From an uncultured Gemmatimonadales bacterium (GTDB lineage Bacteria > Gemmatimonadota > Gemmatimonadetes > Gemmatimonadales > GWC2-71-9): a stretch of 64,000 nt of DNA. Positions 1 to 64,000 of this stretch are shown piece after piece. The notes under the pieces were generated by a model. It searched no databases. It was not told the DNA's origin and was given only the letters and a program-made list of their open reading frames with translations. A program made the position numbers and the translations under genes. The stretch is from positions 1,463,125 through 1,527,124 of the forward strand of contig CAVWRM010000001.1 in assembly GCA_963757525.1 (NCBI GenBank), written 5' to 3'. Numbering within the stretch: position 1 is the stretch's first letter; the number at the start of each line of letters is the position of its first letter.

Positions 1-3
1 CCA

Positions 4-351
4 TCAGCCCGGCGCCGGCGCGGCGGCGCGGAGTGCCCGCCCGGCGACGTCGACGAAGCGATGCCACGCGGAGCTGCCCGCCTGCAGCCGGGCGCGGCCG
101 GGGCGGGCCAGGCGGTAGTACTTGGCCTGCCGGTTGTTGTCGGAGACGCCCCACTCGGCGGTGATCCACCCGCGGCGCTCGAGCCGGTGGAGGGCGGGGT
201 AGAGCGTGCCCTCGCCGATCAGGAAGGCGGTATCGGTGGCCTGCGTGATCCATTCGACGACGGCGTAGCCGTGCCGCGGGCCCCAGCTCAGGGCCTTGAG
301 GATCAGGAGATCGAGGGTCCCGCGGAGGAGGTTGACGTCGAGGTCGTCCAT
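4..351 (-). CDS. PadR-family transcriptional regulator
   Basis: 115-aa track ORF with PadR winged-helix hallmarks (LLILKALSWGPRHGYAV, GTLYPALHRLERRGWI, AKYYRLA). Its TGA (4-6) overlaps an ATG (2-4, minus strand) of a gene running off the left edge. The same PadR-permease layout is seen at 61590-64000. Confidence 0.85.
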   Translation of the reverse strand: MDDLDVNLLRGTLDLLILKALSWGPRHGYAVVEWITQATDTAFLIGEGTLYPALHRLERRGWITAEWGVSDNNRQAKYYRLARPGRARLQAGSSAWHRFVDVAGRALRAAAPAPG

Positions 352-419
352 CGCCCGGTCTGGAGTAAGGTTCTTCGGAGTCTAGCACCCTCCCCTTGCC
401 ACGCAAGGGGTGCGCATCC

Positions 420-451
420 TTTCGCCCTTTCGCCCTTTCGCCCTTTCGGGC
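420..451. repeat. Tandem octamer array: TTTCGCCC x3 plus TTTCGGGC
   Basis: Read directly as tttcgccc tttcgccc tttcgccc tttcgggc, about 30 nt upstream of the kinase GTG at 484. The same octamer array recurs at 50408-50455 upstream of the closest paralogue. Confidence 0.9.
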
Positions 452-483
452 AGATTTCTGCCCGACCCTCACCCGGCACCACC

Positions 484-2883
484 GTGACCATCCCAACATC
501 CCTGGCCGACGCCCTGCGCGAGCGGTACGCGCTCGACCGCGAGCTCGGCCAGGGTGGCATGGCCACGGTGTACCTGGGACGGGACCTGCGGCACGACCGC
601 GCCGTCGCGATCAAGGTGCTCAAGCCCGAGTTGGCGGCCGCCATCGGGGCCGAACGGTTCCTCGCCGAGATCAAGACGACGGCCAATCTGCGGCACCCGC
701 ACATCCTGCCCCTCTACGACTCGGGTGAGGCGGCGGGCTTCCTCTATTACGTCATGCCCTTCGTGGACGGTGAATCGCTCCGCGACCGGCTCACCCGGCA
801 GAAACAGCTTCCCATCGACGAGGCGCTCGGCATCGCGCGTGAGGTGGCCGACGCGCTGGGCTATGCCCACGCCAGGGGCATCGTCCATCGCGACATCAAG
901 CCGGAGAACATCCTGCTCGAGGGCGGCCACGCCGTAGTGGCAGACTTCGGGATCGCCCGCGCGATGAGCGTCGCCGGCGGCGATCGGCTGACCCAGACCG
1001 GGACCACCCTCGGCACTCCGCTGTACATGAGCCCCGAGCAGGCCGCCGGCAGCGACGATCTCGACGGCCGGAGCGATCTCTACAGCCTCGGCTGCGTGCT
1101 GTACGAGATGCTCGGCGGACAGGCGCCGTTCACCGGGCCCACGGCCGAAGCCGTGGTTCGCCAGCACGTGCTGACGGTCGCGGCGCCCATCACCAACCTG
1201 CGCCCGACGGTTCCGCCCGACGTCGCCGGCGCGCTCGCGCGGTCGCTGGCGAAGAATCCGGCGGACCGGTTCAACCCCGCCGCGCAGTTCGTCCAGGCCC
1301 TCTCGGGCACCGGCCTCGCCACGACGCGTGCGACGCCCGGCCCACCCGTGCCGCCCGCGACGGCCGTGCCGCCCGCGCCGCCCCCGCCGGGTACGCGGCG
1401 AAAGTGGCTGACCCTCGCAATCGGCCTGGTCCTCGTGCTCGGCGTGGCGGGGTTCCTGGCGGCACGATGGAAGGGCTCGCGCGCTGCCGGCGCCATCCGA
1501 TCGATCGCCGTGCTCCCGCTCGACAACTATTCGGCCGATTCCACCCAGGACTACTTCGCCGAAGGCATGACCGACGAGCTGACGACGGATCTGGCGACCA
1601 TCAGCCGGCTCCGGGTGACGTCGCGCGGATCGGCGATGCAGTTCAAGGGGAAGAACCGTCCCTCGACGCCCGAGATCGCGAAGGCGCTCGACGTCGATGC
1701 GATCCTGGAAGGCTCGGTCAGCCGCTCCGGCGACCGGGTGCGGATCACCGCCCAGCTCATCGACGCGCGGGCGGACCGGCACCTCTGGGCCAAGAGCTTC
1801 GAGCGCAGCTCGAGCGATGTCCTCGCGCTGCAGGCGGAGCTCGCCTCGGCCATCGCCGAGGAGATCGATGTCCAGCTCACGCCGAGCGAGCGGACCCGTC
1901 TGTCCGAAGCGCCGAGCGTCGATCCCCAGGCGCACGACGCCTACCTCAAGGGCCGCTATTTCTTCAACCGTCCGAGCGACGCCAACCTGCGCCTGGCTAT
2001 CGCGCAGTTCGAGGAGGCGGTGCGGCTGAGTCCCACTTTCGCGCCGGCGCACGCGGGATTGTCCGACGCCTATCTCTGGGCCGGCTACAACGAGGGGTTC
2101 ATCACCGCGAGCGAGGCCAAGCCCAGAGCGAGGGCGGGCGCCGAGCGGGCGGTGGAGCTGGACAGCAGCTCGGCCGAGGCGCACACCTCCCTGGGCGTCT
2201 ACAGGGCCTGGCTGGAGCATGACTGGGAGGGAAGCCTGCGGGAGTTGCGCCGGGCCATCGCGCTCAATCCCAACTACGCCTTCGCGCACGATCAGTACGG
2301 CCAGGTGCTCAGCGTCGTCGGGCAGATGGACAGCTCGATCGCGGAGGGCAAGCGCGCGATCGAGCTCGACCCGCTCTCGCCGTCGATCTTGATCGACTGC
2401 GTCTTCACCCACATGTACCTGCGGGACACGGCGCGGGTGAGGGAGCTGATCACGAGGGCGGGCGAGCTCGATCCGACCTTTTATGCCGTTCCCACGATGG
2501 ATGGCTGGATGGACCTCGAGATTGGGCGGTACCGTGCGGCGGTTCCCAAGCTGGAGCGTGCGGCGAAGATGGAGGCGCCGCCCTTCGTGACGGCGATCCT
2601 GGGTTATGCCTTCGGCGCGTCAGGCGACCGGGCCCGAGCGCAGGCTACGCTGAAGGATCTCGAGAAGATTTCGCCCAGGGGCCAGGTTGCGCCGTTCAAT
2701 GCGGGAATGATCCGCCTCGGCCTGGGCGACAAGGAGCAGGCGATCGCGGATTTCGAGCGGGCCTACGCCGCCGATTCGGAGTTCCTGTTCTGGCTCGTGC
2801 AGGATCACCTGTTCGATCCGCTGCGGTCGATGCCGCGGTTCGTCGCGCTGATGAAGAAGCTCAACTCTCCAGCAGCTTCTTGA
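484..2883 (+). CDS. Ser/Thr protein kinase with a TM segment, a periplasmic module and a TPR-like C-terminus
   Basis: Track ORF 61..2883 trimmed to GTG 484 by alignment with paralogues (N-termini ..L..AL..RY..RELG.GGMATVYL). Hanks motifs present: GQGGMATVY, AIKVL, HRDIKPENIL, DFG, GTPLYMSPEQ. TM helix LTLAIGLVLVLGVAGFLAA, then IAVLPLDNYS... and TPR-like repeats. Confidence 0.9.
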   Translation: MTIPTSLADALRERYALDRELGQGGMATVYLGRDLRHDRAVAIKVLKPELAAAIGAERFLAEIKTTANLRHPHILPLYDSGEAAGFLYYVMPFVDGESLRDRLTRQKQLPIDEALGIAREVADALGYAHARGIVHRDIKPENILLEGGHAVVADFGIARAMSVAGGDRLTQTGTTLGTPLYMSPEQAAGSDDLDGRSDLYSLGCVLYEMLGGQAPFTGPTAEAVVRQHVLTVAAPITNLRPTVPPDVAGALARSLAKNPADRFNPAAQFVQALSGTGLATTRATPGPPVPPATAVPPAPPPPGTRRKWLTLAIGLVLVLGVAGFLAARWKGSRAAGAIRSIAVLPLDNYSADSTQDYFAEGMTDELTTDLATISRLRVTSRGSAMQFKGKNRPSTPEIAKALDVDAILEGSVSRSGDRVRITAQLIDARADRHLWAKSFERSSSDVLALQAELASAIAEEIDVQLTPSERTRLSEAPSVDPQAHDAYLKGRYFFNRPSDANLRLAIAQFEEAVRLSPTFAPAHAGLSDAYLWAGYNEGFITASEAKPRARAGAERAVELDSSSAEAHTSLGVYRAWLEHDWEGSLRELRRAIALNPNYAFAHDQYGQVLSVVGQMDSSIAEGKRAIELDPLSPSILIDCVFTHMYLRDTARVRELITRAGELDPTFYAVPTMDGWMDLEIGRYRAAVPKLERAAKMEAPPFVTAILGYAFGASGDRARAQATLKDLEKISPRGQVAPFNAGMIRLGLGDKEQAIADFERAYAADSEFLFWLVQDHLFDPLRSMPRFVALMKKLNSPAAS
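2854..2881. terminator. Inverted repeat (AAGAAGCT-N12-AGCTTCTT) spanning the overlapping stops of two convergent kinase genes; possible bidirectional terminator hairpin
   Basis: Arms at 2854-2861 and 2874-2881 are exact reverse complements. There is no T-run, so a terminator role is only inferred. Confidence 0.3.
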
Positions 2884-5552
2884 ATCGCGGATTGTTCCGC
2901 AGCGGATCGTACGTGGGATCCAGCTTGAGCCACCCGGGCGCGAGGTGGTACGGGATCTTGAGCAACGGCTCCAGCTGGTCGAGCGCCTTCTCCGGCTCGC
3001 CCGCCAGGATGTATGTCCGCACCAGCTGGAGCTGCATGTAGGGACCGCCGAACGCGTCCTTGGAGATCGGATTCAGCTCGACGCCCTTGAGCGCCTCGCG
3101 GATGGCCTCGTCCTTCTTGCCGAGGTAGCCGAGCGACACGCCTCTGAGCGCGTGGAGCTGCGGGTCGTTCGGCGTCGCCCGCAACTGCTCCGCGAACGCC
3201 ATCTGCGCTGAGTCGGCGTAGGCCCGGGCGTGAAGCTGGTCGCCGCGGAGTGCATAGGTCTGGGCCAGCACGAACGCCCAACCGGCTCGATTGTTGTCGA
3301 ACTGCCGGGGCGTCAGCCGGAGCACCAGCCGCTGCTGCTCGTCGTTCAGGATCCAGTACAGATCGTCGTAGGTCGCGAAGAAGGCCGCCAGGGCCGTGGG
3401 CTCGACCTCGGTCGGCACCGCTCGCAGGGTGGCCTGTGCTCCCGCGAGATCGCCCTGCATGAGATAGATCGAGGCCTTGTTCTGGACCACGATCAGGTTG
3501 GTGGGGGCGAGCGCGATTGCCCGGTTGGCCACCGTGAGCGCTTCGGGAAAGTGCCGTCGCCACGATAGCACCCGCGCGAGCCTGCGCGCAGTCTGGGCAG
3601 AGTTGGGATCCAGCACCAGTGCCCGGCGATAGTGCTCCTCGGCTGCGTCCCACCGGCCGAAGCCTTCCTCGACGAAGGCCTCCGCCGAGACCAGGGCGGC
3701 GTTGTTGGGCGTGAGATGCACGCCCTCCGTGTACTGCTCCAGCGCGCGCTCCAGACTTCCGCCCGCGGTCTCGTAATACTTGCCCATCGCCAGCCTTGCT
3801 TCCGGGCTCTCCGGTGCGAGCGCGGTGACCCGCTCGGCCGCCGCCAACGCGGCCCGCGCATCCTCAGGTGTGGGCTCGCTCAGACCGTAGAGCAGCGAGT
3901 GGGTCTGGGAGAGCTGGGCCCACGCCAGAGTGAACGTGGAGTCGAGCGCCACCGCCTGCTCGTAGTAGCTCAGCGCGCGCCGGAGCAGCGTCGGGTCGAT
4001 GACCGCCAAACCGTTCGAGATCTCCTCTCCTTTGAGGAAAGCGTCGTACGCCGCCAGGTTCTTGGTCGGCGGGGCCTCCAGCGCCTTGCGCTCGGCCGAG
4101 CCCAGCGCCGCGCCCAGTGCCTGCGCCACCCGGGTGGCGACATCGGCCTGCACCTGGAACACGTCGGTGAGCGAGGCGTCGAATGGCGCCTGCCACCGGG
4201 TCTTGGGAGTCCCGCCGGGTGAGACCTCGACCAGCTCGGGGCTCACCAGCACTCGGCTCGCCCCGCCGGCGCCCTTTTCCCATCTGACCGTGCCGGTGAG
4301 CAGATAGCGCGCGCCCAGCTCGCGTGCGATCTGCTCGGCTGACTTGGTGGCCTTCTTGTAGGGCTCGGAGCTGCTTCGGGCGATCACCTGCACGCTCGGG
4401 ATCGCGGCGAGCTTTCCTCGTACCGCGTCGGTTACGCCATCGGCGAAGTACTCGTCCTCGCTCGGTCCCAGGTTCTCGAACGGCAGAACGGCCAGCACGC
4501 TGGATCCGTCGGTCGTCGGCGGCACCGGCGCTGCCATGCTTCCAGGCGAACAGCACACCCAGCCCGATCAGGAGTCCCGTGACCAGCGCCGCGGCCGCGA
4601 GCGGGAACCGCCGGCCGTGCGGACCAGGCTGTGATTGAGAAGCGGCACGGGATGTCGGCACCGTCGCCTGGGCGACGGTGGCTGCCGATGTCGTGCTGAA
4701 AGGGGCAATCTGCAGCGCCTGGGCGAACTGGGCGACGGTCGCGAACCTGTCGGCGGCGACCTGCGCCAGCGCTTGCCGGATCGCGTGGTCCACCGACTCC
4801 GGCACGCTCGGCCGGGTCGAGCGAACGCTCGGCGGCGGCTCGGTGAGCCGCTTCACGATCAGCGCCTGAATGGTGGCGCCGGTGTAGGGCGCTTCGCCGG
4901 CAAGCATCTCGTAGAGCACCGCGCCGAGACTATAGAGGTCGGTCCGGGCGTCGAGTCCCTTGTCCCCGCTGGCCTGCTCCGGGCTCATGTAGGCCGGGGT
5001 GCCGACCACGAGTCCGGTCTCCGTGAGCCGCGATTCCTCCGCTCCGGCGCCGAGCGCCCGCGCCACGCCGAAGTCGGCCACCAGGGTATTGCCGTCCCGG
5101 GTGAGCAGCAGATTCTCCGGCTTGATGTCCCGGTGAATCACCCCTTGATCGTGCGCGTACTGCAGCGCCTGCGCCGCCTCTCGCGCGATGCGGATGGCGT
5201 CCTCGACGGGGAGCTGGCGCTCGCGTTGCAGCCGGGCGCGAAGCGACTCGCCATGGACGAACGGCATGGTGAACCAGAGGAGGGTCGCCGCTGGCGAGGC
5301 GACTTCGCCTGAATCCAGCACCGTGAGGATGTGAGGATGCTGCAGTCGCGCGGCCACGCGGATCTCGCGCTGGAACCGCTCCGCACCGAGCATTTGCCCC
5401 AGCTCCGGATGCAGGACCTTGAGGGCGACGGGGCGATCGTACTTCAGGTCGTGCGCGAGATAGACAGTGGCCATCCCCCCGCGCCCGAGCTCGCGCTCGA
5501 GCGTGTATCTGCCGCTCAGCCCGCCTTGAAGCTCTGCCAGCAGGTCGGCCAT
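2861..5552 (-). pseudogene. Ser/Thr protein kinase (kinase-TM-periplasmic/TPR architecture) split by one frameshift
   Basis: Track ORF 3864..5552 carries the kinase domain (GRGGMATVYLAHDL, HRDIKPENLL, DFG, GTPAYMSPEQ) and the TM helix (LAAAALVTGLLIGLGVLFAW), then turns into Arg/Gly-rich noise. Track ORF 2861..4558, in another frame, continues with VLAVLPFENLGPSEDEYFADGVTD... This is colinear with the single-ORF paralogue 8473..11319 (ILAVLPFENLGDSADAYFAAGVSD...). The frame switch lies within about 4512-4548. Confidence 0.75.
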
Positions 5553-5823
5553 TGGGCCTGGGAAAGGAGTAGAGGCTGGAAATCGACCCCTCTATGATAC
5601 TTCTCCCCAGGGCGACGGGCCACGTTCAACCTGTTCCCATCAATGGCGAACCCCCCTCAGGTCTTCGCAACCTCGGTCACGATCGAGTCCGGGTACACCT
5701 TCGCCGCCGTGAGCTTGGCGATGAAGCGCCGTTAGGGATCGTACATCCAGGTCGAATAGATTGGTTGCGACCCCCACCGCGCGAGGCCCCGTGTACAAGA
5801 CCAAGCCCTGCTTCCCCTGCGTC

Positions 5824-6513
5824 ATGCCGTCCGACGCGCGCCTCAACGTGCTGGCCCTGAACGCGTCGCTCAAGCACGACCCCGACCTGTCCAACACCGG
5901 GGAGCTGGCCTCGATGGTGCTCGACGAGATCCGCGCGCTCGCCCCGGCCGACGCGACGGTCGTCCGTCTGTCGGATGCAAAGCTTCCGGTGGGTCTCAGG
6001 TTTCAGGAGGCGCCGGAGGATGACTGGCCGGGCCTGGTGACGCGGATCAAGGCCGCGGACATCGTGCTCTTCTGCACGCCGATCTGGTGGGGCGGGCGGT
6101 CCAGCCTCATGCAGCGGGTGATCGAGCGGCTCGACGCGCTGGACGAGGAGTACAGCGCCAGCGGCCGCAGCGCGATCAAGGGCAAGGTGGCCGGCATCGT
6201 GATCACCGGCAGCGAGGATGGCGCGCTCAGCGTCATGGGCAGCATCATGATGGTGCTGAGCTGGATGGGCTTCACCCTGCCGCCCGAATGCACCGCGTAC
6301 TGGGTGGGCGAGGTGGGCCAGCCCACCTCCCAGGATACCGACAAGCGCCGGAAGAACATGGCCACGATGCACATGGCCAAGAATCTGGCGCAGAACCTGG
6401 TCTACCACTCGAGGCTGCTGAAGGCGCACCCGCAGACGCCGATCGGCGGCAAGGCGACCTGCTGTGCGATGCATGCGGGGCTCGAGGCGCCCGGTAGCCT
6501 GAGCCATGCTTGA
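5824..6513 (+). CDS. NAD(P)H-dependent FMN reductase / flavodoxin-like fold oxidoreductase
   Basis: Track ORF 5761..6513 trimmed to ATG 5824 (MPSDARLNVLALNASLK). Family-like segments: IVLFCTPIWWGGRSSLMQRVIERLD and GKVAGIVITGSEDG. Confidence 0.65.
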   Translation: MPSDARLNVLALNASLKHDPDLSNTGELASMVLDEIRALAPADATVVRLSDAKLPVGLRFQEAPEDDWPGLVTRIKAADIVLFCTPIWWGGRSSLMQRVIERLDALDEEYSASGRSAIKGKVAGIVITGSEDGALSVMGSIMMVLSWMGFTLPPECTAYWVGEVGQPTSQDTDKRRKNMATMHMAKNLAQNLVYHSRLLKAHPQTPIGGKATCCAMHAGLEAPGSLSHA

Positions 6514-7423
6514 CCGCCTCCGTCCCCGGCCACTTTCGGCCAGCAGCTCGAAAGGGCAAGCTCACGTGCGAGTAGCAGTCGTGGTCGCGCTCCTCGTTGC
6601 GGCTGTCCAGCCATCCGCCGCTCAGATACCTCGTGCGGTCAGCGAGGATCCGGTCCCGGATAGCATCCACCCGGCGCGGATGGAGGTGCTTCATATCCCG
6701 TCCGGCGGCGTCAAGATTAACGGAGTCGCCTATTTGGCACCGGGGGCGGGCACCCATCCAACGGTCATTCTGCTCCACGGGCTTCCCGGGAACGAGAAGA
6801 ATCTGGATCTCGCGCAGGCGATCCGCCGGGCCGGGTGGAATGCCATCACGTTCAACTATCGAGGCTCCTGGGGGAGTCCGGGGAAGTTCCGCTTCGACGG
6901 CAATCTCGAGGACGCGGACGCTGTTCTCGCGTTCGTGCGGGACAGCGCGACGGCGCAGAGGCTCGGGATCGATCGGAGCCGGCTGGTGCTGGCGGGGCAC
7001 AGCATGGGTGGGTGGGTGACGGCACTGACCGCCGCACACCATCCCGAGCTCCGCGGCGCCATCCTTCTGTCCGCCGCCGACATGGGTCGCGACGGGCGGA
7101 TGCCGAGGGACTCGCTCATTCAGGAGATGGCGGACGACATGGAGTCGCTGGCCGGCGTCACGGCGCAGAGCATGGCAGATGAGCTGATCGCGGGGAACGG
7201 CCGATGGGGGTTCGAGAAAGCCGCCGAGGGTCTCGCCCACATGCCCTTGCTGGTGCTCACGTCCGACGACGGCCTCGCGGCAGATACGGAACCGCTGGTC
7301 GCCAAGGCACGCGCGCGGGGCAATACCCGGATCACCACGGTTCACGAGGCGACGGACCACGCGTGGTCGGACAAGCGGATCGCGCTCGAGAGCGCCGTCC
7401 TGTCGTGGCTTTCGAAATTGTAA
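6506..7423 (+). CDS. Secreted alpha/beta hydrolase
   Basis: HGLPGN oxyanion-type motif, GHSMGG nucleophile elbow, and a hydrophobic signal-like segment (VAVVVALLVAAVQPSAAQ). The start may instead be GTG 6566. Confidence 0.75.
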   Translation: MLDRLRPRPLSASSSKGQAHVRVAVVVALLVAAVQPSAAQIPRAVSEDPVPDSIHPARMEVLHIPSGGVKINGVAYLAPGAGTHPTVILLHGLPGNEKNLDLAQAIRRAGWNAITFNYRGSWGSPGKFRFDGNLEDADAVLAFVRDSATAQRLGIDRSRLVLAGHSMGGWVTALTAAHHPELRGAILLSAADMGRDGRMPRDSLIQEMADDMESLAGVTAQSMADELIAGNGRWGFEKAAEGLAHMPLLVLTSDDGLAADTEPLVAKARARGNTRITTVHEATDHAWSDKRIALESAVLSWLSKL

Positions 7424-7439
7424 AACCTCCGGATCAGGA

Positions 7440-8318
7440 CTACTTCCGCTCCATCTCCGCCACCCAGACGTCGGCCTTGCGGTCGCTGAGCGTGAAGTAG
7501 AACCGGTCGCTGGAGGCCGCGAATCCGATCCGATGCACCTGCCGATCGGGGGCGTCGGCGTACGCCAGGGTTCTCGAGGTCCCGCCATGCGCCGGGGTCG
7601 AGTGGATCGCGAATCTCCCTTCCTCGTTGGCTCCCCAATAAATCGTCTTGCCATCCTTGGACCACGCGGGCCAGACCGAATTGGCGGGCGTGGGCGCAAC
7701 CAACCGCTCGCGCCCGATGACCGGATCGATAACGCGCACTCCCGAGTCACGGGAGAAAGCCACCGATCGACCATCGGGAGACCATGCCGCATACACCGCG
7801 GAGCCTTTGGCCAGGAGCAGCTTCGGCTGCTCCCATGTCTCGCCGACCCGTCTCGCGATCCACAGCGCGGAGTCGCTTCGGGTCGGCCGGACGAAGGTGA
7901 GCGTCAGCCCATCGGCCGCCAGGCGCGGGTTCCAGTCGTGCTGCGGGCTCTTCGTGACCTGTATCGGGGTTCCGCCCGACGAGGGGATGACGAACACGTC
8001 TCTGTTGCCGGAACGGAACGAGTGGAAGGCCACCTCGTTCCCGTCCGCCGAAACCAACGGACTGAATTCCGGCGCCGGGTCCGTGGTGACTTGCTCCGCC
8101 GGGCCCGCCGCGGTGCCGCCGGCCAACGGAACACCCCAGATGTCGGAGTTACCCCTGAGATCCGAGTCGTAGTAGAGCCATCGCCCGTCGGCCGAGACGG
8201 TCGAGGACGAGCGGAGGAACGGAAGGATCGGGCTGCCAGACGACTCTCGGCCAGCAGCTTGCGACGTTCGTCGGACGGGGCGCCAGGCTCGATCATCCCT
8301 GCGCCTCTGCTTGACCAC
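7440..8318 (-). CDS. TolB-like WD40 beta-propeller repeat protein, probably a 5'-truncated paralogue fragment
   Basis: Repeats of the (S/W)SPDG..(V/I)AF type. It is colinear with only the last ~280 aa of the kinase-propeller protein at 50475..53099 (DGRWLYYDSDLRGNSDIW vs DGHWVYYDSDVSGNMDLY). The N-terminus has no signal peptide, TM segment or kinase domain. Confidence 0.55.
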   Translation of the reverse strand: MVKQRRRDDRAWRPVRRTSQAAGRESSGSPILPFLRSSSTVSADGRWLYYDSDLRGNSDIWGVPLAGGTAAGPAEQVTTDPAPEFSPLVSADGNEVAFHSFRSGNRDVFVIPSSGGTPIQVTKSPQHDWNPRLAADGLTLTFVRPTRSDSALWIARRVGETWEQPKLLLAKGSAVYAAWSPDGRSVAFSRDSGVRVIDPVIGRERLVAPTPANSVWPAWSKDGKTIYWGANEEGRFAIHSTPAHGGTSRTLAYADAPDRQVHRIGFAASSDRFYFTLSDRKADVWVAEMERK

Positions 8319-8472
8319 CGTCGTCCCGACCCCTATGCTCCCTCCTTCCGCCGGACTCTATACCCAACCGAGCTGGCTATGGCGACGCCGGACCAAGGTG
8401 TAACCCGTCTGCTCCGGGCCTGGGCATGGGCGTGGCTCAGTTGCAAGCTCGCGGGCTAGCCTAAGACCAACC

Positions 8473-11319
8473 ATGACGGAACCCGACAGCACCCGGTCCG
8501 ACCGGTGGGATCGGATCAAGACCATTGTCGGGCGCGCCTTGGAGCGAGGGCCCGACGAGCGGACCGCCTTCGTCGCCGCGGCCTGTGGCGACGACGTCGA
8601 GCTCAACCGCGAGGTTGAGTCACTGCTCGAGGCGCACAGCGCGTCGATTTCGTTCTTTCAGACGCCCCCGGCCGATCCCTCGAGCCCGAAGGCTTCCCAG
8701 GAGTTGGCCGAAGGCCAGACCTTGGGGTGCTATCGGGTGCTCCGCGCGTTGGGGCGCGGGGGTATGGCTACGGTGTACCTCGCGCACGATCTGCGGCATC
8801 GTCGCTCGGTGGCCCTCAAGGTCCTTCACCCCCATCTCGCGCTCGCGCTCGGTCCCGGCCGATTTCAGCGCGAGATCGAGCTGGCTGCCAATCTCAGCCA
8901 CCCGCACATCCTGCCGCTTCATGACTCCGGCGAGGAAGCCGGCCTCCTTTACTACGTCATGCCGTACGTCGAGGGCGAGACGCTCCGGGACCGGCTCCGC
9001 CGCGAGACTCGGCTCGCCGTCCCCGACGCGGTTCAGATCACCCTCGAGGTCGCCGACGCGCTGGCTCATGCCCACGCCCACGGCGTGATTCACCGCGACA
9101 TCAAGCCGGCGAACATCCTGCTCAATGGGGGCCACGCCGTGGTCGCCGATTTCGGGATCGCTCGATTGGTCGAGCCGGGCGGCGCCGAGCGTGTCACCGA
9201 GACTGGCATGATCGTCGGCACCGTGGGCTACATGTCGCCCGAGCAGGCGAGCGGCGACCGGCAGCTCGACGGCCGGAGCGACGTGTATAGCCTGGGCTGC
9301 GTCCTCTTCGAGATACTTGCGGGCGAGCCCCCATTCGACGGGCCGACAGTTCGGTCCATCCTCATCAGGCAGCTGCGCGACCCGCCGCCGAGAGTTCGCG
9401 GGCTCCGGCCGGAGCTGCCGGATCATCTCGACGAGGTGCTGGCGCGGGCGCTGGCGCCCGCTCCCGACGACCGATTCGGAACGGCTGCTGAATTCACGCA
9501 GGCGCTGCGGCAGTCCGGTGTGGCAGGGACAAGTCTCTGGCGACGGGCCGTCTCCCGCGCCCGGCGGAGCCGCGGAATGGCAGCGACGGCGATAGTCGCC
9601 GCCGGCGTCGCGCTCGTCGTGGCGGGAGCGTGGGTGACTGTCTCGCGTAGAGAGCGGAGCCTGCCGGAGCGTCCCGCCGGCAGAATCCTCGCGGTCCTCC
9701 CGTTCGAGAACCTGGGCGACTCGGCCGACGCCTACTTCGCCGCCGGCGTTAGCGATGAGATACGTAGCCGGTTGTCGTCGATCCCCGGGATTCAGGTCAT
9801 TGGTCGCGGCAGCTCCAACGAATACCGGCATTCGGACAAGACCGCCCAACAGATCGCCCGGGAGCTCGGCGTCAATTATCTCGTGACCGCCACCGTCCGC
9901 CCGGCTGATAGCGGCGCATCGCGGACGGTCCACCTCAATCCCGAATTGCTCGAGGTTGCTGGAAGCGGAGGGCCTCGGGCGATCTGGCAGGGTCCCTTCG
10001 CTGAGCCGGTCACGAACGTGTTCCGGGCCTACGACAGCATTGTCATGGGTGTGGCAAAGGCGATGGATCTTCCGGTCAGCGACAGCACCCGGACGGGGCT
10101 GGCGCGGCGGCCGACCAGGAACAGCGAGGCGTATGAGGCGTATCTCCAGGGCGAGGCCGACGGCCTCGGCAGAGGGGACCCGGGTACCTTGAGAGACGCC
10201 CTGCCGCATTACGCACGAGCGGTCGGTCTCGACTCCACCTTCGCCGAGGCCTGGGCCAGGCTCTCGACCGTGTACTCGCAACTCTACTTCAATGGGTCTC
10301 CATCGCCGGAATACGCCCGGCTCGCGGGTCTCGGGGCGGAGCGGGCGGTGGCTATCGCTCCCGATGAGTCGGCCAGCCACCTCGCTATGGGTTACTACCG
10401 CCAGTTCGTCACGCGTGACGTGGCGGGTGCGGCCGCGGAGTATAGCGCGGCACTGCGATCGAGCCCCGACAACCCCGAGCCGCTGGCGGCCATTGCGCAG
10501 ATCGAGCAGATCGCAGGCCTGTGGGACCAGGCCATCGCCCATTTTCAACGAGCGCAGCAGGTCGAGCCTCGAGCCGCCGGCGTCGCGTTGAACGTCGCGA
10601 TGTCGATGCTCTGGACTCGGCGGTATCCCGAGGCGGAGCGCGCCATCCAGCGCACGCTGGCCCTCGACCCTCACCATATCCCGGCTATTGAGATGGCCGC
10701 TATGATCGACGCGGCACGAGGCGATCTGGCCGCGGCCCGGGCGAGGATCGCGGGGGCCCCGCCGTCGGTGGCCCGGGACGCTCTCGCGGCTGAGTTTGCG
10801 ATGGTGTGGGATCTTGTCTGGATGCTGGACGAGTCGCAGCAGCAGGCCATCCTGCGCACGACCCCCAAAGCGTTCTTCGACGACCGGGGCATCTGGGGCG
10901 TGGTGCTGGCGCAGACGCTCTGGCTGCATGGCCAACGGGCGCTGGCGGCGAGCTACGCCGATTCCGCCCGCGTGACGCTGTCCGATCGCGTGCGGGAAAA
11001 CCCGAAGGACGACCAGCAGCACCTCCTTCTCGGATTGAGCCTGGCGTATCTCGGGCGGAAGGACGAGGCGATCCGGGAGGGACTGCGCGGGCTGGCCCTG
11101 GGCCCGATGTCGAGCGACGCGCTGTACGGGCCCTACAACCAGCACTTGCTGATCCGGATCTATCTCCTGACCGGAGAGCGGGACAAGGCGATCGAGGGCC
11201 TCGAGCGTCTGTTGAAGGTGCCGTACTTCCTTTCGCCCGGCTGGCTCAGGATCGACCCCACATTCCAGCCGCTCCGGGGCCATCCGCGATTCGAGCGTCT
11301 GCTCTCGGGAGCCCAGTAG
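8473..11319 (+). CDS. Ser/Thr protein kinase with an N-terminal extension, a TM segment, a periplasmic module and a TPR-like C-terminus
   Basis: 948-aa track ORF with Hanks motifs GRGGMATVYLAHDL, HRDIKPANIL, DFG and GTVGYMSPEQ. TM helix AIVAAGVALVVAGAWV. The C-terminal ~540 aa are homologous to 2861..4558. Confidence 0.9.
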   Translation: MTEPDSTRSDRWDRIKTIVGRALERGPDERTAFVAAACGDDVELNREVESLLEAHSASISFFQTPPADPSSPKASQELAEGQTLGCYRVLRALGRGGMATVYLAHDLRHRRSVALKVLHPHLALALGPGRFQREIELAANLSHPHILPLHDSGEEAGLLYYVMPYVEGETLRDRLRRETRLAVPDAVQITLEVADALAHAHAHGVIHRDIKPANILLNGGHAVVADFGIARLVEPGGAERVTETGMIVGTVGYMSPEQASGDRQLDGRSDVYSLGCVLFEILAGEPPFDGPTVRSILIRQLRDPPPRVRGLRPELPDHLDEVLARALAPAPDDRFGTAAEFTQALRQSGVAGTSLWRRAVSRARRSRGMAATAIVAAGVALVVAGAWVTVSRRERSLPERPAGRILAVLPFENLGDSADAYFAAGVSDEIRSRLSSIPGIQVIGRGSSNEYRHSDKTAQQIARELGVNYLVTATVRPADSGASRTVHLNPELLEVAGSGGPRAIWQGPFAEPVTNVFRAYDSIVMGVAKAMDLPVSDSTRTGLARRPTRNSEAYEAYLQGEADGLGRGDPGTLRDALPHYARAVGLDSTFAEAWARLSTVYSQLYFNGSPSPEYARLAGLGAERAVAIAPDESASHLAMGYYRQFVTRDVAGAAAEYSAALRSSPDNPEPLAAIAQIEQIAGLWDQAIAHFQRAQQVEPRAAGVALNVAMSMLWTRRYPEAERAIQRTLALDPHHIPAIEMAAMIDAARGDLAAARARIAGAPPSVARDALAAEFAMVWDLVWMLDESQQQAILRTTPKAFFDDRGIWGVVLAQTLWLHGQRALAASYADSARVTLSDRVRENPKDDQQHLLLGLSLAYLGRKDEAIREGLRGLALGPMSSDALYGPYNQHLLIRIYLLTGERDKAIEGLERLLKVPYFLSPGWLRIDPTFQPLRGHPRFERLLSGAQ

Positions 11320-11460
11320 CGCCAGCCCATGGCGGAGCCAAGAAGGGCTGCTCGAGCCGCGGTGGCCACCGGCGCATCGCAATCACGGAGAATTCACGCT
11401 GACGCCCTAGCGTCGTGTCGCCGGCCGTTTTCACTACTCACTCGACATCGGGAGGTCGCC

Positions 11461-11634
11461 ATGTCACACGAGAAAGGCCCGTTTATGCTGAAGCTGACGG
11501 CGGAGCAACAGGAGCTGGTACGGCGGGCGACGGGCAAGGTGGGGGATACGCTGGAGCTCAGCATCGAGGAGCTGGAGGAGCGGATCGCGCCTTCGCTGCC
11601 TCGGCCGCATACGTTCGGGTACCGTACCCCATAG
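11461..11634 (+). CDS. Small protein (57 aa), conserved N-terminal region ending EELEERIAP plus a short variable tail; function unknown
   Basis: ATG preceded by GGGAGG with a 5-nt spacer. Third-codon positions are almost all G/C, as in real genes here. A second tandem copy sits 266 bp downstream. Sequence: MSHEKGPFMLKLTAEQQELVRRATGKVGDTLELSIEELEERIAPSLPRPHTFGYRTP. Confidence 0.6.
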   Translation: MSHEKGPFMLKLTAEQQELVRRATGKVGDTLELSIEELEERIAPSLPRPHTFGYRTP

Positions 11635-11726
11635 TGCCGTGAGGGGCAAGAAGGCGAATTCAAGGTGGCGTACTAGCGTCTTCGCGCCAGCCGTTTGAGG
11701 CGCACACTCGACATCGGGAGGTCGCC

Positions 11727-11901
11727 ATGTCACACGAGAAAGGCCCGTTCATCCTGAAGCTGACCCCGGACCAGCAGGAGCAGGTGCATCAGGTGACGGG
11801 CAAGATGGGAGATACGCTTGGAGTTCAGCATCGAAGAACTTGAGGAGCGGATCGCGCCTTCGCTGGCTCGGCCGCATATCTCCGGGTATCACCTTCCGTA
11901 G
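11727..11901 (+). pseudogene. Second tandem copy of the small ORF, interrupted by a 1-nt insertion
   Basis: It has the same 5' leader, the same RBS and the same MSHEKGPF start. One extra T (CTTGGAG vs CTGGAG in copy 1, about 11818) gives a stop at 11841-11843. With the T removed it reads ..DTLEFSIEELEERIAPSLARPHISGYHLP, with a stop at 11899-11901. Confidence 0.5.
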
Positions 11902-11983
11902 TGCACCTGCTTGGGTCCCATCTCGAACCGCGCGAGTGGCGTCGGAGGCTGCTGCCCGCGCCGGTTTCCCGCCGCGTTTGGGA

Positions 11984-12547
11984 TTACTGGTCGGCGCCCA
12001 GCACCTCGGTGAAGTACCCGGGGAGATCGAGGACGAGCGGAGGTGCTGCCAGATCCGGCTGCCAGACGAGGCTTTCGGCCAGCAGCTCGGGACGTTCGTC
12101 GGCCGGGCGCCAGCGCTCGATCATTCTGGAGTCGAGGTCTACGATCCAGTACTCGGGCACGTTCTGCGCCTGGTAGAGCCGGCGCTTGGTGAACCGGTCG
12201 TGGCGAGCTGTACTTGGCGACAGCACTTCCACCGCGAGGAGCAGCCGGCGGACCTCTTCCCAGGTGAGCGGCTTGGCGCCATTCACCAGCGGCACGACGA
12301 ACAGGTCCGGCTCGACCATGTTCCGCTCGTCGAACTCGACGTCCTGGGGGGCGATCTTGGCGTGGCCGACGCGGTGCTCGCGGCAGTAGCCGCGGAGGAC
12401 GGCGAACAGCTCTTCCACGGCCTCGCCGTGGTGCCATGAAGGTGCCGGCGTCACCAGGAGAGTCCCGCCGACCACCTCGTAGCGGTTGCCGTCGTCGGGC
12501 AAGGTGCGGACCATATCCGCCGTCCATTCCTGCATCGAGTGACCCAT
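11984..12547 (-). CDS. Uma2-family (DUF820) restriction-endonuclease-fold protein
   Basis: Track ORF 11984..12610 trimmed to ATG 12547 (GAGGAGG upstream). Family pattern present: YEVVGGTLLVTPAP, EPDLFVV, LAVEVLSPST..D...K..LY, VPEYWIVD. Confidence 0.8.
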   Translation of the reverse strand: MGHSMQEWTADMVRTLPDDGNRYEVVGGTLLVTPAPSWHHGEAVEELFAVLRGYCREHRVGHAKIAPQDVEFDERNMVEPDLFVVPLVNGAKPLTWEEVRRLLLAVEVLSPSTARHDRFTKRRLYQAQNVPEYWIVDLDSRMIERWRPADERPELLAESLVWQPDLAAPPLVLDLPGYFTEVLGADQ

Positions 12548-12588
12548 ACCAATAACTTGGCCTCCTCGGCACACCCGGAACAAGATGC

Positions 12589-13229
12589 CTAACGGGTCCG
12601 CTCGAGCCACTCCCGCAGCTCGGCCAGCCCATGCACCCGCTCGTACCCGTCGGCCGGCCTCACGCCCGGCCGCACGATCTGCGCGGCCCGTAGTCCCAGC
12701 CGCCGTGCCGCCGCCAGCTCCGAGTCAGGGTTGTCGCCCACCACCACCACGCCGCGCCGGTCGAGCCCTCGCTCGGCGATGAGGTCCGCGAAGACCCGCT
12801 CCTTGCCGCGATGATCCGGCTCGTCCACCGCGTCGATGACCACTGCCTCGAAGAGTGGGGCGATGCCGAGTGCGCGCACTTTGCTCTCCTGCTGGCGGCG
12901 GAAGCCGGAGGTCACGAGGAAGCGGCGGTCGCCGAGGCGGGGAAGCTCGTCGAGGTCCCCGTATCCATGCATGGGCGTCCGGACCTCGAGGTCGAGGAAC
13001 GCGCGCCGCCCCGCTTCGATCATGGCATCGGTAAATCCGTACCGCTCGGCGAGTTCGTCGAAGGCGACGAACCAGAAGTCCCCGAAGGCCGCCTGGAGTT
13101 GGTCCCCCGAAACGGAGCCGTCGTTGGCTTTGCGTATCGCGTCGAAGAGCGGGTCGAAGAAGTCGTTCCCCGGCTCCCTGGAGGAGGCGAGGCAGTTGTC
13201 GAGATCGAAGATGAGCGCGCATCAATCAT
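12589..13229 (-). CDS. HAD-family hydrolase with its frame disrupted five codons after the start
   Basis: Track ORF 12589..13023 is the C-terminal part (VVVVGDNPDSELAAA). The same frame continues upstream through LIFDLDNCL (HAD motif I) to a TGA at 13222-13224 with no start codon. ATG 13229 (MIDAR) is in a different frame. Restoring one base in the GCGCGC run (13215-13220) gives MIDARLIFDLDNCL. Confidence 0.65.
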
Positions 13230-13353
13230 GGCCCCGAAACTCGGGCCACCGAGGCGGTGGAGCGGTGACCGCAGTCACCCGGCGCCGGTGGCAGTAACCC
13301 CACTGGCGGAATAGATTTAGCGCTTGTCCCCTCTTTCAGACCAAGGCAGTGTG

Positions 13354-15888
13354 ATGGCGAAGACCGACGCAAAGACGACCGAACCAGCGACCGACCAGCC
13401 CGCTCCCGCGCCGGCCGGCGCCGAGGCGTACGACCCCCAGGCCGTCGAGGCCAGGTGGCAGGCGCGCTGGGCCGAGCGGGGGACCAACGAGCCGGATATG
13501 GACGGGGCGGAGCGCCCGTTCTTCAACCTCATGATGTTCCCCTACCCGTCGGCCGAAGGCCTGCACGTGGGGAACATGTTCGCATTCACGGGCAGCGACA
13601 CCTACGGCCGGTTCAAGCGGCTCCAGGGCTATGACGTCTTCGAGCCCATCGGGTACGACGCGTTCGGCATCCATAGTGAGAACTACGCCATCAAGCTGGG
13701 TATCAACCCGGCGGTCCTGATCCCCAAGAACATCGAGAACTTCCACCGCCAGCTCGCCAGGATCGGCGGCATGTTCGACTGGCGCCACGAGCTGAGCACC
13801 ACGGACCCGCGGTACTACAAGTGGACCCAGTGGATCTTCACCCAGCTCTTCAAGGCGGGGAAGGCGTACAAGAAGGCGGCGGCGGTCAACTGGTGTCCCC
13901 GGGACAAGACCGTCCTGGCCAACGAGCAGGTCATCGATGGGCGGTGCGAGCGCTGCGGGGCGACGGTGGAGCAGCGCACGCTGGAGCAGTGGTTCTTCCG
14001 GATCACCGAGTACTGCGACCGGCTGCTGGCCAACCTGGACGACAAGTCGAAGATGGACTGGTCGGACAGCACGACGACGGCGCAGCGGAACTGGCTGGGG
14101 CGGAGCGAGGGCGCGGAGATCGTCTTTCCGGTGTCGGGACCGGCGGACCGGCGGATCGACGGGCCGACCGATGAATGGGCGGCGATCCGGGTCTACACCA
14201 CGCGTCCCGACACGGTCTACGGCGCCACCTTCATGGTGCTGGCCCCGGAGCACCCGCTGGTGGATGCGCTTACCATGCCGGAGCAGCGCGCCGAGGTGGA
14301 CGCGTACCGCCGCTCGGCGGCGAAGAAGGACCTGGTCTCCCGCAAGGTGGGCGACAAGGAGAAGAGCGGCGTCTTCACCGGCGGTCACGCAATGAACCCG
14401 GCGATGGGCACGATGATCCCGGTCTGGATCGCGGACTACGTGTTGATGGAGTACGGCACCGGGGCGATCATGGCGGTGCCGGGGCATGACGACCGCGACT
14501 TCGACTTCGCGAAGAAGTACGACCTGCCGATCGTGCGGGTGGTGGCGGAACCGGGCGGGCCGGCCGGCGCGCCGCTCGACGCGGCATACACCGACAACGA
14601 GCAGGGGCGTCTGGTCAATTCCGGCCCGCTCGACGGTCTCACCGTGCCCGAGGCCAGGAAGGCGATCACCAAGCAGCTCGAGCAACAGAAGACGGGGAAG
14701 GGCGTCGTTCAGTATCGTCTGCACGACTGGTGCATCTCGCGCCAGCGGTACTGGGGACCGCCGATTCCCATCATCTATTGCGACGAGCACGGCGCGGTGC
14801 CGGTGCCGGAGAAGGATCTCCCGGTGCTCTTGCCGGAGCTGGAGAACTTCCAGCCCGACGACAGCGGCGTCTCGCCCCTGGCGCGCTCCAAGGAGTGGTA
14901 TCACGCGCCGTGTCCCACCTGTGGCAAGCAAGGGCACCGCGAGACCGACGTCAGCGACACCTTCCTCGATTCGGCGTGGTATCACCTGCGCTATCCCAGC
15001 ACCGAGTTCGACGATCGGCCGTTCGACCGGAAGCGGACGGAGAAGTGGCTGCCGGTGCACACCTACATCGGCGGCAACGAGCACGCCGTCTTGCACCTGC
15101 TCTACGCCCGGTTCATCAGCATGGTCCTGCATGACTTGGGGCACCTCGACTTCGAGGAGCCGTACCGGCGGTTCCGCGCGCACGGGCTCATCATCAAGGA
15201 CGGCGCGAAGATGTCGAAGACCAAAGGCAACGTGATCGTTCCCGACAAGTACATCGAGCGCTGGGGCGCCGATACCTTCCGGCTGTACCTCATGTTCCTG
15301 GGCCCGTTCCAGGAAGGGGGCGACTTCCGAGACGAGGGCATCAGCGGGCCGAGGCGGTTTCTGGACAAGGTGTGGACCCTGGTGGGCGAGGCCTGCGACA
15401 CGCACGCGGACGACGAGGTCCGGCACGAGGTGCTGGTCAAGTACCACCAGACGGTCAAGCGGGTGACCGCGGGGATGGAGGAGCTGCACTACAACACCAG
15501 CATCGCGGCGCTGATGGAGCTCGTGAATGCGTTCCGGGCCGACAACTGCACCCATCGGCTGCTGGTGGAGGGCCTCATCATCATGCTGGCCCCCTTCGCG
15601 CCCCACTTCGCCGAGGAGAGCTGGGAGCGGCTGGGGCACTCGACGTCAGTCTTCGACGCATGCTGGCCCGAGTGGAACGAGCGGCTGACGGTGGAGGACG
15701 AGGTGGAGGTGGTGGTGCAAATCAGCGGAAAGACGCGGTCGAAGGTTTCGGTTCCCAGAGACTCGGGTCAGGATCAGGTCGTGGCGGCGGCGCAGAAGGA
15801 TGCGGCGGTGAGGCGGTTTGTGGAGGGGAAGGAAGTGCGGAAGGTGGTGTATGTGAAGAACCGGTTGCTGAACTTGGTGCTGGGGTAG
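13354..15888 (+). CDS. leuS: Leucine--tRNA ligase
   Basis: Class I aaRS signatures: PYPSAEGLHVGN (HIGH-type) and KMSKTKGN (KMSKS). It has the LeuS length and the CP1 editing region. Start trimmed to ATG 13354. Confidence 0.97.
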   Translation: MAKTDAKTTEPATDQPAPAPAGAEAYDPQAVEARWQARWAERGTNEPDMDGAERPFFNLMMFPYPSAEGLHVGNMFAFTGSDTYGRFKRLQGYDVFEPIGYDAFGIHSENYAIKLGINPAVLIPKNIENFHRQLARIGGMFDWRHELSTTDPRYYKWTQWIFTQLFKAGKAYKKAAAVNWCPRDKTVLANEQVIDGRCERCGATVEQRTLEQWFFRITEYCDRLLANLDDKSKMDWSDSTTTAQRNWLGRSEGAEIVFPVSGPADRRIDGPTDEWAAIRVYTTRPDTVYGATFMVLAPEHPLVDALTMPEQRAEVDAYRRSAAKKDLVSRKVGDKEKSGVFTGGHAMNPAMGTMIPVWIADYVLMEYGTGAIMAVPGHDDRDFDFAKKYDLPIVRVVAEPGGPAGAPLDAAYTDNEQGRLVNSGPLDGLTVPEARKAITKQLEQQKTGKGVVQYRLHDWCISRQRYWGPPIPIIYCDEHGAVPVPEKDLPVLLPELENFQPDDSGVSPLARSKEWYHAPCPTCGKQGHRETDVSDTFLDSAWYHLRYPSTEFDDRPFDRKRTEKWLPVHTYIGGNEHAVLHLLYARFISMVLHDLGHLDFEEPYRRFRAHGLIIKDGAKMSKTKGNVIVPDKYIERWGADTFRLYLMFLGPFQEGGDFRDEGISGPRRFLDKVWTLVGEACDTHADDEVRHEVLVKYHQTVKRVTAGMEELHYNTSIAALMELVNAFRADNCTHRLLVEGLIIMLAPFAPHFAEESWERLGHSTSVFDACWPEWNERLTVEDEVEVVVQISGKTRSKVSVPRDSGQDQVVAAAQKDAAVRRFVEGKEVRKVVYVKNRLLNLVLG

Positions 15889-15999
15889 CCATATGCGCCC
15901 CCAAGTGTCATGGCGCATCCCTCCGCTATTACTGATATTCGCACCGGCACATGCAATCGTTCCTACACTGGACCATAGAAGAGGATATCGAAAGATCAG

Positions 16000-16715
16000 T
16001 GAGGGGTAAGCTCCCCTATCCCACAGACAGTTAGGAGTGGACTTTCGGATGCCCAGATCACGAGGGGGCGGGCATGCGGAAGGGCAAGTTCTCTGGAGAA
16101 CGCGGCGATCAAAGACGTCCTCCACCGAAAGTCGTGACGCCGTCCGCGAAGCGGCAGGCGATCGCCCAGATGGTGAGCCAGCACCGGCTGTCGGTGGTGC
16201 AGGCCTGCCAGGTGGTGCGGTTGGCGCGGGCGGCCTGGTACCGGCCGCCGCGTCCCGACCTGGAGCGCGATGCTGAGGGGATCGAGGCGTTGAGCGCCGT
16301 GGTGGCCGAGAGCACCCGCTGGGGCTTCTGGAAGTGCTATGATCGCCTGCGGAACCTGGGCCGGTCGTGGAATCACAAGCGGGTGCACCGGGTCTACTGT
16401 GCCCTGCGACTGAATCGGGCTCGCCGAACCAAGCGGCGGGTGCCGCGGCGGCCGCGGGTCCCGCTCACCGCCCCGCCGACTCTCAACCGGACCTGGGCGC
16501 TCGACTTCATGCACGATGCCCTCTATGACGGGCGGGCCTTCCGCGTGCTCAATGTGCTGGATCAGGGGAACCGCGAGGCGCTGGCGATCGAAGCCGGCTT
16601 CTCGCTGCCGAGCCGTCGGGTGCTCGAGCTGCTGGAGGAACTGAGCGCGCTGCATGGCGCGCCGGAGAGTCTCCGGATGGATAGCGGCCCCAAGTTTCTC
16701 GCCACCGCCCTCGGG
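16000..16715 (+). mobile_element. Decayed IS3-family (IS407-like) element with an internally deleted orfA and a 3'-truncated orfB
   Basis: Track ORF 16074..16781 starts with an orfA-like MRKGKFS, which is fused to VVTPSAKRQA... The rest follows the IS3 orfB (rve) pattern: NHKRVHRVY, NRTWALDFMHD, FRVLNVLD, LAIE, RMDSGPKF. Homology stops after ..FLATAL. A remnant orfA C-terminus (LENAAIKDVLHRKS*) lies in the frame expected for -1 frameshifting. The left end is guessed at TGAGGGG (16000). Flanking DNA at 15900-16000 is visibly less GC-rich. Confidence 0.7.
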
Positions 16716-16723
16716 AGGCCGTC

Positions 16724-18244
16724 ATGGGTATTCCGACCAAGCTGCCGCACGTCCGTCGCCTCGCAGCATCGCTCGCGGTGACCGTGGCCGCCGCCGCCCG
16801 GGGAGCGGCCGCGCAGGACGCCGCCCAGGGCACCGCGGCTCAGTTCCAGGGCGTGGAGCGCTGGGACGGCGTGGCGACCCTCGATGTCTATATCAACCTG
16901 ATGGGGGGCTCCAGACACCGCTCGAAGACCGTGAAGTTCACGTTGGACAAGCATCGGGCGAGCGGGACCACCGAGACCTGGCTGGGCAAGGTCAAGGGCG
17001 GCACGAAGGACGAGGACAGCGCGGGCCCGTTCAGCGGCGACGTGGTCGGCGGACGCAACAGCGACGTGACCTTGACGCTCGACATGAACGGCGACGTCGC
17101 GCGGCTCGACGTGCACACGGACGCGAGCAAGCACAAGATGACGATGAAGGCCATGGGCGTGAAGCTGCAGTCCATGGACGTCGCGCAGCCGGCGCGCGAC
17201 ACCCGAACCGAGCTCCCCATCCCGGAGGACGCCGAAAACCTAGTCTTCGGGAGCGATGCCGAGAACGGAGGCGTTCGGGTGAAGAACGTGGTGACGCTCA
17301 CGCCGAACGAGATTCCGCTCAGGGCGGTCCTGACCGCCGGGTTCGCCGTCCGCGGTGCGACAGCGATGCTCGATGGATCCAGGTCCAAGGGCCGCATCCG
17401 GACCTTCAAGTGGACCTTGACACCGCAGGGTGCCTCCGGCGCAAGAGCCGCGACGTTCGAAACCCGGGAGCGCAAGGTGCAGCTCGTGCTGCTGGAGGAC
17501 GTGAAGGTGGACCTCGAGGTGAGCAACGGCCGGAAGCGATCCTCGACCTCGGACCTCGCGAAGGTGCGTCCCCGACAATGGGCCACGAAGTTCGTGCAGC
17601 GGCGCGATGACGGCGTGCTGGAAGGCGAGCAGCTGGTGTCGGAGGACGCGGTGCCGCTCGCGGTGAACCGGTTCGGGCAGGACGCCTGTGCCGTCGAAGG
17701 CCCGGGCTCCGGCCATGGGCTGCACACGACCAACCCGGTCACCTGGAAGAACGACCCAGACGCGGGCTATACGGTGCAGGCCGTCGACGATCCGGACCGC
17801 CCGTTCGACGGCTACTGGTACGTGAAGGAGCAGGCATTGATCGTTGAGCGCCGGGCGCTGTTCAACCCCGATCTCATGGCCGGCTCGCCGCTGTTCGCGA
17901 AGAATGCAGCCAAGGGCACGTCGGAGCCGTTCGGGCGCCTCGTCGCCTCGACCCGGGCGCACGAGTACAAGCACGGCGAGCTGATGCGCCTCGCGCTGGT
18001 CCGCGACGATCCGGCCAAGCGCATCGAGCGGCTGGTCGAGCCCGGGGAGGACGAGTTGGCCACGCGCGCCGATATGGAGATCCGCGAAACCGAGACGCGC
18101 CTTCAGGAGGGGGAATTCCACGAGCTGGAGGTCCGGGCTGCCATGCGGAAGCAGTTCTCAAAGGGCGGCACCGTGTGGGTCCGGGACGGACGCGGCGGAT
18201 TCGCGCCATGGGCCATCGCGTCGTTCGCGGACAAGGCGAAGTAG
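16724..18244 (+). CDS. Secreted hypothetical protein (506 aa) with a PKD-like middle segment
   Basis: Signal peptide (LAASLAVTVAAAARGAAAQ). PKD-like string RGATAMLDGSRSKGRIRTFKWTL. An HEYKH (HExxH-type) string lies at 17960-17974. No confident family assignment. Confidence 0.6.
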   Translation: MGIPTKLPHVRRLAASLAVTVAAAARGAAAQDAAQGTAAQFQGVERWDGVATLDVYINLMGGSRHRSKTVKFTLDKHRASGTTETWLGKVKGGTKDEDSAGPFSGDVVGGRNSDVTLTLDMNGDVARLDVHTDASKHKMTMKAMGVKLQSMDVAQPARDTRTELPIPEDAENLVFGSDAENGGVRVKNVVTLTPNEIPLRAVLTAGFAVRGATAMLDGSRSKGRIRTFKWTLTPQGASGARAATFETRERKVQLVLLEDVKVDLEVSNGRKRSSTSDLAKVRPRQWATKFVQRRDDGVLEGEQLVSEDAVPLAVNRFGQDACAVEGPGSGHGLHTTNPVTWKNDPDAGYTVQAVDDPDRPFDGYWYVKEQALIVERRALFNPDLMAGSPLFAKNAAKGTSEPFGRLVASTRAHEYKHGELMRLALVRDDPAKRIERLVEPGEDELATRADMEIRETETRLQEGEFHELEVRAAMRKQFSKGGTVWVRDGRGGFAPWAIASFADKAK

Positions 18245-18320
18245 GTGGCGAGCGCGATGCCCAGGAATTAACTGTCGCTAGCGCTCACCCCCCGCGCGGT
18301 TTTACTTATCCGCCACCCCC

Positions 18321-20867
18321 ATGCCCGTACCGGACTCCCTGCGCGACTCCCTCAGCGACCGTTACACCGTCGACCGCGAGCTCGGCCGCGGCGGCATGGC
18401 CACCGTCTACCTCGCCCACGACCGGAAGCACGATCGCCAGGTCGCCCTCAAGGTCCTCCGGCCCGAGCTCGCCGCCGTCCTCGGCGCCGAGCGGTTCCTC
18501 GCCGAGATCCGGGTCACCGCCAACCTGCAGCACCCCAACCTGCTGCCGCTGTTCGAGTCGGGTGAGGCCGGCGGTTTCCTCTATTACGTCATGCCCTACG
18601 TCGAGGGCGAGACGCTCCGCGCCCGCCTCGAGCGCGAGCGCCAGCTCCCGGTGGATGAGACGGTTCGCCTGGTCACCCTCCTCGGGAACGCCCTCGCCTA
18701 CGCCCACGCCCGCGGCGTGATCCATCGGGACCTGAAGCCGGAGAACATCCTCCTCCAGTCGGGCCAGCCGGTGATCGCCGACTTCGGCATCGCGCTCGCC
18801 GTCGCCCAGGCCGGCGGACACTCGCGTCACCGAGACCGGCCTCTCCCTCGGCACCCCGCACTACATGAGCCCCGAGCAGGCCGCCGCCGAGCGGGAGATC
18901 GACGCCCGGTCCGACCAGTACGCCCTGGCCGCGGTGGCCTACGAGATGCTGCTCGGGCGAGCCGCCCCACACCGGACCCACGGCCCAGGCGATCATCGCG
19001 CGGCTCATGACCGAGCCGGTCCGCGACCTGCGCGCCACTCGGCCCGGCGTGCCCGTCGAGGTGGAGCGCGCCGTGACCCGCGGCGCTGTCGAAGTCGGCG
19101 GCCGACCGGTTCGCCTCCGTGAATGACTTCGTCGCCGCACTGACAACTCCCGCAGAGGCTGCATCGGAACGTCGCGCCGTCGCGCCGTCCCGCCGTTCCG
19201 CCGCGCTGCGCTGGATCATCCCTGCCGTTCTCGTCGCAGTCGCAGCGTTCGCCGTCAGCCGCATGCGACGCACCGGCCACACGGGCAGCGCCAACGCCCC
19301 CGACAATCTCCGCGTCGTCGCCGTCCTCCCCTTCCGCAACCTCTCGCGCGACACCGCGCAGCAGTACTTCAGCGCCGGCATGACCGAGGAGATCGCCACC
19401 CAGCTCTCCCGCGTCGCCGCGCTCCGCGTGCTGAGCCGCACCGCCACCGCGCAGTACGACACCGTGGGCGACCGGCTCCAGCGGATGTCGCGCGAGATGG
19501 GTGTGGGCAGCGTGGTGGACGGCAGCGTGCGTCTGGCCGGCGACCGGGTCCGCATCGCCGTCGAGCTGACCAGCGTGCGGACCGGCCAGTCGCTCTGGAC
19601 GGAGCAGTACGACCGGCAGCTCTCGGACCTGTTCGCGGTGCAGGACGACGTCGCCCACAAGGTGACGGCGGCACTCCGGGCCCGGCTCACTCCCGCCGAG
19701 GCCAAGCGGGTGGCCCACGCGCCGACCTCGAACATGGCGGCATACCAGGTCTACCTGCGGGCCCAGGACCTGAACCCCATTCAGCGCGCCGGGAACATCG
19801 CCCGCGCCGAGCTGCTGCGGCAGGCCATCGCGCTCGACACGGGATTCGCCGAGGCCTGGGCCCAGCTGGCGCGCAATCACTTGTTTCGGAGCGTGGCGGG
19901 CGAGCGGATCTACACCGACTCCGCGTTCATCGCCGCGCGAAAGGCCGTCGCGCTCGACCCCGAGCTGGCCGACGGCTGGTTCGCGCTCGGCGACCTGGAG
20001 AGCGTCGTCTTCAGGCTGTCCGATGCCCGGCGCGCCTACCTCAAGGCGCTGGAGCTGAACCCGAGCCACGGCGGCGCCATGGCCGACCTGGCTAACGTCT
20101 ACGTCGCCCTCGGCCGCTACGATGAAGCGCTCGACTGGTCGCTGCGCAATGAGCAAATCAGTCCGACCGAATCCCACGGCCCCTACCACGTCACCCTCGG
20201 CCTGATGCCGCTCGACGACGACTCGGCCACCAGCCGCTATCTGCTCGCCGCGGAGCGGCGCTTCCCGGCCGAGCCCAGGATCCAGATACTGCTGTCCTGG
20301 CTCGACCTGAGGCGCGGGTCAAACCAGGCAGCCCTCGAGCGGGTCCGCCGCGTGCTGCGGAGCGATCCCGACAACACCGAGGTGCCGCCGAACCTGGCCG
20401 AGCTGGCGGTGGTGGTGGAAGCACCCGACGCCGAGCGGCTCATCGAGCCGCTGGCCCGCCAGGACCCCGAGGCGATCGGGCAGATGTTTCCCGAGTCGCT
20501 CCGGTCGCTCTATGCCCTGACCCTCCATCGCCGGGGGGACACCCGTCGCGCCGCCGAGCTGTGGCAGGCCTCGGCCGCCGCGGCGCAGCGGCACCTCGAT
20601 GCCGGCCAGGAGAGCTACAACGCCCCGATGGAGCTGGCCGCGATCAACGCGATCCAGGGTCAGACCGGCGCGGCGCTCGAATGGCTCGAGCGCGGCTATC
20701 GGGCCGGATGGAGGGATGCCCGGCTCCTGAATCTCGATCCCTTCTTCGCCTCGGTGCGGCGGGAGCCGCGATATCAGGCCCTGGTCACCGCCATGACGCA
20801 GGATGTCGCGGAGATGAGGAAGCGCGCGGCGGCCGCGCATCCAGCACTGTTCGGCCCGCCGCGCTAA
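18321..20867 (+). pseudogene. Ser/Thr protein kinase (kinase-TM-periplasmic/TPR) interrupted by three single-nucleotide insertions
   Basis: Track ORFs 18321..19010, 18865..19122 and 19119..20867 are consecutive pieces of one kinase. The pieces are [12 protein letters not shown] / [27 protein letters not shown] / [27 protein letters not shown] / [18 protein letters not shown]... The frame moves 0>1>2>0 at about 18816, 18957 and 19082. Each shift is explained by one extra G relative to paralogues. Confidence 0.8.
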
Positions 20868-20875
20868 CCGTCCCT

Positions 20876-21292
20876 TCACGCGGCCCGACGGGCCTCCAGC
20901 CTGGTAACCGTCGTCTCCGTCTCCGCTCGGCGCGTCACGACGCCGAGCGCGATGGCCAGCAGCAGGAGGGCCGGCACGTCGCCAACGAGGTGACCCGTCT
21001 CGGCCTGGTCCGTCAGCGCGCTCCCCAGCATCGCCAGCGAGTGGACCACGCTCGACCAGACCGTAAACCAGATGAGACTCAGGTTGGCCAGCGGGTCACG
21101 GGAACCCCGGATCAGGAAGACTCCGAGCGTCGCGTACACGCCGAGGATCATCGGCCAGTAGTGGGAATGGCCGGACCCCCAGCTCCACCCGCTGGGCCAG
21201 ACCCACGCCAGTGTCTGGATGCCGAAGACGAAAATCACCCCTATTCCGATCATGGAGTAGCGAAGCGCCGTGAGACGAGTAGAGCGGGTCAT
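20876..21292 (-). CDS. Small integral membrane protein (138 aa, about 4 TM), function unknown
   Basis: Track ORF 20876..21526 trimmed to ATG 21292, preceded by AGGAGG. Hydrophobic helices include IGIGVIFVFGIQTLAWVW and WPMILGVYATLGVFLI. Confidence 0.55.
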   Translation of the reverse strand: MTRSTRLTALRYSMIGIGVIFVFGIQTLAWVWPSGWSWGSGHSHYWPMILGVYATLGVFLIRGSRDPLANLSLIWFTVWSSVVHSLAMLGSALTDQAETGHLVGDVPALLLLAIALGVVTRRAETETTVTRLEARRAA

Positions 21293-21525
21293 GATGACCT
21301 CCTGTGTGACTCCGTTGGGCTTGGTTGCGGTGGTACGAAGCGCAACTGGATTCTGGGCGGCAGGTGCGGTTCCGCCAATGATCCATCGTCCCAACTTCCT
21401 GCTCCCGCGTCCGCGCCGTTGGGTCGCGCGGCCTCGTCCACCTTGCTCGATCGCGATCTGACCTCGATCATATCCGGGACCCATGAAGGCACACCCGACT
21501 CCGCCGCTTGGAGAGGAGCAAGGCA

Positions 21526-22638
21526 ATGACCCGTCGACCCATCAAGGCAGGTGTGATCACTGACATGTCGGGCCCGCTCTCGTTCCTCGGCATGGTCAAC
21601 GCCAATGTCGCCCGGATGGTGATCGACGACATCAACGCCGAGGGCGGTTTGCTGGGAGACAGGATCGAGCTCTTCCTCGAGGACAGCGCCACGACGGACA
21701 GCGTCGCCGAAGCCAAGGCCCGGAAGCTCGTCGAGCAGGATCGGGTGGATGTGCTGTTCGGCGGGATCTACAGCTCTACCCGCCAGGCGATCAAAGGCCC
21801 CGCCGTCGAGAAGGGCAAGAAGCTCTACATCTACCCCGAGCAGTACGAGGGCGGGGAATGCCACCCCCTCATCTTCTGCACCGGCCCGGGTCCGGCGCAG
21901 CAGGTCGAGCCTCTCATTCCCTGGCTGATGGAGACGACCGGCGCGAAGACATTCTATTGCCCGTCGGCCGACTACATCTGGCCCCACGTCATGAACGGGA
22001 AGCTGCGCGAGGTGGCCACCGCCAATGGCGGCTCGATCGTCGGCGAGGAGTACTTTCCTCTCGACCACACCGACTATCGGGAGACGGTGAGGAAGATCAT
22101 GGCCAGCGGCGCCGACGTCGTCTTCAACACCACCGTGCCGCCCGGACTCGCGCCGTTCCTCGAGCAGCTCCACGACGCCGGCTTCTCCAGGCGCGGCGGA
22201 CGTCTCGTCTGTACCTACTTCGAGGAGAACATCCTTGGCCTGCTGCCCGCTGCCCACGTGGAAGGCCTGTACGGCTGCCTCGACTACTATCAGACCGCGA
22301 GCGATCCGTTCAGCAAGGAGCTGCTCGCTCGGTACAACACGCTGAATCCGGGTGGCCCCAGGCTCACCGCCGGAAGCGCGGCCACCGGCATGTATCGAGG
22401 TCTCAAGCTATGGGAGGCCGCGGTGAAGGAGGCGGGCTCGCTGAAGCAGGACGACGTCATCACGGCCCTGGACCATGCGAAGATCGCGCGGGGCCCCGGC
22501 GGCCCGGCGGAGATGGTGCCGGGCCAGCATCACGTGCGGATGAACATGTATATCGCCCAGGCCAGGAACGGCGTATTCGAGATCGAGAAGAGCCTCGGCG
22601 CCATCGATCCGAAAGAGTGCACTCGAGGCACGAGGTAG
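21526..22638 (+). CDS. AmiC-like type-1 periplasmic-binding-fold protein (amide/urea-binding regulator family), no signal peptide
   Basis: Start at ATG 21526 with GGAGAGGAG upstream. Colinear resemblance to AmiC-family proteins (YPEQYEGGECHP..GPGPAQQ, SADYIWP, DVVFNT). Confidence 0.7.
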   Translation: MTRRPIKAGVITDMSGPLSFLGMVNANVARMVIDDINAEGGLLGDRIELFLEDSATTDSVAEAKARKLVEQDRVDVLFGGIYSSTRQAIKGPAVEKGKKLYIYPEQYEGGECHPLIFCTGPGPAQQVEPLIPWLMETTGAKTFYCPSADYIWPHVMNGKLREVATANGGSIVGEEYFPLDHTDYRETVRKIMASGADVVFNTTVPPGLAPFLEQLHDAGFSRRGGRLVCTYFEENILGLLPAAHVEGLYGCLDYYQTASDPFSKELLARYNTLNPGGPRLTAGSAATGMYRGLKLWEAAVKEAGSLKQDDVITALDHAKIARGPGGPAEMVPGQHHVRMNMYIAQARNGVFEIEKSLGAIDPKECTRGTR

Positions 22639-22813
22639 AAGAGGCGAGATTGCGGTCGAGAAGGAATCACCGCTGCCAATACGCCTCCGCCTTGGCCTGG
22701 TTGCCCCCGGCTGCGCGGCGAGCCCCCACCGCCGCGCGCCCGGGCGTCCCACCTTGTGATGGGACGGGTGCCGGGCTGGGCCGGTCGCCGCCCGTACTTT
22801 CGGGAGCATCCGC

Positions 22814-23212
22814 ATGAATCTCAAGCCAGTGCTGACAGCCTCGGCGATCTACCTGGCCCTCGTCGGCCTCGGAGTCCTGGTCGTTCCCCGGTACTTCGGT
22901 GTCGGCGCCGTTCCCCCTGACGCCTCGCCGGCGCTGATCGCCTTTCTCCGGATCTTCGCCGGGCCCTGCCTCGGCATCGCCGTCCTGAACTGGATGGCGC
23001 GCAATGCCGGCCCGTCCCCCGCGCGCGATGCCATCGTCGTGGCCAATATCGTCGGATTCGGCTGCGTAGCCATCAACGACGTGTGGGGCGTGCTGAGCGG
23101 CGACGCCCGAGAGATCGCGAAGGCTTTTCTCGTGGTCCATCTGCTGTTCACGGTCGCGTTCGTCGCGGCCGGACGGGCCGCGATGCGGCAGGCGGCGGAA
23201 GCGCTCCCGTGA
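22814..23212 (+). CDS. Small membrane protein (132 aa), function unknown
   Basis: ATG with GGGAG upstream and four hydrophobic helices. No family recognised. Confidence 0.5.
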   Translation: MNLKPVLTASAIYLALVGLGVLVVPRYFGVGAVPPDASPALIAFLRIFAGPCLGIAVLNWMARNAGPSPARDAIVVANIVGFGCVAINDVWGVLSGDAREIAKAFLVVHLLFTVAFVAAGRAAMRQAAEALP

Positions 23213-23278
23213 TCACACGGCGCCGCGGCCTGGGTGGGCTATCGGAAGTCCGCCTCGTCGCCCACTAGCGAAGGCCCC

Positions 23279-23923
23279 ATGCCCGCACCGGGTTGGCTCC
23301 AGCGCCGCTGGAAGGTGGTCCTCGCCGTCGTCCTGCTCGTGGGCTACGGCCTGAGCGGCGGCTGCTACGCCGCGCGCCTTCCTCCCTCGCCGGGGCCGGA
23401 GCAAGCCGCGCTCCTTCGCGAGGCACCGCTTCCCTACACGGTCGTCGTCGTCCCCTGGGAAGGCGCGGCCGCCGCGGCTCACACCCAGAACCCGGAGGCC
23501 TACGCCAACGCGGCCCTTCGATGGCTCCAGGGATCCGGCGCCTTCGCCCACGTACGGCTCGGCACCTCGCAGGACCCCGACGCCGACCTCCTCGCGTCCT
23601 CCACCGGCGCCTACTGCAACGCCAATCCGATCCCGCTGTTCACCATCCTCAGCCTGGGCATCTTCCCAACGATCTTCACCGACACCGACTGTGAGGGCGC
23701 GGCGCTCTACCCTCGACATCCAATGTCAGGCTCGGCCGACTCCGTCGTGATCACCCGCGACATCTCGAGCCGCTCGATGATGGGATGGCTCGCCGTACCC
23801 GTCGGACTGCTGCCCGGCTGGACCCACGGCGACATACGGGACCACGCACGTACTCGCGCGCAATCGCGGCTCGCCATCCTCGAGTACAGGGCACGGCTGG
23901 CGCAGCTCGCGAGTCCCCGATGA
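23279..23923 (+). CDS. Putative lipoprotein, function unknown
   Basis: Track ORF 23234..23923 trimmed to ATG 23279. Signal peptide plus lipobox (VLLVGYGLSGGC). Confidence 0.55.
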   Translation: MPAPGWLQRRWKVVLAVVLLVGYGLSGGCYAARLPPSPGPEQAALLREAPLPYTVVVVPWEGAAAAAHTQNPEAYANAALRWLQGSGAFAHVRLGTSQDPDADLLASSTGAYCNANPIPLFTILSLGIFPTIFTDTDCEGAALYPRHPMSGSADSVVITRDISSRSMMGWLAVPVGLLPGWTHGDIRDHARTRAQSRLAILEYRARLAQLASPR

Positions 23924-23927
23924 GCGT

Positions 23928-23940
23928 CCCCCCCCCCCCC
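23928..23940. repeat. Homopolymeric C tract (13 C)
   Basis: Counted directly. It begins 5 nt after the TGA of the lipoprotein gene. Confidence 0.9.
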
Positions 23941-24563
23941 GACCACGCCTTCGGCGACTCGCTGCCCCGCCCGGGTCGGTGTCGGGCTGGGCATCGCTCA
24001 CGTGCACGACGCGCCGCCCCCGCTCGAGCTCCCTCCGACATTCGCCGTTCACACAGAATTCCTTTCACGCGCCGGTAATGCATGGGATCTGCTGGCACTC
24101 ATCACGACTGTAAACTGCTCGGAGGATCGCGTTGCCTTCCATGCTCGCGCGACGATCGCGAGTGAGTGAACGCATCGAGTGTGCCAACTCTTGCGCGACC
24201 TGATCGTCTTGCGTTCGCCTCATCAGTCAAAGCGGTGTGACGAATGGCGATGGTTCACGCGAGTGGAACGGACCACATCAACAGTCGCCTTCCTCGAAGT
24301 TCCCCCGCCGAGGACTGTGACCCGGATTCGGTTCGCTCCTCCTGGAGAACAATGCGATGCTCCCACGTCACGGCAGGCCGCGAGCTCGTGCCGCCGTCTT
24401 CCAGGGACGCTCCGGCCCGGCGCTCGGCGATCCGGAGGCTCGCTCGGCCAGGCGGCGCCTCGCTCGGCAACTCCGGGTCTCTGCCTGGCGATACGGACGC
24501 CCGCGCGGCGTTACCGGGACGTCACGATTCCTCACGCACGCCAGACGAGGGACTCCCGCAACG

Positions 24564-24935
24564 TCAGGAAGTGACTTGCGATCCCATCACCCGACGGCTT
24601 GCGGGTCTGGTCACATAGGAGACGGCCAGCAGCGCCAGGAGCACCAGCGGCAGGGCCCACGTTTCCCCGACGAAGTAGGCCGAGATCGTTGCCATGACCA
24701 GCGCGAACGTCACACCGGCGTAGGCCCATTCCTTGAGCAGTGGAAGCCCGGGCAAAAGAAGGACGATGGCGGCGACGGGCTTGGCGATTCCCAGCACGAT
24801 CCTGAGATATTGCGGGTAGCCGGCCTTGGCAAAGCCGGAGACGACTTGCTCGCTGCCGGTCAGATAGGTGAGAGAGCCAAGAAGCGCCACGACGAGGATC
24901 GCGGTGCTGATCCAGTATCCAACCTTTTGAGGCAC
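24564..24935 (-). CDS. DoxX-like family membrane protein
   Basis: 123 aa with a GTG start preceded by GGAGGG. Four TM helices in a DoxX-like pattern (GFAKAGYPQYLRIVLGIAKPVAAIVLLLPG). Confidence 0.7.
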   Translation of the reverse strand: MPQKVGYWISTAILVVALLGSLTYLTGSEQVVSGFAKAGYPQYLRIVLGIAKPVAAIVLLLPGLPLLKEWAYAGVTFALVMATISAYFVGETWALPLVLLALLAVSYVTRPASRRVMGSQVTS

Positions 24936-25027
24936 GGGACCCTCCAGGCACGGGTTTCGTGGAAAGAAGCGACGGAAAGTCCGGCGCGCCAGCGAAGGCT
25001 CGTACAGTTTTCCACCGATCGCCGTAC

Positions 25028-26509
25028 ATGACCCCGGAATCCCTCATGCCCCTCGCCCTCCTCGCCGCGCTGCTCGTTCAGGCACCGCCCGCGCCCCATC
25101 GGATCCTGATCCGGGATGTCACCATCGTCTCGCCCGAGCGGAAGGCACCGCTGCACCACGGGTACGTCGTCCTGGAGAACGACCGGATCGCCGCGGTGGG
25201 CCAGAGCACGCCGCCCTCGGCCCGCGGGGATTCCGTCGTCGCCGGTGGGGGACGGGTGCTCATCCCCGGATTGATCGACGGACACACCCATCTCGCGAGT
25301 ATCGCCGGACTGCCGCTCCCGGTCCCGCCGGAGCAAGAGCGGCTCGCGGCCGCCTACGCCGAGCAGCTGCCGCGGAGCTATCTGTACTCGGGATTCACGA
25401 CGGTGATCGATCTGATCGTGTTCGATCGGCCGTTCCTCGATCGGTTCAAGGCGTCGCCTCTTCACCCGGACAGCTACGACTGCGGCGGCGCGCTCGCGCT
25501 GGCCAACGGCTATCCGATGGTGATCGACCCGAAGGAGAAGCACTGGGACTTCTTCCCGAACTTTCTCTGGGACCCGCGGCAGGAGGACTCGATTCCCGCC
25601 CGGTTTCGCCCTGAAGATCACACGCCGAAGGCCACGGTGGCTCGGGTCGCAGCCGACGGCGGCATCTGCGTCAAGACCTTCGAGGAGCGCGGATTCGGTC
25701 CCGCGAAGAACCTGCCGACGCCCACGGTCGAGATGATCCGGGACGTCGTTCGTGAGAGCCACGCCCGTAGACTCCCCGTGCTGATCCACGCCAACTCCCT
25801 CTCGGCCTGGCGGTTCGCGGTACATGCGCAGGTCGACCTGATCGCCCACGGGCTCTGGAACTGGGACCAGTTCGAGAACACCGGTGACACGCTGCCGGCG
25901 CCGATCCGGACACTGCTCGATACGGTCGCGGCGCGCCGGATCGGCTTCATGCCGACGCTCCGCGTGATCGAGGGATTGGGCGACATGTTCGATCCCGCGT
26001 TTCTCGACGACCCGCGCCTCGCCCGCGTGCTGCCGCGCTCGCTGATCGCCTGGTACCGAACGCCGGCCGGGCAGGCGTTCGCCGGCATGATGCGGCGCAA
26101 TTTCGGAAAGGCCGGCGACGACCAGATTCGCCGGACTTTCCAGGGTGTGGCCGAGCACGGGGCCGCGACCACCCGCTACCTGGTGTCTCACGGCGGCCGG
26201 CTCATCTTCGGCAGCGATACGCCGTCGGGTCCGACCTACGGGAATCCGCCGGGCCTGAACGGATACCTCGAGCTCGAGCGACTCGCCGCGGCCGGAGTCC
26301 CGCTGCCCCGTCTGCTGGAAGGCGCAACCATCGAGGCGGCGCGGGCCTTCCATCTCGACAGCCTGTATGGCACGGTCGAGGCCGGCAAGGTCGCCAACCT
26401 CGTGCTGCTCCGCGCCAATCCGCTGGGGACGGTCAAGGCCTACGACGCGATAGACCTGGTCGTTGTGCGGGGCAGGGTGGTCGAGCGGTCCGGACTCGCC
26501 GCGCGGTAG
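25028..26509 (+). CDS. Secreted amidohydrolase-family protein
   Basis: Signal peptide (MPLALLAALLVQAPPAP). Metal-binding N-terminal motif LIPGLIDGHTHL and the typical C-terminal GSDTPSG segment. Confidence 0.8.
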   Translation: MTPESLMPLALLAALLVQAPPAPHRILIRDVTIVSPERKAPLHHGYVVLENDRIAAVGQSTPPSARGDSVVAGGGRVLIPGLIDGHTHLASIAGLPLPVPPEQERLAAAYAEQLPRSYLYSGFTTVIDLIVFDRPFLDRFKASPLHPDSYDCGGALALANGYPMVIDPKEKHWDFFPNFLWDPRQEDSIPARFRPEDHTPKATVARVAADGGICVKTFEERGFGPAKNLPTPTVEMIRDVVRESHARRLPVLIHANSLSAWRFAVHAQVDLIAHGLWNWDQFENTGDTLPAPIRTLLDTVAARRIGFMPTLRVIEGLGDMFDPAFLDDPRLARVLPRSLIAWYRTPAGQAFAGMMRRNFGKAGDDQIRRTFQGVAEHGAATTRYLVSHGGRLIFGSDTPSGPTYGNPPGLNGYLELERLAAAGVPLPRLLEGATIEAARAFHLDSLYGTVEAGKVANLVLLRANPLGTVKAYDAIDLVVVRGRVVERSGLAAR

Positions 26510-26569
26510 GGTTAAGCTCGGTCTCGCGCACGCCAGACCACCGCCCACGCGCACGCCAAGCGAGCGCCG

Positions 26570-27241
26570 ATGCGCCCCTGCCGATCCCGAGATATTATAG
26601 GAAAGGCACCGACCCCCCGACGACCGGCTGACGAATTGTCTCACTCCGCCTCCACAACGGTAGGCCACCTGCTCCAGGAGCTGAGGGCGGGGAACCAGAC
26701 CGCCTTCGGCGAGCTCCTGCCGCTCGTCTACGACGAGCTGCACCGGCTCGCCGAGCGCCAGCGCGGGCGGTGGCAGGGCGACGAGACGCTCAACACGACG
26801 GCGCTCGTGCATGAGGCCTACCTGAAGCTGGCCGATCAGTCGATGCCCGAGTGGCAGAGCCGCGCTCATTTCCTGAGCGTGGCCTCGACCGCCATGCGGC
26901 AGATTCTGATCGACTACGCCAAGCGGAAGTGCGCCGCCAAGCGCGGCGGGCGACAGCGGCATGTGCCGCTGCACGAGGTCGAGGGCGCCCTGGGTCAGGC
27001 CGAGCCCTCATCCGAAATGTGTGACGAGGCCCTGATCGCGTTGGACGATGCGCTGCGCCGCCTCGACCAGTCGAACCGGCGGCAGATGCGAATCGTCGAG
27101 TGCCGGTTCTTCGGCAACATGTCGGTGGACGACACCGCGGAGGCGCTCGGCGTCTCCCCGGCCACGGTGAAGCGCGGCTGGGGGATGGCGCAGGCGTGGC
27201 TCTACCGCGACCTCAAGCAGACGGTGGAGCAGGCGGGGTGA
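26570..27241 (+). CDS. ECF-type RNA polymerase sigma factor (STK-associated subgroup)
   Basis: Homologous to 57388..57948 along its whole length (ELRAGNQTAFGELLPLVYDELHRLA, TTALVHEAYLKL, ECRFFGNMSVDDTAEALGVSPATVKRGW). The start is uncertain. TTG 26636 matches the paralogue N-terminus better than ATG 26570. Confidence 0.85.
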   Translation: MRPCRSRDIIGKAPTPRRPADELSHSASTTVGHLLQELRAGNQTAFGELLPLVYDELHRLAERQRGRWQGDETLNTTALVHEAYLKLADQSMPEWQSRAHFLSVASTAMRQILIDYAKRKCAAKRGGRQRHVPLHEVEGALGQAEPSSEMCDEALIALDDALRRLDQSNRRQMRIVECRFFGNMSVDDTAEALGVSPATVKRGWGMAQAWLYRDLKQTVEQAG

Positions 27242-30200
27242 GCCCCGACCGTGTGGAGGAGCTGTTCGAGCGCGCCCGCTCGATGGGCGCCGAGGCCCGG
27301 GCCTCGTTCCTGGCCGAAGCCTGTGGCGACGATTCCCAACTGGAGCAGGAGCTGACCTCCCTGCTCGCCCACGCGGAGCCCGCCGAGTCGTTCTTTGCCG
27401 GGCTGGCCGAAGCCGTCGTCTCGCCCGCAGTCGGTCACGAGGTCGGCCACTACCGGCTGGAAGGCATCCTGGGAACCGGCGGTATGGGTACAGTCTATCG
27501 TGCCCACGACACTCGGCTCGACCGGATGGTGGCCCTCAAGTTTCTTCCCCTGCATCTCAGTGCCCACCCCGAGGCCCGGGAACGATTCCTGGTCGAGGCC
27601 CGCGCCGCGGCTGCCCTGGAGCACCCCAACGTCTGCAGCATTCATGAGATCGGAGACACCGACGACGGCCGGCCGTTCATCGCCATGGCCTGCTACGAAG
27701 GGGAGACGCTCAAGGAGCGCCTGAGTCGAGGCCGGCTGTCGCCCCGGGAGGCGGTGGATATCGCCGTACAGCTGGCCTGCGGCCTCGGCGCTGCGCACGC
27801 GCGCGGCATCGTTCACCGGGACGTCAAGCCGGGCAACATCATGGTCTGCGCCGATGGCACGGTCCGCCTGCTGGATTTCGGGCTGGCGAAGATGGCCGAT
27901 ATCAACCTCACTGGTCCCGGGGCGACGCCGGGCACCATCGCCTACATGTCGCCGGAGCACGCCCGCGGCGACGCGGTGACGCACCTGACCGATCTGTGGA
28001 GCCTTGGTGTCGTGCTCTACGAGATGCTCTCGGGGGAGCGCCCATTTCGCGGCGGCAACGACCGCGCCGTCATCCAGTCGATCCTCCACGATCAGCCGAC
28101 GCTTCCTCCACCTGCCAATGCCATCCCGCGCCTGCCCCGGATCGTGAAGCGCCTGCTGCGGAAGGCGCCGGAGGAGCGGTATCAGACGACGGACGAGCTG
28201 CTGTCCGATCTCGGACGGACGCATCCCGCAGGTCGGCTCGACGCTGCGGACGGCTGGGTGCGGACCCACCTCCGGACGCTCTCCGTGAGCGTCGCAGGTC
28301 TCGTCGTGGCGGTCGCGCTGCTCTTCCTGGTCCGGCCGGTCCACCCATCCGGGACCGCCGCGCCCCCACCCGGTGCGACGTCGCGGGCTCCCACCATCGC
28401 GGTGCTTCCGTTCACCGTGCGCGGCCCGAACCTCGACGTCTGGCGCGAGGGGATGGTGGATCTTCTCTCCCTCGGGCTCGACGGAGCCGCCGGGATTCGG
28501 GCGATCGACAGTCGCACGCTCCTCGCCCGCTGGCACCAGGAGATTGGGGACACCTCCGTCACCGATCTCGCTCGGGCGCTGGGCGTCGCTCGCCGGAGCG
28601 AGGCGCGCTATGCGCTGGTCGGCTCCGCGGTCGCGTCGGGACCGCGCGTCCGATTGGGTGGGGAGGTGTACGACGTCGCGAGCGGCAATGTCATGGGGCC
28701 GGTGCAGGTGGAAGGGCCGTCCGACTCGGTGCTGGCGCTCCTGGATCGCCTGGGCATGCAGACGCTCGGTGTCGTGCTGAAGAAAAATCCGGGCGAGCTC
28801 CCCGCACTCGATCTGGCTGCGGTGACGACCACGTCGCTCATGGCGCTCAAGGCGTACCTCGAGGGCGAGGACCACTATCGGCGCTCCGAGTTTCGCCAGG
28901 CGACTGAAGCGTGGGAGCGGGCCGTGGGAGCGGACCCTCAGTTCGCGTTGCCCCATCTCGGGCTGGTGGACTCGTATGCGTGGGAGGGTGACGACGGCCC
29001 GACGCGGGTCCCGCCGCATCTCGAGCGCGCCCGGAGACTGGCCGAACGGCTGCCGATTCGGGAACGCACGATGGTGCAGGCCCGCCTGGCGGTGTACACC
29101 GGTGATCCCGAGGCGGTTCCCACGATCCGCGAAGCCATCCGGAAATACCCTGACGCCGCCGAGGCGTGGTACGCGCTGGGAGAGGTGTATTTCCACCAGG
29201 CGCTGGCATGGGGTGGCCCGGAGGACGCGCAACAGGCCTTCCGGAGGGCGGCGGAGCTCCAGCCGACGATGGCTCCGTACCGCCTGCATCTCCTCGACCT
29301 GGCGTTCATCTGGAAGCCCGATAGCGCGGCTATCGCGCGCGAGCTCGAGGCCTATGGCCGGCTGGCCCCGGAAGCCGCCGAAATGCGAGCCGGCCGGATC
29401 GCGCTCGCCCTGGCCTTTGGTGACACTGGCGCCCGTGCTCGAGTCAGGGCTCGGCTCGCCACCCTGGATTCCCAAGCGGCGTTCGAGGTCTATTGCTTTC
29501 TGTTCCACCCTCGCTTCTCCGACCAGAGGGAAGCGGTCTTTCCGGCTCTGGACCCCCACTTCGGCGCGAGCGGGCGTGCCGGCATTCATGAGGCGCGGGT
29601 CCGGCTCCTCGGGCTCATGGACGGTCGGGTTCACGACGCGTTGGCCACGCTGGCCGATTCCTCGAACCCGAGCTCTGTCGGGTACTGCGGCCCCCTGTAC
29701 CTGTCGGTGCGGGGAATGCCCGTGCCAGAACGGACGCTGCGGCAAAGCCTGGCTGCCGCCCAGGCGGACCCGTCGCTGTTCTCCACTCGGCTCGCTGCAA
29801 CCTGTGCCACTGCCACCGCGGCACGGCTGGGCGATTGGAAGGCCTACCGGGCCATGCTGTCCCGCATGCGGGAGAACGCGGCCCGTCAACTGGCCGCCGG
29901 CGACAGTCACGGCGCCAGGCGGTGGGACTGGGCCGTCCACGCCTCCGAGGCACATGGGCTCTGGCGCCGTGGCCGGAAGGCGGAGGCCCTGCGTGCGTTC
30001 GAGGGCACGCTTGCAGGAGATCAGGGCTGGTTCACGCTCTGGAACGTGGGCCAGCTCTCGCTCGAGCTCGGCCGACTGGACCAGGCCGAGCGCGCCTTCC
30101 GGACGCTCTGGCGACAGGACGGGACCCCGTCCTACCTGCAGCTCGCCCGGATCCTTGAGCGGACCGGCCGGCGCGCCGAGGCACTCGAGGCCTACCGGTT

Positions 30201-30300
30201 CGTCGCGTACGCCTGGCGCCATGCCGACCCCGAGCTGCAGCCGCAGGTCGAGGAGGCGCGCCAGGCAGTCGTGCGGCTGTCAGTCCCCGCCGCCCCCTGA
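27238..30300 (+). CDS. Ser/Thr protein kinase with a TM segment, a periplasmic module and a TPR-like C-terminus, coupled to the ECF sigma
   Basis: GTG 27238 overlaps the sigma TGA (GTGA). The N-terminal region ..FLAEACGDDSQLEQELTSLL is shared with 8473 and 57945. Kinase motifs: GTGGMGTVY, HRDVKPGNIM, DFG, GTIAYMSPE. TM helix VAGLVVAVALLFLV. Confidence 0.85.
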   Translation: MSPDRVEELFERARSMGAEARASFLAEACGDDSQLEQELTSLLAHAEPAESFFAGLAEAVVSPAVGHEVGHYRLEGILGTGGMGTVYRAHDTRLDRMVALKFLPLHLSAHPEARERFLVEARAAAALEHPNVCSIHEIGDTDDGRPFIAMACYEGETLKERLSRGRLSPREAVDIAVQLACGLGAAHARGIVHRDVKPGNIMVCADGTVRLLDFGLAKMADINLTGPGATPGTIAYMSPEHARGDAVTHLTDLWSLGVVLYEMLSGERPFRGGNDRAVIQSILHDQPTLPPPANAIPRLPRIVKRLLRKAPEERYQTTDELLSDLGRTHPAGRLDAADGWVRTHLRTLSVSVAGLVVAVALLFLVRPVHPSGTAAPPPGATSRAPTIAVLPFTVRGPNLDVWREGMVDLLSLGLDGAAGIRAIDSRTLLARWHQEIGDTSVTDLARALGVARRSEARYALVGSAVASGPRVRLGGEVYDVASGNVMGPVQVEGPSDSVLALLDRLGMQTLGVVLKKNPGELPALDLAAVTTTSLMALKAYLEGEDHYRRSEFRQATEAWERAVGADPQFALPHLGLVDSYAWEGDDGPTRVPPHLERARRLAERLPIRERTMVQARLAVYTGDPEAVPTIREAIRKYPDAAEAWYALGEVYFHQALAWGGPEDAQQAFRRAAELQPTMAPYRLHLLDLAFIWKPDSAAIARELEAYGRLAPEAAEMRAGRIALALAFGDTGARARVRARLATLDSQAAFEVYCFLFHPRFSDQREAVFPALDPHFGASGRAGIHEARVRLLGLMDGRVHDALATLADSSNPSSVGYCGPLYLSVRGMPVPERTLRQSLAAAQADPSLFSTRLAATCATATAARLGDWKAYRAMLSRMRENAARQLAAGDSHGARRWDWAVHASEAHGLWRRGRKAEALRAFEGTLAGDQGWFTLWNVGQLSLELGRLDQAERAFRTLWRQDGTPSYLQLARILERTGRRAEALEAYRFVAYAWRHADPELQPQVEEARQAVVRLSVPAAP

Positions 30301-31506
30301 CGTTCCCAGAATCTTCCACGACGTCGCCGCCGACTGATTCAGCAGCCAGCTGGCCGCCGCGCGGTCGCCCGCATAGTCGGCCCACGCCGCGATGTCCAGC
30401 GTGGTCTGATTTCCCAGCCAGCCGGAAGACTCGTCGAGAGCCACGAGCGGATCGCCCGCTGTGGCCGGCAGGCGCAGCGCCAGCGCGGTCTGGATCCATG
30501 AGACATTCGCGGCGTTGCCCTGGGCGGTCGCTTCTGCGTGCTGGACGCCGGGCTCGACGGCCAGGGCCCACAGGCCGCCGTGAGACCGGTTGGCGGAGAA
30601 CGTCGCTTGAACCGACGCGTTGACCGTGGGATTGTCCTGTCCCGACAGCATCACGAACGTCGGAACGGCAAGGACGGAAGGGTCCGTGATCCCCGGAACA
30701 CTGGTCGGCACGCGTACCAGCACCCCGACCGTGCGTGTGGGAGCCCGCGACGCCAGCCCGATGGACTCCTGACCGCCTGCGTCGAGCCCGAACGTCAGGA
30801 CGGGCGCATCCGTCAGCTCCGCATGCCCGCTGGCTTCCCCCGCGCTCGCGAGCGCGCTGAAGAGCGCGGCGTCGCTGGCGCCGCTGTTCGCCAGGCTGTG
30901 TATCGTGGTGCCGAGCAGTGCGACGCGCGACGTTTTCGCCAGCGTTCGAAGACTGGCGCCCAGCGCCTGCAGCGATTGCTCGAGGGTCGGGTTGCCCGGC
31001 TCCAGGGGGCCGCCGGTTACGAATCCACTCGTGGTCACACCACCCCCGAGCGAGATGATGGCGCCCCGCAATGGTCCGACTCCGGCCGGCACGTAGATCG
31101 AGTAGGAGCCGAACGTGAAGATTTCCTGCGCCGTTAGCGCGAAGTCGTGGGTGTTCGCGCCTGCGCTGATCGTGACAGCCTCCTCCGACGCCATGTAACC
31201 GGGCCGAGTGGCACGGACAGTGGCGGTGCCCACCGAAAGCTCCGTCAGCTCGTAGTGCCCATTCTCGTCACTCATCGCCTCGCGAGTGCCGACCGAGACC
31301 GTGGCATCCGCGAGCGCCGCCTGGGACTCCACCGCCCGGACCACTCCCGAGAGTGTGCCGCTGTTTTCATCCGGCCCCGGCCCAGGGCCACCGCAGGCGG
31401 GCAGGAACAGGAGAGTCAGCGTCGCGCCCCCGAACGTGAGCCGGCGCGCGATCGCTCGCGCCCGGTACCCCAGGGTGGGTCGAGGTGGGAAGTGACGTGT
31501 GGACAT
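30280..31506 (-). CDS. Lipoprotein with an N-terminal carboxypeptidase-regulatory-like domain
   Basis: Lipobox LFLPAC. Beta-sandwich-like LSGVVRA..ADATVSVG..DENGHYELTELSVGTATVRATRPGY. The 3' end overlaps the convergent kinase by 21 nt. Confidence 0.6.
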   Translation of the reverse strand: MSTRHFPPRPTLGYRARAIARRLTFGGATLTLLFLPACGGPGPGPDENSGTLSGVVRAVESQAALADATVSVGTREAMSDENGHYELTELSVGTATVRATRPGYMASEEAVTISAGANTHDFALTAQEIFTFGSYSIYVPAGVGPLRGAIISLGGGVTTSGFVTGGPLEPGNPTLEQSLQALGASLRTLAKTSRVALLGTTIHSLANSGASDAALFSALASAGEASGHAELTDAPVLTFGLDAGGQESIGLASRAPTRTVGVLVRVPTSVPGITDPSVLAVPTFVMLSGQDNPTVNASVQATFSANRSHGGLWALAVEPGVQHAEATAQGNAANVSWIQTALALRLPATAGDPLVALDESSGWLGNQTTLDIAAWADYAGDRAAASWLLNQSAATSWKILGTSGGGGD

Positions 31507-31663
31507 GCCTGTCTCCGGGCCGGGGTGATCCGCGGGGATCCGCTGTGTCTCTGTTACGACAAAACGCCCGGATACGGCTCATGGACCCGCGAAACCTCCG
31601 TTCCTTACCACCCGTCGTTCGAAGCAGCCAACCGCAGCCGCCGGCAAGCTCGCCTGGCGGCCG

Positions 31664-32035
31664 ATGGAGGGGACCCGCACGTTCCGGGAGGTGTTCGCTC
31701 ACGTCGCGGCGGAGGGGAATACCGAGACCGCGATGTTCGGCCGACCCTTGCCGGCCGGGTCGCTGGCCGATTTCGACGCCGAAGAGGCACGGCTGAAGAA
31801 ACTCCCCGACGATCAGCTGATCGCGGCGATGGACCGCGGAATGCAGAGCCTGAGCGCCACGATGGACGGCCTGTCGCGGGCGACGATCAACACGCCGATC
31901 ATGTACTACGGGGAGAGCACTCTGCCCCGCCCGGCGACGACCTACACCCTCAACGACCTGCACGAGCATCTGGGCCAGCTGGTGGCGTACGCCCGGATGA
32001 ACGCGATCGTGCCGCCGTGGACCGGGAAGGCGTGA
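31664..32035 (+). CDS. DinB-family protein, apparently lacking its first helix
   Basis: RTFREVFAHVA and HEHLGQLVAYARMNAIVPPW are DinB-like. At 123 aa it is shorter than typical members. The frame stays open upstream to 31529 but contains no ATG, GTG or TTG. Confidence 0.55.
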   Translation: MEGTRTFREVFAHVAAEGNTETAMFGRPLPAGSLADFDAEEARLKKLPDDQLIAAMDRGMQSLSATMDGLSRATINTPIMYYGESTLPRPATTYTLNDLHEHLGQLVAYARMNAIVPPWTGKA

Positions 32036-32141
32036 GCTAGGGGTGGTAGGCCGATCGATCCCAACTTCGATCCGTTGCGGAAGAATCCGCGGTTCGTGAA
32101 GCTGGTGGAGGGGACGGCGTGACGTCTCCCGGGCCCGATCC

Positions 32142-32708
32142 CTACCTACCCCGCTGTATCGCCGCCCCCAACTCCTTGTAGGCCGAGGCGTCCACTTCCC
32201 GGAACGGAATCGCCCGGTAGCTGATCCGGCCGTCCGGCCCGACCACGAACAGGTTGCGATTGGTGAGACCGGGCTCGTCGGCCAGGGCTCCGTATTGCCG
32301 GGCGACAGCCAGCGCCCTGTCGCTCGCGAACAGGAACGGGTACTCCTTGTCGCGCGCCCAGGAGGCGAGCGCGGTGTCGGGGTCGGCGCTGATGGCAATC
32401 AGAACTACCCCTCGGCCGTTCTTGAAGATCGTCGCGTACTGATCACGGTACGCGTCCATTTGCACCGTTCAGCCACCGGTCCTGGCTTTGTAGAAGAACG
32501 CCAGCACCACCGTCTTCCCCTTGAAGTCGGAGAGCCGGACCGGCTTCGCCAGGACGCCGTAACGTGTGGCACCGAGCAGGCTGAAATCGGGCGCACGAGC
32601 GCCGATCTCGAGGGGACGCGCGGGGTGGGTCGTTTCCTGCGCCCCGAGTGCGGCCGGGACGAGGACGAGACCGGCGCTGACGATGAGGGCGAGCGACAGC
32701 GGCTTCAT
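32142..32708 (-). CDS. Secreted AhpC/TSA (BCP-like) peroxiredoxin with an in-frame TGA at the peroxidatic Cys position (candidate selenocysteine; alternatively a nonsense pseudogene)
   Basis: ATG 32708 preceded by GGAGGG, with signal peptide MKPLSLALIVSAGLVLVPAALGAQ. Sequence reads APDFSLLG..FKGKTVVLAFFYKARTGG-[TGA 32469-32471]-TVQMDAYRDQYATIF..VVLAISADP..PFLFASD..RNLFVVGPDGRI. The stop replaces the C of the family T-x-x-C motif. Track ORFs 32469.. and 32142..32465 are contiguous in one frame. Confidence 0.6.
32433..32454 (-). promoter_or_regulatory. SECIS-like hairpin downstream of the in-frame UGA
   Basis: mRNA sequence CGCGUAC-CGUGAUCA-GUACGCG forms a 7-bp stem with an 8-nt loop containing GU. 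The stem starts 14 nt after the UGA. Confidence 0.4.
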
Positions 32709-32851
32709 ATGCCCTCCGTATGATGAGCGAGCCTGAATATACGCCGGATGCACCCAGGGAAAACCCCGAGGACGCGGCCGCCGAGATCGAGGTGCAAGGC
32801 GCCCGCTATTCGGAAGGCTCGCAGCGGATGATCGACCGCTGACGGCCGTCG

Positions 32852-35800
32852 CTACGGCACGACCGGCTGGTACTTGTCCAGCCAGGCGAGGCTCTCCTGA
32901 ATCAGGCGCACCCGGGGGACAAAGTGACTGCCTTCTCCGATGATGTGACGCTTCTGCTCGGCCGGGGTGCCCAGGAGACGGAACATCGGGACTTGTGACG
33001 TCTCGATGGGGAAGTAGAAATCGTAGCGGCCATTGATCATCAGGGTAGGAATCCGGATCCTGGGGAGATAGTTGATCGGGTCCGCCTCTGGCCGGACCGG
33101 GGGGAAGTCCAGGCCGGCCACCTCGAGCACACTCACGCGGATACGCGGCTCCACAGCCGGCATCAGCCCGCCCATTTCGCCGCCCCAGCTCACACCGTAG
33201 TAGGCGAGTCGCTCCGTCGAGACCTCCGGCCGAGTCTCCAGGTAATCGATGCCCCTCCCCAGGTCCTTGGCCCACATGACGACGTGGTCGCGATAGAAGA
33301 TGGTCGAATCCTGGGTGTCGCTGGCGAGGGAGTCGTGCCGCTGGTAGGTGCCCTTGTATATCGGGTACAGCACAGCCCGGCCGCTCTTGAGTATGAAATC
33401 GAATTGGCGCGTCGCCCCCGCCTGAAGCGCGAGGTCGTAGATGGCGTTTCCCGCCGGGAAGAAGACCACCGCGGGGAAAGGCTTCGTCCCCCGTTTGGGG
33501 AGATAGAGGTACACCAGCAGGCTGTCGTCGGCGTAGCCGGCGTTCAGGCGGACCAGCTCCCGGGTCCAGGCTCCCTCGTCCACCGTTTCGATCACCCGGG
33601 GGTCGAGCGGTTTTCGATCGTACTCGTACATCTGACGGTAGATGGCGAAGACGGCGTCGCTCACCGGCTGCACCCGGAGAAAGTCACGCAGTCTCCGCGT
33701 GAGCGGCGCGGCCGCCCGCGCCAGATTCGAGTCCGTCGCCATGTATCGGACCAGGCGAATTCCATTGGCGGGCGATCGGTCGAAGGGAGCCTGGGTGTAG
33801 GAGTCGTTGAACAGGTACGGCGGGTCGTTCCAGCCGCCGCCCAGGATGAAGCGCTGGGCGCCGCTGGCGTTCAGGCACCACTCCCGCACGTTGCCGGCCA
33901 TGTCGTAGGTACCGAAGGCGCTGACGCCCCGGGTGCTGCCGATGGGAACCGTCCCATGGCCCGAAAAGTTGCTGGCTGGAACGATCCAGGCACTGTTGCG
34001 CAGGCTGGCGGCCCGGTTCCAGTGGGCCACACTGGGCAGCGACTTGCCCTCAAACCGGGCGAATGCCATTGCCTCGAACCAGCTCACCCCGCCGACCGGA
34101 TCATTGTCCTTGCCGGGCAGGTACTCTCCTGCCTCCCAGGTGGAGGGGCCGGTCCGCCCGGTTCGATCGGTCATGAGCTTCATGGCCTGCCCCCACGGGA
34201 TCGTGCGGCCATCCTTCACGAGCGGCTCTTCCCACAGCTCCCGGCGCCGGTATCCCCCGCTGTCTACGAACCGCTTGAAGTCGCGATTGGTGATCTCGAA
34301 TCGGTCCATCAGGTAGTCGCCCAGCACGATCGGCTCGACATTCTCGAACCCCGGATATTGAACGCCGAGCCTGCCTCCGGCGATGCGGACCATCTCGGGC
34401 GGGATCGCACCGTCTCGACTCAAGGCGATCACCGAATCGCCGAATGGCAGGCCGACCAGGTCCAGCGTTCGGTAGCCCGGGGCCCGAATCCTCAGACGGT
34501 TGGCATCGAGAAACTGCCCGCCCGCTCCGCTCAGGGCCACCAGTGCGCTATCGAGCGGCGTGCGCCCAAGAAGGACCCACGTTGACTCAGGCGTGTCGTA
34601 GCCCTTCCGCCAGACCTCGGCTCCCGGCGGTGCCGTTCGGATTCGGTAGCGGCGGGCGAACCTCGGCCGCAACGCATCGAACAAGGAATCGGGTCCGAGC
34701 CTGGCCTCGACCTCTCGGGCCAATTGGTAGGCCGCTTCCCACTCTCCGGATTCGGCCAAGGTCAGGAGCTGCGGTATGGCTTTGTCGTGCGCCCAGGAGC
34801 GCTCCCGCGCTCGGTGTCCCGGGCCGGCCCACAACCATCCGCCCATCGCGACCGTCAGGACTGCCGCGGCGATCGCCGCACGGCGTCGCCGAATCGACCT
34901 GGCGCTCCCAGCAGGGCTCGCGGCCGTCACTCCGCCGCCTGGCGTGGCGAAGGCCTCGAGCTGCGCCAGCAGCTCCTCGGCCGACTGCCAGCGGTTCTCC
35001 GGATCCTTTTCGAGGCAGCGCATGATCGCCGCCGCGAAGACGGGGGCGACGTCCGGACGGAGCGGCCCGAGCGGCGCCGGGGTCCGGCCAATGTGCGCCC
35101 CCAGGATGACCTCCGGCCTCTCCCCCGTGAACGGCGGCTGCCCGGTCAGCATCTCGTACCCCAACACGCCCACCGCGTACAAGTCGGCTCGACCGTCTGT
35201 CCCCATCCGACCCGTTGCCTGCTCGGGAGCCATGTAGGCGGGAGTGCCGATGGCCAGGCCCACCATCGTGAGGGTGCCGCCGGCGATGGAGTCCCCGGCT
35301 TCACTGGCGGCTCTCGCCACGCCGAAATCCACCACCAGGGCGTGCCGTCCCCTGAGCATGATGTTCTCGGGTTTGATGTCCCGATGGACGATCCCGTGCC
35401 GGTGAGCCTCCGCCAGCGCGTCGAGCACGCTTCGCAGGATCGATGCGGTGTCGCCCGGCGACAGCGTGCCTTCCCTGGCCAGGCGACTCCGGAGGCTTTC
35501 CCCATCCACGTAGGGCATCACGTAGTAGAGGAGGCCGGGTCCGTTCCCACCCGGTCCGGGGACTTCGCCCGAGTCGATCAGCGTCAGGACGTGCGGGTGC
35601 TGCAGATGGGCGGCGATGCGAATTTCGCGAAGGAAGCGCTCGGGGCCGAGCGCGGCGGAAAGTTCCGGATGCAGGACCTTGAGGGCGACGGAGCGATCGT
35701 GCCTCAGGTCGTGCGCGAGGAAGACGGTGGCCATGCCGCCGCGGCCGAGCTCACGATCCAGCCGGTAGCGGTCCGCAAGAGCACCCCGTAGACGTGCGAG

Positions 35801-35890
35801 CAGGTCGGACAAGTTGGCTTTCGAGGGGGTACTGAAACATGGGTGGGCGCCGAACGCCCGGCTAGTCATGGGGTGGTGAATGCCGATCAT
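32852..35890 (-). CDS. Ser/Thr protein kinase fused to an FGE/SUMF1-type domain and a C-terminal alpha/beta hydrolase domain
   Basis: Kinase motifs: GRGGMATVFLAHDL, HRDIKPENIM, DFG, GTPAYMAPEQ. TM helix AAIAAAVLTVAMGGWLWAG. FGE-sulfatase-like segment: GGVSWFEAMAFARFEGKSLPS..WNRAA..YDMAGNVREWC. Hydrolase elbow GVSWGG and distal GSHF. The start may be ATG 35869. Confidence 0.85.
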   Translation of the reverse strand: MIGIHHPMTSRAFGAHPCFSTPSKANLSDLLARLRGALADRYRLDRELGRGGMATVFLAHDLRHDRSVALKVLHPELSAALGPERFLREIRIAAHLQHPHVLTLIDSGEVPGPGGNGPGLLYYVMPYVDGESLRSRLAREGTLSPGDTASILRSVLDALAEAHRHGIVHRDIKPENIMLRGRHALVVDFGVARAASEAGDSIAGGTLTMVGLAIGTPAYMAPEQATGRMGTDGRADLYAVGVLGYEMLTGQPPFTGERPEVILGAHIGRTPAPLGPLRPDVAPVFAAAIMRCLEKDPENRWQSAEELLAQLEAFATPGGGVTAASPAGSARSIRRRRAAIAAAVLTVAMGGWLWAGPGHRARERSWAHDKAIPQLLTLAESGEWEAAYQLAREVEARLGPDSLFDALRPRFARRYRIRTAPPGAEVWRKGYDTPESTWVLLGRTPLDSALVALSGAGGQFLDANRLRIRAPGYRTLDLVGLPFGDSVIALSRDGAIPPEMVRIAGGRLGVQYPGFENVEPIVLGDYLMDRFEITNRDFKRFVDSGGYRRRELWEEPLVKDGRTIPWGQAMKLMTDRTGRTGPSTWEAGEYLPGKDNDPVGGVSWFEAMAFARFEGKSLPSVAHWNRAASLRNSAWIVPASNFSGHGTVPIGSTRGVSAFGTYDMAGNVREWCLNASGAQRFILGGGWNDPPYLFNDSYTQAPFDRSPANGIRLVRYMATDSNLARAAAPLTRRLRDFLRVQPVSDAVFAIYRQMYEYDRKPLDPRVIETVDEGAWTRELVRLNAGYADDSLLVYLYLPKRGTKPFPAVVFFPAGNAIYDLALQAGATRQFDFILKSGRAVLYPIYKGTYQRHDSLASDTQDSTIFYRDHVVMWAKDLGRGIDYLETRPEVSTERLAYYGVSWGGEMGGLMPAVEPRIRVSVLEVAGLDFPPVRPEADPINYLPRIRIPTLMINGRYDFYFPIETSQVPMFRLLGTPAEQKRHIIGEGSHFVPRVRLIQESLAWLDKYQPVVP

Positions 35891-36093
35891 TAATCGTCGA
35901 CGTCGCGCCGGGCTCAGGCTCGCCTACCGTCCTGTCGCCTGGGACAGTGCCCTCGCGGCCGCCGTGCCCCGCGCGAGCGCCGCGGCCGACCGCGCCGCCT
36001 ACTCCGACGAGTACCCGTGTGTTCGTCTCCCCACTAGCTTGAACAGGTTGGGGGATTCACCCCGCGACCTCTGTTCCTAGCCCAAGGATCGCC

Positions 36094-38364
36094 GTGCTGT
36101 TCCCGGTTGTCGTTGCCTTGCTGCAGGTTGCGGCCCCCACTGGCGCGATCGCGGGTACCGTACGCGACGACGCGCAGGGACGGCCGCTGGCCGGCGTTCA
36201 GATCGAGACCGGACCGGCCGGCGGCGTCACCAGCGATTCCCTCGGCCACTATTCCATCGCCGGACTGGACGCCGGCCCCCACCGCCTTCGCTTCTTTACA
36301 CCCGGGTATCAGCCACTCGAGCTGCGCGTGCTGCTGCCGGACGGATCGTCCGAGACCACGGTCGATGTGCAGCTCGCGGCCCGGCCCACCCAACTGCCTA
36401 CGCTCCAGGTGGTGGCCTCCTCCAGCGACTCGTCTCGCCGCGATCCCATCGCCGAGCTCGGCCGGACTGCGCTGAGACGCGACTGGCTCGATTGGCGGCT
36501 GGCCGGCGAGGGTGACGTGCACCGTGCCCTGACCGCGGTGCCAGGAGTGCAGGGACGGGGCGAGACCGCCACCGGACTCCACGTGCGCGGGGGCGCCTCG
36601 TCCGACAACCTCATGCTGCTCGACGGGATTCCCCTCGTCTCCGCGGTGCACTTTTCCAGCGCATCGAGTGCCGTCAATCCCGACGTCATCGCCGGTGCCG
36701 ACCTCCACGCCGGCGTCGCCTCGGCACGGTTCGGGGATCACCTTGCCGGTGTGGTCGAGCTCGAGACCAGCGATCCCGCCCCCTCAGGGTTCCAGGCCCG
36801 CGGCTCCGTCGCCTCCACCGATGTCCGTCAGACGGTCATCGGCTACCTGCCTTCCTTGCGAACAGGCATCGTGCTGGGTGCCAGGACCAGCGTCCGGGAC
36901 GCGCTCATGGGTGAGGGCCACGGGGGGCAGGGCAGCGGCTATCGCGACCTGGTGGGTGTCGCCACCAGCCGAGTCGGGGACGGCCGTCTCCGTCTGGTTT
37001 CCTTCCTGGCAGGCAATCGGCTGGAGTTCCCCTCCGTCGGCGACGTCGATCTGGATTCGACCGCGCCCGAGGATGCCGGGGAGCTCCCCGGCGCCCGGAA
37101 CAACAGCATAGCCTGGAACAGTCACAGCCAGGGACTCACCTGGAGCCGCACGTCGCCGTCGGGGGCCTTCCTCGAGACCGCGGCGTGGTGGGTCGGCAGC
37201 TCCGCCCGGATCGGATGGCAGACGGCCGACGGAGTCGAGCGGCTCCGCAGCGATCTGAGTGAGCTAGGACTTTCCGCGCGGGTCGCCTGGCCCAACGGGA
37301 TCACGGCAGGCGGATCGCTTCTCCGGCCCACTACCCGGTACGAGGTCACCGCCGCCGGCACGCCTTCCGTGTCCGGGCTGACGTTCGGCGCCGCCCCCGC
37401 GGTGGGCTCGCTGTTCGCCGAGCGTTCGTGGCTGCCCTGGAATGCCCTTCGCCTTACCACCGGACTGCGGGCGAGCACCGATTTTTCCGGCTGGGCCGGA
37501 CTCGAGCCCCGGATCACGGCCCTGCTCGACGCCGATGCCAATACCCGCTTCGGCATCGGCATCGGTCGAAGCCACCAGGTGGTCCAGTCGGCGCTCAATG
37601 ATGAATCCGCGCTGGGACTTCTGCTCGGACTCGACCTGCCCGTGGCGGCGCGGCCCGGCCTCCCGGTGGCCCGGGCGGATCAGCTCGAGCTGCTCGCCTC
37701 CCGGCGCCTGGCGGAGGGCCTCGATCTATCGGTGTCGGGATACCTCCGCCGGACGAGCGGCGTCGCCCTCGGTGCGGCGTCGACTCTCGGGTTCTTCCCC
37801 GACGACAGCCTCATCGTCGGCCGGGGCGATGCGAGAGGTGTCTCGGGGGCCCTCGAGTTGAGGCGAGGACGCTTCGCCGGCTCCGCCTCCCTCACCATCG
37901 CTCGGGATGAGCGAACCGCGGGGGCCATCCGCTACGACCCGAGCTACGGTCACGGCCCCAGCTTTTCCGTGGATCTCGGCTATCGCATCCAGGCGGACAC
38001 TCGGCTGCTTGCGCGGCTCCAGGGCGGGGCCCGGCAGCCGACATCGGTGGTGGCTCCCGGATTCGAGTGGACGCCGGCCCCTTCTTTCGGTCATTCAGGT
38101 GAGCTGGCCGGCACCCCGGAGAATCTTCCCGGTGAGGTGAACGGCGCCCGGCTTCCCGCCTATACCCGCCTCGATCTCGGCGTGCGCCGCTCCTGGCGCG
38201 TCCCAGGGTTCGCCACCGGGACCGCACTGACCACCGCCCTCTCGGTCACCAACGTGCTCGACCGCCGGAACGTGCTGGGACTCGTCGCCCGCCCCGGCGG
38301 GGGGCTCGGCGTCATCCATGGGCTGTCCCGGTCCCTCGCGCTCGAGGTCGGCTGGCGCTTCTGA
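36094..38364 (+). CDS. TonB-dependent receptor-like outer-membrane protein with a carboxypeptidase-regulatory-like N-domain
   Basis: GTVRDDAQGRPLAGVQIE..GHYSIAGLDAGPHRLRF, a plug-like LTAVPGVQGRG..LHVRGGASSDNLMLLDGIPL, a long barrel region, and a C-terminal aromatic residue (LEVGWRF). Confidence 0.8.
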   Translation: MLFPVVVALLQVAAPTGAIAGTVRDDAQGRPLAGVQIETGPAGGVTSDSLGHYSIAGLDAGPHRLRFFTPGYQPLELRVLLPDGSSETTVDVQLAARPTQLPTLQVVASSSDSSRRDPIAELGRTALRRDWLDWRLAGEGDVHRALTAVPGVQGRGETATGLHVRGGASSDNLMLLDGIPLVSAVHFSSASSAVNPDVIAGADLHAGVASARFGDHLAGVVELETSDPAPSGFQARGSVASTDVRQTVIGYLPSLRTGIVLGARTSVRDALMGEGHGGQGSGYRDLVGVATSRVGDGRLRLVSFLAGNRLEFPSVGDVDLDSTAPEDAGELPGARNNSIAWNSHSQGLTWSRTSPSGAFLETAAWWVGSSARIGWQTADGVERLRSDLSELGLSARVAWPNGITAGGSLLRPTTRYEVTAAGTPSVSGLTFGAAPAVGSLFAERSWLPWNALRLTTGLRASTDFSGWAGLEPRITALLDADANTRFGIGIGRSHQVVQSALNDESALGLLLGLDLPVAARPGLPVARADQLELLASRRLAEGLDLSVSGYLRRTSGVALGAASTLGFFPDDSLIVGRGDARGVSGALELRRGRFAGSASLTIARDERTAGAIRYDPSYGHGPSFSVDLGYRIQADTRLLARLQGGARQPTSVVAPGFEWTPAPSFGHSGELAGTPENLPGEVNGARLPAYTRLDLGVRRSWRVPGFATGTALTTALSVTNVLDRRNVLGLVARPGGGLGVIHGLSRSLALEVGWRF

Positions 38365-38378
38365 CGTGGTTGTCACAA

Positions 38379-38400
38379 GGGAACGCCGTCGCGCGTTCCC
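38379..38400 (+). terminator. GC-rich hairpin (GGGAACGC-N6-GCGTTCCC) just after the receptor stop
   Basis: An exact 8-bp inverted repeat, read directly, with no T-run. It argues that the sigma CDS starts downstream of TTG 38370. Confidence 0.4.
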
Positions 38401-38489
38401 CTGACGTGCCCCGCTACGCGACACCTCTCCCGCTCACGCCGTTGCGTTTCGGTGCCTCTACCGAAGGGGACTCCGCCGCGTCCATCATC

Positions 38490-39014
38490 GTGCCTCGGGA
38501 CGGCCCTTCGTTCGAGGAAGAGTTCCGCGCGTGCTACGCCGCACGCTTCGCCTCGCTCTTCACCTATCTGGACCGCCTGACGAGCGATCCTGACCTCGCC
38601 TCGGACATCGCGCAGGAGGCCTTCGCGCGGCTTCATCGCCGGGGCGAGATGCCCGACCAGCCGGGCGGCTGGCTCGCCGCCGTGGCCAACAACCTGATCC
38701 GCGACGAGCAACGGCGGTCCAGTCGCCAGCTGCGGCTGTTGGCCGACGAGCCCACCCGGGCGCCATCGGGATCCCCCGCCGCCGATCCTGCCGAGACGCT
38801 CGAGCGCGCCGAGAAGGTCCGGGCCGTGAGGGCCGCGCTCGACACGCTCAGCGCCCGTGATCGTCAGGCGCTCCTCCTCCGGCATGCCGGTTACAGCTAC
38901 CGCGAGATCGCGGCGGCGCTGCGTCTGGCCGAAACGAGCGTGGGCACCACGCTGGTTCGGGCGGGACGGGCGTTCCGGACCGCGTTCAAGGAGATGCACG
39001 GTGCACCCGAGTGA
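38490..39014 (+). CDS. ECF-type RNA polymerase sigma factor
   Basis: Region 2 (FEEEFRACYAARFASLFTYLDRLTSDPDLASDIAQEAF) and region 4 (LSARDRQALLLRHAGYSYREIAAALRLAETSVGTTLVRAGRAF). The start is uncertain, with candidates TTG 38370, GTG 38406 and GTG 38490. Confidence 0.8.
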   Translation: MPRDGPSFEEEFRACYAARFASLFTYLDRLTSDPDLASDIAQEAFARLHRRGEMPDQPGGWLAAVANNLIRDEQRRSSRQLRLLADEPTRAPSGSPAADPAETLERAEKVRAVRAALDTLSARDRQALLLRHAGYSYREIAAALRLAETSVGTTLVRAGRAFRTAFKEMHGAPE

Positions 39015-39723
39015 TGCGGCCCTGCTCGCCTGGATCCACGGCGAGCTGGGCCCCGGCGCGACGGCCGAGATGACGGATCACCTGCAGGCATGCGACGCCT
39101 GCGACCACAGGGCGCGCGAGATCCGCGAGGGAGACGCGGAGGAGGGTCGATTGCTCGGTGTTCTCGATCATCCGGTGCCGGTGCTTCGGCCCCCGGACCT
39201 GCTGGCCCCCCGGCGCCGGTTCCGCCGCCCGATCCTCGCCGCTTCTCTCGGGCTTCTGGTCGCCGGCGCGGCAGCGGCCGCGGTGCCGGGCTCTCCGGTA
39301 CACCGCTGGATTCACGACCGGCTGCTCTCGTCTCCCGCTCAGGAGCCGGCTCCCCACCACGCGTCGTCGCCGCCGGTGCCGCTACCGGGTCAGGCCGCCG
39401 GCGGCGTCGAGGTGCCGGTTGCGCCCTGGCTGACGGTCGCGTTCGGCGCCGAGGAGCCGGGTGGCGTGCTCAGCGTCACCGTCGCCGAACGGCCCGACGT
39501 GTCGCTCAAGGCGTTCGGCGGGCAGGTCGCCTACCAGATCGGCGCGGGCAGGATCGTAGTCGACAACCGGCGGCCCGCCGGGCCGTACGCGCTGGAGCTG
39601 CCGGCGGGCGTCAGGCGACTCACGGTGGTCCTGGGTGACCGCACCATCTACGACTCCCAGGGCTCGGCGCCGGGCACCACCGGCCACGACACGATTCCTC
39701 TTTCGGCGGAGCACGCCCGATGA
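39001..39723 (+). CDS. Anti-sigma factor (zf-HC2 type) with one TM segment
   Basis: GTG 39001 with AGGAG 8 nt upstream, overlapping the sigma 3' end by 14 nt. Motif HLQACDACDHRAREI (H-x3-C-x2-C). TM helix ILAASLGLLVAGAAAAAV. Confidence 0.7.
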   Translation: MHPSDAALLAWIHGELGPGATAEMTDHLQACDACDHRAREIREGDAEEGRLLGVLDHPVPVLRPPDLLAPRRRFRRPILAASLGLLVAGAAAAAVPGSPVHRWIHDRLLSSPAQEPAPHHASSPPVPLPGQAAGGVEVPVAPWLTVAFGAEEPGGVLSVTVAERPDVSLKAFGGQVAYQIGAGRIVVDNRRPAGPYALELPAGVRRLTVVLGDRTIYDSQGSAPGTTGHDTIPLSAEHAR

Positions 39724-40334
39724 CGCGGTTGCGCCTTGCTGCGGCGATCCTGTGTGTCCTCGCCTCACCCGCGATGGCGCAGACGGTGCCCGACACCGGA
39801 TCGTCGGGCCCTCGTCTCTCCGCACTCACGGTGCACTTCGAGCCCGATTCCACGGCGGTCTCGCCACCGGACACGGGTGACCGGCGCCCGAGGGCCATCC
39901 AGTACAGCGACGCCTATGGTACCCGGCTCGCCATCCATCGCTATGCCAGCTACGCCGAGCTGCCGCTCTTCGCGACTGAATACGTGCTGGGGCAGCGCAT
40001 TCTCAACGGGCAGCGCACCGGGGACTTCGCCTCGCCGGGAACCCGCTCGGCGCACAAGGTGGTCGCGGGCGCGCTGGGCGCCCTGTTCGCCGTCAACACC
40101 GTGACCGGCGTATGGAACATGATCGAGGCCCGCCACGATCCGTCGGGCCGGACCAGGCGCAATCTCCATGCGCTCACCATGCTGCTGGCCGACGCCGGAT
40201 TTCTCTACACGGCCTCGCTGGCGGGGGACGCGCGGGAGAGCCAGGACGGGGCCAACAAGCACCGCAATGCCGCTATCGCTTCCATCAGCGTCGCGACCGT
40301 GTCGACCCTCATGATGTGGCTCTGGAAGGACTGA
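39720..40334 (+). CDS. Secreted/membrane hypothetical protein (204 aa)
   Basis: ATGA overlap with the anti-sigma stop. Signal peptide AAAILCVLASPAMAQ and C-terminal hydrophobic helices. No family recognised. Confidence 0.55.
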   Translation: MTRLRLAAAILCVLASPAMAQTVPDTGSSGPRLSALTVHFEPDSTAVSPPDTGDRRPRAIQYSDAYGTRLAIHRYASYAELPLFATEYVLGQRILNGQRTGDFASPGTRSAHKVVAGALGALFAVNTVTGVWNMIEARHDPSGRTRRNLHALTMLLADAGFLYTASLAGDARESQDGANKHRNAAIASISVATVSTLMMWLWKD

Positions 40335-40336
40335 CG

Positions 40337-40846
40337 ATGACGGTGGTGCAGACACTGGTCCATGCCTTTGCCCCGTGGCAGTCGCTGTACGCCGATTCCA
40401 AGTCGGTGGCCTCGGTGGTGACCGGGGTCCATCTGGTCGGCATGCTGTTCGGGGGTGGGCTCGCGGTGGCCGCCGATCGGTCCACCCTTCGCGCCTTGCG
40501 ACGCGAGCCCGCCGAGCGGGCCCGGGCCCTCGCCGAGCTGCGCGCCGTGCATCGCCCGGTGCTCGTGGCGCTCGGGCTCCTGTTCCTGAGCGGCGCAGCC
40601 CTCGCGGCGGCCGACGTGGAGACCTTCGCCGGCTCTCCGGTCTTCATCGTGAAGCTGGCTCTGGTGGCGCTGCTGCTCGCCAACGGCGCCGTCCTCGAGC
40701 GCACCGAGCACGCCCTGCAATCGACCGTGGTGGGCCCCCGTCATGAGTCCCGGCTGTGGCGGCGCCTGCGCTGGACCTCCCGCCTCAGTCTCGTGCTGTG
40801 GACCAGCACCGTCGTGGCCGGCACCGTCCTCGTCAATGCGGCCTAG
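40337..40846 (+). CDS. Integral membrane protein (169 aa, about 4 TM), function unknown
   Basis: ATG lies 2 nt after the preceding stop. Helices include VVTGVHLVGMLFGGGLAVAA and VLVALGLLFLSGAALAAA. Confidence 0.55.
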   Translation: MTVVQTLVHAFAPWQSLYADSKSVASVVTGVHLVGMLFGGGLAVAADRSTLRALRREPAERARALAELRAVHRPVLVALGLLFLSGAALAAADVETFAGSPVFIVKLALVALLLANGAVLERTEHALQSTVVGPRHESRLWRRLRWTSRLSLVLWTSTVVAGTVLVNAA

Positions 40847-40884
40847 CCGAAGCCCCGAAACCTCCTTTCCCCATGGATCGCTGA

Positions 40885-41409
40885 ATGCAGCCACCTGACG
40901 CCCCACGAACGCCCGCCTGCGAGGCCTGCGAGTTTTCTCTCGGCCGCCGCGGCTTTCTCCAGGGCATCGGCCTCGCCTCTCTTGCCGTCCTGGCCGGGCT
41001 TGGAGTTCCGAGCCAGGTCGCGATCGCCATGACGCCGCAACCCGCCAGGGCGCGACGGGTGCTGGGTGGGAATCCCACCTATCCCATCCCTCCGGCCGAT
41101 GGCGTCCAGATCGACCGCGATCAGGAGGTGATTCTGGTCCGGTGGCAGGGGGCGGTCTACGCCTTCAACCTCTCCTGTCCCCATCAGCGAACCGCGCTCC
41201 GCTGGAACGCGGGCGATTCCCAGTTCCAGTGTCCCAAGCATCACTCGAAGTACCGGCCGGACGGAACGTTCGTTTCGGGACGGGCGACACGGGGAATGGA
41301 CCGCTTCTCGGTGACCCGAAGCGGCGACGACATCGTCGTCGACGTGGGCGCCATGCACAAGGAAGATCACGACCGGGCCGGGTGGGACGCCTCGGTCGTC
41401 CATCTCTAA
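40885..41409 (+). CDS. Tat-exported Rieske [2Fe-2S] protein
   Basis: Twin-arginine signal SLGRRGFLQG. Rieske ligand motifs CPHQ...CPKH. Confidence 0.8.
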   Translation: MQPPDAPRTPACEACEFSLGRRGFLQGIGLASLAVLAGLGVPSQVAIAMTPQPARARRVLGGNPTYPIPPADGVQIDRDQEVILVRWQGAVYAFNLSCPHQRTALRWNAGDSQFQCPKHHSKYRPDGTFVSGRATRGMDRFSVTRSGDDIVVDVGAMHKEDHDRAGWDASVVHL

Positions 41410-41427
41410 GGTGCGGAGGGTTCAATC

Positions 41428-41886
41428 ATGTTCGATCGAACGGATGACGCGATCACCGGGACGGCCGAGGTGTGCGATGCCTGCCTGAGCCGGCGGACAT
41501 TCCTGGCGCATATGGCCGTCGCGGGCGTGGCGGCGTTTCTCGCCGGCTGCGCCGGGGGCTCGTCCACCGGTCCGTCGGGACCGCTCGAAGTGACCGTGGC
41601 GAACTTCCCCCCACTGGCCTCGATAGGCGGCATCGCGCGCGTGGACGGCAACAGCGGCAAACCGATCGCCGCGGTCCGGACAGGAGACTCCCAGTACGCG
41701 GCCTTCTCGCTGGTCTGCCCTCACCAGGGCGCCACCGTGGGGATCGACGGCTCCGGCTTCCGCTGCCCCCAGCACGGCGCCCGTTTCGCGGCCGACGGTA
41801 GCTGGACCGGCGGACAGCCGACGTCGAATCTGCACTCCCTGCCGACTCAGTTCGATTCCGCGACCGGGATCCTCACGATCAGCTGA
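41428..41886 (+). CDS. Tat-exported Rieske [2Fe-2S] lipoprotein
   Basis: Twin-arginine signal LSRRTFLAH with lipobox FLAGC. Rieske ligand motifs CPHQG...CPQHG. Confidence 0.8.
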   Translation: MFDRTDDAITGTAEVCDACLSRRTFLAHMAVAGVAAFLAGCAGGSSTGPSGPLEVTVANFPPLASIGGIARVDGNSGKPIAAVRTGDSQYAAFSLVCPHQGATVGIDGSGFRCPQHGARFAADGSWTGGQPTSNLHSLPTQFDSATGILTIS

Positions 41887-42010
41887 TCCTCGGCGCCATG
41901 CAGACCCGCCCTCGGAGAGCTTTGTAGCGCATTGATCGACCGCTGACCGCTCCCTGCCTCAGGCCGCGGGCTTACATTGTCTGGTGAAATGAACGTGCGC
42001 GCAGCAGTCC

Positions 42011-42330
42011 ATGCGCGGTTACCCGCTCGGCACCGCGTGGCCCATCCTCCCCGGCTCACCCGCGCCGACATGCCGGTCGCCGCCCCGAGGCGGCGAACGG
42101 CACGAAGTTCATCGGCTCGCCCACGACGGGCGCCAACGGAGATGTCACGGTGATCGCATTGCCCGGCGGGGTGACGATGTCGTTCACCGGACAGGCCGTG
42201 CGCCACGCCGACGGCCCGCAGCTTCAGCGGATCGGGCTCGTGCCGGACGTGCTGGTGCGGCCGACCATCGCGGGGCTTCGGGCGGGGCGGGACGAGGTGC
42301 TGGAGCGGGCGGTGCGGTATCTGGAAGGAA
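42011..42330 (+). pseudogene. Relic of the C-terminal end of an S41-family peptidase, scattered over several frames
   Basis: In one frame: KFIGSPTTGANGDVTVIALPGGVTMSFTGQAVRHADGPQLQRIGLVPDVLVRPTIAGLRAGRDEVLERAVRYL (S41 C-terminal pattern). Upstream pieces MRGYPLGTAWPIL and RLTRADMPVAAP lie in other frames. There is no N-terminal part and no proper stop. Confidence 0.45.
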
Positions 42331-42487
42331 CACAGCCGGGGCGACCGGGGCGCCGATTCGAGGTCTCAATGGCGCAGCCTAGCCGGTTCGCCTGTCTCCC
42401 ATTTCTACCGGAACGCTCCCCGTTCGCAGGCCGGAGAGGTCGCAGGCTGATGCGCCGGGCACGACGTGCGGAGCTGAGAGGCCCGCC

Positions 42488-44926
42488 CTATTCGGCCTGG
42501 AGCGTCCGTGCCGGGTCGACCCCGGTCGCCCGCCGCGCCGGCAGCAGCGTGGCGAGGAGGGCGATGCCCGTCAGCACCACGGCGGCGATCACGAACGTGA
42601 GAGGATCGGTGACGCTCGTCTCGTACAGCTCGGAGCGCAGCCACCGTGTGCTGGCGAGCGCGGCGGCCGCGCCCAGAAGCACACCGGCGCCCGCGAGTCG
42701 CAGGCCTTCGCCCATGACCAGCGCGAGCACGTCCCGGCGTTGCGCCCCGAGCGCCACCCGGATGGCCATCTCGCGGCCGCGCTGCGCCACGAGGTAGGCT
42801 ACCACCCCATAGATGCCGAGGGCGGCGAGCAGCAGCGCGGGCAGCGCGAATGCTCCGAGGAGCCCGGTGATGAACCGGCGGTAGGCGAGCGACTGCCGCA
42901 GCATCGACGGGAGGTCGTACACCCGGTTGTAGAGCGATGCGCTCTCGAGCGGCAGGTCGGGCTCGACCGTATGGGCCGCGCGGGTCACTGCCGGTATCAT
43001 CGCCGCGGGGTCCCCGGCGGTACGGACCACGAGGGACATCCAGCCCCACACCGTCACCGTGTAGGGCAGGTACACCTCAGGCACGAAGTCGGTGTCCAGT
43101 GAGTAGTGCCGCACGTTGCCCACGACCCCGACGATCGTCGCCCGCACCCGCTCCCCGAACTCCGGACGGCCCTGCGCCGACTTCCGCACCGCGATGCGCT
43201 TGCCCAGGGCGTCGCCGCCCGGCCAGTACCGTGCCGCGAGCGCCTGGTTCACCAGCACCACGTCGCCGGGATGCTCCAGCTCGTCGGCGGTGAAGCCGCG
43301 GCCGCGCACGATGGGGATGCCGGCCGTGCGGAAGTACGCTGTGTCCACCTCGCGAAACAGCGCCTGATCGCTCTCGCGGGCGGCCGCGCCTTCCACCTCG
43401 ACGGGAGTGTCGATGGAGGCGCCGCTCAGCGGGACGTGGTTGGTGAGCGCGACCGACCTCACGCCCGGCACCGCCGCCACGGCCGCCGCCACGTCTCGAT
43501 AGAGCTGCAGCGCGCGGTCGGGGCTCGCGTACTTATCCGTAGGCGCCATGATCGGCACCGCCAGCAGGTGCTCCTCGTCGAACCCGGTGCGAACCCGCTG
43601 CAGCCGCTCGAGACTGCGGATCAGCAGGCCGGCCCCGGTGAGCAGTACGAGCGCGTGCGCGATCTCCCCGACTACCAGCGCCCCGCGGAGTCGGCGGCGG
43701 ACCGGCAGGGCACCCGTCCCGAAACCCTCCCGCAGTCCGGCGATGAGCGAGCTCGAGCCACGGAGCGCGGGCAGCACCCCGAGCCCGACCACGAGGGCCA
43801 CCGCGAGCGCCACGGCGGCCACCATCGCGAGCGGGTCGACCGCGAGCTCGCCGGCGCGGGGGAGGAGGTCCGCCGCCCCGACCCGTAACCAGCCCACGAG
43901 GAGGACCGCGGCCGCGAGGCCTATCGCGCCGGCTGTCACCCCCAGCACCACGCACTCGGCGGCGAGCAGCCGAAGCAGCGCGCCGCGTCCCCCGCCGAGC
44001 GCCGTTCGGATCGCGAGCTCGCGGGCACGGGCGCCGGCCCTCGCCAGCGCGAGCGCCGCGACGTTGACGCACGCGATGAGCAGCACGAAGACCGCCGCCA
44101 CCGTCAGCAGCCGGAGCTGCGGCCCGGCTCCGCCCAGGATCTCCGCGGCCACCGGCAGGAACGCGACCCTCCGCCAGCCGCCGTTCTCCGCCGGATAGGC
44201 CTCGGCCAGGTGGGCGGTCACGGCGGAGAGCGCCTGCACGCCGCCGGCCGAATCCACGCCGGCGCGGAGCCGCCCGACGACCCGGCTGTCCGTATGCAGG
44301 CCCCGCTGTTGCAGCTCGGGGCTCGAGGGAAGAATGACGGTGATCGGCGCCCAGAGATCGGCCCACGTCGGGTACCCGAAGTCCACCGGCATCACACCGA
44401 CGATGGTGTAGCCGCGCGCGACGAAGGTGACGTTCCGGCCGATCACCGATAGGTCTCCCCCGAACCGCCGCTGCCAGAGTGGCCAAGAGATCACCGCGAC
44501 CGCCGGCGCGCCGGGGGAGAAGTCGGAAGGCTCGAGGGCGCGGCCCACCGCCGCTGGCTCGGGAAGCACCCGGAAGTACTGGTCCGAGACGTATGCGCAA
44601 ATCAGACGCTCGGCGCCGTTGGCGCTCTTCAGCACCTCTCCCTGACCGCGCACGAAGGCAAGCGCTTCGAAGGCGCTGGTGCCGGTGTGCCAGTCCTGGA
44701 AGGTGGGATACGAGGCAGGCCGGATATTGTCGGCGGAATCACGCTCGGCGATCATCATCACCCTATCGGCGGGCGCCCACGGAAGCGGTCGCAGGATGAC
44801 GGAGCGGAGGACGCTGAAGACGGCGGTCGTGCCGCCTATGCCGAGTGCCAGGGTGAGGACGACCGTGACGGTGTAGCCCGGGGTGCGGGCGAGCGTGCGA
44901 AGGGCGTGGCGGAGCTCGCGCAGCAT
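42488..44926 (-). CDS. ADOP-family duplicated ABC-type permease (MacB/FtsX-like)
   Basis: Track ORF 42488..44995 trimmed to ATG 44926 (MLRELRHALRTLARTPGYTVTVVLTLALGIGGTTAVFSV). It has two MacB_PCD/FtsX modules and is homologous to 61910-64000. Confidence 0.85.
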   Translation of the reverse strand: MLRELRHALRTLARTPGYTVTVVLTLALGIGGTTAVFSVLRSVILRPLPWAPADRVMMIAERDSADNIRPASYPTFQDWHTGTSAFEALAFVRGQGEVLKSANGAERLICAYVSDQYFRVLPEPAAVGRALEPSDFSPGAPAVAVISWPLWQRRFGGDLSVIGRNVTFVARGYTIVGVMPVDFGYPTWADLWAPITVILPSSPELQQRGLHTDSRVVGRLRAGVDSAGGVQALSAVTAHLAEAYPAENGGWRRVAFLPVAAEILGGAGPQLRLLTVAAVFVLLIACVNVAALALARAGARARELAIRTALGGGRGALLRLLAAECVVLGVTAGAIGLAAAVLLVGWLRVGAADLLPRAGELAVDPLAMVAAVALAVALVVGLGVLPALRGSSSLIAGLREGFGTGALPVRRRLRGALVVGEIAHALVLLTGAGLLIRSLERLQRVRTGFDEEHLLAVPIMAPTDKYASPDRALQLYRDVAAAVAAVPGVRSVALTNHVPLSGASIDTPVEVEGAAARESDQALFREVDTAYFRTAGIPIVRGRGFTADELEHPGDVVLVNQALAARYWPGGDALGKRIAVRKSAQGRPEFGERVRATIVGVVGNVRHYSLDTDFVPEVYLPYTVTVWGWMSLVVRTAGDPAAMIPAVTRAAHTVEPDLPLESASLYNRVYDLPSMLRQSLAYRRFITGLLGAFALPALLLAALGIYGVVAYLVAQRGREMAIRVALGAQRRDVLALVMGEGLRLAGAGVLLGAAAALASTRWLRSELYETSVTDPLTFVIAAVVLTGIALLATLLPARRATGVDPARTLQAE

Positions 44927-45019
44927 GTCCGCGATACTACTCGAAGAAAACCGCCGCCGAAAGTCGCGATCTCTCGGCGGCGGTTCACCTGCCACTTCCC
45001 GGGGCCGACCACTCCCCGG

Positions 45020-45727
45020 TCATGCCGCGGGTCTCCCCTCGCCGCCCGCTGTCGGCGTCCCACCCGGCCTCGCATCGTGCTCCTTCGCCGTCCGCTCCGG
45101 CACGCCCAGCACCTTCTGCGCACTGACCCACTGCTCCAGCGCCTGACGGTCGTCCTGATACCGCAGCCGGTTCCGGGCATCCATCGCCCGGACCACGTCG
45201 TGCGCCTGCGTCGTCATGGTCTTCAGCTCGCGCGTGGCGGCGGTGTGCACCGTCCGGCCACCTGCACCCAGACGTACCGCCGCGTCGAGCTCGTCCAGCG
45301 AATTCCCGAACTGCGCCAGCACCGACTCCGACAGCCCGTGCTTCACCAGCACTTCCTTGTGCGCCCGGGCCGCCGTGAACATTCCCCGCGCCGCCGCCTG
45401 GAAGGCCAGCAGCGTGTCGGCCGTCGGCTTGAACACGAACAGGCTCCGAAGCTCGTGGTCCTCACGCGCCGCCAGCGACCCGATCTTCGCCAGGTGGGCG
45501 ATCGGACTCGCCAACATCTCGCGCCGGAGCTCCTGCTTCCGCGCCGACGCCGCGCGCGAGTCGATCCTCCCGCTGCGCTGCTCGTCCACGACCTGGGCCA
45601 TGCGCGCCACCAGCGCCTGGAGCCGCCCGACGAGCACGACCATGCCGGGCTCGTCATCCGGATGCGCGGTCAGCCAGGCCTGCACGCGCAAACACATTTC
45701 GTACACCCTACGTGTTACCGCTTTCAT
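45020..45727 (-). CDS. Hypothetical helical protein (235 aa)
   Basis: Track ORF 45020..45940 trimmed to ATG 45727 with GGAGGG upstream. Protein-like composition but no family recognised. Confidence 0.5.
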   Translation of the reverse strand: MKAVTRRVYEMCLRVQAWLTAHPDDEPGMVVLVGRLQALVARMAQVVDEQRSGRIDSRAASARKQELRREMLASPIAHLAKIGSLAAREDHELRSLFVFKPTADTLLAFQAAARGMFTAARAHKEVLVKHGLSESVLAQFGNSLDELDAAVRLGAGGRTVHTAATRELKTMTTQAHDVVRAMDARNRLRYQDDRQALEQWVSAQKVLGVPERTAKEHDARPGGTPTAGGEGRPAA

Positions 45728-46011
45728 CTTCCCTCCACCATGGTGCTCGGCAGTGACGGGCATCCACCGGCACTGTTGATGAGACTGCGATGCATGACTC
45801 GATCGAAGAAAGCACCCGCGATTCGATCGCGAGGGTGCGCTCATGCATCGAGTGTGCCAATCAGGGCGCACGTGTCGCGAGCGTGCGGTGCGACATCGAG
45901 CGTGAGTGCGCGCGGCGATTGCACTTGCGCTGCGAATCACCAGCGCGTTTGCGCGCCGGCGTCATCGAGACCGAAGGAAGTGGAATGTCCTCCCGGTGGA
46001 CACTCCGATCC

Positions 46012-46374
46012 GATGCGATCGCCCCGAGATTGACTGGTGATCAGCTTCGGGACGATGCGTCGTGCTCGCCGCGCGATGGTGCGGCCGGAATAGCGGATCG
46101 GACGCGACGGGATGCGATGCGGCACCGCGGGAAGGCGATGCGACGCGGCGGGAAGACGATCGGGATGAACGGCGGCGCGACCCGGCGGGCCGGGAACGCG
46201 ACCGGTCAGCCCGGGGAACGATGCGATCGGCCGGCATGGAGGCCGGGCGGACGGGAACACGATGCGACGGGCCGGGGATGCGATCGGATCGCTGAAGGTC
46301 GCGACGCGATCGATCGGGGAGGGGCCCGGATCGAGGAGGAACGCGATGCGATCGGGCAAGGATTCGATGCGATC
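46012..46374 (+). repeat. Array of at least 10 same-orientation GATGCGA(T/C) motifs (iteron-like)
   Basis: Motif starts read at 46012, 46054 (variant), 46111, 46137, 46220, 46261, 46277, 46303 (variant), 46345 and 46366. The motif is often extended to GGGAAnnCGATGCGATCGG. Spacing is irregular, 16-83 bp. Confidence 0.8.
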
Positions 46375-46460
46375 GCGGCCCAGCCGGCTCGGTTGTCCGC
46401 CAGTTCTACTGGAATGTATCGGGAACAGCGGTGCCGGGCTTCCGCCGGTCAGGGACCCGT

Positions 46461-46520
46461 CGCCCCGAGCAGTGATCCTCGAGAGCACCCTGTGTCAGCG
46501 ATGGGGAATACGGCGCCGGG
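46461..46520 (+). repeat. 59/60-bp direct repeat, copy 1
   Basis: cgccccgagcagtgatcctcgagagcaccctgtgtcagcgatggggaatacggcgccggg. It is identical to 46771-46829 except for one extra G. Confidence 0.9.
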
Positions 46521-46770
46521 CTTTCGCTCCGGGCAGGGACCGTCTCGCTCGGGGCGCTCCAGTCTGCTCCGCTCGGAGCCAGCAAACTGCGCTGTCTCCT
46601 CGTCTCCGCCGACTGACGCGCGCCCTCGCGACCCGATCCCTGACCCGTCGCCGCGAGCAGCGGTGTTGGCGGCGCGAGCCGGAGGGATAGGGGTTCGAAG
46701 GCGACGACCCAGGGGGGTGGCGGTGTGGTTGTCGCGGTCGGCGCCGGAGAGCCCCTGTCCCTCCGGTGAG

Positions 46771-46829
46771 CGCCCCGAGCAGTGATCCTCGAGAGCACCC
46801 TGTGTCAGCGATGGGAATACGGCGCCGGG
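46771..46829 (+). repeat. 59/60-bp direct repeat, copy 2
   Basis: Same sequence as 46461-46520 minus one G. A degenerate partial copy lies around 46636-46665. Confidence 0.9.
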
Positions 46830-46850
46830 CGGCGAGGCCTGGCCCGAGCC

Positions 46851-47675
46851 TCAGAGCCTTCGATACCGCACCTGGAGCACGAAGAACAGCCCGTAGCAGA
46901 TCAACCCGAGCGCCGCCGCGGCGAGCAGCAGCCGACCGTTGCCTAGGCTCGAGAGCAGCCAGAGCGCATCCGCCCACTCTCTCACCTCCGACGGGTCGTA
47001 CTGGACTGCCACCTGCACCAGCGACCATCCGGTGATCAGCGAGAGGACGCCAAGGGTCACGTAGCCGACCGTTCCGCTCACGACCGTCACGAGCCGCGCG
47101 GGTCTCGACATGCCGGACGTGAGCAGCCGCCGGAACCGGCGCATGATGGCGAGCCGAAGCTGGAACACCCCCGCCGTCATGACGATCAGGCCCGCGAGCC
47201 CGACGAGCATGCGCCCGACGTGGGGAGTGAGCACGGTGGCGAGGAGGCGCTTCAGGTCGAGGCCGCCGCCTTTCCACCCGAACACCAGTTTGACAGCCGC
47301 GAAGGTCAGCAGCGTATAGCCGATGCCGGTCGCGAAGAGCCCCAGTCGCTCCGCGATGCCCTGGAAGCTCTTTCCTTTCCGCTCCGGATCAAGGACGGCG
47401 CCCACGAACATCCAGACCGCGTATCCCGCGAGCCCGGCGGCCAGCACCGCGAGCATCCATCGCCCGAACGGCTCCCCCAGGACCGACTCGACCGCACCTT
47501 GCTGGCCGGTGATCTCCCCGCCCTTTCGCAGAGCATACCGCAGGGCCAGGCCGCCGACCATCATGGTCACGAGCCCCTTGGCCGCGAAACCGATCCTGGT
47601 CACGACATCGATCACCGGGGCGGTGCTGCCGCTCGTGCGTTGAAGGCCGGGGTGGCTGATGTCGGGGTGGCTCAT
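46851..47675 (-). CDS. DUF1206-type membrane protein
   Basis: Track ORF 46851..47921 trimmed to ATG 47675. Three repeats of the paired-helix unit (GFAAKGLVTMMVGGLALRYAL, LGLFATGIGYTLLTFAAVKLV, VSGTVGYVTLGVLSLITGWSLV). Confidence 0.65.
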   Translation of the reverse strand: MSHPDISHPGLQRTSGSTAPVIDVVTRIGFAAKGLVTMMVGGLALRYALRKGGEITGQQGAVESVLGEPFGRWMLAVLAAGLAGYAVWMFVGAVLDPERKGKSFQGIAERLGLFATGIGYTLLTFAAVKLVFGWKGGGLDLKRLLATVLTPHVGRMLVGLAGLIVMTAGVFQLRLAIMRRFRRLLTSGMSRPARLVTVVSGTVGYVTLGVLSLITGWSLVQVAVQYDPSEVREWADALWLLSSLGNGRLLLAAAALGLICYGLFFVLQVRYRRL

Positions 47676-47820
47676 GATATAAGGTAAATCGCCGAGGACC
47701 TCCGCCACCCGAGGAAGGTCGCGATCAAAACGGGAGGTTGGAAGGCGCCCAAGGTGACCCATCCCACCGACACTGGCCAGCCCAAGGGAGATCGTGCAGA
47801 GCGCACCCCGGGGAGGACCG

Positions 47821-48699
47821 ATGAAGGCGCTCAGGATGGCTGTTACCGGATTCGTCGCGATCACCGCATGCTCCCGATCCGCCCCGGAACGTGGGACCGA
47901 GGCCAGCCGGACACCCGACACCTACCACGAGGCCGCCGCAGCTCGGCAGGGCTTGGTCCCCCTGAGCGCCGTGCCCCAGTCCGGGCCCGCCTCACCCCCG
48001 GCCTCGGCGCGAGCCTCCGCCGGGCGTCCAGCTCCCCGGAGCCAGGGTTCCGAGTCCGTGATCGTGGATACATCCCCCTATGCGACCGCGGAACGCGATA
48101 CCGGCATAACCACTGATACGATGGGCTATCGCGCGTACTCGGGCGCCGATGGCGCTCGATCGGCCGGCCCCGGACGCGCCAATGCCGTCGTGGTGGGCAC
48201 GGTGATTCATGTGAGCCTCCGGGACTCGATCGACTCGAAGCGCGATTCGAGCGGGAAGGAGATTTCCGGGATGGTCATGCAGAACGTCACCGGACCGGGC
48301 GGAGAGGTCCTGGTGCGCGCGGGATCGCCGGTGATGCTCACCATCTCCCGCCTCCGGCCGGGCCGCGGCAGCGGCCAGGGCGCCATCGAGGTCCATCCCG
48401 ATTCGATTACGCTCGAGGGCCGCATGCGAAAGCTGGAGGCCACGATCGCGTCGGTGCCGTACGAGCTCAGAGGCCGCGGCGTGACCGGTGAAGATGCGGC
48501 CAAGGTCGGGATCGGGACGGTGGGCGGCGCCGTGGTGGGCCGAGTGATCACCGGCAAGACCAAGGGCGCCGTCGTCGGCGGCGTGGTCGGCGCGGCGGGT
48601 GGCGCCGTGGTCGCGTCGCAGACGGCGGCAAAGGACGTGGTGGTAGGGGCTCGAACGCCGGTCGAGATGGTGCTCACCGCTCCGCTCGTCGTCCGCTAA
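47821..48699 (+). CDS. Lipoprotein with a C-terminal glycine-zipper segment
   Basis: ATG 47821 with GGGAGGA upstream and lipobox FVAITAC. Glycine zipper GIGTVGGAVVGRVITGKTKGAVVGGVVGAAGGAVVA. Confidence 0.55.
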   Translation: MKALRMAVTGFVAITACSRSAPERGTEASRTPDTYHEAAAARQGLVPLSAVPQSGPASPPASARASAGRPAPRSQGSESVIVDTSPYATAERDTGITTDTMGYRAYSGADGARSAGPGRANAVVVGTVIHVSLRDSIDSKRDSSGKEISGMVMQNVTGPGGEVLVRAGSPVMLTISRLRPGRGSGQGAIEVHPDSITLEGRMRKLEATIASVPYELRGRGVTGEDAAKVGIGTVGGAVVGRVITGKTKGAVVGGVVGAAGGAVVASQTAAKDVVVGARTPVEMVLTAPLVVR

Positions 48700-50351
48700 C
48701 CCCTCAGCCGCACCCGCGGGCCGATGCGCAGCTCATGTCCTTCGTGCGAAAGAAGAACCTCTGCCACGGGGCGGGCCTCCCGGGAACGGGGTTGGTGCAT
48801 GACCCACCACTCCTCCGCTCGCTGGGCGGTCCATGCCGAGGTCAGGGGAACGCGGTCCAGGCGGGCGCTGAACGCATCCGCGCTCGGTGGACGCCGCGCA
48901 GGCTCCTTCTCCAGACACTCCATGACGAGATCCTCGAGCGACGCCGGGATGGGCAGCTCGATCCGCGTCGATGGCCTCGTCGGGGGCGCCTGTGCGTGCT
49001 GGATCATCACCTGCATGACGGTCTCGCCCTCGAAGACCATCGTGCCGGTGAGGAGCCAGTAGGCGACGCAGCCCAGCGCGTAGAGGTCGACCCGATGATC
49101 GGTGTCGGTGGCGCCGAGGACCACCTCGGGCGCCATGTAGCCGGGTGTGCCGCTCCAGCTGCTTTCGCCGCTGAGGTTGACGGCATCACGGTCGGCGCGC
49201 CGAGCGCTGTCGAGCTTGACGAGTCCGAAGTCGAGCACTTTGACGAAATCGAAGGTCGTGCCGGCCCGACTGAGGACGATGTTCGCGGGCTTGATGTCGC
49301 GGTGCACCAGGCCGTTGGCGTGTGCGTCCTGGAGCGCCGAGCAGACCTGGGCCAGGATGTGGACGACACGCTCAGCCGGAAGCGGCCCGTGCTGCCGGAC
49401 GAGTGTGTCGAGGTCGAGACCGTCGAGCAGCTCCATCACGTAGTACAGCCGCCCATCCTCGGCGACGCCGAAATCGTAGAGTTGGACCGTGTGCGGGGAC
49501 GTGAGCGCCGCTGTGGCGCGCGCTTCCCGCTCGAAGCGCCGCATGAGCAGCTCGGGGTCGCCGGACGCGGCTGCCACCGCCTGGGGGCGGATGAGCTTGA
49601 TCGCCGCTGGCCGGATCAGCAGGCGGTGGCGCGCGCGCCACACTTCTCCCATGCCACCTCCACCGATCCTGTCTTCGAGGAGATACTGCCCCAGCTCGGT
49701 CGCTTCGACGACCTGCCGTCGAAGTCCGTACAGGACGCGTGAAACGATGGTGGCCAGCGTGGTCCCCAGAACGCTCCAGAGTACGGTGTTGAGCGTCATG
49801 TGCAGCTTCTGATAGCCCGCGCTGAATCCGGGAAGGAACGCCGTGGGGTGATGACGAGTGATGCACACGACAACCGCCGGGGCGAAGACCAGGGCCGAGA
49901 GCAACAGGGTTCGCCCCGGCCTGGAGGGCATCAGGATGGCGCGGACCATGACCGTGACCGTCAGGGCCAGCAGCGTCTGCAGGATCTGCCCCTCGTCCTC
50001 GATCGTCATGAGAGAGAGGAACCCGCCGGCCACGACGAAGCTGACGGCGTCGAGCGCTCCCAGGCTCCATAACGAGAGCCTGGCCCGAGTCGCCAGCAGC
50101 CAGAGCAGGGCCATCGTCAAGCTGGCGAGAAGGTGTCCGAGCGCCACCGGTCCGCGCACCACGGCAAGGAAGGGCGCGCCGCCGATCAGCGTCAGACTGG
50201 CGAGGAGGAAGAGGTAGAACCCGAACGACACGAGGAAGAGCGTCTTGCCGAGCAGCGCCAGGCGCTCCCGCACGAATCCCAATCCGCCGGACGTGTCGAA
50301 TCCCCGCTCGAGGAGGGGAGGCGCCGGAGGGTGGCTCGCGATGGTAGTCAT
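48696..50351 (-). CDS. Polytopic membrane Ser/Thr protein kinase (N-terminal multi-TM region, C-terminal kinase)
   Basis: About 6 TM helices in the first 210 aa. Then GGGGMGEVWRA, AIKLI, HRDIKPANIV, DFG and GTPGYMAPE. Confidence 0.85.
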   Translation of the reverse strand: MTTIASHPPAPPLLERGFDTSGGLGFVRERLALLGKTLFLVSFGFYLFLLASLTLIGGAPFLAVVRGPVALGHLLASLTMALLWLLATRARLSLWSLGALDAVSFVVAGGFLSLMTIEDEGQILQTLLALTVTVMVRAILMPSRPGRTLLLSALVFAPAVVVCITRHHPTAFLPGFSAGYQKLHMTLNTVLWSVLGTTLATIVSRVLYGLRRQVVEATELGQYLLEDRIGGGGMGEVWRARHRLLIRPAAIKLIRPQAVAAASGDPELLMRRFEREARATAALTSPHTVQLYDFGVAEDGRLYYVMELLDGLDLDTLVRQHGPLPAERVVHILAQVCSALQDAHANGLVHRDIKPANIVLSRAGTTFDFVKVLDFGLVKLDSARRADRDAVNLSGESSWSGTPGYMAPEVVLGATDTDHRVDLYALGCVAYWLLTGTMVFEGETVMQVMIQHAQAPPTRPSTRIELPIPASLEDLVMECLEKEPARRPPSADAFSARLDRVPLTSAWTAQRAEEWWVMHQPRSREARPVAEVLLSHEGHELRIGPRVRLRG

Positions 50352-50354
50352 GGT

Positions 50355-50455
50355 GGCGAATTCTAGGGCGAAATGACGAAATGGCGAACCGCCTATCCAG
50401 CTACTGGTTTCGCCCTTTCGCCCTCTCGCCTTTTCGCCTTTTCGCCCGTTCGCCT
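50355..50455. repeat. TTCGCC-type octamer arrays in both orientations within a divergent kinase-kinase intergenic region
   Basis: Direct array at 50408-50455: tttcgccc tttcgccc tctcgcct tttcgcct tttcgccc gttcgcct. Inverted array at 50366-50389: gggcgaaa tgacgaaa tggcgaac, plus ggcgaa at 50355-50360. Confidence 0.9.
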
Positions 50456-50474
50456 TATCCTAGATGCACCCCTC

Positions 50475-53099
50475 ATGACCCAACCTCCCTCCCGCCTCGC
50501 GGCCGCCCTGGCCGACCGCTACCGCATCGAGCGCGAGCTCGGCGCCGGCGGCATGGCGACGGTCTACCTCGGGCACGATCTCCGCCACGACCGGAAGGTC
50601 GCCATCAAGCTGCTCAAGCCCGAGCTCGCCGCCGTGATCGGCGCGGAGCGGTTCCTGAGCGAGATCCGAACCACCGCCAACCTCCAGCATCCGCACATCC
50701 TGCCGCTGTTCGACTCGGGTGAGGCCGACGGCTTCCTCTTCTACGCGATGCCGTTCGTCGAAGGCGAATCGCTGCGCGACCGGCTCGCGCGGGAGAAGCA
50801 GCTGCCGGTGGGCGACGCGGTCCGGATCGCCACCGAGGTCGCGAGCGCCCTCGACTACGCCCACCGCCACGGCGTCATCCACCGGGACATCAAGCCCGAG
50901 AACATCCTGCTGCACGATGGCTCGGCGCTCGTGGCCGACTTCGGTATCGCGCTCGCTGCCAGCAAGGCCGGCGGGACCCGCATCACCGAGACCGGTATGT
51001 CGATCGGGACGCCGCACTACATGTCGCCCGAGCAGGCGATGGGTGAGCGCGAGATCACCGCCCGGAGCGACATCTACGCGCTCGGCGCGGTCACTTACGA
51101 GATGCTGATCGGCGAGCCGCCCTTCACCGGTCCTACCGCGCAGGCCATCGTGGCCCTGGTGCTGACCGAGGACCCGCGGCCGCTGCTCCCCCGCCGGCGC
51201 TCCATCCCGCCCGAGGTCGAGGAGGCCGTCCTCACCTCGCTCGAGAAGCTCCCGGCCGACCGGTTCGCCACCGCGCACGAGTTCGCCGAGCATCTCGGCG
51301 CCGAGCGGACCAGCCGCCGCACAGGCGCCCGCGCGCGTGCCACCGCGGACGCGCCATCGTGGCGCCGATCGGCCGTGCTCGTGGCGGGCGGCGCCGCACT
51401 CATCGTTGCGGGCTATCTCGCCGGCGCTCGCCGGTCGCACAGCGCCGCGCTGCCGATGAGCTTCGGCTCCGTGGACAGGGTGACCTGGGATCCCGCCCTC
51501 GAGGTGCTGCCGGCGATCTCCCCCGACGGGAGAACGGTGGCCTACGCGAGCGGCACGCCGGTCCGCATGCGGGTGTTCGTCCGGCCGGTGGCCGGCGGCC
51601 GCCGCATCGCGCTCACCGACGACACGACCCAGGTCCAGTCGCATCCGCGCTGGTCGCCCGACGGAAGCCGGGTGCTCTTTCTCGAGCGGGGCGGCGTGGT
51701 GAGCGTGCCCGCCAGCGGCGGCGCCGAGACCGCGGAAGTGCCGCCGGGGCGAACCGGGCCGGTGATCTCGGCGGCGTGGGCGCCCGACGGCAAGCGGATC
51801 GCGTACGTGATCGGCGACTCGGTCTTCGTCCACGAGCCTCGCGGCGATTCGCACGGAATCGCCCGGGTGTTCGAGGCCCACGGCTGCGCCTGGAGTCCGG
51901 ACGCGGCACAACTCGCGTGCGTCTCGGGCAACGCCATCGCGCTCACGCCGGGGACCCTGTTCGGCAACGCCTCGCCCAGTCGGGTGGTGAGCGTGCGCGT
52001 GAGTGATGGCCGGGTCGTGCCGGTCACCGACAGCCTCTTTCCCAACCTGAGCCCCGCGTGGTCGCCCGACGGGCGCTGGGTCTACTACGTCTCCAGCCGC
52101 TTCGGTCCGCGCGACATCTTCGCCCAGGCGGTGGCCGGGGGAGCGCCGCGCGGGCCGGCGCTCCGGCTCACCACCGGCCTCAACGCCCACACCATCTCGC
52201 TCTCGGCGGACGGCAGGCGGATCGCGTATGCCGATCTCGCCATCGAGAGCAATGCCTGGTCCATCCCCGTGCCGGCACACCTGCCGGTCCCGGCGTCGAG
52301 CGCGATCCAGCTCACCCACGGGTCCCAGTTCGTCGAGACGACCCAGCTCTCCCGCGACGGCCACTGGGTGTACTACGACTCCGACGTGAGCGGCAACATG
52401 GACCTGTACCGCATGGCGCTGCCCGCCGGCGCGCCCGAGCGGCTCACCGCCGACTCGAGCGACGACTTCTGGCCCACACCGTCGCCCGACGGCCGTGAGG
52501 TCTCGTTCCACTCCTGGCGGGGAGGCTCGCGCGACATCTGGGTCATGCCGCTCGACGGCGGCCCGCTGCAGCGGGTGACCTCCTCGCCCGCCCAGGAGGC
52601 CATGGCCATGTGGGCGCCCGACGGGGATCAGCTTTCCTACTCGCTCTTCACGGAGCGGGGCGGCATCTGGACGGCGCGCCGGGTGAACGGCGCCTGGCAG
52701 AAGCCGGTCGAGCGCCTCGGCTGGGGCTTCTTCGCCAACTGGTCGCCCGACGGCCGCACGCTCGCCTTCGGCAGCTCGCTCACGAGTGGGTCGCTCTGGA
52801 CCATGCCGGCCGACTCGGGCGCACCCCGGCTCCTGGCCGACACCACCGGGCCTCGAGCGCTGCTGGGGGACCAGGTGCGATGGAGCGACGACGGCCGCTC
52901 CGTCTATACCCGGAACGCCGACGCGACCGGCACGACGTTCTGGCGCATCCCGCTCGGTGGTGGCACACCCGAGCGGATCGTGACGCTCGAAGGAGGACAG
53001 CGTTCGTCCGGCGGGTGGGGCAACGCGGCGGGCCGGCTGGTCTACGCGGTATCCGAAGAGCGGAGCGACCTGTGGGTCATGGAGGTCCGGACGCCGTAG
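50475..53099 (+). CDS. Ser/Thr protein kinase fused to a TolB-like beta-propeller
   Basis: Track ORF 50373..53099 trimmed to ATG 50475 (MTQPPSRLAAALADRYRIERELGAGGMATVYL). Kinase motifs HRDIKPENIL, DFG and [12 protein letters not shown] helix AVLVAGGAALIVAGYLAGA. Many WSPDG repeats follow. Confidence 0.9.
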   Translation: MTQPPSRLAAALADRYRIERELGAGGMATVYLGHDLRHDRKVAIKLLKPELAAVIGAERFLSEIRTTANLQHPHILPLFDSGEADGFLFYAMPFVEGESLRDRLAREKQLPVGDAVRIATEVASALDYAHRHGVIHRDIKPENILLHDGSALVADFGIALAASKAGGTRITETGMSIGTPHYMSPEQAMGEREITARSDIYALGAVTYEMLIGEPPFTGPTAQAIVALVLTEDPRPLLPRRRSIPPEVEEAVLTSLEKLPADRFATAHEFAEHLGAERTSRRTGARARATADAPSWRRSAVLVAGGAALIVAGYLAGARRSHSAALPMSFGSVDRVTWDPALEVLPAISPDGRTVAYASGTPVRMRVFVRPVAGGRRIALTDDTTQVQSHPRWSPDGSRVLFLERGGVVSVPASGGAETAEVPPGRTGPVISAAWAPDGKRIAYVIGDSVFVHEPRGDSHGIARVFEAHGCAWSPDAAQLACVSGNAIALTPGTLFGNASPSRVVSVRVSDGRVVPVTDSLFPNLSPAWSPDGRWVYYVSSRFGPRDIFAQAVAGGAPRGPALRLTTGLNAHTISLSADGRRIAYADLAIESNAWSIPVPAHLPVPASSAIQLTHGSQFVETTQLSRDGHWVYYDSDVSGNMDLYRMALPAGAPERLTADSSDDFWPTPSPDGREVSFHSWRGGSRDIWVMPLDGGPLQRVTSSPAQEAMAMWAPDGDQLSYSLFTERGGIWTARRVNGAWQKPVERLGWGFFANWSPDGRTLAFGSSLTSGSLWTMPADSGAPRLLADTTGPRALLGDQVRWSDDGRSVYTRNADATGTTFWRIPLGGGTPERIVTLEGGQRSSGGWGNAAGRLVYAVSEERSDLWVMEVRTP

Positions 53100-55262
53100 C
53101 TACGGTCGCGCCTCGAGCTCGACGACCGCCGCACGCCGGATCGCGGGAAGGCGGAGCAGGAGGCCGCGAGCGGCCAGGGTCGCGCCGGTGGCCGGCCTCA
53201 TCCGGTGCCCGTCCATCGTGACCTCGTACACCGCGTGGGGGAGAAGCCCGCGGAGTCTCAGCGTGAGAGCCCCGGAGCTCCGCGCCAGACGATAGGCCAG
53301 GACTACCGCACGCCGGCTGACAGGCTGCACGTATTCCAGCGCCGTCCATCCGGTCGGCGCATTCCGTGAGGGCGGTGGTGTCAGATGGTAGACATCCGCC
53401 CCGGTGATGGTGCCGCGAATGCGCCGGTAGAGGGCGACGTTGGCCGCGGCGCGTTGTCGTACGGCCGCGCTCCACTCCGGGATCCGTCCTGAGATGCCGA
53501 ACTGGCCGTTCATCGGGACGCGCAGCATGAAGTCCCACCAGCCCGGCGGTCTGGTCGAGTCCACCACGCCGCTGTCCGCATCGCCGACCATCCAGTGGTT
53601 GCAGACCTCGGGCGCGAACTGCACCGTGCAGCCGTAACCCAGCGCGACCGACGCCATCGGGTCCACCACATCGGACAGCCAGGCCGTATGCGTGTGCGCC
53701 ATGACGCCGAGGTCGAGCCGCAGTCCGCCGCTGGAACAGTTCTCCAGGACCAGGTCCGGGTGCGCGGCGCGGACGGTATCCAGCCACGCGTAGTAGGCGG
53801 TCAGATGATCGTGGAGCCGGCGACCCGATTGTCCGCGTCGCGCCGGGTCGACCCGATCGCCCACGTCGATGTTGTAGTCGATCTTGATCCAGTCGAGCCG
53901 GTACCGGGTTACCAGGCGGTCGACCGTGGCCGTCGCCCAGTGCCGCACGGCCGGGATCGCGAAGTCGAGCTGGCAGCGATTCGCGGTGATCCAGGGCCTT
54001 CCGCCGTACGGCAGGCACCACTCGGGATGCTCGCGGAAGAGGCGCGACTCGGTTCCGGCGTTCTCGATCTCGACCCAGAGCCCGAACTTCATGCCCTTGT
54101 CGTGGACGTGGTCGGCCAGCTCCTCCAGTCCGTGGGGGAACTTGTCGGGATCGGGCTCGTAATCGCCCAGGGTCCGCTCCCAGTCGCCGCTGGTGTACCA
54201 CCCCGAGTCCAGCACGTACACCTCGGCGCCGATCGCGGCGGCGGCGTCCGCGGCCTGGATGGTGTTGGTGATGTCGACCGCCGGACCGAGCGGAAACCAG
54301 GTATTGAACTGCACCAGCGGCGGCTCGTTCGTCCTCGCGCGGGGCACCAGGTAACGGCGCTGATAGCGATGCATCCGGTTCGCGGCGTCGTCCAGGTCGC
54401 CGGTCGTCGCGGTGAAGACGGCGCGCGGCAGGGTGATGCTGTCGCCCGGAAGCAGGGTCAGCGGGCCGCCGAAGTCGTTGTGCATGCCGAGCTCGACCCG
54501 AAGCGGCTGGTCGCCGAGCGGGGCCGCGCCGGTGCCGGGCCGGCGCTCGGCCTGCATCCACCAATTTCCCGACCACGCCAGCTCGGCGATGTACTCGACG
54601 CCCAGCGTCCGGTTCCGGAGTGAGAGCCATGGCACGTAGCCGTTGGTCGATCGCCCGCGGGTCTGCTCGAATCGTCGCGCACCGGCCGCGAGCGTCTCCA
54701 TGGCGAGCTGCCGCTCCTGTCCCCAGCTTCCCCAGAGATAGCGCAGAGTGTAGTCGCCGCCGGAAAGCTCCCAGCTGATGCTGGGCAGCCGCGCGACAAC
54801 CAGGGCACGGTCGCCCCGGTTGGTGAGTCTGATCTCTCGCGAGAAGACGCCGGTCGCTCCCCACGCGGTATAACGCACCTCCAGTTGAATCGGAAGGCGC
54901 AGGTGGACGAAACGAAGCCGGAGCTCGTTCACCTCCGGAGACACCGGCACCACGGAGTCGGAGAGTAGCCGAAGGGACGCGGGCTCGAGCACCTGATCGG
55001 CGGCGACGCCGGTCAGGTCACCGCGTGACGGCTGCGCCGTGTCGGGCGCCGCGCCCATGCGCGACGTCGGGCCGAAGTAGTCGAAGGCGACCCCCTGGTC
55101 CCGGCGAAACAGGCGATACGAGACCGGGCCCGAGGTCAGGGTCCAGGTGCGGGCCGCCGAATCGTATGCGATGTGCTGTGCCGCCGCGCGGGTCGACCAG
55201 GCCGTCGCGACGAGCAGCCCCGCGAAGAGCTGGTGAAGAGACATGGGCGTGGAAGCTACCAT
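53100..55262 (-). CDS. Secreted GH36 alpha-galactosidase
   Basis: LDWIKIDYN (nucleophile-region K-x-D) and ENCSSGGLRLD (SGGGR-type acid/base region). Signal peptide MSLHQLFAGLLVATAWSTRAAAQ. The start is ATG 55262 or 55244. Confidence 0.85.
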   Translation of the reverse strand: MVASTPMSLHQLFAGLLVATAWSTRAAAQHIAYDSAARTWTLTSGPVSYRLFRRDQGVAFDYFGPTSRMGAAPDTAQPSRGDLTGVAADQVLEPASLRLLSDSVVPVSPEVNELRLRFVHLRLPIQLEVRYTAWGATGVFSREIRLTNRGDRALVVARLPSISWELSGGDYTLRYLWGSWGQERQLAMETLAAGARRFEQTRGRSTNGYVPWLSLRNRTLGVEYIAELAWSGNWWMQAERRPGTGAAPLGDQPLRVELGMHNDFGGPLTLLPGDSITLPRAVFTATTGDLDDAANRMHRYQRRYLVPRARTNEPPLVQFNTWFPLGPAVDITNTIQAADAAAAIGAEVYVLDSGWYTSGDWERTLGDYEPDPDKFPHGLEELADHVHDKGMKFGLWVEIENAGTESRLFREHPEWCLPYGGRPWITANRCQLDFAIPAVRHWATATVDRLVTRYRLDWIKIDYNIDVGDRVDPARRGQSGRRLHDHLTAYYAWLDTVRAAHPDLVLENCSSGGLRLDLGVMAHTHTAWLSDVVDPMASVALGYGCTVQFAPEVCNHWMVGDADSGVVDSTRPPGWWDFMLRVPMNGQFGISGRIPEWSAAVRQRAAANVALYRRIRGTITGADVYHLTPPPSRNAPTGWTALEYVQPVSRRAVVLAYRLARSSGALTLRLRGLLPHAVYEVTMDGHRMRPATGATLAARGLLLRLPAIRRAAVVELEARP

Positions 55263-55369
55263 GCCGTGTACCGGGCCGGGGTGACTCGCGCGAGTCTCCT
55301 CCGGCGCGCATTTTTGAGTCACCGATGACCGATCCCCGGTTCCACCTTGCGACCGCCCCAGGAACACAC

Positions 55370-55954
55370 ATGAAACGAACCCTCACGGTCTCCGCGCTTG
55401 CCTTGATTCTTGGTGGATCGGTCGCGGTTGCCCAGGTGCCGCCCGCATCTCAACAGATCACGGCCGCCCTGCTTGCCGCGCCCAAAGAGCTGCGGCCGGA
55501 CGCGACCGTGCTCGGCTACGCGCCGGATGGAAAGCTGACGACGCTGCGGAAGGGCACCGGCCCGATGATCTGCCTGGCGAGCAAGCCAGGTGGGAAGCAG
55601 TTCCACGTCGCCTGCTATCATCGGTCGCTCGACCCGTTCATGGCGCGGGGCCGAGCCCTCCGCGCCCAGGGGGTGCCGGAGGAACGGGTGGACAGCGTGC
55701 GGTTCGCCGACGTGCGGGCCGGCAGGGTGGCTATGCCGCGCCGAGCCGCGATGCTTTACTCACTCACGGGTCCCGCGGGGAGCTTCGACACCGCCACCGG
55801 CACCGCACCCAAGGCGAAGCCTCTCTTCGTGGTCTACCTCCCCAACGCGACGGTCGCCTCGAGCGGGCTTCCAGCCACCCCGACCGAAGGCATGCCGTGG
55901 ATCATGGACCCCGGCACGCCGAAAGCCCACATCATGCTCGAATCCGGGATGTAA
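55370..55954 (+). CDS. Secreted hypothetical protein (194 aa)
   Basis: Track ORF 55025..55954 trimmed to ATG 55370. Signal peptide MKRTLTVSALALILGGSVAVAQ. No family recognised. Confidence 0.55.
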   Translation: MKRTLTVSALALILGGSVAVAQVPPASQQITAALLAAPKELRPDATVLGYAPDGKLTTLRKGTGPMICLASKPGGKQFHVACYHRSLDPFMARGRALRAQGVPEERVDSVRFADVRAGRVAMPRRAAMLYSLTGPAGSFDTATGTAPKAKPLFVVYLPNATVASSGLPATPTEGMPWIMDPGTPKAHIMLESGM

Positions 55955-56016
55955 AGACAGCGTTCGATTCGGGTGAAGCGGATCGCGCGTTTCCGCCCGG
56001 GGCCCATGATTCCGGT

Positions 56017-57306
56017 CTATCGAGCCGCATGGATGCAGCTCTCCTTACCCGCCACGCTCCGCTGGGCTCCCACCGCCGCCCTCGCCGCCACGCTCGCCGG
56101 CGGCTTCGGCGCAGCCGCCGATGCCGTCGAGACACCTGATGCCACGGCGGTCCAGGTCGGATGGCAGTCCACTGTCGGATTGTTGGTCCGGTTGAATGGC
56201 CCGGCACCGTTCGACTGGGCGATGAAGACCTCGGAGTTGCCGGTCCGGTCGCTCCGGAAGGCGAGGTACGCGCCGTCGGGCGACCACGCCGGATAGCTGT
56301 CGAAGTCCACCGCGTCGGTCACCCGCGTGGCGCTCCCGCCGGCGGCCGGCATCACGTACACCTCGAAGTCGTCGTTCTCGGCGCGGCTGCTGCCGAACGC
56401 GATCAGGCTGCCGTCCGGCGACCAGGCGGGCCGCCCGTCGAACGAGTCCGGCGCGTCGGTCAGGTTCGTCGGGTTGCCGCCGTCCGGATCCATCGCCCAC
56501 ACGTCGATGTCCCCCGCCGGTGAACGGTCGCTCTGGTAGATGATACGCGTCCCGTCGGGCGACCAGTCCGGGTGCTCGTCCACCCCGTCGCGGTTGGTGA
56601 TGTTGGTCTGCTCGCTCCCGTCGGCCTTCATGGTGTAGACCTCCTTGTTCCCATCCCGGTCGGTGGCGAACACGATCATGCTCCCGTCCGGCGACCAGGC
56701 GGGCGCCCGGTCGGCCCCGGCGGCGTTGGAAATGTTGACCTGGCCGCTGCCGTCGGCGTTCATCAGGTAGATCTCATCGTTGCCGTCGCGATCGCTCACG
56801 AAGGCCAGCCTGGTGCCGTCGGGCGACCAGTCGGGCTCGAAGTCGTCCGCCGCCGAATTCTGGCTCAGGTTCACCAGCCCGGTGCCGTCCGCCATCATCG
56901 CGAACACCTCGTAGTCGCCGGTGCGGTCGGTCTCGAAGGCGATACGCCCCGCGAGGGCCGGCGGCGGAGGGCTGCAGGTGACGCCGAACGCGGCCGATGC
57001 CGTCCCCCCGCCGCTCACGCTCACCGTGCGCGAGCTGCCCCCGCCCACGACGCAGTTCTCCGCCACCCCGCCGAGCGCCACGCTGTGACTGCCCGCGCTC
57101 ACGGCGTCTATGGTGAGCGCGTCATTGACGCCGATCGCCTGCGCGGTTCCGCCGTCCACCGCCACGGTGTATCCGTCGGGATCGGGGTCGCTGCCGCCGG
57201 TGGTGGTGGTCACCGCGATCGATCCGGTGGACGGCCCGCTCGAGCCGTCGCCCCCGCACGCGGCCGCCGCGAGGGCGAGCGCAGGGAGCCAGAGGGGGAT
57301 GCGCAT
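56017..57306 (-). CDS. TolB-like beta-propeller lipoprotein
   Basis: Track ORF 56017..58038 trimmed to ATG 57306. Lipobox ALAAAAC. Six or more repeats of the (P/A)(D/A)WSPDG..(I/L)(A/V)F..DRDGN.E(I/V)Y type. Confidence 0.75.
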   Translation of the reverse strand: MRIPLWLPALALAAAACGGDGSSGPSTGSIAVTTTTGGSDPDPDGYTVAVDGGTAQAIGVNDALTIDAVSAGSHSVALGGVAENCVVGGGSSRTVSVSGGGTASAAFGVTCSPPPPALAGRIAFETDRTGDYEVFAMMADGTGLVNLSQNSAADDFEPDWSPDGTRLAFVSDRDGNDEIYLMNADGSGQVNISNAAGADRAPAWSPDGSMIVFATDRDGNKEVYTMKADGSEQTNITNRDGVDEHPDWSPDGTRIIYQSDRSPAGDIDVWAMDPDGGNPTNLTDAPDSFDGRPAWSPDGSLIAFGSSRAENDDFEVYVMPAAGGSATRVTDAVDFDSYPAWSPDGAYLAFRSDRTGNSEVFIAQSNGAGPFNRTNNPTVDCHPTWTAVASGVSTASAAAPKPPASVAARAAVGAQRSVAGKESCIHAAR

Positions 57307-57387
57307 GAAACGGTCTCCGGAATGAGGGTCTTCCGGGACTAACGCAATCCGGGGGCGGAACCGGCCATCGGACTGTATCTTGGCCTC

Positions 57388-57948
57388 ATGACCTCCGTTG
57401 TGGACCTGATCCGGGGGGTCCGGGCCGGAGACCGCAGCGAGTTCGACCGGCTCTTCTCCTCCCTCTATGACGAGCTTCGCCGCGTTGCGCACCGGCACCT
57501 GCGCCACCGGGTCCCGGGGCAGACGCTGGACACCACCGCGCTCATCCACGAGGCCTACCTCAGGATGGTGGATCAGAGCCGGGCGGAGTGGGCCGATCGG
57601 GCCCACTTCTTCGCGTATGCCTCGCAGGTGATGCGGGCGGTGCTGGTGGACGAGGCCCGGCGCCGGGGCGCGGTCAAGCGCGGCGCCGGCACACTCCGCT
57701 TCTCTCTGGAAGACCGCGATCTCCCCGTGGAAGAGCAGAGCGAGTTCGTCCTCGCGCTCGACGAGGCGCTCGACCGGCTCGGCGCGCTGAGCGAGCGCCT
57801 GGCCCGCACCGTGGAGTGCCGCTTCTTCGGCGGGATGAGCGAGGAGGAGATCGCCGCGGCCCTCTCGGTCTCCGGCCGCACGGTGCGCCGCGACTGGCTC
57901 AAGGCCAGGGCCTGGCTCTCCGCCGAGTTGTCGGGCGAGGCGACGTGA
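57388..57948 (+). CDS. ECF-type RNA polymerase sigma factor (STK-associated subgroup)
   Basis: 186 aa with VRAGDRSEFDRLFSSLYDELRRVA, TTALIHEAYLRM and ECRFFGGMSEEEIAAALSVSGRTVRRDW. It is a paralogue of 26570..27241. Confidence 0.85.
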   Translation: MTSVVDLIRGVRAGDRSEFDRLFSSLYDELRRVAHRHLRHRVPGQTLDTTALIHEAYLRMVDQSRAEWADRAHFFAYASQVMRAVLVDEARRRGAVKRGAGTLRFSLEDRDLPVEEQSEFVLALDEALDRLGALSERLARTVECRFFGGMSEEEIAAALSVSGRTVRRDWLKARAWLSAELSGEAT

Positions 57949-60779
57949 CCCCCGAGCAGTGGCGCCGGCTCGACGCCGCGCTGGACGACGTGCTCGAGCG
58001 GGAGCCCGGCGCCCGGGCGGAAGCGGTGGCGGCCGCATGCGCCGATGATCCGGAAGTCCTGTCCGAAGCCCTCCGGCTGGTCGGCGCGCTGGAGCGCTCG
58101 CCGGCGTTCCTCGAACGCCCGCTCGGCGACTACGCGCCCGACCTTCTGGAGGGGCTGTTCGCCCGCGCGCCGGACCCGACGCCTCCGGTCGAGCGCGCCG
58201 GGCCCTACCGTCTGCTGCGGGAGCTGGGCCGGGGCGGGATGGGCGCCGTCTACCTCGCGGAGCGGAGCGACGGGCAGTATCTGAAGCAGGTGGCGGTGAA
58301 GCTGGTGCCGCCGGGCCCCGACACCGCCGCGCTCACCCGCCGCTTCCTCACCGAGCGTCGGATCCTGGCCGGCCTCGACCATCCCAACATCGCACGCCTC
58401 CTCGACGGCGGCGTCACCGAGAGCGGGCTGCCCTACCTCGTGATGGAATACGTGGAAGGCGAGCGGATCGACCGCTGGTGCGAGACGCGCGGCCTCGGCG
58501 TGGCGGAGCGGATCCGTCTCTTCGACGCGGTGGCGGCCGCGGTGCAGTTCGCCCACCAGCACCTCGTGGTGCACCGCGACCTCAAGCCGGGCAACATCCT
58601 GGTCACCGGCGACGGGCAGGTGAAGCTGCTCGACTTCGGCGTCGCCAAGCTGCTGGAGCGCACGCCGGGCGACGCCGATGTCCCGGAGACCCGCACCGGC
58701 ATGCTGCTCGGCACGCCCGCCTACGCCAGTCCGGAGCAGATCCGGGGCGAGCCCGTGACCACGGCGAGCGACGTCTACGCGCTCGGCGTGCTGCTCTACG
58801 AGCTGCTGGCCGGGCGCCGGCTCCATCCCGACACCGCGGGCCCCGAGTCGCTGGCCCGTTCGATCGTGGAGGAGGAGCCGCAGGGGCCCAGCCGGGTCGC
58901 GCCGGTGGCGCAGCGCGGGGCGATCGCCGGCGACCTCGACACCATCGTGCTCGCCGCGCTCCGGAAGGAGCCGGCGCTCCGCTACGCATCGGTCCAGCAC
59001 CTGCGCGACGATCTGCGGCGGCACCTCGATGGCTTCGCCGTGCAGGCACGGCCGCCGAGCCGGCGCTATCTCGCGGCCAAGTTCCTCCGGCGGCATCGCG
59101 GCGGCGTCGCGGCCGCCGCGCTCCTCACGCTGGCGCTCGGCGCCGGGGTCGCCGGCACCGCCTGGCAGGCGCGCGCCGCCGCGCGGCAGGCCGCACGTGC
59201 CGAGCGGGTGCGGGATTTCCTCGAGGGGATCTTCGCGATCTCCGACCCGGACAGCGCCCGGGGCCGGAGCGTCACCGCGCGCGAGCTGCTGGACCGGGGC
59301 GCGGCCTCACTGGCCGGCGGCCTCGAGCGTGAGCCGGGGATGCGGGCGGAGATGCTGGGGATGGTGGGCGGACTCTATCAGCGGCTCGGCCTCTACACCG
59401 AAGCGCGGCCGCTGCTGAGCGAGGCGCTCGCGGTGCAGCGGGCCCGGGGCCCGGCGGCGGCGCTGGACGAGGCGGGCGCCGCCCACGATCTCGCGTCGCT
59501 GCTGCACGATCTCGGCGACTACGAGGAGGGCGAGCGGCTGGCCCGCGCGGCGCTGGCGGTCCGCCGGCGCCGCCTGGGTGCCGACGATCCCGGTGTGACC
59601 GCCAGCATGCAGCTGCTCGCGGACATCCTGCGGGCGAAGGGCGAGTACGCCGAAGCCGACTCGCTGCTCGTGGTGGCGCTGCGCGCGGGACGCGCCCGGG
59701 GCGACAGCGTGGCGGAGGCGGAGATCCTCGATGCGCGGTCCGCCATCCTCTGGCGCGAGGGCCGCCTCGACTCCGCCCGGGCGGCGGCCGAGCAGGCGGT
59801 GGCTCTCCTGCGCGCGACGCGCGGCGATCTCCACACCGAGACCGCGGAGGCGCTCCGCTCGCTCGGCCTGGTGCTGACCGCGCAGGGCGACTACGGCCCC
59901 GCCGAGCGGACGCTGCGCGAGGCTCTCGGCGCTCGCGAGCGGCTCCTCGGGCCCGATCATCCTTCGGTAGCCGCCGCGCTCGCCGATCTCGGCCGCGCGC
60001 TCGAGGAGAGCGGACGTCTCGCGGAGGCCGAGTCGGCGCAAACACGGGCGCTCGCGATCAAGCGCAAGGCCTATGGTCCGGTGCATCCCGAGATCGCGAC
60101 CGGGCTCAACAACATCGCCGTGCTGCGCTACCGGTCGGGACGGCCGGCGGACGCGGTGCCGATGTTCCGGGAGGCGATCGCGATGTGGCGGACGTCGCTG
60201 GGCGAGACCCACCCTACCGTGCTCACCGGCCTCAACAATCTCGGCGCCGCGCTGGGCGAGTCGGGCGACCTGGCGTCGGCGGAGTCGATCCTGCGTGAAG
60301 TCCTCGCGCTCAGGACACGAGTGCTGGGCGAGGACCACGCGGACGTCGCCTCCAGCCACAACAACCTGGCCTTGCTGCTCCGGCGGCGGGGCAAGTTGCA
60401 GGAGGCGGAACGGCACAACCGGCGGGCGCTGGAGATCTGGCGCGCCGCCCTCGGCGAGCGGCACCCCACCACCGCGTTCGCCCTGCTCGGTCTTGGCCGG
60501 GTGCTGCTCGCCGAGGGCAAGGCGGAGGAGGCGCTCGGACCTCTACGGGAAGCGCTCGAGATCAGGCTCGCGGCGATGGAGGACAGTGCCCCCGACGTCG
60601 CGGTCACCCGGCGCGACCTGGGCATCTGCCTGCTGCGACTCGGGCGCTACGAGGAGGCCGAGCCGCTCCTGCGGGCCAGCCTGCCGGTGATACGGTCGCA
60701 CTATGGCGAGGACCACGAGGCGACGCGGATGGCGCGCGACGCGATCGCGCGGCTGGAGCGGGAAAGCCGCGGCTCGTGA
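57945..60779 (+). CDS. Ser/Thr protein kinase with a TM segment and a long TPR (TPR_10/12-like) C-terminus, coupled to the ECF sigma
   Basis: GTG 57945 overlaps the sigma TGA (GTGA). Kinase motifs GRGGMGAVYLA, HRDLKPGNIL, DFG and GTPAYASPEQ. TM helix VAAAALLTLALGAGVAGTAW. Repeated ..LG..HP....L.NLA.. units follow. Confidence 0.85.
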   Translation: MTPEQWRRLDAALDDVLEREPGARAEAVAAACADDPEVLSEALRLVGALERSPAFLERPLGDYAPDLLEGLFARAPDPTPPVERAGPYRLLRELGRGGMGAVYLAERSDGQYLKQVAVKLVPPGPDTAALTRRFLTERRILAGLDHPNIARLLDGGVTESGLPYLVMEYVEGERIDRWCETRGLGVAERIRLFDAVAAAVQFAHQHLVVHRDLKPGNILVTGDGQVKLLDFGVAKLLERTPGDADVPETRTGMLLGTPAYASPEQIRGEPVTTASDVYALGVLLYELLAGRRLHPDTAGPESLARSIVEEEPQGPSRVAPVAQRGAIAGDLDTIVLAALRKEPALRYASVQHLRDDLRRHLDGFAVQARPPSRRYLAAKFLRRHRGGVAAAALLTLALGAGVAGTAWQARAAARQAARAERVRDFLEGIFAISDPDSARGRSVTARELLDRGAASLAGGLEREPGMRAEMLGMVGGLYQRLGLYTEARPLLSEALAVQRARGPAAALDEAGAAHDLASLLHDLGDYEEGERLARAALAVRRRRLGADDPGVTASMQLLADILRAKGEYAEADSLLVVALRAGRARGDSVAEAEILDARSAILWREGRLDSARAAAEQAVALLRATRGDLHTETAEALRSLGLVLTAQGDYGPAERTLREALGARERLLGPDHPSVAAALADLGRALEESGRLAEAESAQTRALAIKRKAYGPVHPEIATGLNNIAVLRYRSGRPADAVPMFREAIAMWRTSLGETHPTVLTGLNNLGAALGESGDLASAESILREVLALRTRVLGEDHADVASSHNNLALLLRRRGKLQEAERHNRRALEIWRAALGERHPTTAFALLGLGRVLLAEGKAEEALGPLREALEIRLAAMEDSAPDVAVTRRDLGICLLRLGRYEEAEPLLRASLPVIRSHYGEDHEATRMARDAIARLERESRGS

Positions 60780-61501
60780 TGCGTCTCCTTTCGTGGAACA
60801 TTCTCGCGGGGGGCGGCTCGCGCTGCGGTCCGATTCTCGATGTCCTGCGGCGCTACGATCCCGATATCATCGCGCTCCAGGAGACGATACCGGGTCGAGC
60901 GGTCGATCTCTGCCACGTGCTCGCCGGCGTCGGCTATGCCTGGCGGTTGAGCGCTCCCCGGGCCGGGCTCGATCGGGGACAGTGCGTGCTGTCCCGCGTG
61001 CCGCTCCTGCGCGTCGGCGGTCCCCGTCCCCCGCAGGCGCGCATCAATCCCCGGGGCTGGCTCGAGGTCGAGGTCGTCGGTCATGGGTTGCGGCTCGCCG
61101 CGGTATACGGGCCACCCGAGGGTCCGGCCATCCCTGCGTTCTGGAACGCCACTGCCGGCTGGCTGCGCCGTCGCCGGGCGAGGCCGTTCGTCATGCTGGG
61201 CGACTTCAACGCGGGCGCGTCCCTGATCGACGCCGAGGACTATCGCTTCAGGTCGGGCGAGGCATTCGCGGCGCTGACCGGAATCGGGCTGGTGGATCTC
61301 TGGCGGCGGCAACACGGCGCGAAGCGGGAGCACACCTGGTTCAGCCGTCTGCGCACTCCCCGCGCGGGGCGAGGATTCCGGATCGATCATGCATTCGCGT
61401 CACCGGCCATTGCCGAGCGGGTGACGGCGTGCCGGTACGATCATGAGGTACGGGAGCGCGGCTGGTCGGACCACTCCTTGCTGGTGCTGGATCTGGGCTG
61501 A
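60779..61501 (+). CDS. Endonuclease/exonuclease/phosphatase (EEP) family protein
   Basis: Motifs LLSWNILAGGG, IIALQE, VMLGDFN, RIDHAF and WSDHSLLVLDL. GTGATG overlaps the kinase stop (60777-60779). Confidence 0.8.
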   Translation: MRLLSWNILAGGGSRCGPILDVLRRYDPDIIALQETIPGRAVDLCHVLAGVGYAWRLSAPRAGLDRGQCVLSRVPLLRVGGPRPPQARINPRGWLEVEVVGHGLRLAAVYGPPEGPAIPAFWNATAGWLRRRRARPFVMLGDFNAGASLIDAEDYRFRSGEAFAALTGIGLVDLWRRQHGAKREHTWFSRLRTPRAGRGFRIDHAFASPAIAERVTACRYDHEVRERGWSDHSLLVLDLG

Positions 61502-61558
61502 AACGGCCGTGCTTTACAATCGAGAGGCAGGTGGCGCTGGCGCATTCATCCGCTGTCC

Positions 61559-61581
61559 TATATGTTCCGCCTGCACATATA
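61559..61581. promoter_or_regulatory. Palindrome TATATG-N11-CATATA (contains ATGT-N9-ACAT), a candidate PadR operator/promoter
   Basis: Read directly, 9 nt upstream of the padR ATG. It is an AT-rich island in GC-rich DNA. Published PadR operators are ATGT-N8-ACAT-like, so the spacer here is one longer. Confidence 0.4.
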
Positions 61582-61589
61582 CCGTTCCC

Positions 61590-61913
61590 ATGACTAATCT
61601 CGACTACCACGTCCTCCTCGCCCTCGCCTCCGGCCCCCTTCACGGCTACGCGGTGAAGCAGCGCGTCGAGGACGAGTCCGGCGGCAGCCTCACGCCGCAG
61701 CCCGGCTCGCTCTATCGCGTCATCGCCCGGCTCATGGCCGCCGGCTTCGTCGCCGAGACGGAGCCCAAGGGCGATGTATCCCCGCACCCGGGACTCTCGC
61801 GCCGCTACTACGGGCTCAGCGCCGCCGGGCGCCGGGCCCTCGCCGCCGAAGCGAACCGGCTCAAGAACGCGGTGGCGCTGGCCGAGAAGCGGCTCCGGAC
61901 CGCCCGGTCGTGA
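61590..61913 (+). CDS. PadR-family transcriptional regulator
   Basis: Track ORF 61443..61913 trimmed to ATG 61590. Hallmarks: DYHVLLALASGPLHGYAV, GSLYRVIARLMAAGFV, RRYYGLS. Confidence 0.85.
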   Translation: MTNLDYHVLLALASGPLHGYAVKQRVEDESGGSLTPQPGSLYRVIARLMAAGFVAETEPKGDVSPHPGLSRRYYGLSAAGRRALAAEANRLKNAVALAEKRLRTARS

Positions 61914-64000
61914 GCCGGCTGCTCGCTTTCCTTACAAGCCTGTTTCCGGCCGCCTTCCGCGAGCGGTTCGGGGCGGAGATCGCCGCCTACGTGCGCGAGG
62001 ACCTGGCCGCCGCCCGCGCCCGCGGGCGACTCGCCGCGCTCGGGTACATCGTCACGGCATCGCTCGACCTCATCGGTACTGCCGTGGCCGAGCACTGGAA
62101 GCCTTCATTGAAATCCAATCCCCGTGAAGCAGGGGGAGGAGGACTCGTGCGCTGGCTCCGCGACGGCTGGATTCAGGACCTTCGCCACGCGGTGCGCGCC
62201 CTCCGGCGCTCGCCCGGCTTCACGCTCGTCGCCGTCGGGACGCTTGGACTCGCCCTCGGTGCCAACGCCGGCATCTTCAGCATCGTGGACGCGGTGCTGC
62301 TCCGGCCGCTGCCGTTCCCGGAGCCCGATCGCCTGGTCTACATCGGCGGCACCGCACCCGGCTCCGATCTCCCCAGGGAGTTCGACCTGTCAGCCGAGTT
62401 CTTCGTCCAGTATCGGGAGCAGTCGAAGACGCTCGAGGGGCTCGCGCCTTACGACGACTTCACCAATACGCTGCGCGTGGGTGACCGTGCGGAGCGGGTG
62501 CGGATGGCCGTCTCCACGGCTTCACTGTTCCCCACCCTCGGGGTGGCACCTGCGCTGGGCCGCGTGCCGACCGCCGAGGACGAAGACCGGGTCGCTCTGC
62601 TCAGCTACGGCCTCTGGCAGAGCTGGTTCGGCGGCGACACCGCCGTCATCGGGCGGTCCTATTACATCGGCGGGCAGCAGCGGACGGTCATCGGCGTGAT
62701 GGGTCCCGACTTCCGTTTCCCCCGCGACGGCGTCACGCTGTGGATCACCGCGGTCATCCGTCCCGAGGACATCACGCCGGGCCGGTTCGGGATGGCGTTC
62801 GTCGGGCGGATGCGTCCCGGCGCCACGCTCACCGGTCTCGAGCGCGAGCTGGGGGCGCTGGCGCAGCGGTTGCCCGACCGGTTCGGCGGGTCGCCCGGCT
62901 ACGCCGAGCTGATCAGGAAGTTCCGTCCCGTGGTGCGTCCCCTGGACGAGCAGCTCGTGGGCCGGGTCGCGGGGCCGATCTGGATCCTGTTCGGATCAGT
63001 GGCGGTCGTGCTGCTCATCGCGTGCGCCAACGTGGGCAACCTCTTCCTGGTCCGCGCCGAGCGGCGGCAGCGCGAGCTGGCCGTTCGCCGCGCCATCGGC
63101 GCCGCGCGCTTCCAGCTCTTCCGCGCCCAGATCATGGAAGCCGCCGTCGTCGCGCTGCTCGCCGGGGCGCTGGCCATGGTCCTCGCCTGGGTCAGCGTTC
63201 CATTGTATCTGCGATTCGTCCCGCCCGACGTGCCCCGCGTGGGCGACATCCACGTGCGCTGGGGCACGCTCCTGTTCACCGGCGTCGCTTCGGCGCTCGC
63301 CGCGCTGCTCTGCGGCGCGTTGCCGGCTCTGCGCGCGTCCGAGCCGAGTCTCGACCGGCTGCGCGACGGCAGCCGTGGGTCCACCACGCGGCGGCACTGG
63401 GCCCGCGACGGCCTCGTCGTGGCGCAGACCGCGCTCGCGCTCGTGCTCCTCACCGGCTCGGCGCTGCTGTTCCGGAGCTTCCAGAAGATGCGGAACGTCG
63501 ACCCGGGCTACGACACGCGCGACATCTTCACCTTCCAGATCGCACCCGAGGGCGACCAGCTCCACGACGCCAAGTCGTACGCCCGGTTCCACCTCGCCTT
63601 CATGGAGCGCCTCGCGCACCTGCCGGGCGTGACCTCGGTGGGGATCGTGGACCACGTGCCACTCAATGAGGGCCTCGATGACGGGCGGTTCCTTCCCGCC
63701 GGGCGGGCGGGGGAGACCGATGGCACCCGGCTCGGGTTCGTCTCCATCGCGGGCGACTACTTCTCGACGATGGGGATCCGCCTGCTCGAGGGGCGCACGC
63801 TCACCGAGGCGGACCAGTTCACCGATCTGGGGCACGTCGTCATCAACAAGGCCGCGGCGAATCTGCTCTGGCCGGGACAGTCGGCGATCGGGCGGCGGCT
63901 CAAGCGGGAGGGCATCGACGCCTGGGAGACCGTCGTCGGCGTCGTGGAAGACGTGATGCAGGACAACTTCCGCGATCCCGCGCCGGCTGCGGTCTACTAC
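61910..64000 (+). CDS. ADOP-family duplicated ABC-type permease (MacB/FtsX-like), 3'-partial and not in the ORF track
   Basis: I translated this frame by hand. GTG 61910 overlaps the padR TGA (GTGA), and the frame stays open for 697 codons to the window end. Sequence includes ..LRHAVRALRRSPGFTLVAVGTLGLALGANAGIFSIVDAVLLRPLPFPEPDRLV..IACANVGNLFLVRAERRQRELAVRRAIGA.. It is homologous to 42488..44926. Track ORFs 62124.., 62740.. and 62996..(-) are alternative frames of this gene. Confidence 0.85.
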   Translation, partial: MSRLLAFLTSLFPAAFRERFGAEIAAYVREDLAAARARGRLAALGYIVTASLDLIGTAVAEHWKPSLKSNPREAGGGGLVRWLRDGWIQDLRHAVRALRRSPGFTLVAVGTLGLALGANAGIFSIVDAVLLRPLPFPEPDRLVYIGGTAPGSDLPREFDLSAEFFVQYREQSKTLEGLAPYDDFTNTLRVGDRAERVRMAVSTASLFPTLGVAPALGRVPTAEDEDRVALLSYGLWQSWFGGDTAVIGRSYYIGGQQRTVIGVMGPDFRFPRDGVTLWITAVIRPEDITPGRFGMAFVGRMRPGATLTGLERELGALAQRLPDRFGGSPGYAELIRKFRPVVRPLDEQLVGRVAGPIWILFGSVAVVLLIACANVGNLFLVRAERRQRELAVRRAIGAARFQLFRAQIMEAAVVALLAGALAMVLAWVSVPLYLRFVPPDVPRVGDIHVRWGTLLFTGVASALAALLCGALPALRASEPSLDRLRDGSRGSTTRRHWARDGLVVAQTALALVLLTGSALLFRSFQKMRNVDPGYDTRDIFTFQIAPEGDQLHDAKSYARFHLAFMERLAHLPGVTSVGIVDHVPLNEGLDDGRFLPAGRAGETDGTRLGFVSIAGDYFSTMGIRLLEGRTLTEADQFTDLGHVVINKAAANLLWPGQSAIGRRLKREGIDAWETVVGVVEDVMQDNFRDPAPAAVYY

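Follow-up and report, generated by a model that had tools for sequence, protein, structure and literature searches.

Recently gained octamer arrays at three kinase promoters of a Gemmatimonadales bacterium: candidate gene-less arms of an intervening-sequence-like repeat element

The window analysed here, a 64-kb stretch of DNA from an uncultured Gemmatimonadales bacterium with a G+C content of 69%, contains nine protein kinase genes, and short tandem arrays of one octamer directly precede three of them (K1, K5 and K6) and none of the other genes. In our reading, which we hold at a probability of about 0.55, these arrays are recently acquired, hypermutable and gene-less arms of a repeat element resembling the intervening sequences (IVS) of 23S rRNA genes. 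They would then be selfish or near-neutral passengers and not a dedicated regulator of kinases. Of the possible origins, a widespread repeat element that forms hairpins and is related to IVS cassettes, gene-less here, has the best support; that the window arrays derive from such cassettes is something we infer.

The first array is located upstream of K1, which encodes a kinase with Pkinase and TPR domains (484..2883, plus strand). Three perfect units of TTTCGCCC form a solo pyrimidine-rich array at 420..443 of the plus strand and are followed by a variant fourth unit, TTTCGGGC (444..451, plus strand). The latter doubles as the left arm of a 9-bp palindrome, TCGGGCAGA-TT-TCTGCCCGA (446..465), whose core GCAGATTTCTGC is kept in the K1 orthologue L122. 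The distance from the array end to the GTG start at 484 is 32 nt, which agrees well with the original prediction of three exact units plus the variant about 30 nt before a kinase start. No partner arm was found for the K1 array.

The other two arrays occupy the region between the divergent genes K5 (48696..50351, minus strand), in which an N-terminal region precedes a C-terminal kinase domain and which is highly conserved across Gemmatimonadales, and K6 (50475..53099, plus strand), which encodes Pkinase and PD40 beta-propeller domains. The K5-side array (50366..50389) is purine-rich on the plus strand; read on the minus strand (50389-50366), its three units are GTTCGCCA TTTCGTCA TTTCGCCC. It is the 5' arm of an inverted pair, abuts the TAGAAT box of K5 and ends 14 nt before the ATG at 50351. 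The pyrimidine-rich 3' arm (50408..50455, plus strand) comprises six units with a period of 8, namely TTTCGCCC TTTCGCCC TCTCGCCT TTTCGCCT TTTCGCCC GTTCGCCT. It abuts the hexamers TATCCT/TAGATG and ends 19 nt before the K6 ATG at 50475. Six copies of the octamer had been predicted at this paralogue; the number of units is right, but only three of them are exact, and the other three carry one or two changes. With the 18-nt spacer between them (50390..50407), both arrays make up an imperfect inverted repeat (z = -3.7 for the DNA fold and -4.2 for the duplex), and the purine fraction is 0.67 in the 5' arm and 0.15 in the 3' arm. The minus-strand array, the inverted repeat and the palindrome at 446-465 are additions to the original prediction.

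TRF reported 3.9 copies at 418-448 (100% match), 5.9 copies at 50408-50454 (87% match) and 2.5 copies at 50369-50388 (91% match). By this analysis the window arrays consist of head-to-tail short units, perfect or near-perfect, as bacterial SSRs and VNTRs are defined. The exact octamer TTTCGCCC occurs 10 times in the window versus 2.0 times expected, a number reached in none of 100 shuffles, and tandem dimers with up to three mismatches are present only at the three array sites (0.8 per shuffle). The window arrays are real and non-random.

A gene for a PadR-family regulator (4..351, minus strand; PF03551, E = 1.3e-19) is divergent from K1, and the intervening DNA is, as predicted, a divergent PadR/kinase promoter region. 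The small hairpin foreseen at 392..410 is real as well. It has an 8-bp stem, CCCCTTGC-CAC-GCAAGGGG, is identical base for base in L122, and overlaps the putative minus-strand promoter of the PadR gene, TTGCGT-16-TAGACT (TAGACT at 385-380). This hairpin is likely the PadR operator, probably autoregulatory, and separate from the repeat element.

All three arrays end at -10-like hexamers. The putative -10 box of K1, CAGATT (451..456), lies inside the palindrome; that of K5, TAGAAT (50360..50365, minus strand), is located 8 nt before the ATG and is kept in the array-less K5 orthologue L245. At K6, the sequence TATCCTAGATG (50456..50466, plus strand) comprises the overlapping -10-like hexamers TATCCT and TAGATG and ends 8 nt before the ATG. 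The array stops exactly at such a hexamer in four of four Gemmatimonadales cases, the fourth being the K6 orthologue in L257. The motif TTCGCC is found 16 bp from CAGATT at K1 and 17 bp from both TAGAAT at K5 and TATCCT at K6. The K1 orthologue in L122 reads TGGACA-17-CAGATT, and the TGGACA half of it is missing in the window. A general role of the array as a -35 supplier was considered and rejected: the unit TACCGCCC in L257 has nothing -35-like, and the spacing of TTCGCC remains a local observation. Since TANNNT was not enriched at any offset 3' of the array in 217 loci among the matches listed, the -10 fit in Gemmatimonadales is not a general rule. These promoter assignments, and any effect on expression, are predicted from sequence.

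The earlier idea that copy number would change the core promoter spacing is doubtful. The arrays lie 5' of the -10-like boxes. Each one directly adjoins its box and repeats every 8 bp, so that the distance from TTCGCC to the box would be constant at any copy number; with TTCGCC staying at 16-17 bp, changes in unit number need not alter the -35/-10 spacing. The K5 and K6 arrays are probably located 5' of the transcription start and, if so, are not transcribed.

SD-like motifs are lacking before K1, K5 and K6 and are rare in the window as a whole. Many starts have a -10-like hexamer 6-15 nt upstream, at 8-12 nt in several genes including K5, K6 and K9 (starts examined: 50351, 50475, 18321 and 13324 in the window, 1371 in L120 and 3001 in L245), and at many starts a C-rich stretch, often CCACC, is located directly 5' of the ATG. 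This suggests that leaderless or very short-leader mRNAs are widespread in the lineage. The gene K9 is the ninth kinase of the window (18321-20867). Its frame is lost inside the kinase domain, indicating either a pseudogene or sequence errors; regions of note are 18800-19010 and 19170-19203, and its juxtamembrane region contains a coding period-8 quasi-repeat, CGTCGCGC CGTCGCGC CGTCCCGC CGTTCCGC. The kinases K2, K3 and K7 possess N-terminal extensions of 85-205 residues before the kinase domain (8473-8730, 27100-27450 and 57588-58200); on visual inspection, the extensions of K3 and K7 look similar to the C-terminal portion of ECF-type sigma factors.

Orthologous loci were collected by protein searches and exact-protein look-ups. 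The syntenic K1 orthologue in L122, where the PadR gene is also divergent from the kinase (88% nucleotide identity), retains the hairpin, the CAGATT box, the GCAGATTTCTGCCCGACCCTCACCCGGCA stretch and the GTG start, and has 25 unrelated nucleotides in place of the 39-nt segment that contains the K1 array. L245 (89% nucleotide identity to K5) retains TAGAATTCG..CC..ATG and TAGAATTCGgCCgCCATG; it has no array, and the sequence 5' of TAGAAT is unrelated to that in the window. Orthologues of K5 in other contexts, including L246 and L256, are array-free, as are the K6 orthologues L120 (82.5% nucleotide identity) and L267 (85% amino acid identity). L120 has the same CATATT box as the loci of another K6 orthologue, P0248, and unrelated DNA at the array site. 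Among the orthologues examined, a related array, with a different unit, was found only in the P0248 lineage, and no unit-like seed is present in the orthologues at the sites of the window arrays.

A conserved cis element of this kinase subfamily, one of the two options offered by the original prediction and tied by it to conservation at orthologous loci, is not supported by these data: the arrays are absent from L122, L245, L246, L256, L120 and L267. Since they are missing in L122, L245, L120 and L267 while the flanking features are kept, the window arrays appear to have been gained after the split from relatives about 88% identical in DNA.

Several further loci of the order were recorded in this survey. 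The closest relative of K1, L121, shares 92% nucleotide identity over the gene, although its first 12 or so codons differ and its N-terminus is K6-like. The upstream region (L121 1-330, compared with 484-519 of the window) is unrelated; it contains GGCGAAAG GGCGAGGC GGCGAGAG, a degenerate array rich in purines. The breakpoint falls inside an N-terminal motif common to the paralogues, which hints at swapping of 5' ends between kinase genes. In L119 (173-5250) and L120 (1371-6391), the K6 and K1 orthologues are neighbours within tandem kinase operons, the stop codon of one overlapping the start codon of the next; in the window, 50 kb separates K1 from K6, and the two genes have separate promoter regions.

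Ten contigs of various metagenome samples contain the K6 orthologue P0248 (82% amino acid identity). Its ATG is preceded, at a distance of 18 nt, by an array of CCGCCCTA units, or TACCGCCC in the other register, that abuts CATATT; TACCGCCC and TTTCGCCC match at six of eight positions. The array has four units in three contigs, five in six contigs and six in one contig, with only 0-1 mismatch in 600 flanking nucleotides (300 nt per side). The locus behaves as an 8-bp VNTR at the same relative position as the K6 array. Thus, of the original alternatives, the microsatellite was nearer the mark than the conserved element, but its supposed duplication together with the paralogue fails. For TTTCGCCC arrays in other taxa, differences of one unit between metagenome samples were seen within single loci.

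The K6-type array is not the only one in these contigs. At a third kinase of the L257 contigs, (C)TTCGCGC repeats are found 14 nt 5' of the ATG, and two of the three kinases in L257 have short arrays just 5' of the ATG. In L257-L266, a frameshifted gene for a four-helix-bundle protein (PF05635/TIGR02436, the '23S rRNA intervening sequence protein' family; e.g., L257 1971-2482) is located between the array and a second array copy. The kinase-side array is the 5' arm of the PF05635 gene, and a complementary array is present on its far side. Along the reading direction of this gene come first GGCGGTAG x5-6 and 65 nt, then the gene itself, and finally GGCGGTAG-type units x4, 12 nt, and TACCGCCT x3.5. 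Recombination between the two direct arrays would excise the PF05635 gene. The product would run from a purine-rich arm through a short spacer to a pyrimidine-rich arm, followed by a -10 box and the ATG, as is seen between K5 and K6. The K5-K6 pair may have been derived by such an excision, with units and spacers that differ between the lineages.

Paralogy offers no simple explanation for the distribution of the arrays. Over the kinase domain, K1 and K6 are 57-64% identical, so that their description as closest paralogues is roughly right; K5 shares 36-38% with either. K1 and K6 are long-separated paralogues that both have orthologues of their own throughout the order, and the K1 array postdates the divergence from a relative with 91% amino acid identity. 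Because the K1/K6 split is older than the lineages and the K1 array is younger, the arrays were not inherited with a duplicated gene, an option that is also eliminated by the array-less L122 and by the distant position of K5 among the paralogues. Recent gene conversion of the K1 and K6 upstream regions was rejected as well, with no sequence in common between the array and codon 10.

The association with kinases is suggestive but statistically weak within Gemmatimonadales. The other six of the nine kinases in the window are array-free, and the location of the arrays before kinases has p ~ 0.05 if counted as two independent intergenic regions. The other Gemmatimonadales loci were obtained through kinases, so the kinase link there is not independent. 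An enrichment upstream of the kinase subfamily, for which the original prediction had suggested a test, was not seen: among the matches listed, kinases were found in none of 118 genome loci and in two of 120 metagenome loci with arrays, in neither case adjacent to the array. All three window arrays and the kinase arrays of L257 precede kinases, which leaves room for a kinase-related role in this order.

The wider distribution of the octamer was surveyed by scanning public genomes with TTCGCCNNTTCGCCNNTTCGCC and metagenomes with an exact 23-mer; the matches listed are examples and do not represent frequencies. Among them, TTCGCCNN or TTTCGCCC arrays occur in contigs of 29-72% G+C from many phyla, and 55% of the arrays fall within the lowest fifth of their locus by covering-ORF length, i.e., they are mostly intergenic. 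A crude ORF test revealed no bias in orientation relative to the next gene start (42 versus 36). Viral control scans with three composition-matched units and the target gave 1, 0, 0 and 1 matches and were uninformative. Of 242 arrays among the matches listed, 42 have a GGCGAA-type partner 5' of the TTCGCC array and three have it 3', counts in which some loci appear on both strands or from several samples. The spacers between inverted partners range from 21 nt to about 600 nt, and the arm order of the K5-K6 pair agrees with this asymmetry.

An HMM built from the Gemmatimonadales PF05635 gene and run on the array loci identified relatives in about nine independent array loci of other taxa among the matches listed, always with the purine-rich array 5' of the gene and the pyrimidine-rich array 3' of it. 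Loci with PF05635/TIGR02436 genes outside rRNA between such arms are L257-L266, L042, L163, L173, L183/L218, L189/L227, L193, L008 and L066. In a test independent of the repeat, a PF05635 protein was searched against plasmids, which gave 22 records; in seven of the eight examined (L268-L275), purine-rich short tandem repeats are present 5' of the start and complementary pyrimidine-rich ones 3' of the stop. The units of 7-8 nt in these cassettes differ between genomes (e.g., GGGAGCA and GCAGGGGA), and one of the seven is a true IVS in Azospirillum 23S rDNA (L275). A limited literature search found no report linking PF05635 genes outside rRNA to tandem-repeat arms, and a full-text search for the octamer itself returned nothing relevant.

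The K5-K6 pair has arms like those of such an IVS-like cassette, complementary and purine-rich at the 5' side and pyrimidine-rich at the 3' side, while the K1 array is solo. No PF05635 gene was detected in the 64-kb window by tblastn or HMM, and only 18 nt separate the K5-K6 arms. Rfam 15 gave no match at the gathering score in the window or in eight cassette loci. Contigs from Verrucomicrobiota and related bacteria (L012, L070, L140 and L211, also L028, L079 and L209) contain elements of 200-350 nt with inverted octamer-array ends and with cores that share nested palindromes, e.g., GGCTCAAAnCCGGCGCG and CTCGGCGCGCCGAG. These elements look like a MITE-like family with repeat-array termini. As to MITE features in the window, the K5-K6 region has inverted arms and no recognisable target duplication.

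Several known repeat systems resemble the window arrays in part. In 23S rRNA genes of, e.g., Coxiella and Leptospira, IVS with an S23p/PF05635 ORF possess complementary termini that pair into a stem for RNase III, and the elements are considered selfish (PMC4990558). The common traits are complementary terminal arms, a long stem around a small four-helix-bundle ORF and a sporadic distribution; the Azospirillum IVS (L275), with its purine-rich quasi-repeat 5' arm and complementary 3' arm, has the same structure as the octamer-armed cassettes. Unlike these IVS, the window elements are located outside rRNA genes in kinase promoters, lack an ORF and are probably untranscribed, and their arms are perfect tandem octamer arrays of probably variable copy number. 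The TAACTGA heptamer forms intergenic direct repeats in Beggiatoaceae, Cyanobacteria and Bacteroidetes (PMC4679880). As in the window, two to six (sometimes many more) head-to-tail units of 7-8 nt are found a few nucleotides before starts that lack a canonical ribosome-binding site, and the distribution is patchy across phyla with no functional pattern in the downstream genes. The TAACTGA repeats differ in unit and period, are proposed to act in the transcribed leader, and have no reported inverted-arm architecture or PF05635 link.

GGGAATC heptamer SSRs are known from Xanthomonas and Nostoc in a study which remarks that SSRs of 6-9 nt seldom receive attention (PMC4692102). In these SSRs and in the cyanobacterial STRR heptamers, as in our case, one unit of 7-8 nt proliferates per genome in intergenic regions and no regulatory role has been demonstrated. 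The GGGAATC repeats, however, form G-quadruplexes, occur mainly 3' of ORFs, are conserved across species and are depleted in the intergenic regions of divergent genes, whereas the window arrays are promoter-proximal and not conserved, and one of their sites is between divergent genes. In contingency loci, promoter microsatellites give phase variation via the spacing of promoter elements (summarised in PMC4692102). The window arrays share with these the tandem repeat in a promoter, and at the related P0248 locus the copy number varies between near-identical genomes, but the unit is 8 nt long and not 1-5 nt, the host is free-living with a high G+C content, and the array is located 5' of the -10 box with TTCGCC phase-invariant at 16-17 bp.

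Some of these observations would also follow if the arrays were plain microsatellites formed in situ by independent slippage from chance seeds, with a unit set by genome-specific mutational bias and no relation to PF05635. The copy-number variation is typical of slippage, K1 has a single arm, no PF05635 gene is present in the window, and about 83% of the 242 arrays among the matches listed have no partner within 1.5 kb. An origin of this kind is nevertheless rather unlikely: the orthologues lack a unit-like seed at the array sites, one unit at three sites in 64 kb would be a coincidence of about one in thousands if the events were independent, and slippage predicts neither the purine-first K5-K6 pair nor the 42:3 asymmetry among the matches listed. 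Ribbon-helix-helix repressors provide a different model, with MetJ binding tandem 8-bp met boxes and the omega repressor binding heptad arrays. By analogy, the window arrays could be operators on which a DNA-binding protein polymerises along 8-bp units and co-regulates kinase promoters in the lineage. Contiguous units of 7-8 bp do extend over the promoter, overlapping the -35/spacer region and ending exactly at the -10-like boxes of K1, K5, K6 and the L257 K6 orthologue. As with omega heptads, some arrays stand in direct and others in inverted order, and copy numbers of 2-10 are typical of the MetJ and omega operators. Every window array precedes a kinase, and so do the (C)TTCGCGC repeats of L257. 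Yet the arrays have no known cognate protein and are absent at orthologous promoters, the unit depends on the lineage (TTTCGCCC versus TACCGCCC), octamer arrays in other phyla among the matches listed have no kinase neighbours, and copy number drifts freely within one population at the P0248 locus. The only candidate repressor considered was the adjacent PadR, for which the hairpin at 392-410 is the likely site. We regard such operators as very unlikely.

A role at the RNA level appears most improbable. The arrays would then end up in the mRNA as unstructured, pyrimidine-rich 5' leaders to which the ribosome is recruited, e.g., via protein S1, or serve as RNase III substrates where paired. The lack of SD-like motifs before K1, K5 and K6 and their scarcity in the window would fit this role, TAACTGA repeats near start codons have been proposed to act in this way (PMC4679880), and the arms of true IVS form an RNase III stem (PMC4990558). 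Against it stand the -10-like box that in K5 and K6 separates array and start, at just 8 nt from the ATG, the retention of the K5 box in an orthologue without an array, and the lack of an Rfam family match.

The reading that we prefer, namely gene-less arms of an IVS-like element, may be outlined as follows. Purine-rich (GGGCGAAA type) and complementary pyrimidine-rich (TTTCGCCC type) arrays would form the two arms of a long hairpin, which often encloses a PF05635 four-helix-bundle gene, as in the 23S rRNA intervening sequence. The copies in the window would be gene-less, with a complete inverted pair between K5 and K6 and a solo pyrimidine-rich arm before K1. They would have replaced the former -35 and upstream promoter DNA of the three kinase genes, and the probable effect would be a weakening or resetting of these promoters. 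Each unit gained or lost would shift the parts further upstream, for instance the PadR operator or the partner promoter, by 8 bp. A point against the origin from cassettes is that, beyond the unit, the window arrays have no sequence in common with any cassette; since only the unit is common to both, the homology rests on architecture. The exact stop at a -10-like hexamer in Gemmatimonadales is unexplained by the passenger model.

We also put forward, tentatively and as a speculation, a broader view. The arrays might be arms of undescribed mobile IVS-like cassettes that occur across phyla, with a PF05635 gene in a purine/pyrimidine tandem-repeat stem and the 23S rRNA IVS as one special case, and that decay to gene-less hairpins and solo arms. 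The Gemmatimonadales remnants next to the -10 boxes of sensory kinases might then make hypermutable 8-bp VNTR promoters.

For this locus, the result is mostly deflationary, and the arrays should not be annotated as a regulatory motif of a kinase family. What the window does offer is a genome in which the upstream halves of three signalling-kinase promoters appear to have been recently replaced by the same repeat, so that the turnover of promoters by repeats can be put to the test in a soil bacterium that is free-living and rich in kinases. The occurrence of PF05635 genes outside rRNA between purine-rich and complementary pyrimidine-rich arms was not found in the literature searched, and gene-less arm pairs with this polarity occur here and there in many phyla. 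Should a genome-wide survey confirm it, this finding would join the 23S rRNA IVS, an orphan four-helix-bundle family and a class of bacterial repeats with 7-8-nt units, and it would provide a handle on the movement of these elements.

Follow-up and report, generated by a model that had tools for sequence, protein, structure and literature searches.

A probable selenocysteine-containing, exported peroxiredoxin gene in Gemmatimonadales

Our results indicate that a gene in the window (the whole 64-kb stretch of Gemmatimonadales DNA that was analysed) is most probably an intact selenoprotein gene, encoding an exported, periplasmic peroxiredoxin of the BCP/PrxQ type whose peroxidatic residue is selenocysteine (Sec, U); we give this reading a probability of about 0.92. 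On sequence comparisons, the TGA at codon 80 very probably encodes Sec at the catalytic site. A sequence-only reading of the same DNA had described one peroxiredoxin open reading frame, split solely by this TGA at the position of the peroxidatic Cys, in a gene otherwise intact, with a GGAGGG motif, a signal peptide and the conserved Arg region. This anatomy was confirmed (Table 1), and none of the Sec-type copies from relatives contains a further stop or a frameshift. The candidate selenoprotein that had been proposed is supported by every one of the suggested sequence-level checks that was run, which concerned the orthologues, the hairpin and the Cys homologues.

Table 1. Features of the peroxiredoxin gene and its putative SECIS element in the 64-kb window.
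Feature	Coordinates	Strand	Basis and remarks
Exported (predicted) BCP/PrxQ-like peroxiredoxin CDS	32142..32708	minus	188 codons + TAG; a single in-frame TGA, the sole in-frame interruption
Start codon ATG	32708..32706	minus	
Stop codon TAG	32144..32142	minus	
Shine-Dalgarno-like GGAGGG	32712..32717	minus	Sequence only; 3-nt spacer to ATG, which is short
Putative signal peptide, codons 1-22, MKPLSLALIVSAGLVLVPAALG	32643..32708	minus	Read by eye; likely cleavage before AQ
Codon 73, Tyr, in place of the Pro of the PxxxTxxC motif	32490..32492	minus	Alignment with Sec and Cys forms
Codon 77, active-site Thr of the TxxU motif	32478..32480	minus	Same column as the motif Thr in solved structures
Codon 80, TGA, proposed selenocysteine codon	32469..32471	minus	Aligned with the peroxidatic Cys column of PDB chains
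14-nt spacer from UGA to hairpin, ACGGUGCAAAUGGA	32455..32468	minus	Contains the unusually fixed CAA codon 83
Codons 83-93 (QMDAYRDQYAT), frozen synonymous sites	32430..32462	minus	Codon entropy, dS, contrast with Cys forms
SECIS-type hairpin	32433..32454	minus	5' arm, loop, 3' arm; conservation, covariation, RNAalifold consensus
Hairpin stem arms, CGCGUAC/GUACGCG	32454..32448 and 32439..32433	minus	7 bp
Hairpin loop, CGUGAUCA	32447..32440	minus	8 nt; G-U at loop positions 2-3
Codon 151, conserved active-site Arg of peroxiredoxins	32256..32258	minus	R in 80/80 homologues

If U is treated as C, the protein matches Pfam AhpC-TSA (PF00578) at 9e-28 (97.1 bits against a cutoff of 26), residues 35-164 aligning on profile positions 1-123 of 124, which is the whole domain, and it matches Redoxin at 6e-20 (72 bits). 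The best matches among solved structures are peroxiredoxins of the BCP/AhpE type (E 3e-13 to 1e-11), and T77-G-G-U80 aligns with the T-x-x-C of 2ywn, 5id2 and 3hjp, with codon 80 in the peroxidatic Cys column. Thr77 lies in a column that is T in 75 of 80 homologues and S in some of the remainder. Two more specific models gave scores below their cutoffs, namely the PrxU equivalog NCBIfam NF040737 (48.8 bits against 270) and the best NCBIfam match, thiol peroxidase Bcp (PRK09437; 58.1 bits against 140); on alignment, the peroxiredoxin is placed in the BCP/PrxQ/AhpE-like branch. The Pro of the PxxxTxxU motif has been described as highly conserved (PMC13188914), and the window protein carries Tyr73 where the conserved-Pro criterion of PxxxTxxC/U calls for this residue. 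Judging from its homologues, the missing Pro is a deviation inside the peroxiredoxin family and gives no ground for exclusion. The mature protein does not contain any Cys, and hence has no resolving Cys. The N-termini of the few homologues that were inspected also resemble signal peptides by eye.

Two collection scans yielded 160 other copies of the gene, and the column reads TGA, not TGC, in 158 of them; together with the window gene, these make up 159 Sec-type genes. TGA is present at codon 80 in all 80 copies from 79 Gemmatimonadales species genomes, the proteins of which are 51-86% identical to the window peroxiredoxin, and in 78 of 80 metagenome relatives. The carriers of the Sec type are the window genome, these 79 species-level genomes and 78 metagenome contigs, and represent soil Gemmatimonadales. 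The values of dN/dS are 0.10-0.35 upstream of the TGA and 0.13-0.53 downstream, and both halves of the gene are under purifying selection. Cys homologues exist as well: at least 88 were counted at the protein level among the protein-database matches listed, and TGC was confirmed in DNA for seven Cys homologues.

The hairpin that the sequence-only reading had drawn 14 nt after the TGA, with a 7-bp stem and an 8-nt loop containing GU, is present as described. The model published for bacterial SECIS elements comprises a loop of 3-9 nt, a stem of 4-16 bp, a G within the first two loop positions followed by U, a distance of 16-37 nt from UGA to loop and an energy of -7.5 kcal/mol or lower (PMC13188914). 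The window hairpin falls within all these limits, with a loop of 8 nt that begins C-G-U, a stem of 7 bp, 21 nt from UGA to loop and an energy of -9.4 to -10.5 kcal/mol, and the SECIS-like position that had been ascribed to it fits the published model. As a single sequence, the hairpin does not exceed the chance expectation: a hairpin within the same limits follows 7.3% of the TGA triplets in the window, the z-score of the fold is only -1.3, and the window sequence taken by itself has its energy minimum in another structure, in which the UGA is paired (-14.5 versus -10.5 kcal/mol for the hairpin). The significance of the hairpin comes from the comparative data and not from the window sequence alone. 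No Rfam family reached its gathering score in the window, a result of little weight given that a general bacterial SECIS model possibly lies outside Rfam, and the permissive mode returned only an HDV-like match at chance level (E 0.78).

Across the 159 genes, the inner 6 bp of the stem are invariant and the loop is altered in just three, while the closing pair is C-G in 112, U-A in 44, G-C in one, U.G in one and a mismatch in one. In the stem, 99.9% of alignment cells are paired, with 25 double changes, and the covariation score was reached by none of 500 shuffles, although this covariation comes from one pair only, among phylogenetically related sequences; the other six of the seven stem pairs are invariant and therefore uninformative on pairing, for or against. 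The consensus obtained with RNAalifold is exactly the CGCGUAC/GUACGCG hairpin. The fold that pairs the UGA was rejected as a conserved structure, being 84% paired across homologues, with no covariation and with three of its pairs broken in 40-85% of sequences.

Over codons 83-93, synonymous sites are frozen, in line with a constraint at the RNA level. The codons GCG, TAC, CAG and TAC show zero variation in the 159 genes, and CGT and GAT, both rare codons in this 69% GC genome, are fixed in 157 and 158 of them, respectively. Codon entropy in this block is 0-0.4 bits; the other degenerate conserved columns, codons 77-79 excepted, have approximately 0.3-2.1 bits. Nine of the ten comparisons give a dS of 0 over the block, where the flanking sequence gives 0.24-1.2. 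The Cys homologues, which serve as a control, lack the fixed SECIS sequence. At the four most discriminating of codons 83-93, Sec and Cys forms differ with Fisher p values from 1e-6 to 7e-9; among seven independent TGC homologues, codon 83 is CAG, not CAA, in all seven, CGT is found in one and GAT in two, and the stem is intact in just one. Gene conversion of an active-site cassette, considered as a common origin of the frozen hairpin and of the coupling at residue -7 described below, was rejected because the intervening codons 74-76 vary normally at synonymous sites. No hairpin with the same loop was found behind an in-frame TGA outside the peroxiredoxin family.

The same UGA and hairpin could in principle direct the insertion of Cys, by means of a non-canonical tRNA (tRNA-ReC/SelC*) charged with Cys and a SelB-type factor, and the product would then be an ordinary 1-Cys peroxiredoxin, either always or under selenium scarcity. 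We consider this improbable. Sequence cannot tell Sec from Cys insertion, and the conservation of the TGA, the hairpin and the selection on the gene fit both equally; the family has also switched repeatedly between Sec and Cys forms, apparently in at least six independent events. What speaks against Cys insertion is residue -7 from the U/C position (codon 73), which is F in 80, Y in 78 and S in one of the 159 TGA forms, and never P, whereas it is P in 91 of 92 TGC forms. This contrast argues that the residue inserted at the UGA is chemically unlike Cys. Moreover, it is difficult to see why an order-level clade would preserve a costly recoding signal unaltered only to insert Cys, given the existence of relatives with TGC, and the tRNA-ReC system has been reported as a supplement to canonical SelC, not as a substitute for it.

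It is very unlikely that the TGA acts as a true stop, whether through programmed termination or with low-level near-cognate readthrough, in which case the hairpin would stimulate pausing or readthrough. Translation would then yield an N-terminal peptide of 79 residues and possibly a separately initiated 105-residue fragment from Met84, and gene callers do annotate such a 105-aa fragment. The nearest database proteins (85-100% identity), among the matches listed, are all C-terminal fragments of 104-107 aa from Met84, and calls of this type make up 29 of the best 120 database matches (e.g. HTG49151.1, "redoxin domain-containing protein"); this is the expected output of gene callers from a conserved internal TGA. 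Neither fragment would be functional, since the signal peptide and Thr77 fall in the N-terminal part, and Arg151 and most of the fold in the C-terminal part, which has no export signal. The stop would also lie exactly on the catalytic Cys column, with purifying selection at the same level in both halves. The UGA-pairing alternative is the minimum-energy structure of the window sequence and might favour termination, but it is the structure rejected above on its incomplete pairing and lack of covariation across homologues, whereas the spacing and loop of the hairpin are those of a SECIS element.

The probability that the gene has decayed is negligible: TGC and TGA are one base apart, and the TTA found at the codon-80 site of one relative (P0001, on a contig of 1.6x coverage) shows single-base noise or mutation there, but sequencing or assembly error is opposed by the same TGA in 158 other independently assembled genes without further stops or frameshifts, and the TGC>TGA nonsense mutation that the sequence-only reading had kept as its alternative is ruled out by these 158 relatives, by dN/dS well under 1 on either side of the TGA and by a conserved RNA element tied to it. 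That the whole lineage reads UGA as one of the standard amino acids, in the manner of genetic codes 4 or 25, can be dismissed to the same degree: one database protein (P0002) has Trp at the site, possibly from a code-4 gene call, but TGA terminates four of the ten long, clearly coding ORFs in the window, which therefore uses the standard code, and of the in-frame TGAs in the window that are flanked by coding-like GC3, the one at codon 80 alone has a redox-motif context.

The machinery for Sec was sought with tblastn, using E. coli SelA, SelB and SelD as approximate queries, and with ARAGORN, in the window and 167 loci. Neither the 64-kb window nor 1.58 Mb of related loci yielded any of selA, selB, selC/tRNA-Sec or selD, a scope made up of peroxiredoxin-gene neighbourhoods only and with no bearing on whole genomes; we infer that all four are present in the source genome. 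A tRNA scan of the window returned no tRNA. In all loci, the search for further selenoprotein genes, through clustered TGA candidates with coding-like GC3, gave off-frame artefacts only, and a literature search that included the supplements of PMC5029168 found no paper linking Gemmatimonadota with the use of Sec. Among the 97 related loci whose flanks are long enough, 32 have genes for a TlpA-like thioredoxin and for DsbD_TM/CcdA beside the peroxiredoxin gene, and Cys forms have these neighbours too. In the window, they are not adjacent to the peroxiredoxin gene, and nothing similar to either was found across the 64 kb.

From these observations, we infer how the gene might be decoded and how its product might work; Sec insertion itself, export of the protein and the nature of the reductant are all part of this proposal. 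Once a ribosome arrives at UGA80, the stem-loop that follows 14 nt later, whose loop has G-U as its second and third bases, would serve as a bacterial SECIS element, as in the known pathway, and would recruit SelB-GTP with Sec-tRNA(Sec). The UGA would be decoded as Sec and not as a stop, giving a precursor of approximately 20 kDa that may be exported via the Sec translocon. In line with peroxiredoxin chemistry, the selenolate of U80, placed by Thr77 and Arg151, would attack the peroxide and be converted to selenenic acid. Because the mature protein has no resolving Cys, a thiol from outside would have to reduce the selenenic acid directly; the likeliest donor is a TlpA-like thioredoxin in the periplasm, which would receive its electrons from the membrane carrier CcdA.

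Sec-peroxiredoxins are already known, and the window gene is a further member. The sequence-only reading was correct in taking Sec/Cys pairs in peroxiredoxin-like proteins as established (PMC13188914, PMC5029168), and for this reason the novelty is lower than it had implied. Its distinctive features are the absence of Cys from the mature protein and the presence of Phe or Tyr for the motif Pro whenever Sec is predicted. As a tentative and rather doubtful extension, these proteins could form a distinct subclass of exported selenoperoxiredoxins, in which Sec is the sole redox residue, [F/Y]xxxTxxU replaces PxxxTxxU and the change from Pro to an aromatic residue is mechanistically tied to selenium catalysis, a tie suggested because residue -7 tracks Sec versus Cys in 250 of 251 sequences; the same peroxiredoxin might even be the main or only reason why aerobic soil Gemmatimonadales retain a Sec-decoding apparatus. 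If so, this would explain the order-wide freezing of the SECIS element at the nucleotide level.

The gene has several implications. For annotation, a gene that seems broken would in fact work, and the public calls listed for its Sec-type relatives lose the catalytic half and the export signal. Gemmatimonadales are common soil bacteria, and a conserved periplasmic Sec-peroxidase would imply a requirement for selenium in the group. The coupling between Sec and an aromatic residue at the motif Pro offers a testable natural experiment on the adaptation of a peroxiredoxin active site to selenium, and the near-invariant 22-nt hairpin is a clean candidate for what the SelB of Gemmatimonadales recognises.

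The verified prototype of the Sec-peroxiredoxins is PrxU of Eubacterium acidaminophilum. The window protein shares with this group the AhpC/TSA fold, the predicted Sec in place of the peroxidatic Cys in T-x-x-U, a stem-loop in the coding region right after the UGA and the existence of homologues containing Cys. It differs in scoring below the NF040737 cutoff and belonging to the BCP/PrxQ/AhpE-like branch, in its putative signal peptide, the absence of any other Cys and the Tyr/Phe that stands for the motif Pro, and in its host, a member of the Gemmatimonadales. Peroxiredoxins with the TxxU motif (PF00578) are an experimentally verified family of bacterial selenoproteins (PMC13188914, PMC5029168). 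Among the BCP/PrxQ and AhpE 1-Cys peroxiredoxins, such as those of Sulfolobus tokodaii (2ywn) and Mycobacterium tuberculosis (AhpE, Rv2238c; 5id2/1xvw), the Thr, Cys-position and Arg columns are the same. AhpE works by a 1-Cys mechanism and, like the window protein, has a single redox residue with no resolving Cys; the window protein differs from this branch in its probable Sec for Cys, its aromatic residue for the motif Pro and its predicted export, as against a cytoplasmic location. Its tie to periplasmic thiol reduction of the CcdA/DsbD and TlpA/ResA type is one of gene neighbourhood in relatives alone.

As for the RNA element, the prototype of bacterial SECIS elements is that of E. coli fdhF, in which the G-U of the loop lies at +23/+24, counted from the U of the UGA. 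The hairpin described here is likewise a stem-loop in the coding sequence after the UGA and agrees with the bSECISearch consensus on all points, whereas its loop G-U lies at +26/+27, its stem has no bulged U and its 8-nt loop contains the palindrome UGAUCA. Bacterial SECIS elements have been described as generally dissimilar among themselves (PMC13188914); in contrast, the element in the window is near-invariant in its nucleotides across an order-level clade.

The minus-strand peroxiredoxin gene is interrupted only by the TGA of codon 80, and comparison with related genes makes it highly probable (about 0.92) that the usual bacterial pathway recodes this UGA as selenocysteine (Sec). If codon 80 is taken as Cys, the translation matches the Pfam families AhpC-TSA (9e-28) and Redoxin (6e-20) over the full domain. 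Among solved structures, peroxiredoxins of the BCP and AhpE types match best, and alignment to them places codon 80 where their T-x-x-C motif has its peroxidatic Cys. The sequence-only reading, which saw a single, otherwise intact gene with TGA at the catalytic Cys position, was thus borne out; the GGAGGG that it named as ribosome-binding site is present, at a spacing of only 3 nt, and the N-terminus looks by eye like the signal peptide that it named.

Positions of the peroxiredoxin gene, its elements and neighbouring genes; rows naming a related locus are numbered in that locus
Feature	Position	Strand	Detail
Peroxiredoxin reading frame	32708..32142	minus	188 codons; ATG 32708..32706, TAG 32144..32142
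GGAGGG	32717..32712	minus	just 3 nt before ATG
Sec-type signal peptide look-alike		minus	first 22 residues MKPLSLALIVSAGLVLVPAALG, then AQ; judged by eye
Pro position of PxxxTxxC motif (residue -7)	32490-32492	minus	codon 73, seven residues before the catalytic residue
Codons 77-79	32472-32480	minus	low synonymous variation
In-frame TGA	32471..32469	minus	codon 80; sole break in the frame
Gln83	32460-32462	minus	CAA
SECIS-type hairpin	32454..32433	minus	stem CGCGUAC/GUACGCG, loop CGUGAUCA; after a 14-nt spacer from TGA
Minimum-energy fold	32433-32473	minus	GCUGA (UGA included) pairs with UCAGU of the SECIS hairpin (loop and 3' arm)
Upstream neighbour	32852-35890	minus	1012-aa Ser/Thr kinase with FGE-sulfatase domain
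TlpA-like/CcdA genes, L160	4762-6028
TlpA-like/CcdA genes, L162	3597-4831
TlpA-like/CcdA genes, L166	3573-4079
TlpA-like/CcdA genes, L021	10544-11694

The TGA is conserved among relatives. When one genome was scanned for each species, 79 loci were obtained, every one from Gemmatimonadales or a Gemmatimonadota MAG; they contain 80 gene copies, whose proteins are 51-86% identical to that of the window, and each copy carries TGA at the aligned codon. The best 80 loci of a metagenome scan comprised 78 TGA genes and only two TGC genes, despite a seed alignment made of Cys forms. With the window gene, 159 TGA genes (Sec forms) were thereby collected, 158 of them distinct over the compared 90-nt segment; none has another stop or frameshift, and each continues for 105-137 codons beyond the TGA. 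TGA is a normal stop in this genome, terminating 4/10 long coding ORFs in the window. Ten further in-frame TGAs flanked by coding-like sequence were found in the window, none with a redox motif; they appear to be artefacts, either off-frame or at gene junctions. The closest species-representative genome (L001, CAVROI010000002.1) has two Sec-type copies 4.7 kb apart, with TGA at 5512 and 10226 and identical hairpins; the window has one copy only.

The hairpin lies exactly where it had been proposed, with a 7-bp stem and an 8-nt loop, and it fits the consensus bacterial SECIS model given in a review (PMC13188914). The apical loop of 8 nt (model 3-9 nt), the upper stem of 7 bp (4-16 bp), the loop start C-G-U (a G is required within the first two positions, and G or U usually comes next), the UGA-to-loop distance of 21 nt (16-37 nt) and the free energy of -9.4 kcal/mol isolated or -10.5 in context (<= -7.5) all agree, in keeping with the claim that its position is that of a bacterial SECIS. 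Taken alone, the window sequence gives little ground for it: the 76-nt region folds just 1.3 sd better than shuffles, a hairpin by the same criteria stands behind 7.3% of the 1300 TGA triplets in the window, and the minimum-energy structure is another hairpin, pairing the UGA itself (-14.5 vs -10.5 kcal/mol). The case therefore rests on comparison with relatives.

In the 80 genomic copies, codon entropy is close to zero at codons 84-92 (GCG, TAC, CGT, GAT, CAG and TAC each 80/80, GCG 79/80), whereas the majority of conserved residues in the rest of the gene show 0.3-2.1 bits; in a genome of 69% GC such as this, CGT and GAT are used by a minority of codons. The six inner base pairs are identical in all 159 genes, and hence are silent on pairing as such, and the loop differs in only three sequences. 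The outermost pair, formed by two synonymous third positions, covaries (C-G 112, U-A 44, G-C 1, U.G 1, one mismatch). In 109 distinct rows, from sequences related by descent, pairing in the hairpin reaches 99.9% and 25 double changes occur; the hairpin's covariation score was matched by 0/500 shuffles, and pairing collapses when the partner columns are slid. The RNAalifold consensus, computed in three sequence contexts, is each time exactly the hairpin first proposed. Constraint acts on the hairpin at the level of RNA. The UGA-pairing fold was rejected as a conserved structure, being 84% paired, with three pairs broken in 40-85% of rows and no covariation; the outer part of its GCUGA/UCAGU pairing is near-invariant in all homologues and the middle is not conserved.

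Homologues with Cys at this position provide a control. Seven independent TGC genes read in DNA (loci L091, L095, L160, L162, L165, L166 and L167) keep the peptide motif Q-M-x-[AT]-Y-R-D-[QKR]-Y but spell it with other codons: CAA at Q83 occurs in 139/159 Sec forms and 0/7 Cys forms, CGT at R88 in 157/159 and 1/7, GAT at D89 in 158/159 and 2/7, and an intact 7-bp stem in 158/159 and 1/7. Fisher p values for the most discriminating codons (Q83, A86, R88, D89) range from 7e-9 to 1.5e-6, with relatedness ignored. The fixed nucleotide sequence thus tracks the TGA and not the peptide. Synonymous variation is also low at codons 77-79 (ACC 74/75, AAG 40/41, GGC 74/80), and the other Gln columns use CAG. 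Codons 77-79 and CAA83 fall outside the 22-nt hairpin, which does not explain their low variation; UGA context effects or extra SelB/ribosome contacts are possible causes.

The residue at -7 is robustly coupled with Sec or Cys in the aligned sequences. It is Phe in 80, Tyr in 78, Ser in one and Pro in none of the 159 Sec forms, and Pro in 91/92 Cys forms, the one exception, P0014/L166, having Tyr. With the catalytic and -7 columns left out, neighbour-joining trees show Sec and Cys forms interleaved, and the Cys-form protein P0003 is nearer some Sec forms (74-77%) than most other Cys forms. By parsimony the observed tree needs 8 Sec/Cys changes; the range over 100 bootstraps is 6-17, and shuffled labels need at least 27. 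The number of changes is uncertain because these are distance trees of a short alignment. A gene-converted cassette was rejected as the cause of the link, since synonymous variation at codons 74-76 is normal. SECIS-dependent insertion of Cys at UGA80, by a tRNA-ReC-type system (PMC13582414), is very improbable, and the Pro/aromatic coupling argues against Cys as the inserted residue. Both halves are under selection: in pairwise comparison with ten relatives, dN/dS is low on either side of the TGA, at 0.10-0.35 before it (codons 35-79) and 0.13-0.53 after it (codons 94-188), with dS of 0.24-1.2 in both flanks. Such values are not expected of a pseudogene or of a gene with one half in use. Taken together, TGA conservation, selection, hairpin covariation, the Cys control and the SECIS fit favour the selenoprotein reading, and the nonsense mutation first named as its alternative is excluded.

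In the selenocysteine reading, the hairpin would recruit SelB-GTP carrying Sec-tRNA(Sec), placing Sec at UGA80, and the product would be an exported peroxiredoxin of the BCP/PrxQ type that uses Sec as its peroxidatic residue. No Cys occurs in the mature part of 159/159 Sec forms, so the enzyme would have to act like a 1-Cys peroxiredoxin; the peroxidatic Cys is likewise the sole Cys in 87/88 Cys-form database proteins checked. A selenenic acid on U80 would be reduced directly by an outside thiol, for which a TlpA-like thioredoxin with CcdA (DsbD_TM) is a candidate system. Such genes adjoin the peroxiredoxin gene in 32/97 related loci with enough flank and also lie beside three Cys forms, which suggests that reductant is supplied to it specifically in the periplasm; the 64-kb window yielded nothing similar. 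Both window neighbours are unrelated to redox: downstream lies a CarboxypepD_reg-domain protein, and upstream a protein with an N-terminal Ser/Thr kinase and a formylglycine-generating-enzyme-like domain, whose last ~340 residues match no Pfam family.

Among the 120 best protein matches, public gene calls give Sec-type members only as a C-terminal fragment from Met84, for example as 'redoxin domain-containing protein'. The closest relatives in the protein search (85-100% identity) are all such fragments of 104-107 aa, including the clusters P0032 (window genome), P0084 (HTG49151.1) and 27 others. The full-length proteins among these 120 matches reach at most 73% identity, with 88 Cys, 2 Leu and 1 Trp at the site; none is a correct full-length call for a Sec-type member. 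The three Leu or Trp readings (database proteins P0001, P0002 and P0005) belong to the Sec clade and have Phe at -7. One of the Leu readings (P0001) is encoded by TTA in locus L164 (ERZ15664656 NODE_137323, 864 bp, 1.6x coverage); an intact hairpin was confirmed in L164 only. Sequencing error, an alternative-code gene call or a rare mutation probably accounts for each of the three.

The TxxU peroxiredoxins are a bacterial selenoprotein family that has been verified by experiment, and a 2016 count placed it in 78 organisms (PMC13188914; PMC5029168). No paper tying Gemmatimonadota to Sec decoding was found in the literature searched. The window protein falls below every NCBIfam cutoff and is not PrxU (48.8 bits against the equivalog cutoff of 270). 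It differs from known Sec-peroxiredoxins in its BCP/AhpE-like branch, its export signal (judged by eye), the complete absence of Cys, an aromatic residue where the motif has Pro, and its Gemmatimonadales host lineage, but shares with them the fold, the motif, Sec/Cys pairing and a SECIS. The gene adds to a known selenoprotein family a new member, one that is widespread and systematically mis-annotated, and does not represent a new kind of system.

Follow-up and report, generated by a model that had tools for sequence, protein, structure and literature searches.

The two octamer arrays that separate a pair of divergent protein kinase genes in the window (the whole 64-kb stretch of DNA analyzed here) are well supported as a pair of arms belonging to a family of octanucleotide simple sequence repeats (SSRs) that is specific to the genome and has the unit TTTCGCCC (Table 1). 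They belong to a known kind of bacterial repeat, long-unit SSRs with inverted pairs, and represent a member in a phylum, the Gemmatimonadota, for which our literature search found no report of such repeats. Comparison with orthologous sequences indicates that they are not a sequence-conserved operator, and we infer that they act as a length-variable promoter or leader element. The explanation that best accounts for the whole, to which we assign a probability of roughly 0.6, is that they are hypermutable long-unit SSR arms in a divergent control region, where they would act as parts of two back-to-back promoters.

Repeat arrays in the divergent control region

The arrays had been described in a sequence-only reading of this DNA as lying between the kinase starts at 50351 and 50475, and the sequence matches that description. 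The same reading held that the region is built almost entirely of octamers, which is right as to the repeat units but overstated as to their extent (~78 of 123 nt, 63%). Tandem Repeats Finder (TRF) reports the direct array (50408-50454) with period 8, 5.9 copies, 87% matches, a score of 66 and the consensus TTTCGCCC; at 50369-50388 it finds another run of period 8, a weaker one. With up to one mismatch allowed, TTCGCCNNTTCGCC matches nine times in the 64-kb window versus 0.77 expected, a number reached in none of 100 shuffles; seven of these matches fall in the kinase-kinase spacer and the other two at 421-442. The tandem octamers of 50352-50474 are far above chance, and the array at 50408-50455 consists, as an SSR does, of head-to-tail copies of a short unit beyond chance. 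At 87% homogeneity the direct array may be decaying, and hence be less mutable than the perfect arrays of its relatives.

Table 1. Repeat arrays, promoter-like boxes and genes at the two array loci of the window
Feature	Position	Strand	Basis
Second array, TTTCGCCC x3.9, perfect, ~35 nt upstream of the GTG (484)	418..449	+	TRF, pattern count
Paralogous Ser/Thr kinase gene with TPR repeats	484..2883	+	Pfam, alignment
Membrane-anchored Ser/Thr protein kinase gene, 551 aa, Pkinase domain at residues 225-493	48696..50351	-	
Isolated fourth TTCGCC core (GGCGAA on +), 3 nt from the membrane-kinase ATG	50355..50360	-	
TAGAAT, -10-like hexamer for the membrane-kinase gene, ends 8 nt before the ATG	50360..50365	-	consensus match only
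Inverted array, three octamers, GGGCGAAA TGACGAAA TGGCGAAC on + and GTTCGCCA TTTCGTCA TTTCGCCC on -; oriented to the membrane-kinase gene	50366..50389	-	sequence, TRF, pattern count
18-nt spacer CGCCTATCCAGCTACTGG separating the arms, loop of the potential hairpin, with a small stem of its own, CCAGCTACTGG	50390..50407		
Direct array, six octamers, TTTCGCCC TTTCGCCC TCTCGCCT TTTCGCCT TTTCGCCC GTTCGCCT; oriented to the kinase/beta-propeller gene, ending 19 nt 5' of its ATG	50408..50455	+	read from sequence, TRF, pattern count
TATCCTAGAT, -10-like box adjoining the last repeat unit, TTCGCC-17-TATCCT	50456..50465	+	promoter role inferred
Ser/Thr protein kinase gene with C-terminal PD40/Tricorn-type beta-propeller, 874 aa	50475..53099	+	

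Both flanking products are protein kinases (Pfam Pkinase, E 5e-44 and 1.5e-47), and the plus-strand kinase additionally carries PD40 beta-propeller repeats. Over 874 aa it is 100% identical to a database protein from a 3.73-Mb contig (P0001), the called start of which is the ATG at 50475, and because P0001 starts there the direct array is non-coding. An in-frame ATG farther upstream, at 50373, would make the array coding; this start was rejected, as P0001 and all orthologs start at the 50475 position.

Adjoining -10-like boxes, the arms of the spacer come to within 3 nt of one ATG and 19 nt of the other, a placement that would suit an effect of unit number on expression, and all three TTCGCC-oriented arms in the window point to a start codon 3-35 nt away. 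On the minus strand a promoter scan returned TCGCCA-16-TAGAAT (one site versus 0.0 expected), for which TTCGCC-17-TAGAAT is an alternative reading. In 128 upstream regions of related kinase genes, 18 of 21 occurrences of YAnnTTG-type boxes lie no more than 70 nt from the start; such boxes are enriched near starts, but 21 occurrences in 128 regions are too few for YAnnTTG to be accepted as a -10 motif of the lineage.

Pairing analysis bears out the earlier proposal that the arrays are partly complementary and could form a long imperfect hairpin or cruciform on either strand. The two arms, 22-25 nt long, can pair with 80-88% complementarity in five or more registers, offset from one another by 8 nt, and the spacer as RNA has a predicted minimum free energy (MFE) of -40.7 kcal/mol for the plus strand (z -3.3) and -48.8 kcal/mol for the minus strand (z -3.8); as DNA the value is -23.4 kcal/mol (z -3.7). 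The same direct plus inverted architecture folds much more strongly in relatives, with z of -6.0 in L203 and -9.2 in L200. As with the hmw repeat discussed below, a complementary arm lies close to the array in the kinase-kinase spacer, and the two can form a long hairpin.

Other kinds of element were also considered. A scan of 50200-50650 for intrinsic terminators gave no sites, and with divergent genes no 3' end is expected here. At a permissive threshold Rfam returned no family at its gathering score, and the three sub-threshold hits, to eukaryotic miRNA and snoRNA models, are chance matches (16-22 bits versus gathering scores of 45-97, E 0.09-0.69). A G-quadruplex reading was rejected: the G-rich strand of the 50408-50455 array has three GGG tracts, as has that of the array at 418-449, below the at least four tracts of at least three G on one strand that define such a structure. 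REP/RAYT-like mobile palindromes came into question through the GTAG/CTAC held by the unit of the relatives, a motif that the unit of the window does not have.

A second array of the same unit

The sequence-only reading overlooked a second array of the unit TTTCGCCC, at 418-449 (418-448 as delimited by TRF). Pairing and fold analysis detected no inverted partner or complementary arm for this array, which is itself unpaired and flanked by two perfect small hairpins at 392-410 and 446-465. The kinase-TPR gene behind it is a paralog of the gene at 50475 (their kinase domains are 64% identical) and lies divergent from a PadR regulator gene at 4-351. Arrays of the unit thus occur at two loci of the 64-kb window, 418-449 and 50355-50455, as expected of a multi-locus family, and at only two of its nine kinase genes.

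Persistence of the array and turnover of its unit in orthologs

Homologs of the plus-strand kinase assign the organism to the Gemmatimonadales, and the two closest orthologs in protein sequence are P0002 (85%) and P0004 (83%). We aligned the DNA around orthologs of this kinase with 80-83% protein identity (alignment A1). Arrays stand at the homologous position in several of these loci, with the unit YTACCGCC in the orthologs and TTTCGCCC in the window. Upstream of P0011 (L200), a perfect TTACCGCC x7.5 array ends 18 nt before the ATG, and three inverted units, GGCGGTAG GGCGGTAA GGCGGTAA, are located 65 nt upstream. P0008 (L203-L212) has CTACCGCC x4-6 upstream of the kinase gene and, ~430 nt further upstream, a tight hairpin of four inverted and four direct CTACCGCC units. 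At P0005 (L214, L215) there is a 22-nt perfect palindrome, GGCGGTAGGGC/GCCCTACCGCC, with two degenerate units, and another inverted pair of that unit occupies the next intergenic region. No array was found upstream of the kinase in orthologs P0010, P0012, P0007 and P0006 (L199, L201, L213 and L216). YTACCGCC recurs at 2-3 places each in L200, L203 and L214, and in these array-bearing loci the inverted partners are always of their own unit.

All orthologs have a CATATT(G/C) box 11-15 nt 5' of the ATG, and it is this box that the arrays adjoin. At this position of the alignment the window has CTTATCC/TATCCT, so that the TATCCTAGAT box aligns with the conserved box, and the promoter-like reading equivalent to that of the window is (T/C)TACCG-17-CATATT. 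L200 also has a perfect TTGACA upstream of its direct array. As judged from the alignment, the position and architecture of the array persist between species while the sequence of its unit turns over. A metagenome scan with the kinase protein retrieved mostly paralog-level relatives (38-83% identity), the upstream regions of which are without arrays; the arrays are therefore not a feature of the kinase family as such.

Variation in unit number is seen directly in P0008. In ten metagenome samples that encode an identical P0008 protein, and in which the flanks of the array (600 nt upstream and 2,700 nt downstream) differ at 0-2 of 3,300 nt, the array has four units in three samples, five in six and six in one. 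Whole-unit changes in length on an otherwise identical background point to slipped-strand hypermutation of this ortholog's array, which would proceed much faster than point substitution. An exact look-up of the window's own kinase returned no conspecific sequence, and the length polymorphism is that of the ortholog's array; across loci, unit number ranges from 3.9 to 7.5.

The sequence-only reading had suggested that the arrays present symmetric binding sites controlling both kinases, and had named comparison of orthologous intergenic regions as a check. That comparison speaks against binding sites: place and architecture are kept, but unit sequence, unit number and even the presence of an array vary, with orthologs at 80-83% identity using YTACCGCC or having no array at all. 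Operator sites would be expected to keep their sequence in orthologous control regions, but alignment A1 shows either another unit or no array; they would also be expected to keep a fixed number and spacing, and otherwise identical P0008 strains have four, five or six units. The occurrence of arrays in many contexts and phyla, to which we now turn, points the same way.

Octamer arrays in other genomes

A non-redundant set of the window and the fetched loci, ~0.5 Mb of Gemmatimonadota-type DNA, contains 23 short tandem arrays of three or more copies, and 14 of them have period 8. The fraction is 7 of 15 when loci chosen for their arrays are left out, and a shuffled control of the set contains one array. 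A wider scan with TTCGCCNNTTCGCCNNTTCGCC, which took one genome per species and is biased to the TTCGCC core, found at least 118 stretches in at least the Chloroflexota, Verrucomicrobiota, Acidobacteriota, Planctomycetota, Actinomycetota and Bacteroidota, and in others besides. Among the matches listed most of these stretches look intergenic, and a few, such as some Streptomyces loci and L004, appear coding. A crude ORF model, used in place of a real gene caller and giving approximate context classes, places the arrays in tandem, convergent and divergent spacers alike, with ~23% in long ORFs (among the matches listed).

Where an assembly was matched more than once, its loci share the same two filler bases in nine of nine cases among the matches listed, so that each genome has its own TTCGCCNN unit. 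An agreement of this kind between unit and genome could in part reflect retention of an ancestral unit, not homogenization. With an inverted partner defined as one within 200 nt and with up to 3 mismatches in 16, 22 of 126 TTCGCCNN arrays among the matches listed have a partner (17%), versus 5 and 8 in two composition-matched controls, and in 18 of these 22 pairs the order is GGCGAA...TTCGCC, as in the window. Nearby pairs on opposite strands are thus found in the window, in L200, L203 and L214, and in the wider set of arrays at a rate above both controls.

In other Gemmatimonadota assemblies an array follows relA/spoT (L106) or lies within or beside an unrelated ORF (L092), and a kinase-specific association was rejected on these grounds. 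The sequence-only reading had seen a locus-specific device between the two kinase genes; the array there is instead a single member of a repeat family, of a known type, that is spread over the genome.

Relation to known repeat systems

According to later accounts of a survey by Mrazek 2007 (PMC4679880, PMC4692102), SSRs with units of 5-11 nt are over-represented in some genomes, heptamers are the commonest and slippage has been proposed as their origin; longer runs are described as more frequent in non-pathogens with large, GC-rich genomes (PMC4692102). As portrayed there, these prokaryotic SSRs resemble the present arrays in being head-to-tail, short-unit and mostly non-coding, in their sporadic phylogeny, in the attribution to polymerase slippage and in lengths that differ among close relatives (PMC4679880, PMC4692102). 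They differ, as far as those accounts go, in that heptamers are most abundant there, whereas octamers (14 of 23) are in the sampled Gemmatimonadota DNA.

Two systems share the pairing of arrays across strands. Xanthomonas genomes contain ~185 GGGAATC arrays each, including 70-75 opposite-strand pairs, and their length and sequence vary extensively between close species (Rehm et al. 2015, PMC4692102). Along with the GGGGAYT repeats of Nostoc, they share with our arrays a genome-specific unit spread over many intergenic loci, opposite-strand pairs capable of stem-loop or cruciform formation, and a G-rich arm that comes first, as it does here in 18 of 22 pairs among the matches listed (PMC4692102). 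Their 7-nt units are of the G-quadruplex type with four units preferred, however, whereas ours have 8 nt and the arrays three GGG tracts; the Xanthomonas arrays also lie mostly just 3' of an ORF (28 nt on average), and only 7-8% between divergent ORFs, whereas those of the window stand at gene starts (PMC4692102). In Geobacter metallireducens, 'class 1/2 global regulator sites' comprise four GTTGCTYN or three TCTCCGTS octanucleotides (Aklujkar et al. 2009, PMC2700814), paired across strands at variable distance in 21-24 places (24 listed pairs for arrays of four) and missing in the sister species, for which the authors guessed, without a test, at binding of a global regulator or of IHF/HU (PMC2700814). 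Tandem octanucleotides paired across strands are common to both systems, but the Geobacter unit is a different one, its copy number is described as fixed at 3-4, and some of the sites are tied to IS insertion, an association not seen for the window arrays (PMC2700814).

The closest functional precedent is the (ATCTTTC)n repeat of Haemophilus influenzae hmw1A, the only experimentally dissected example of an SSR with a complementary arm. The repeat is transcribed and folds with a G-rich arm into a long hairpin, RNase III cuts it, and expression declines as repeats are added (PMC12721329). Like the array in the window, the repeat of hmw1A and hmw2A lies right upstream of a gene and is partly complementary to a nearby stretch with which it forms a long imperfect hairpin, and its unit number is polymorphic, as is that of the P0008 ortholog array (PMC12721329). 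Transcription, RNase III cutting and the inverse coupling to expression are proven for hmw and would be hypothetical for our arrays; the hmw repeat comprises 11 or more 7-nt units, belongs to a host-adapted pathogen with AT-rich DNA and targets an adhesin, in contrast to the 3-6 units, each 8 nt long, that stand beside a pair of signaling kinases in a GC-rich bacterium from soil (PMC12721329). A further comparison is offered by the TAACTGA heptamer direct repeats of marine Beggiatoaceae, cyanobacteria and Bacteroidetes (MacGregor 2015, PMC4679880), which also form 2-6-copy arrays of a genome-wide unit, mostly a few nt upstream of starts that have no canonical ribosome-binding site (PMC4679880). 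Inverted cases are extremely rare among them (a single indirect repeat among 170 sets), one heptamer is shared between distant phyla, unlike the present unit, which differs between related species, and the function proposed for them is translational (PMC4679880).

Mechanism and alternatives

The proposed mechanism couples repeat turnover to promoter architecture. Such arrays gain and lose units by slipped-strand mispairing far faster than they acquire point mutations, and are continually re-homogenized, with the consequence that species come to differ in the sequence of the unit but keep the position of the array. Often an inverted copy is added, probably through strand-switching as the DNA replicates, and a hairpin-capable pair results. 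Read in the TTCGCC orientation, each arm appears to reach a -10-like box, TATCCT/CTAGAT for the plus-strand gene and TAGAAT for the minus-strand gene, and each box would so have a TTCGCC core 17 nt on its 5' side; the arrays could then serve as the weak -35/spacer part of two back-to-back core promoters that produce short-leader mRNAs. Because the promoter spacer would itself be repeat, gain or loss of a unit would keep the -35/-10 spacing. It would, at the same time, displace the upstream DNA by 8 bp, or about three-quarters of a helical turn, and with it the other promoter at its distance of 70-100 bp; the hairpin or cruciform would change in length and register. The predicted outcome is graded, heritable and reversible variation in the expression of one or both kinases. 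The arrays could, counter to this explanation, sit in a transcribed leader rather than in a promoter. Across phyla, moreover, they occur in every intergenic context, with about a quarter in long ORFs by the crude ORF model (among the matches listed), a distribution that fits a mutational phenomenon without a dedicated function.

That distribution is an argument for regarding the arrays as a neutral by-product, selfish or accidental, of slippage and strand switching, tolerated without effect on the kinases in a lineage prone to 8-nt slippage, a possibility that we take seriously but consider on balance unlikely. It would readily accommodate arrays that occur, across many phyla, in coding linkers free of constraint as well as in spacers of every gene orientation (tandem, convergent, divergent), the orthologous loci without an array (L199, L201, L213 and L216), the free variation of unit sequence and number, and the degeneration already under way in the window's direct array (87% matches). 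What it explains less well is that the array has stayed at its exact CATATT-adjoining place though the kinases differ by ~20% and the unit has turned over, that the arrays of the relatives are perfect, which we read as a sign of active maintenance, and that the three TTCGCC arms in the window are all aimed at a start codon 3-35 nt away; an 8-bp indel within a 123-bp divergent control region is also unlikely to be neutral for expression. The significantly stable RNA folds on both strands, with a minus-strand fold that pairs the region next to the start codon, and the much stronger hairpins of the relatives would suit instead a transcribed 5'-leader hairpin of the hmw type. By this analogy the mRNA would start beyond the far array, and repeat number would set the length of a hairpin, reaching within 3 nt of the AUG on the minus strand, that controls translation or is processed by RNase III. 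The inverse scaling of expression with repeat number at H. influenzae hmw1A is a precedent (PMC12721329), and the perfect TTGACA upstream of the L200 direct array would be suitably placed. A leader with both arms in it, though, would require each promoter to be within the opposite gene or right at its beginning, and the -10-like box of the plus-strand gene is conserved 3' of the array in all orthologs; with the 418-449 array having no complementary arm and no Rfam family rising above noise, we judge such a leader distinctly unlikely.

Sequence-specific recognition of the octamers in both orientations by a nucleoid or regulatory protein, possibly specific to the genome, that co-regulates the two kinases appears very unlikely. 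The recurrence of one unit at several loci of a genome, in the window and, among the matches listed, in other assemblies, would be expected of such operators, and the paired octanucleotides of Geobacter metallireducens have been proposed, without test, as sites for a global regulator or IHF/HU (PMC2700814); a PadR regulator gene (4-351) also lies divergent from the other array. The operator reading is weak, however, because neither the sequence of the sites in orthologous control regions, nor their number among otherwise identical strains, nor even their presence is conserved. A spacing of 8 bp would moreover place successive sites on different faces of the helix, arrays occur also at 3' ends and inside coding linkers, and no candidate binding protein was identified. 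Least credible to us is a supercoiling sensor, in which negative supercoiling between the divergent promoters would extrude the arrays as a cruciform that couples or insulates the two. The location between divergent genes, the DNA fold energy (-23.4 kcal/mol, z -3.7) and the choice of pairing registers are all favorable to extrusion, but arms that are only 80-88% complementary across a loop of 18-44 nt, depending on register, would disfavor it; the same kind of inverted pair is found in tandem and 3' contexts, and the 418-449 array has no partner.

Hypermutable SSR arms in a divergent control region therefore remain our preferred explanation, and an apparently elaborate symmetric operator becomes a fast-evolving repeat family, a warning against reading arrays of this type as regulator sites. 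The comparative series shows the dynamics of long-unit SSRs in a clean natural case from an uncultivated soil phylum, and the findings likely to be of use are the persistence of position with turnover of the unit, the population polymorphism in unit number of the P0008 ortholog and the preference of the lineage for octamers. If unit number does tune kinase expression, the idea of contingency loci would extend from host-adapted pathogens to free-living bacteria, with stochastic, heritable variation of signaling capacity. A more far-reaching and quite improbable reading would make the octamer arrays evolvable 'volume knobs' on the very large Ser/Thr-kinase repertoire of free-living soil Gemmatimonadota. 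The unit of a genome would then co-evolve with a putative sequence-specific factor or with the replication machinery of the lineage, and the inverted partner would be needed, by analogy with hmw, both for control of expression and for change in repeat number. Arrays of period 8 also occur in the juxtamembrane linkers of other kinase genes, at 19170-19203 in the window and in L120, L141 and L151; under the 'volume knob' reading these would act as switches, disconnecting the kinase from its sensor domain through frameshifts.

Sequence elements upstream of the kinase genes

Orthologs of the kinase gene that starts at 50475 (L199, L200, L201, L202, L203, L213 and L214) share a CATATT(G/C) box located 11-15 nt 5' of the ATG, and many of the loci with paralog-level kinase genes (L119-L198) carry YAnnTTG-type boxes (CATCTTG, TATCTTG, TATTTTG) 15-70 nt 5' of the start. 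They may represent a lineage-specific -10 motif similar to TAnnTTTG of Bacteroidota. C-rich runs precede the kinase starts in these upstream regions, and no Shine-Dalgarno sequence is visible there.

Array borders and additional unit families

The ten near-identical ortholog loci L203-L212 show four flank differences in total, two of which lie in the upstream flank, in L208 and L211. Both fall within the same 2 nt, 8-9 nt 5' of the CTACCGCC array and just outside it, changing CCCACGACC to CCCAGGACC in L208 and to CCCGCGACC in L211. The coincidence of these changes suggests that the array border may be a mutational hot spot. All ten loci also contain an uncalled minus-strand ORF, flanked by the hairpin pair on one side and by the promoter array upstream of the kinase on the other. 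Its product, as read in L203, is presumably similar to proteins of the four-helix-bundle / 23S rRNA intervening-sequence family.

Another period-8 array in L203 is composed of GCGCCTTC units, which differ from the CTACCGCC unit upstream of the ortholog kinase, and stops 15 nt short of the ATG of the kinase gene that follows in this locus. Since L203 contains both arrays, more than one unit family is possible per genome. In two loci of the Clostridia MAG RGIG2342 (L013 and L038), TTCGCC(A/T)A units sit within a larger composite element of ~100 nt, where they occur together with inverted copies and a conserved CTTTCCTTATWTTTCAAGG core. Each locus has several copies of the element, which in its organization appears closer to a dispersed mobile repeat than to an ordinary SSR.

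Features associated with the arrays (L numbers are compared loci)
Feature	Location	Position	Strand	Remarks
Uncalled ORF, reads MIPFERFDAWKRAHRLALDVYEASDRWPRTERYELTAQVRRAC...	L203	~1050-1430	minus	same in L204-L212
Period-8 array, GCGCCTTC x4.6	L203	4817-4852		also in L204-L207, L212
Kinase gene with broken frame	window	18321-20867		array at 19170-19203
Intragenic period-8 array, Gemmatimonadota kinase gene	L120	2327-2362
Intragenic period-8 array, Gemmatimonadota kinase gene	L141	2137-2189
Intragenic period-8 array, Gemmatimonadota kinase gene	L151	382-412
Intragenic period-9 array, Gemmatimonadota kinase gene	L176	2741-2793
Perfect small hairpin, CCCCTTGC-cac-GCAAGGGG	window	392-410
Perfect small hairpin, TCGGGCAGA-tt-TCTGCCCGA	window	446-465

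Arrays within kinase genes

Short-period arrays also occur inside kinase genes. The intragenic arrays of L120, L141, L151 and L176 occupy a common site immediately past the end of the kinase domain (...F(A/E)xAxEFAxAL). In the three period-8 cases, gain or loss of a single 8-nt unit at this site would shift the frame, with loss of the sensor domain. The array of the broken window kinase gene, CGTCSCGC x4.2 with period 8, likewise lies in the juxtamembrane linker just 3' of the kinase domain. The reading frame of this gene is lost at ~18820 and restored by ~19100, with stop codons at 19008 and ~19065 in the out-of-frame stretch, and the gene is either a pseudogene or affected by assembly indels.

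Organization of the window

The two window hairpins flank the 418-449 array, the second array of the main octamer unit, on both sides in the divergent region between the PadR and kinase genes. The downstream hairpin overlaps the final unit of this array as well as a potential -10-like AGATTT. The window encodes nine Ser/Thr kinases, three of which have an N-terminal extension ahead of the kinase domain (N-terminal motifs at 8752, 27472 and 58227); those at 27472 and 58227 lie directly 3' of ECF-sigma-like ORFs. The TTCGCC hexamer is over-represented in the window (95 observed versus 52 expected) and is commoner on the plus strand, possibly owing to codon usage.
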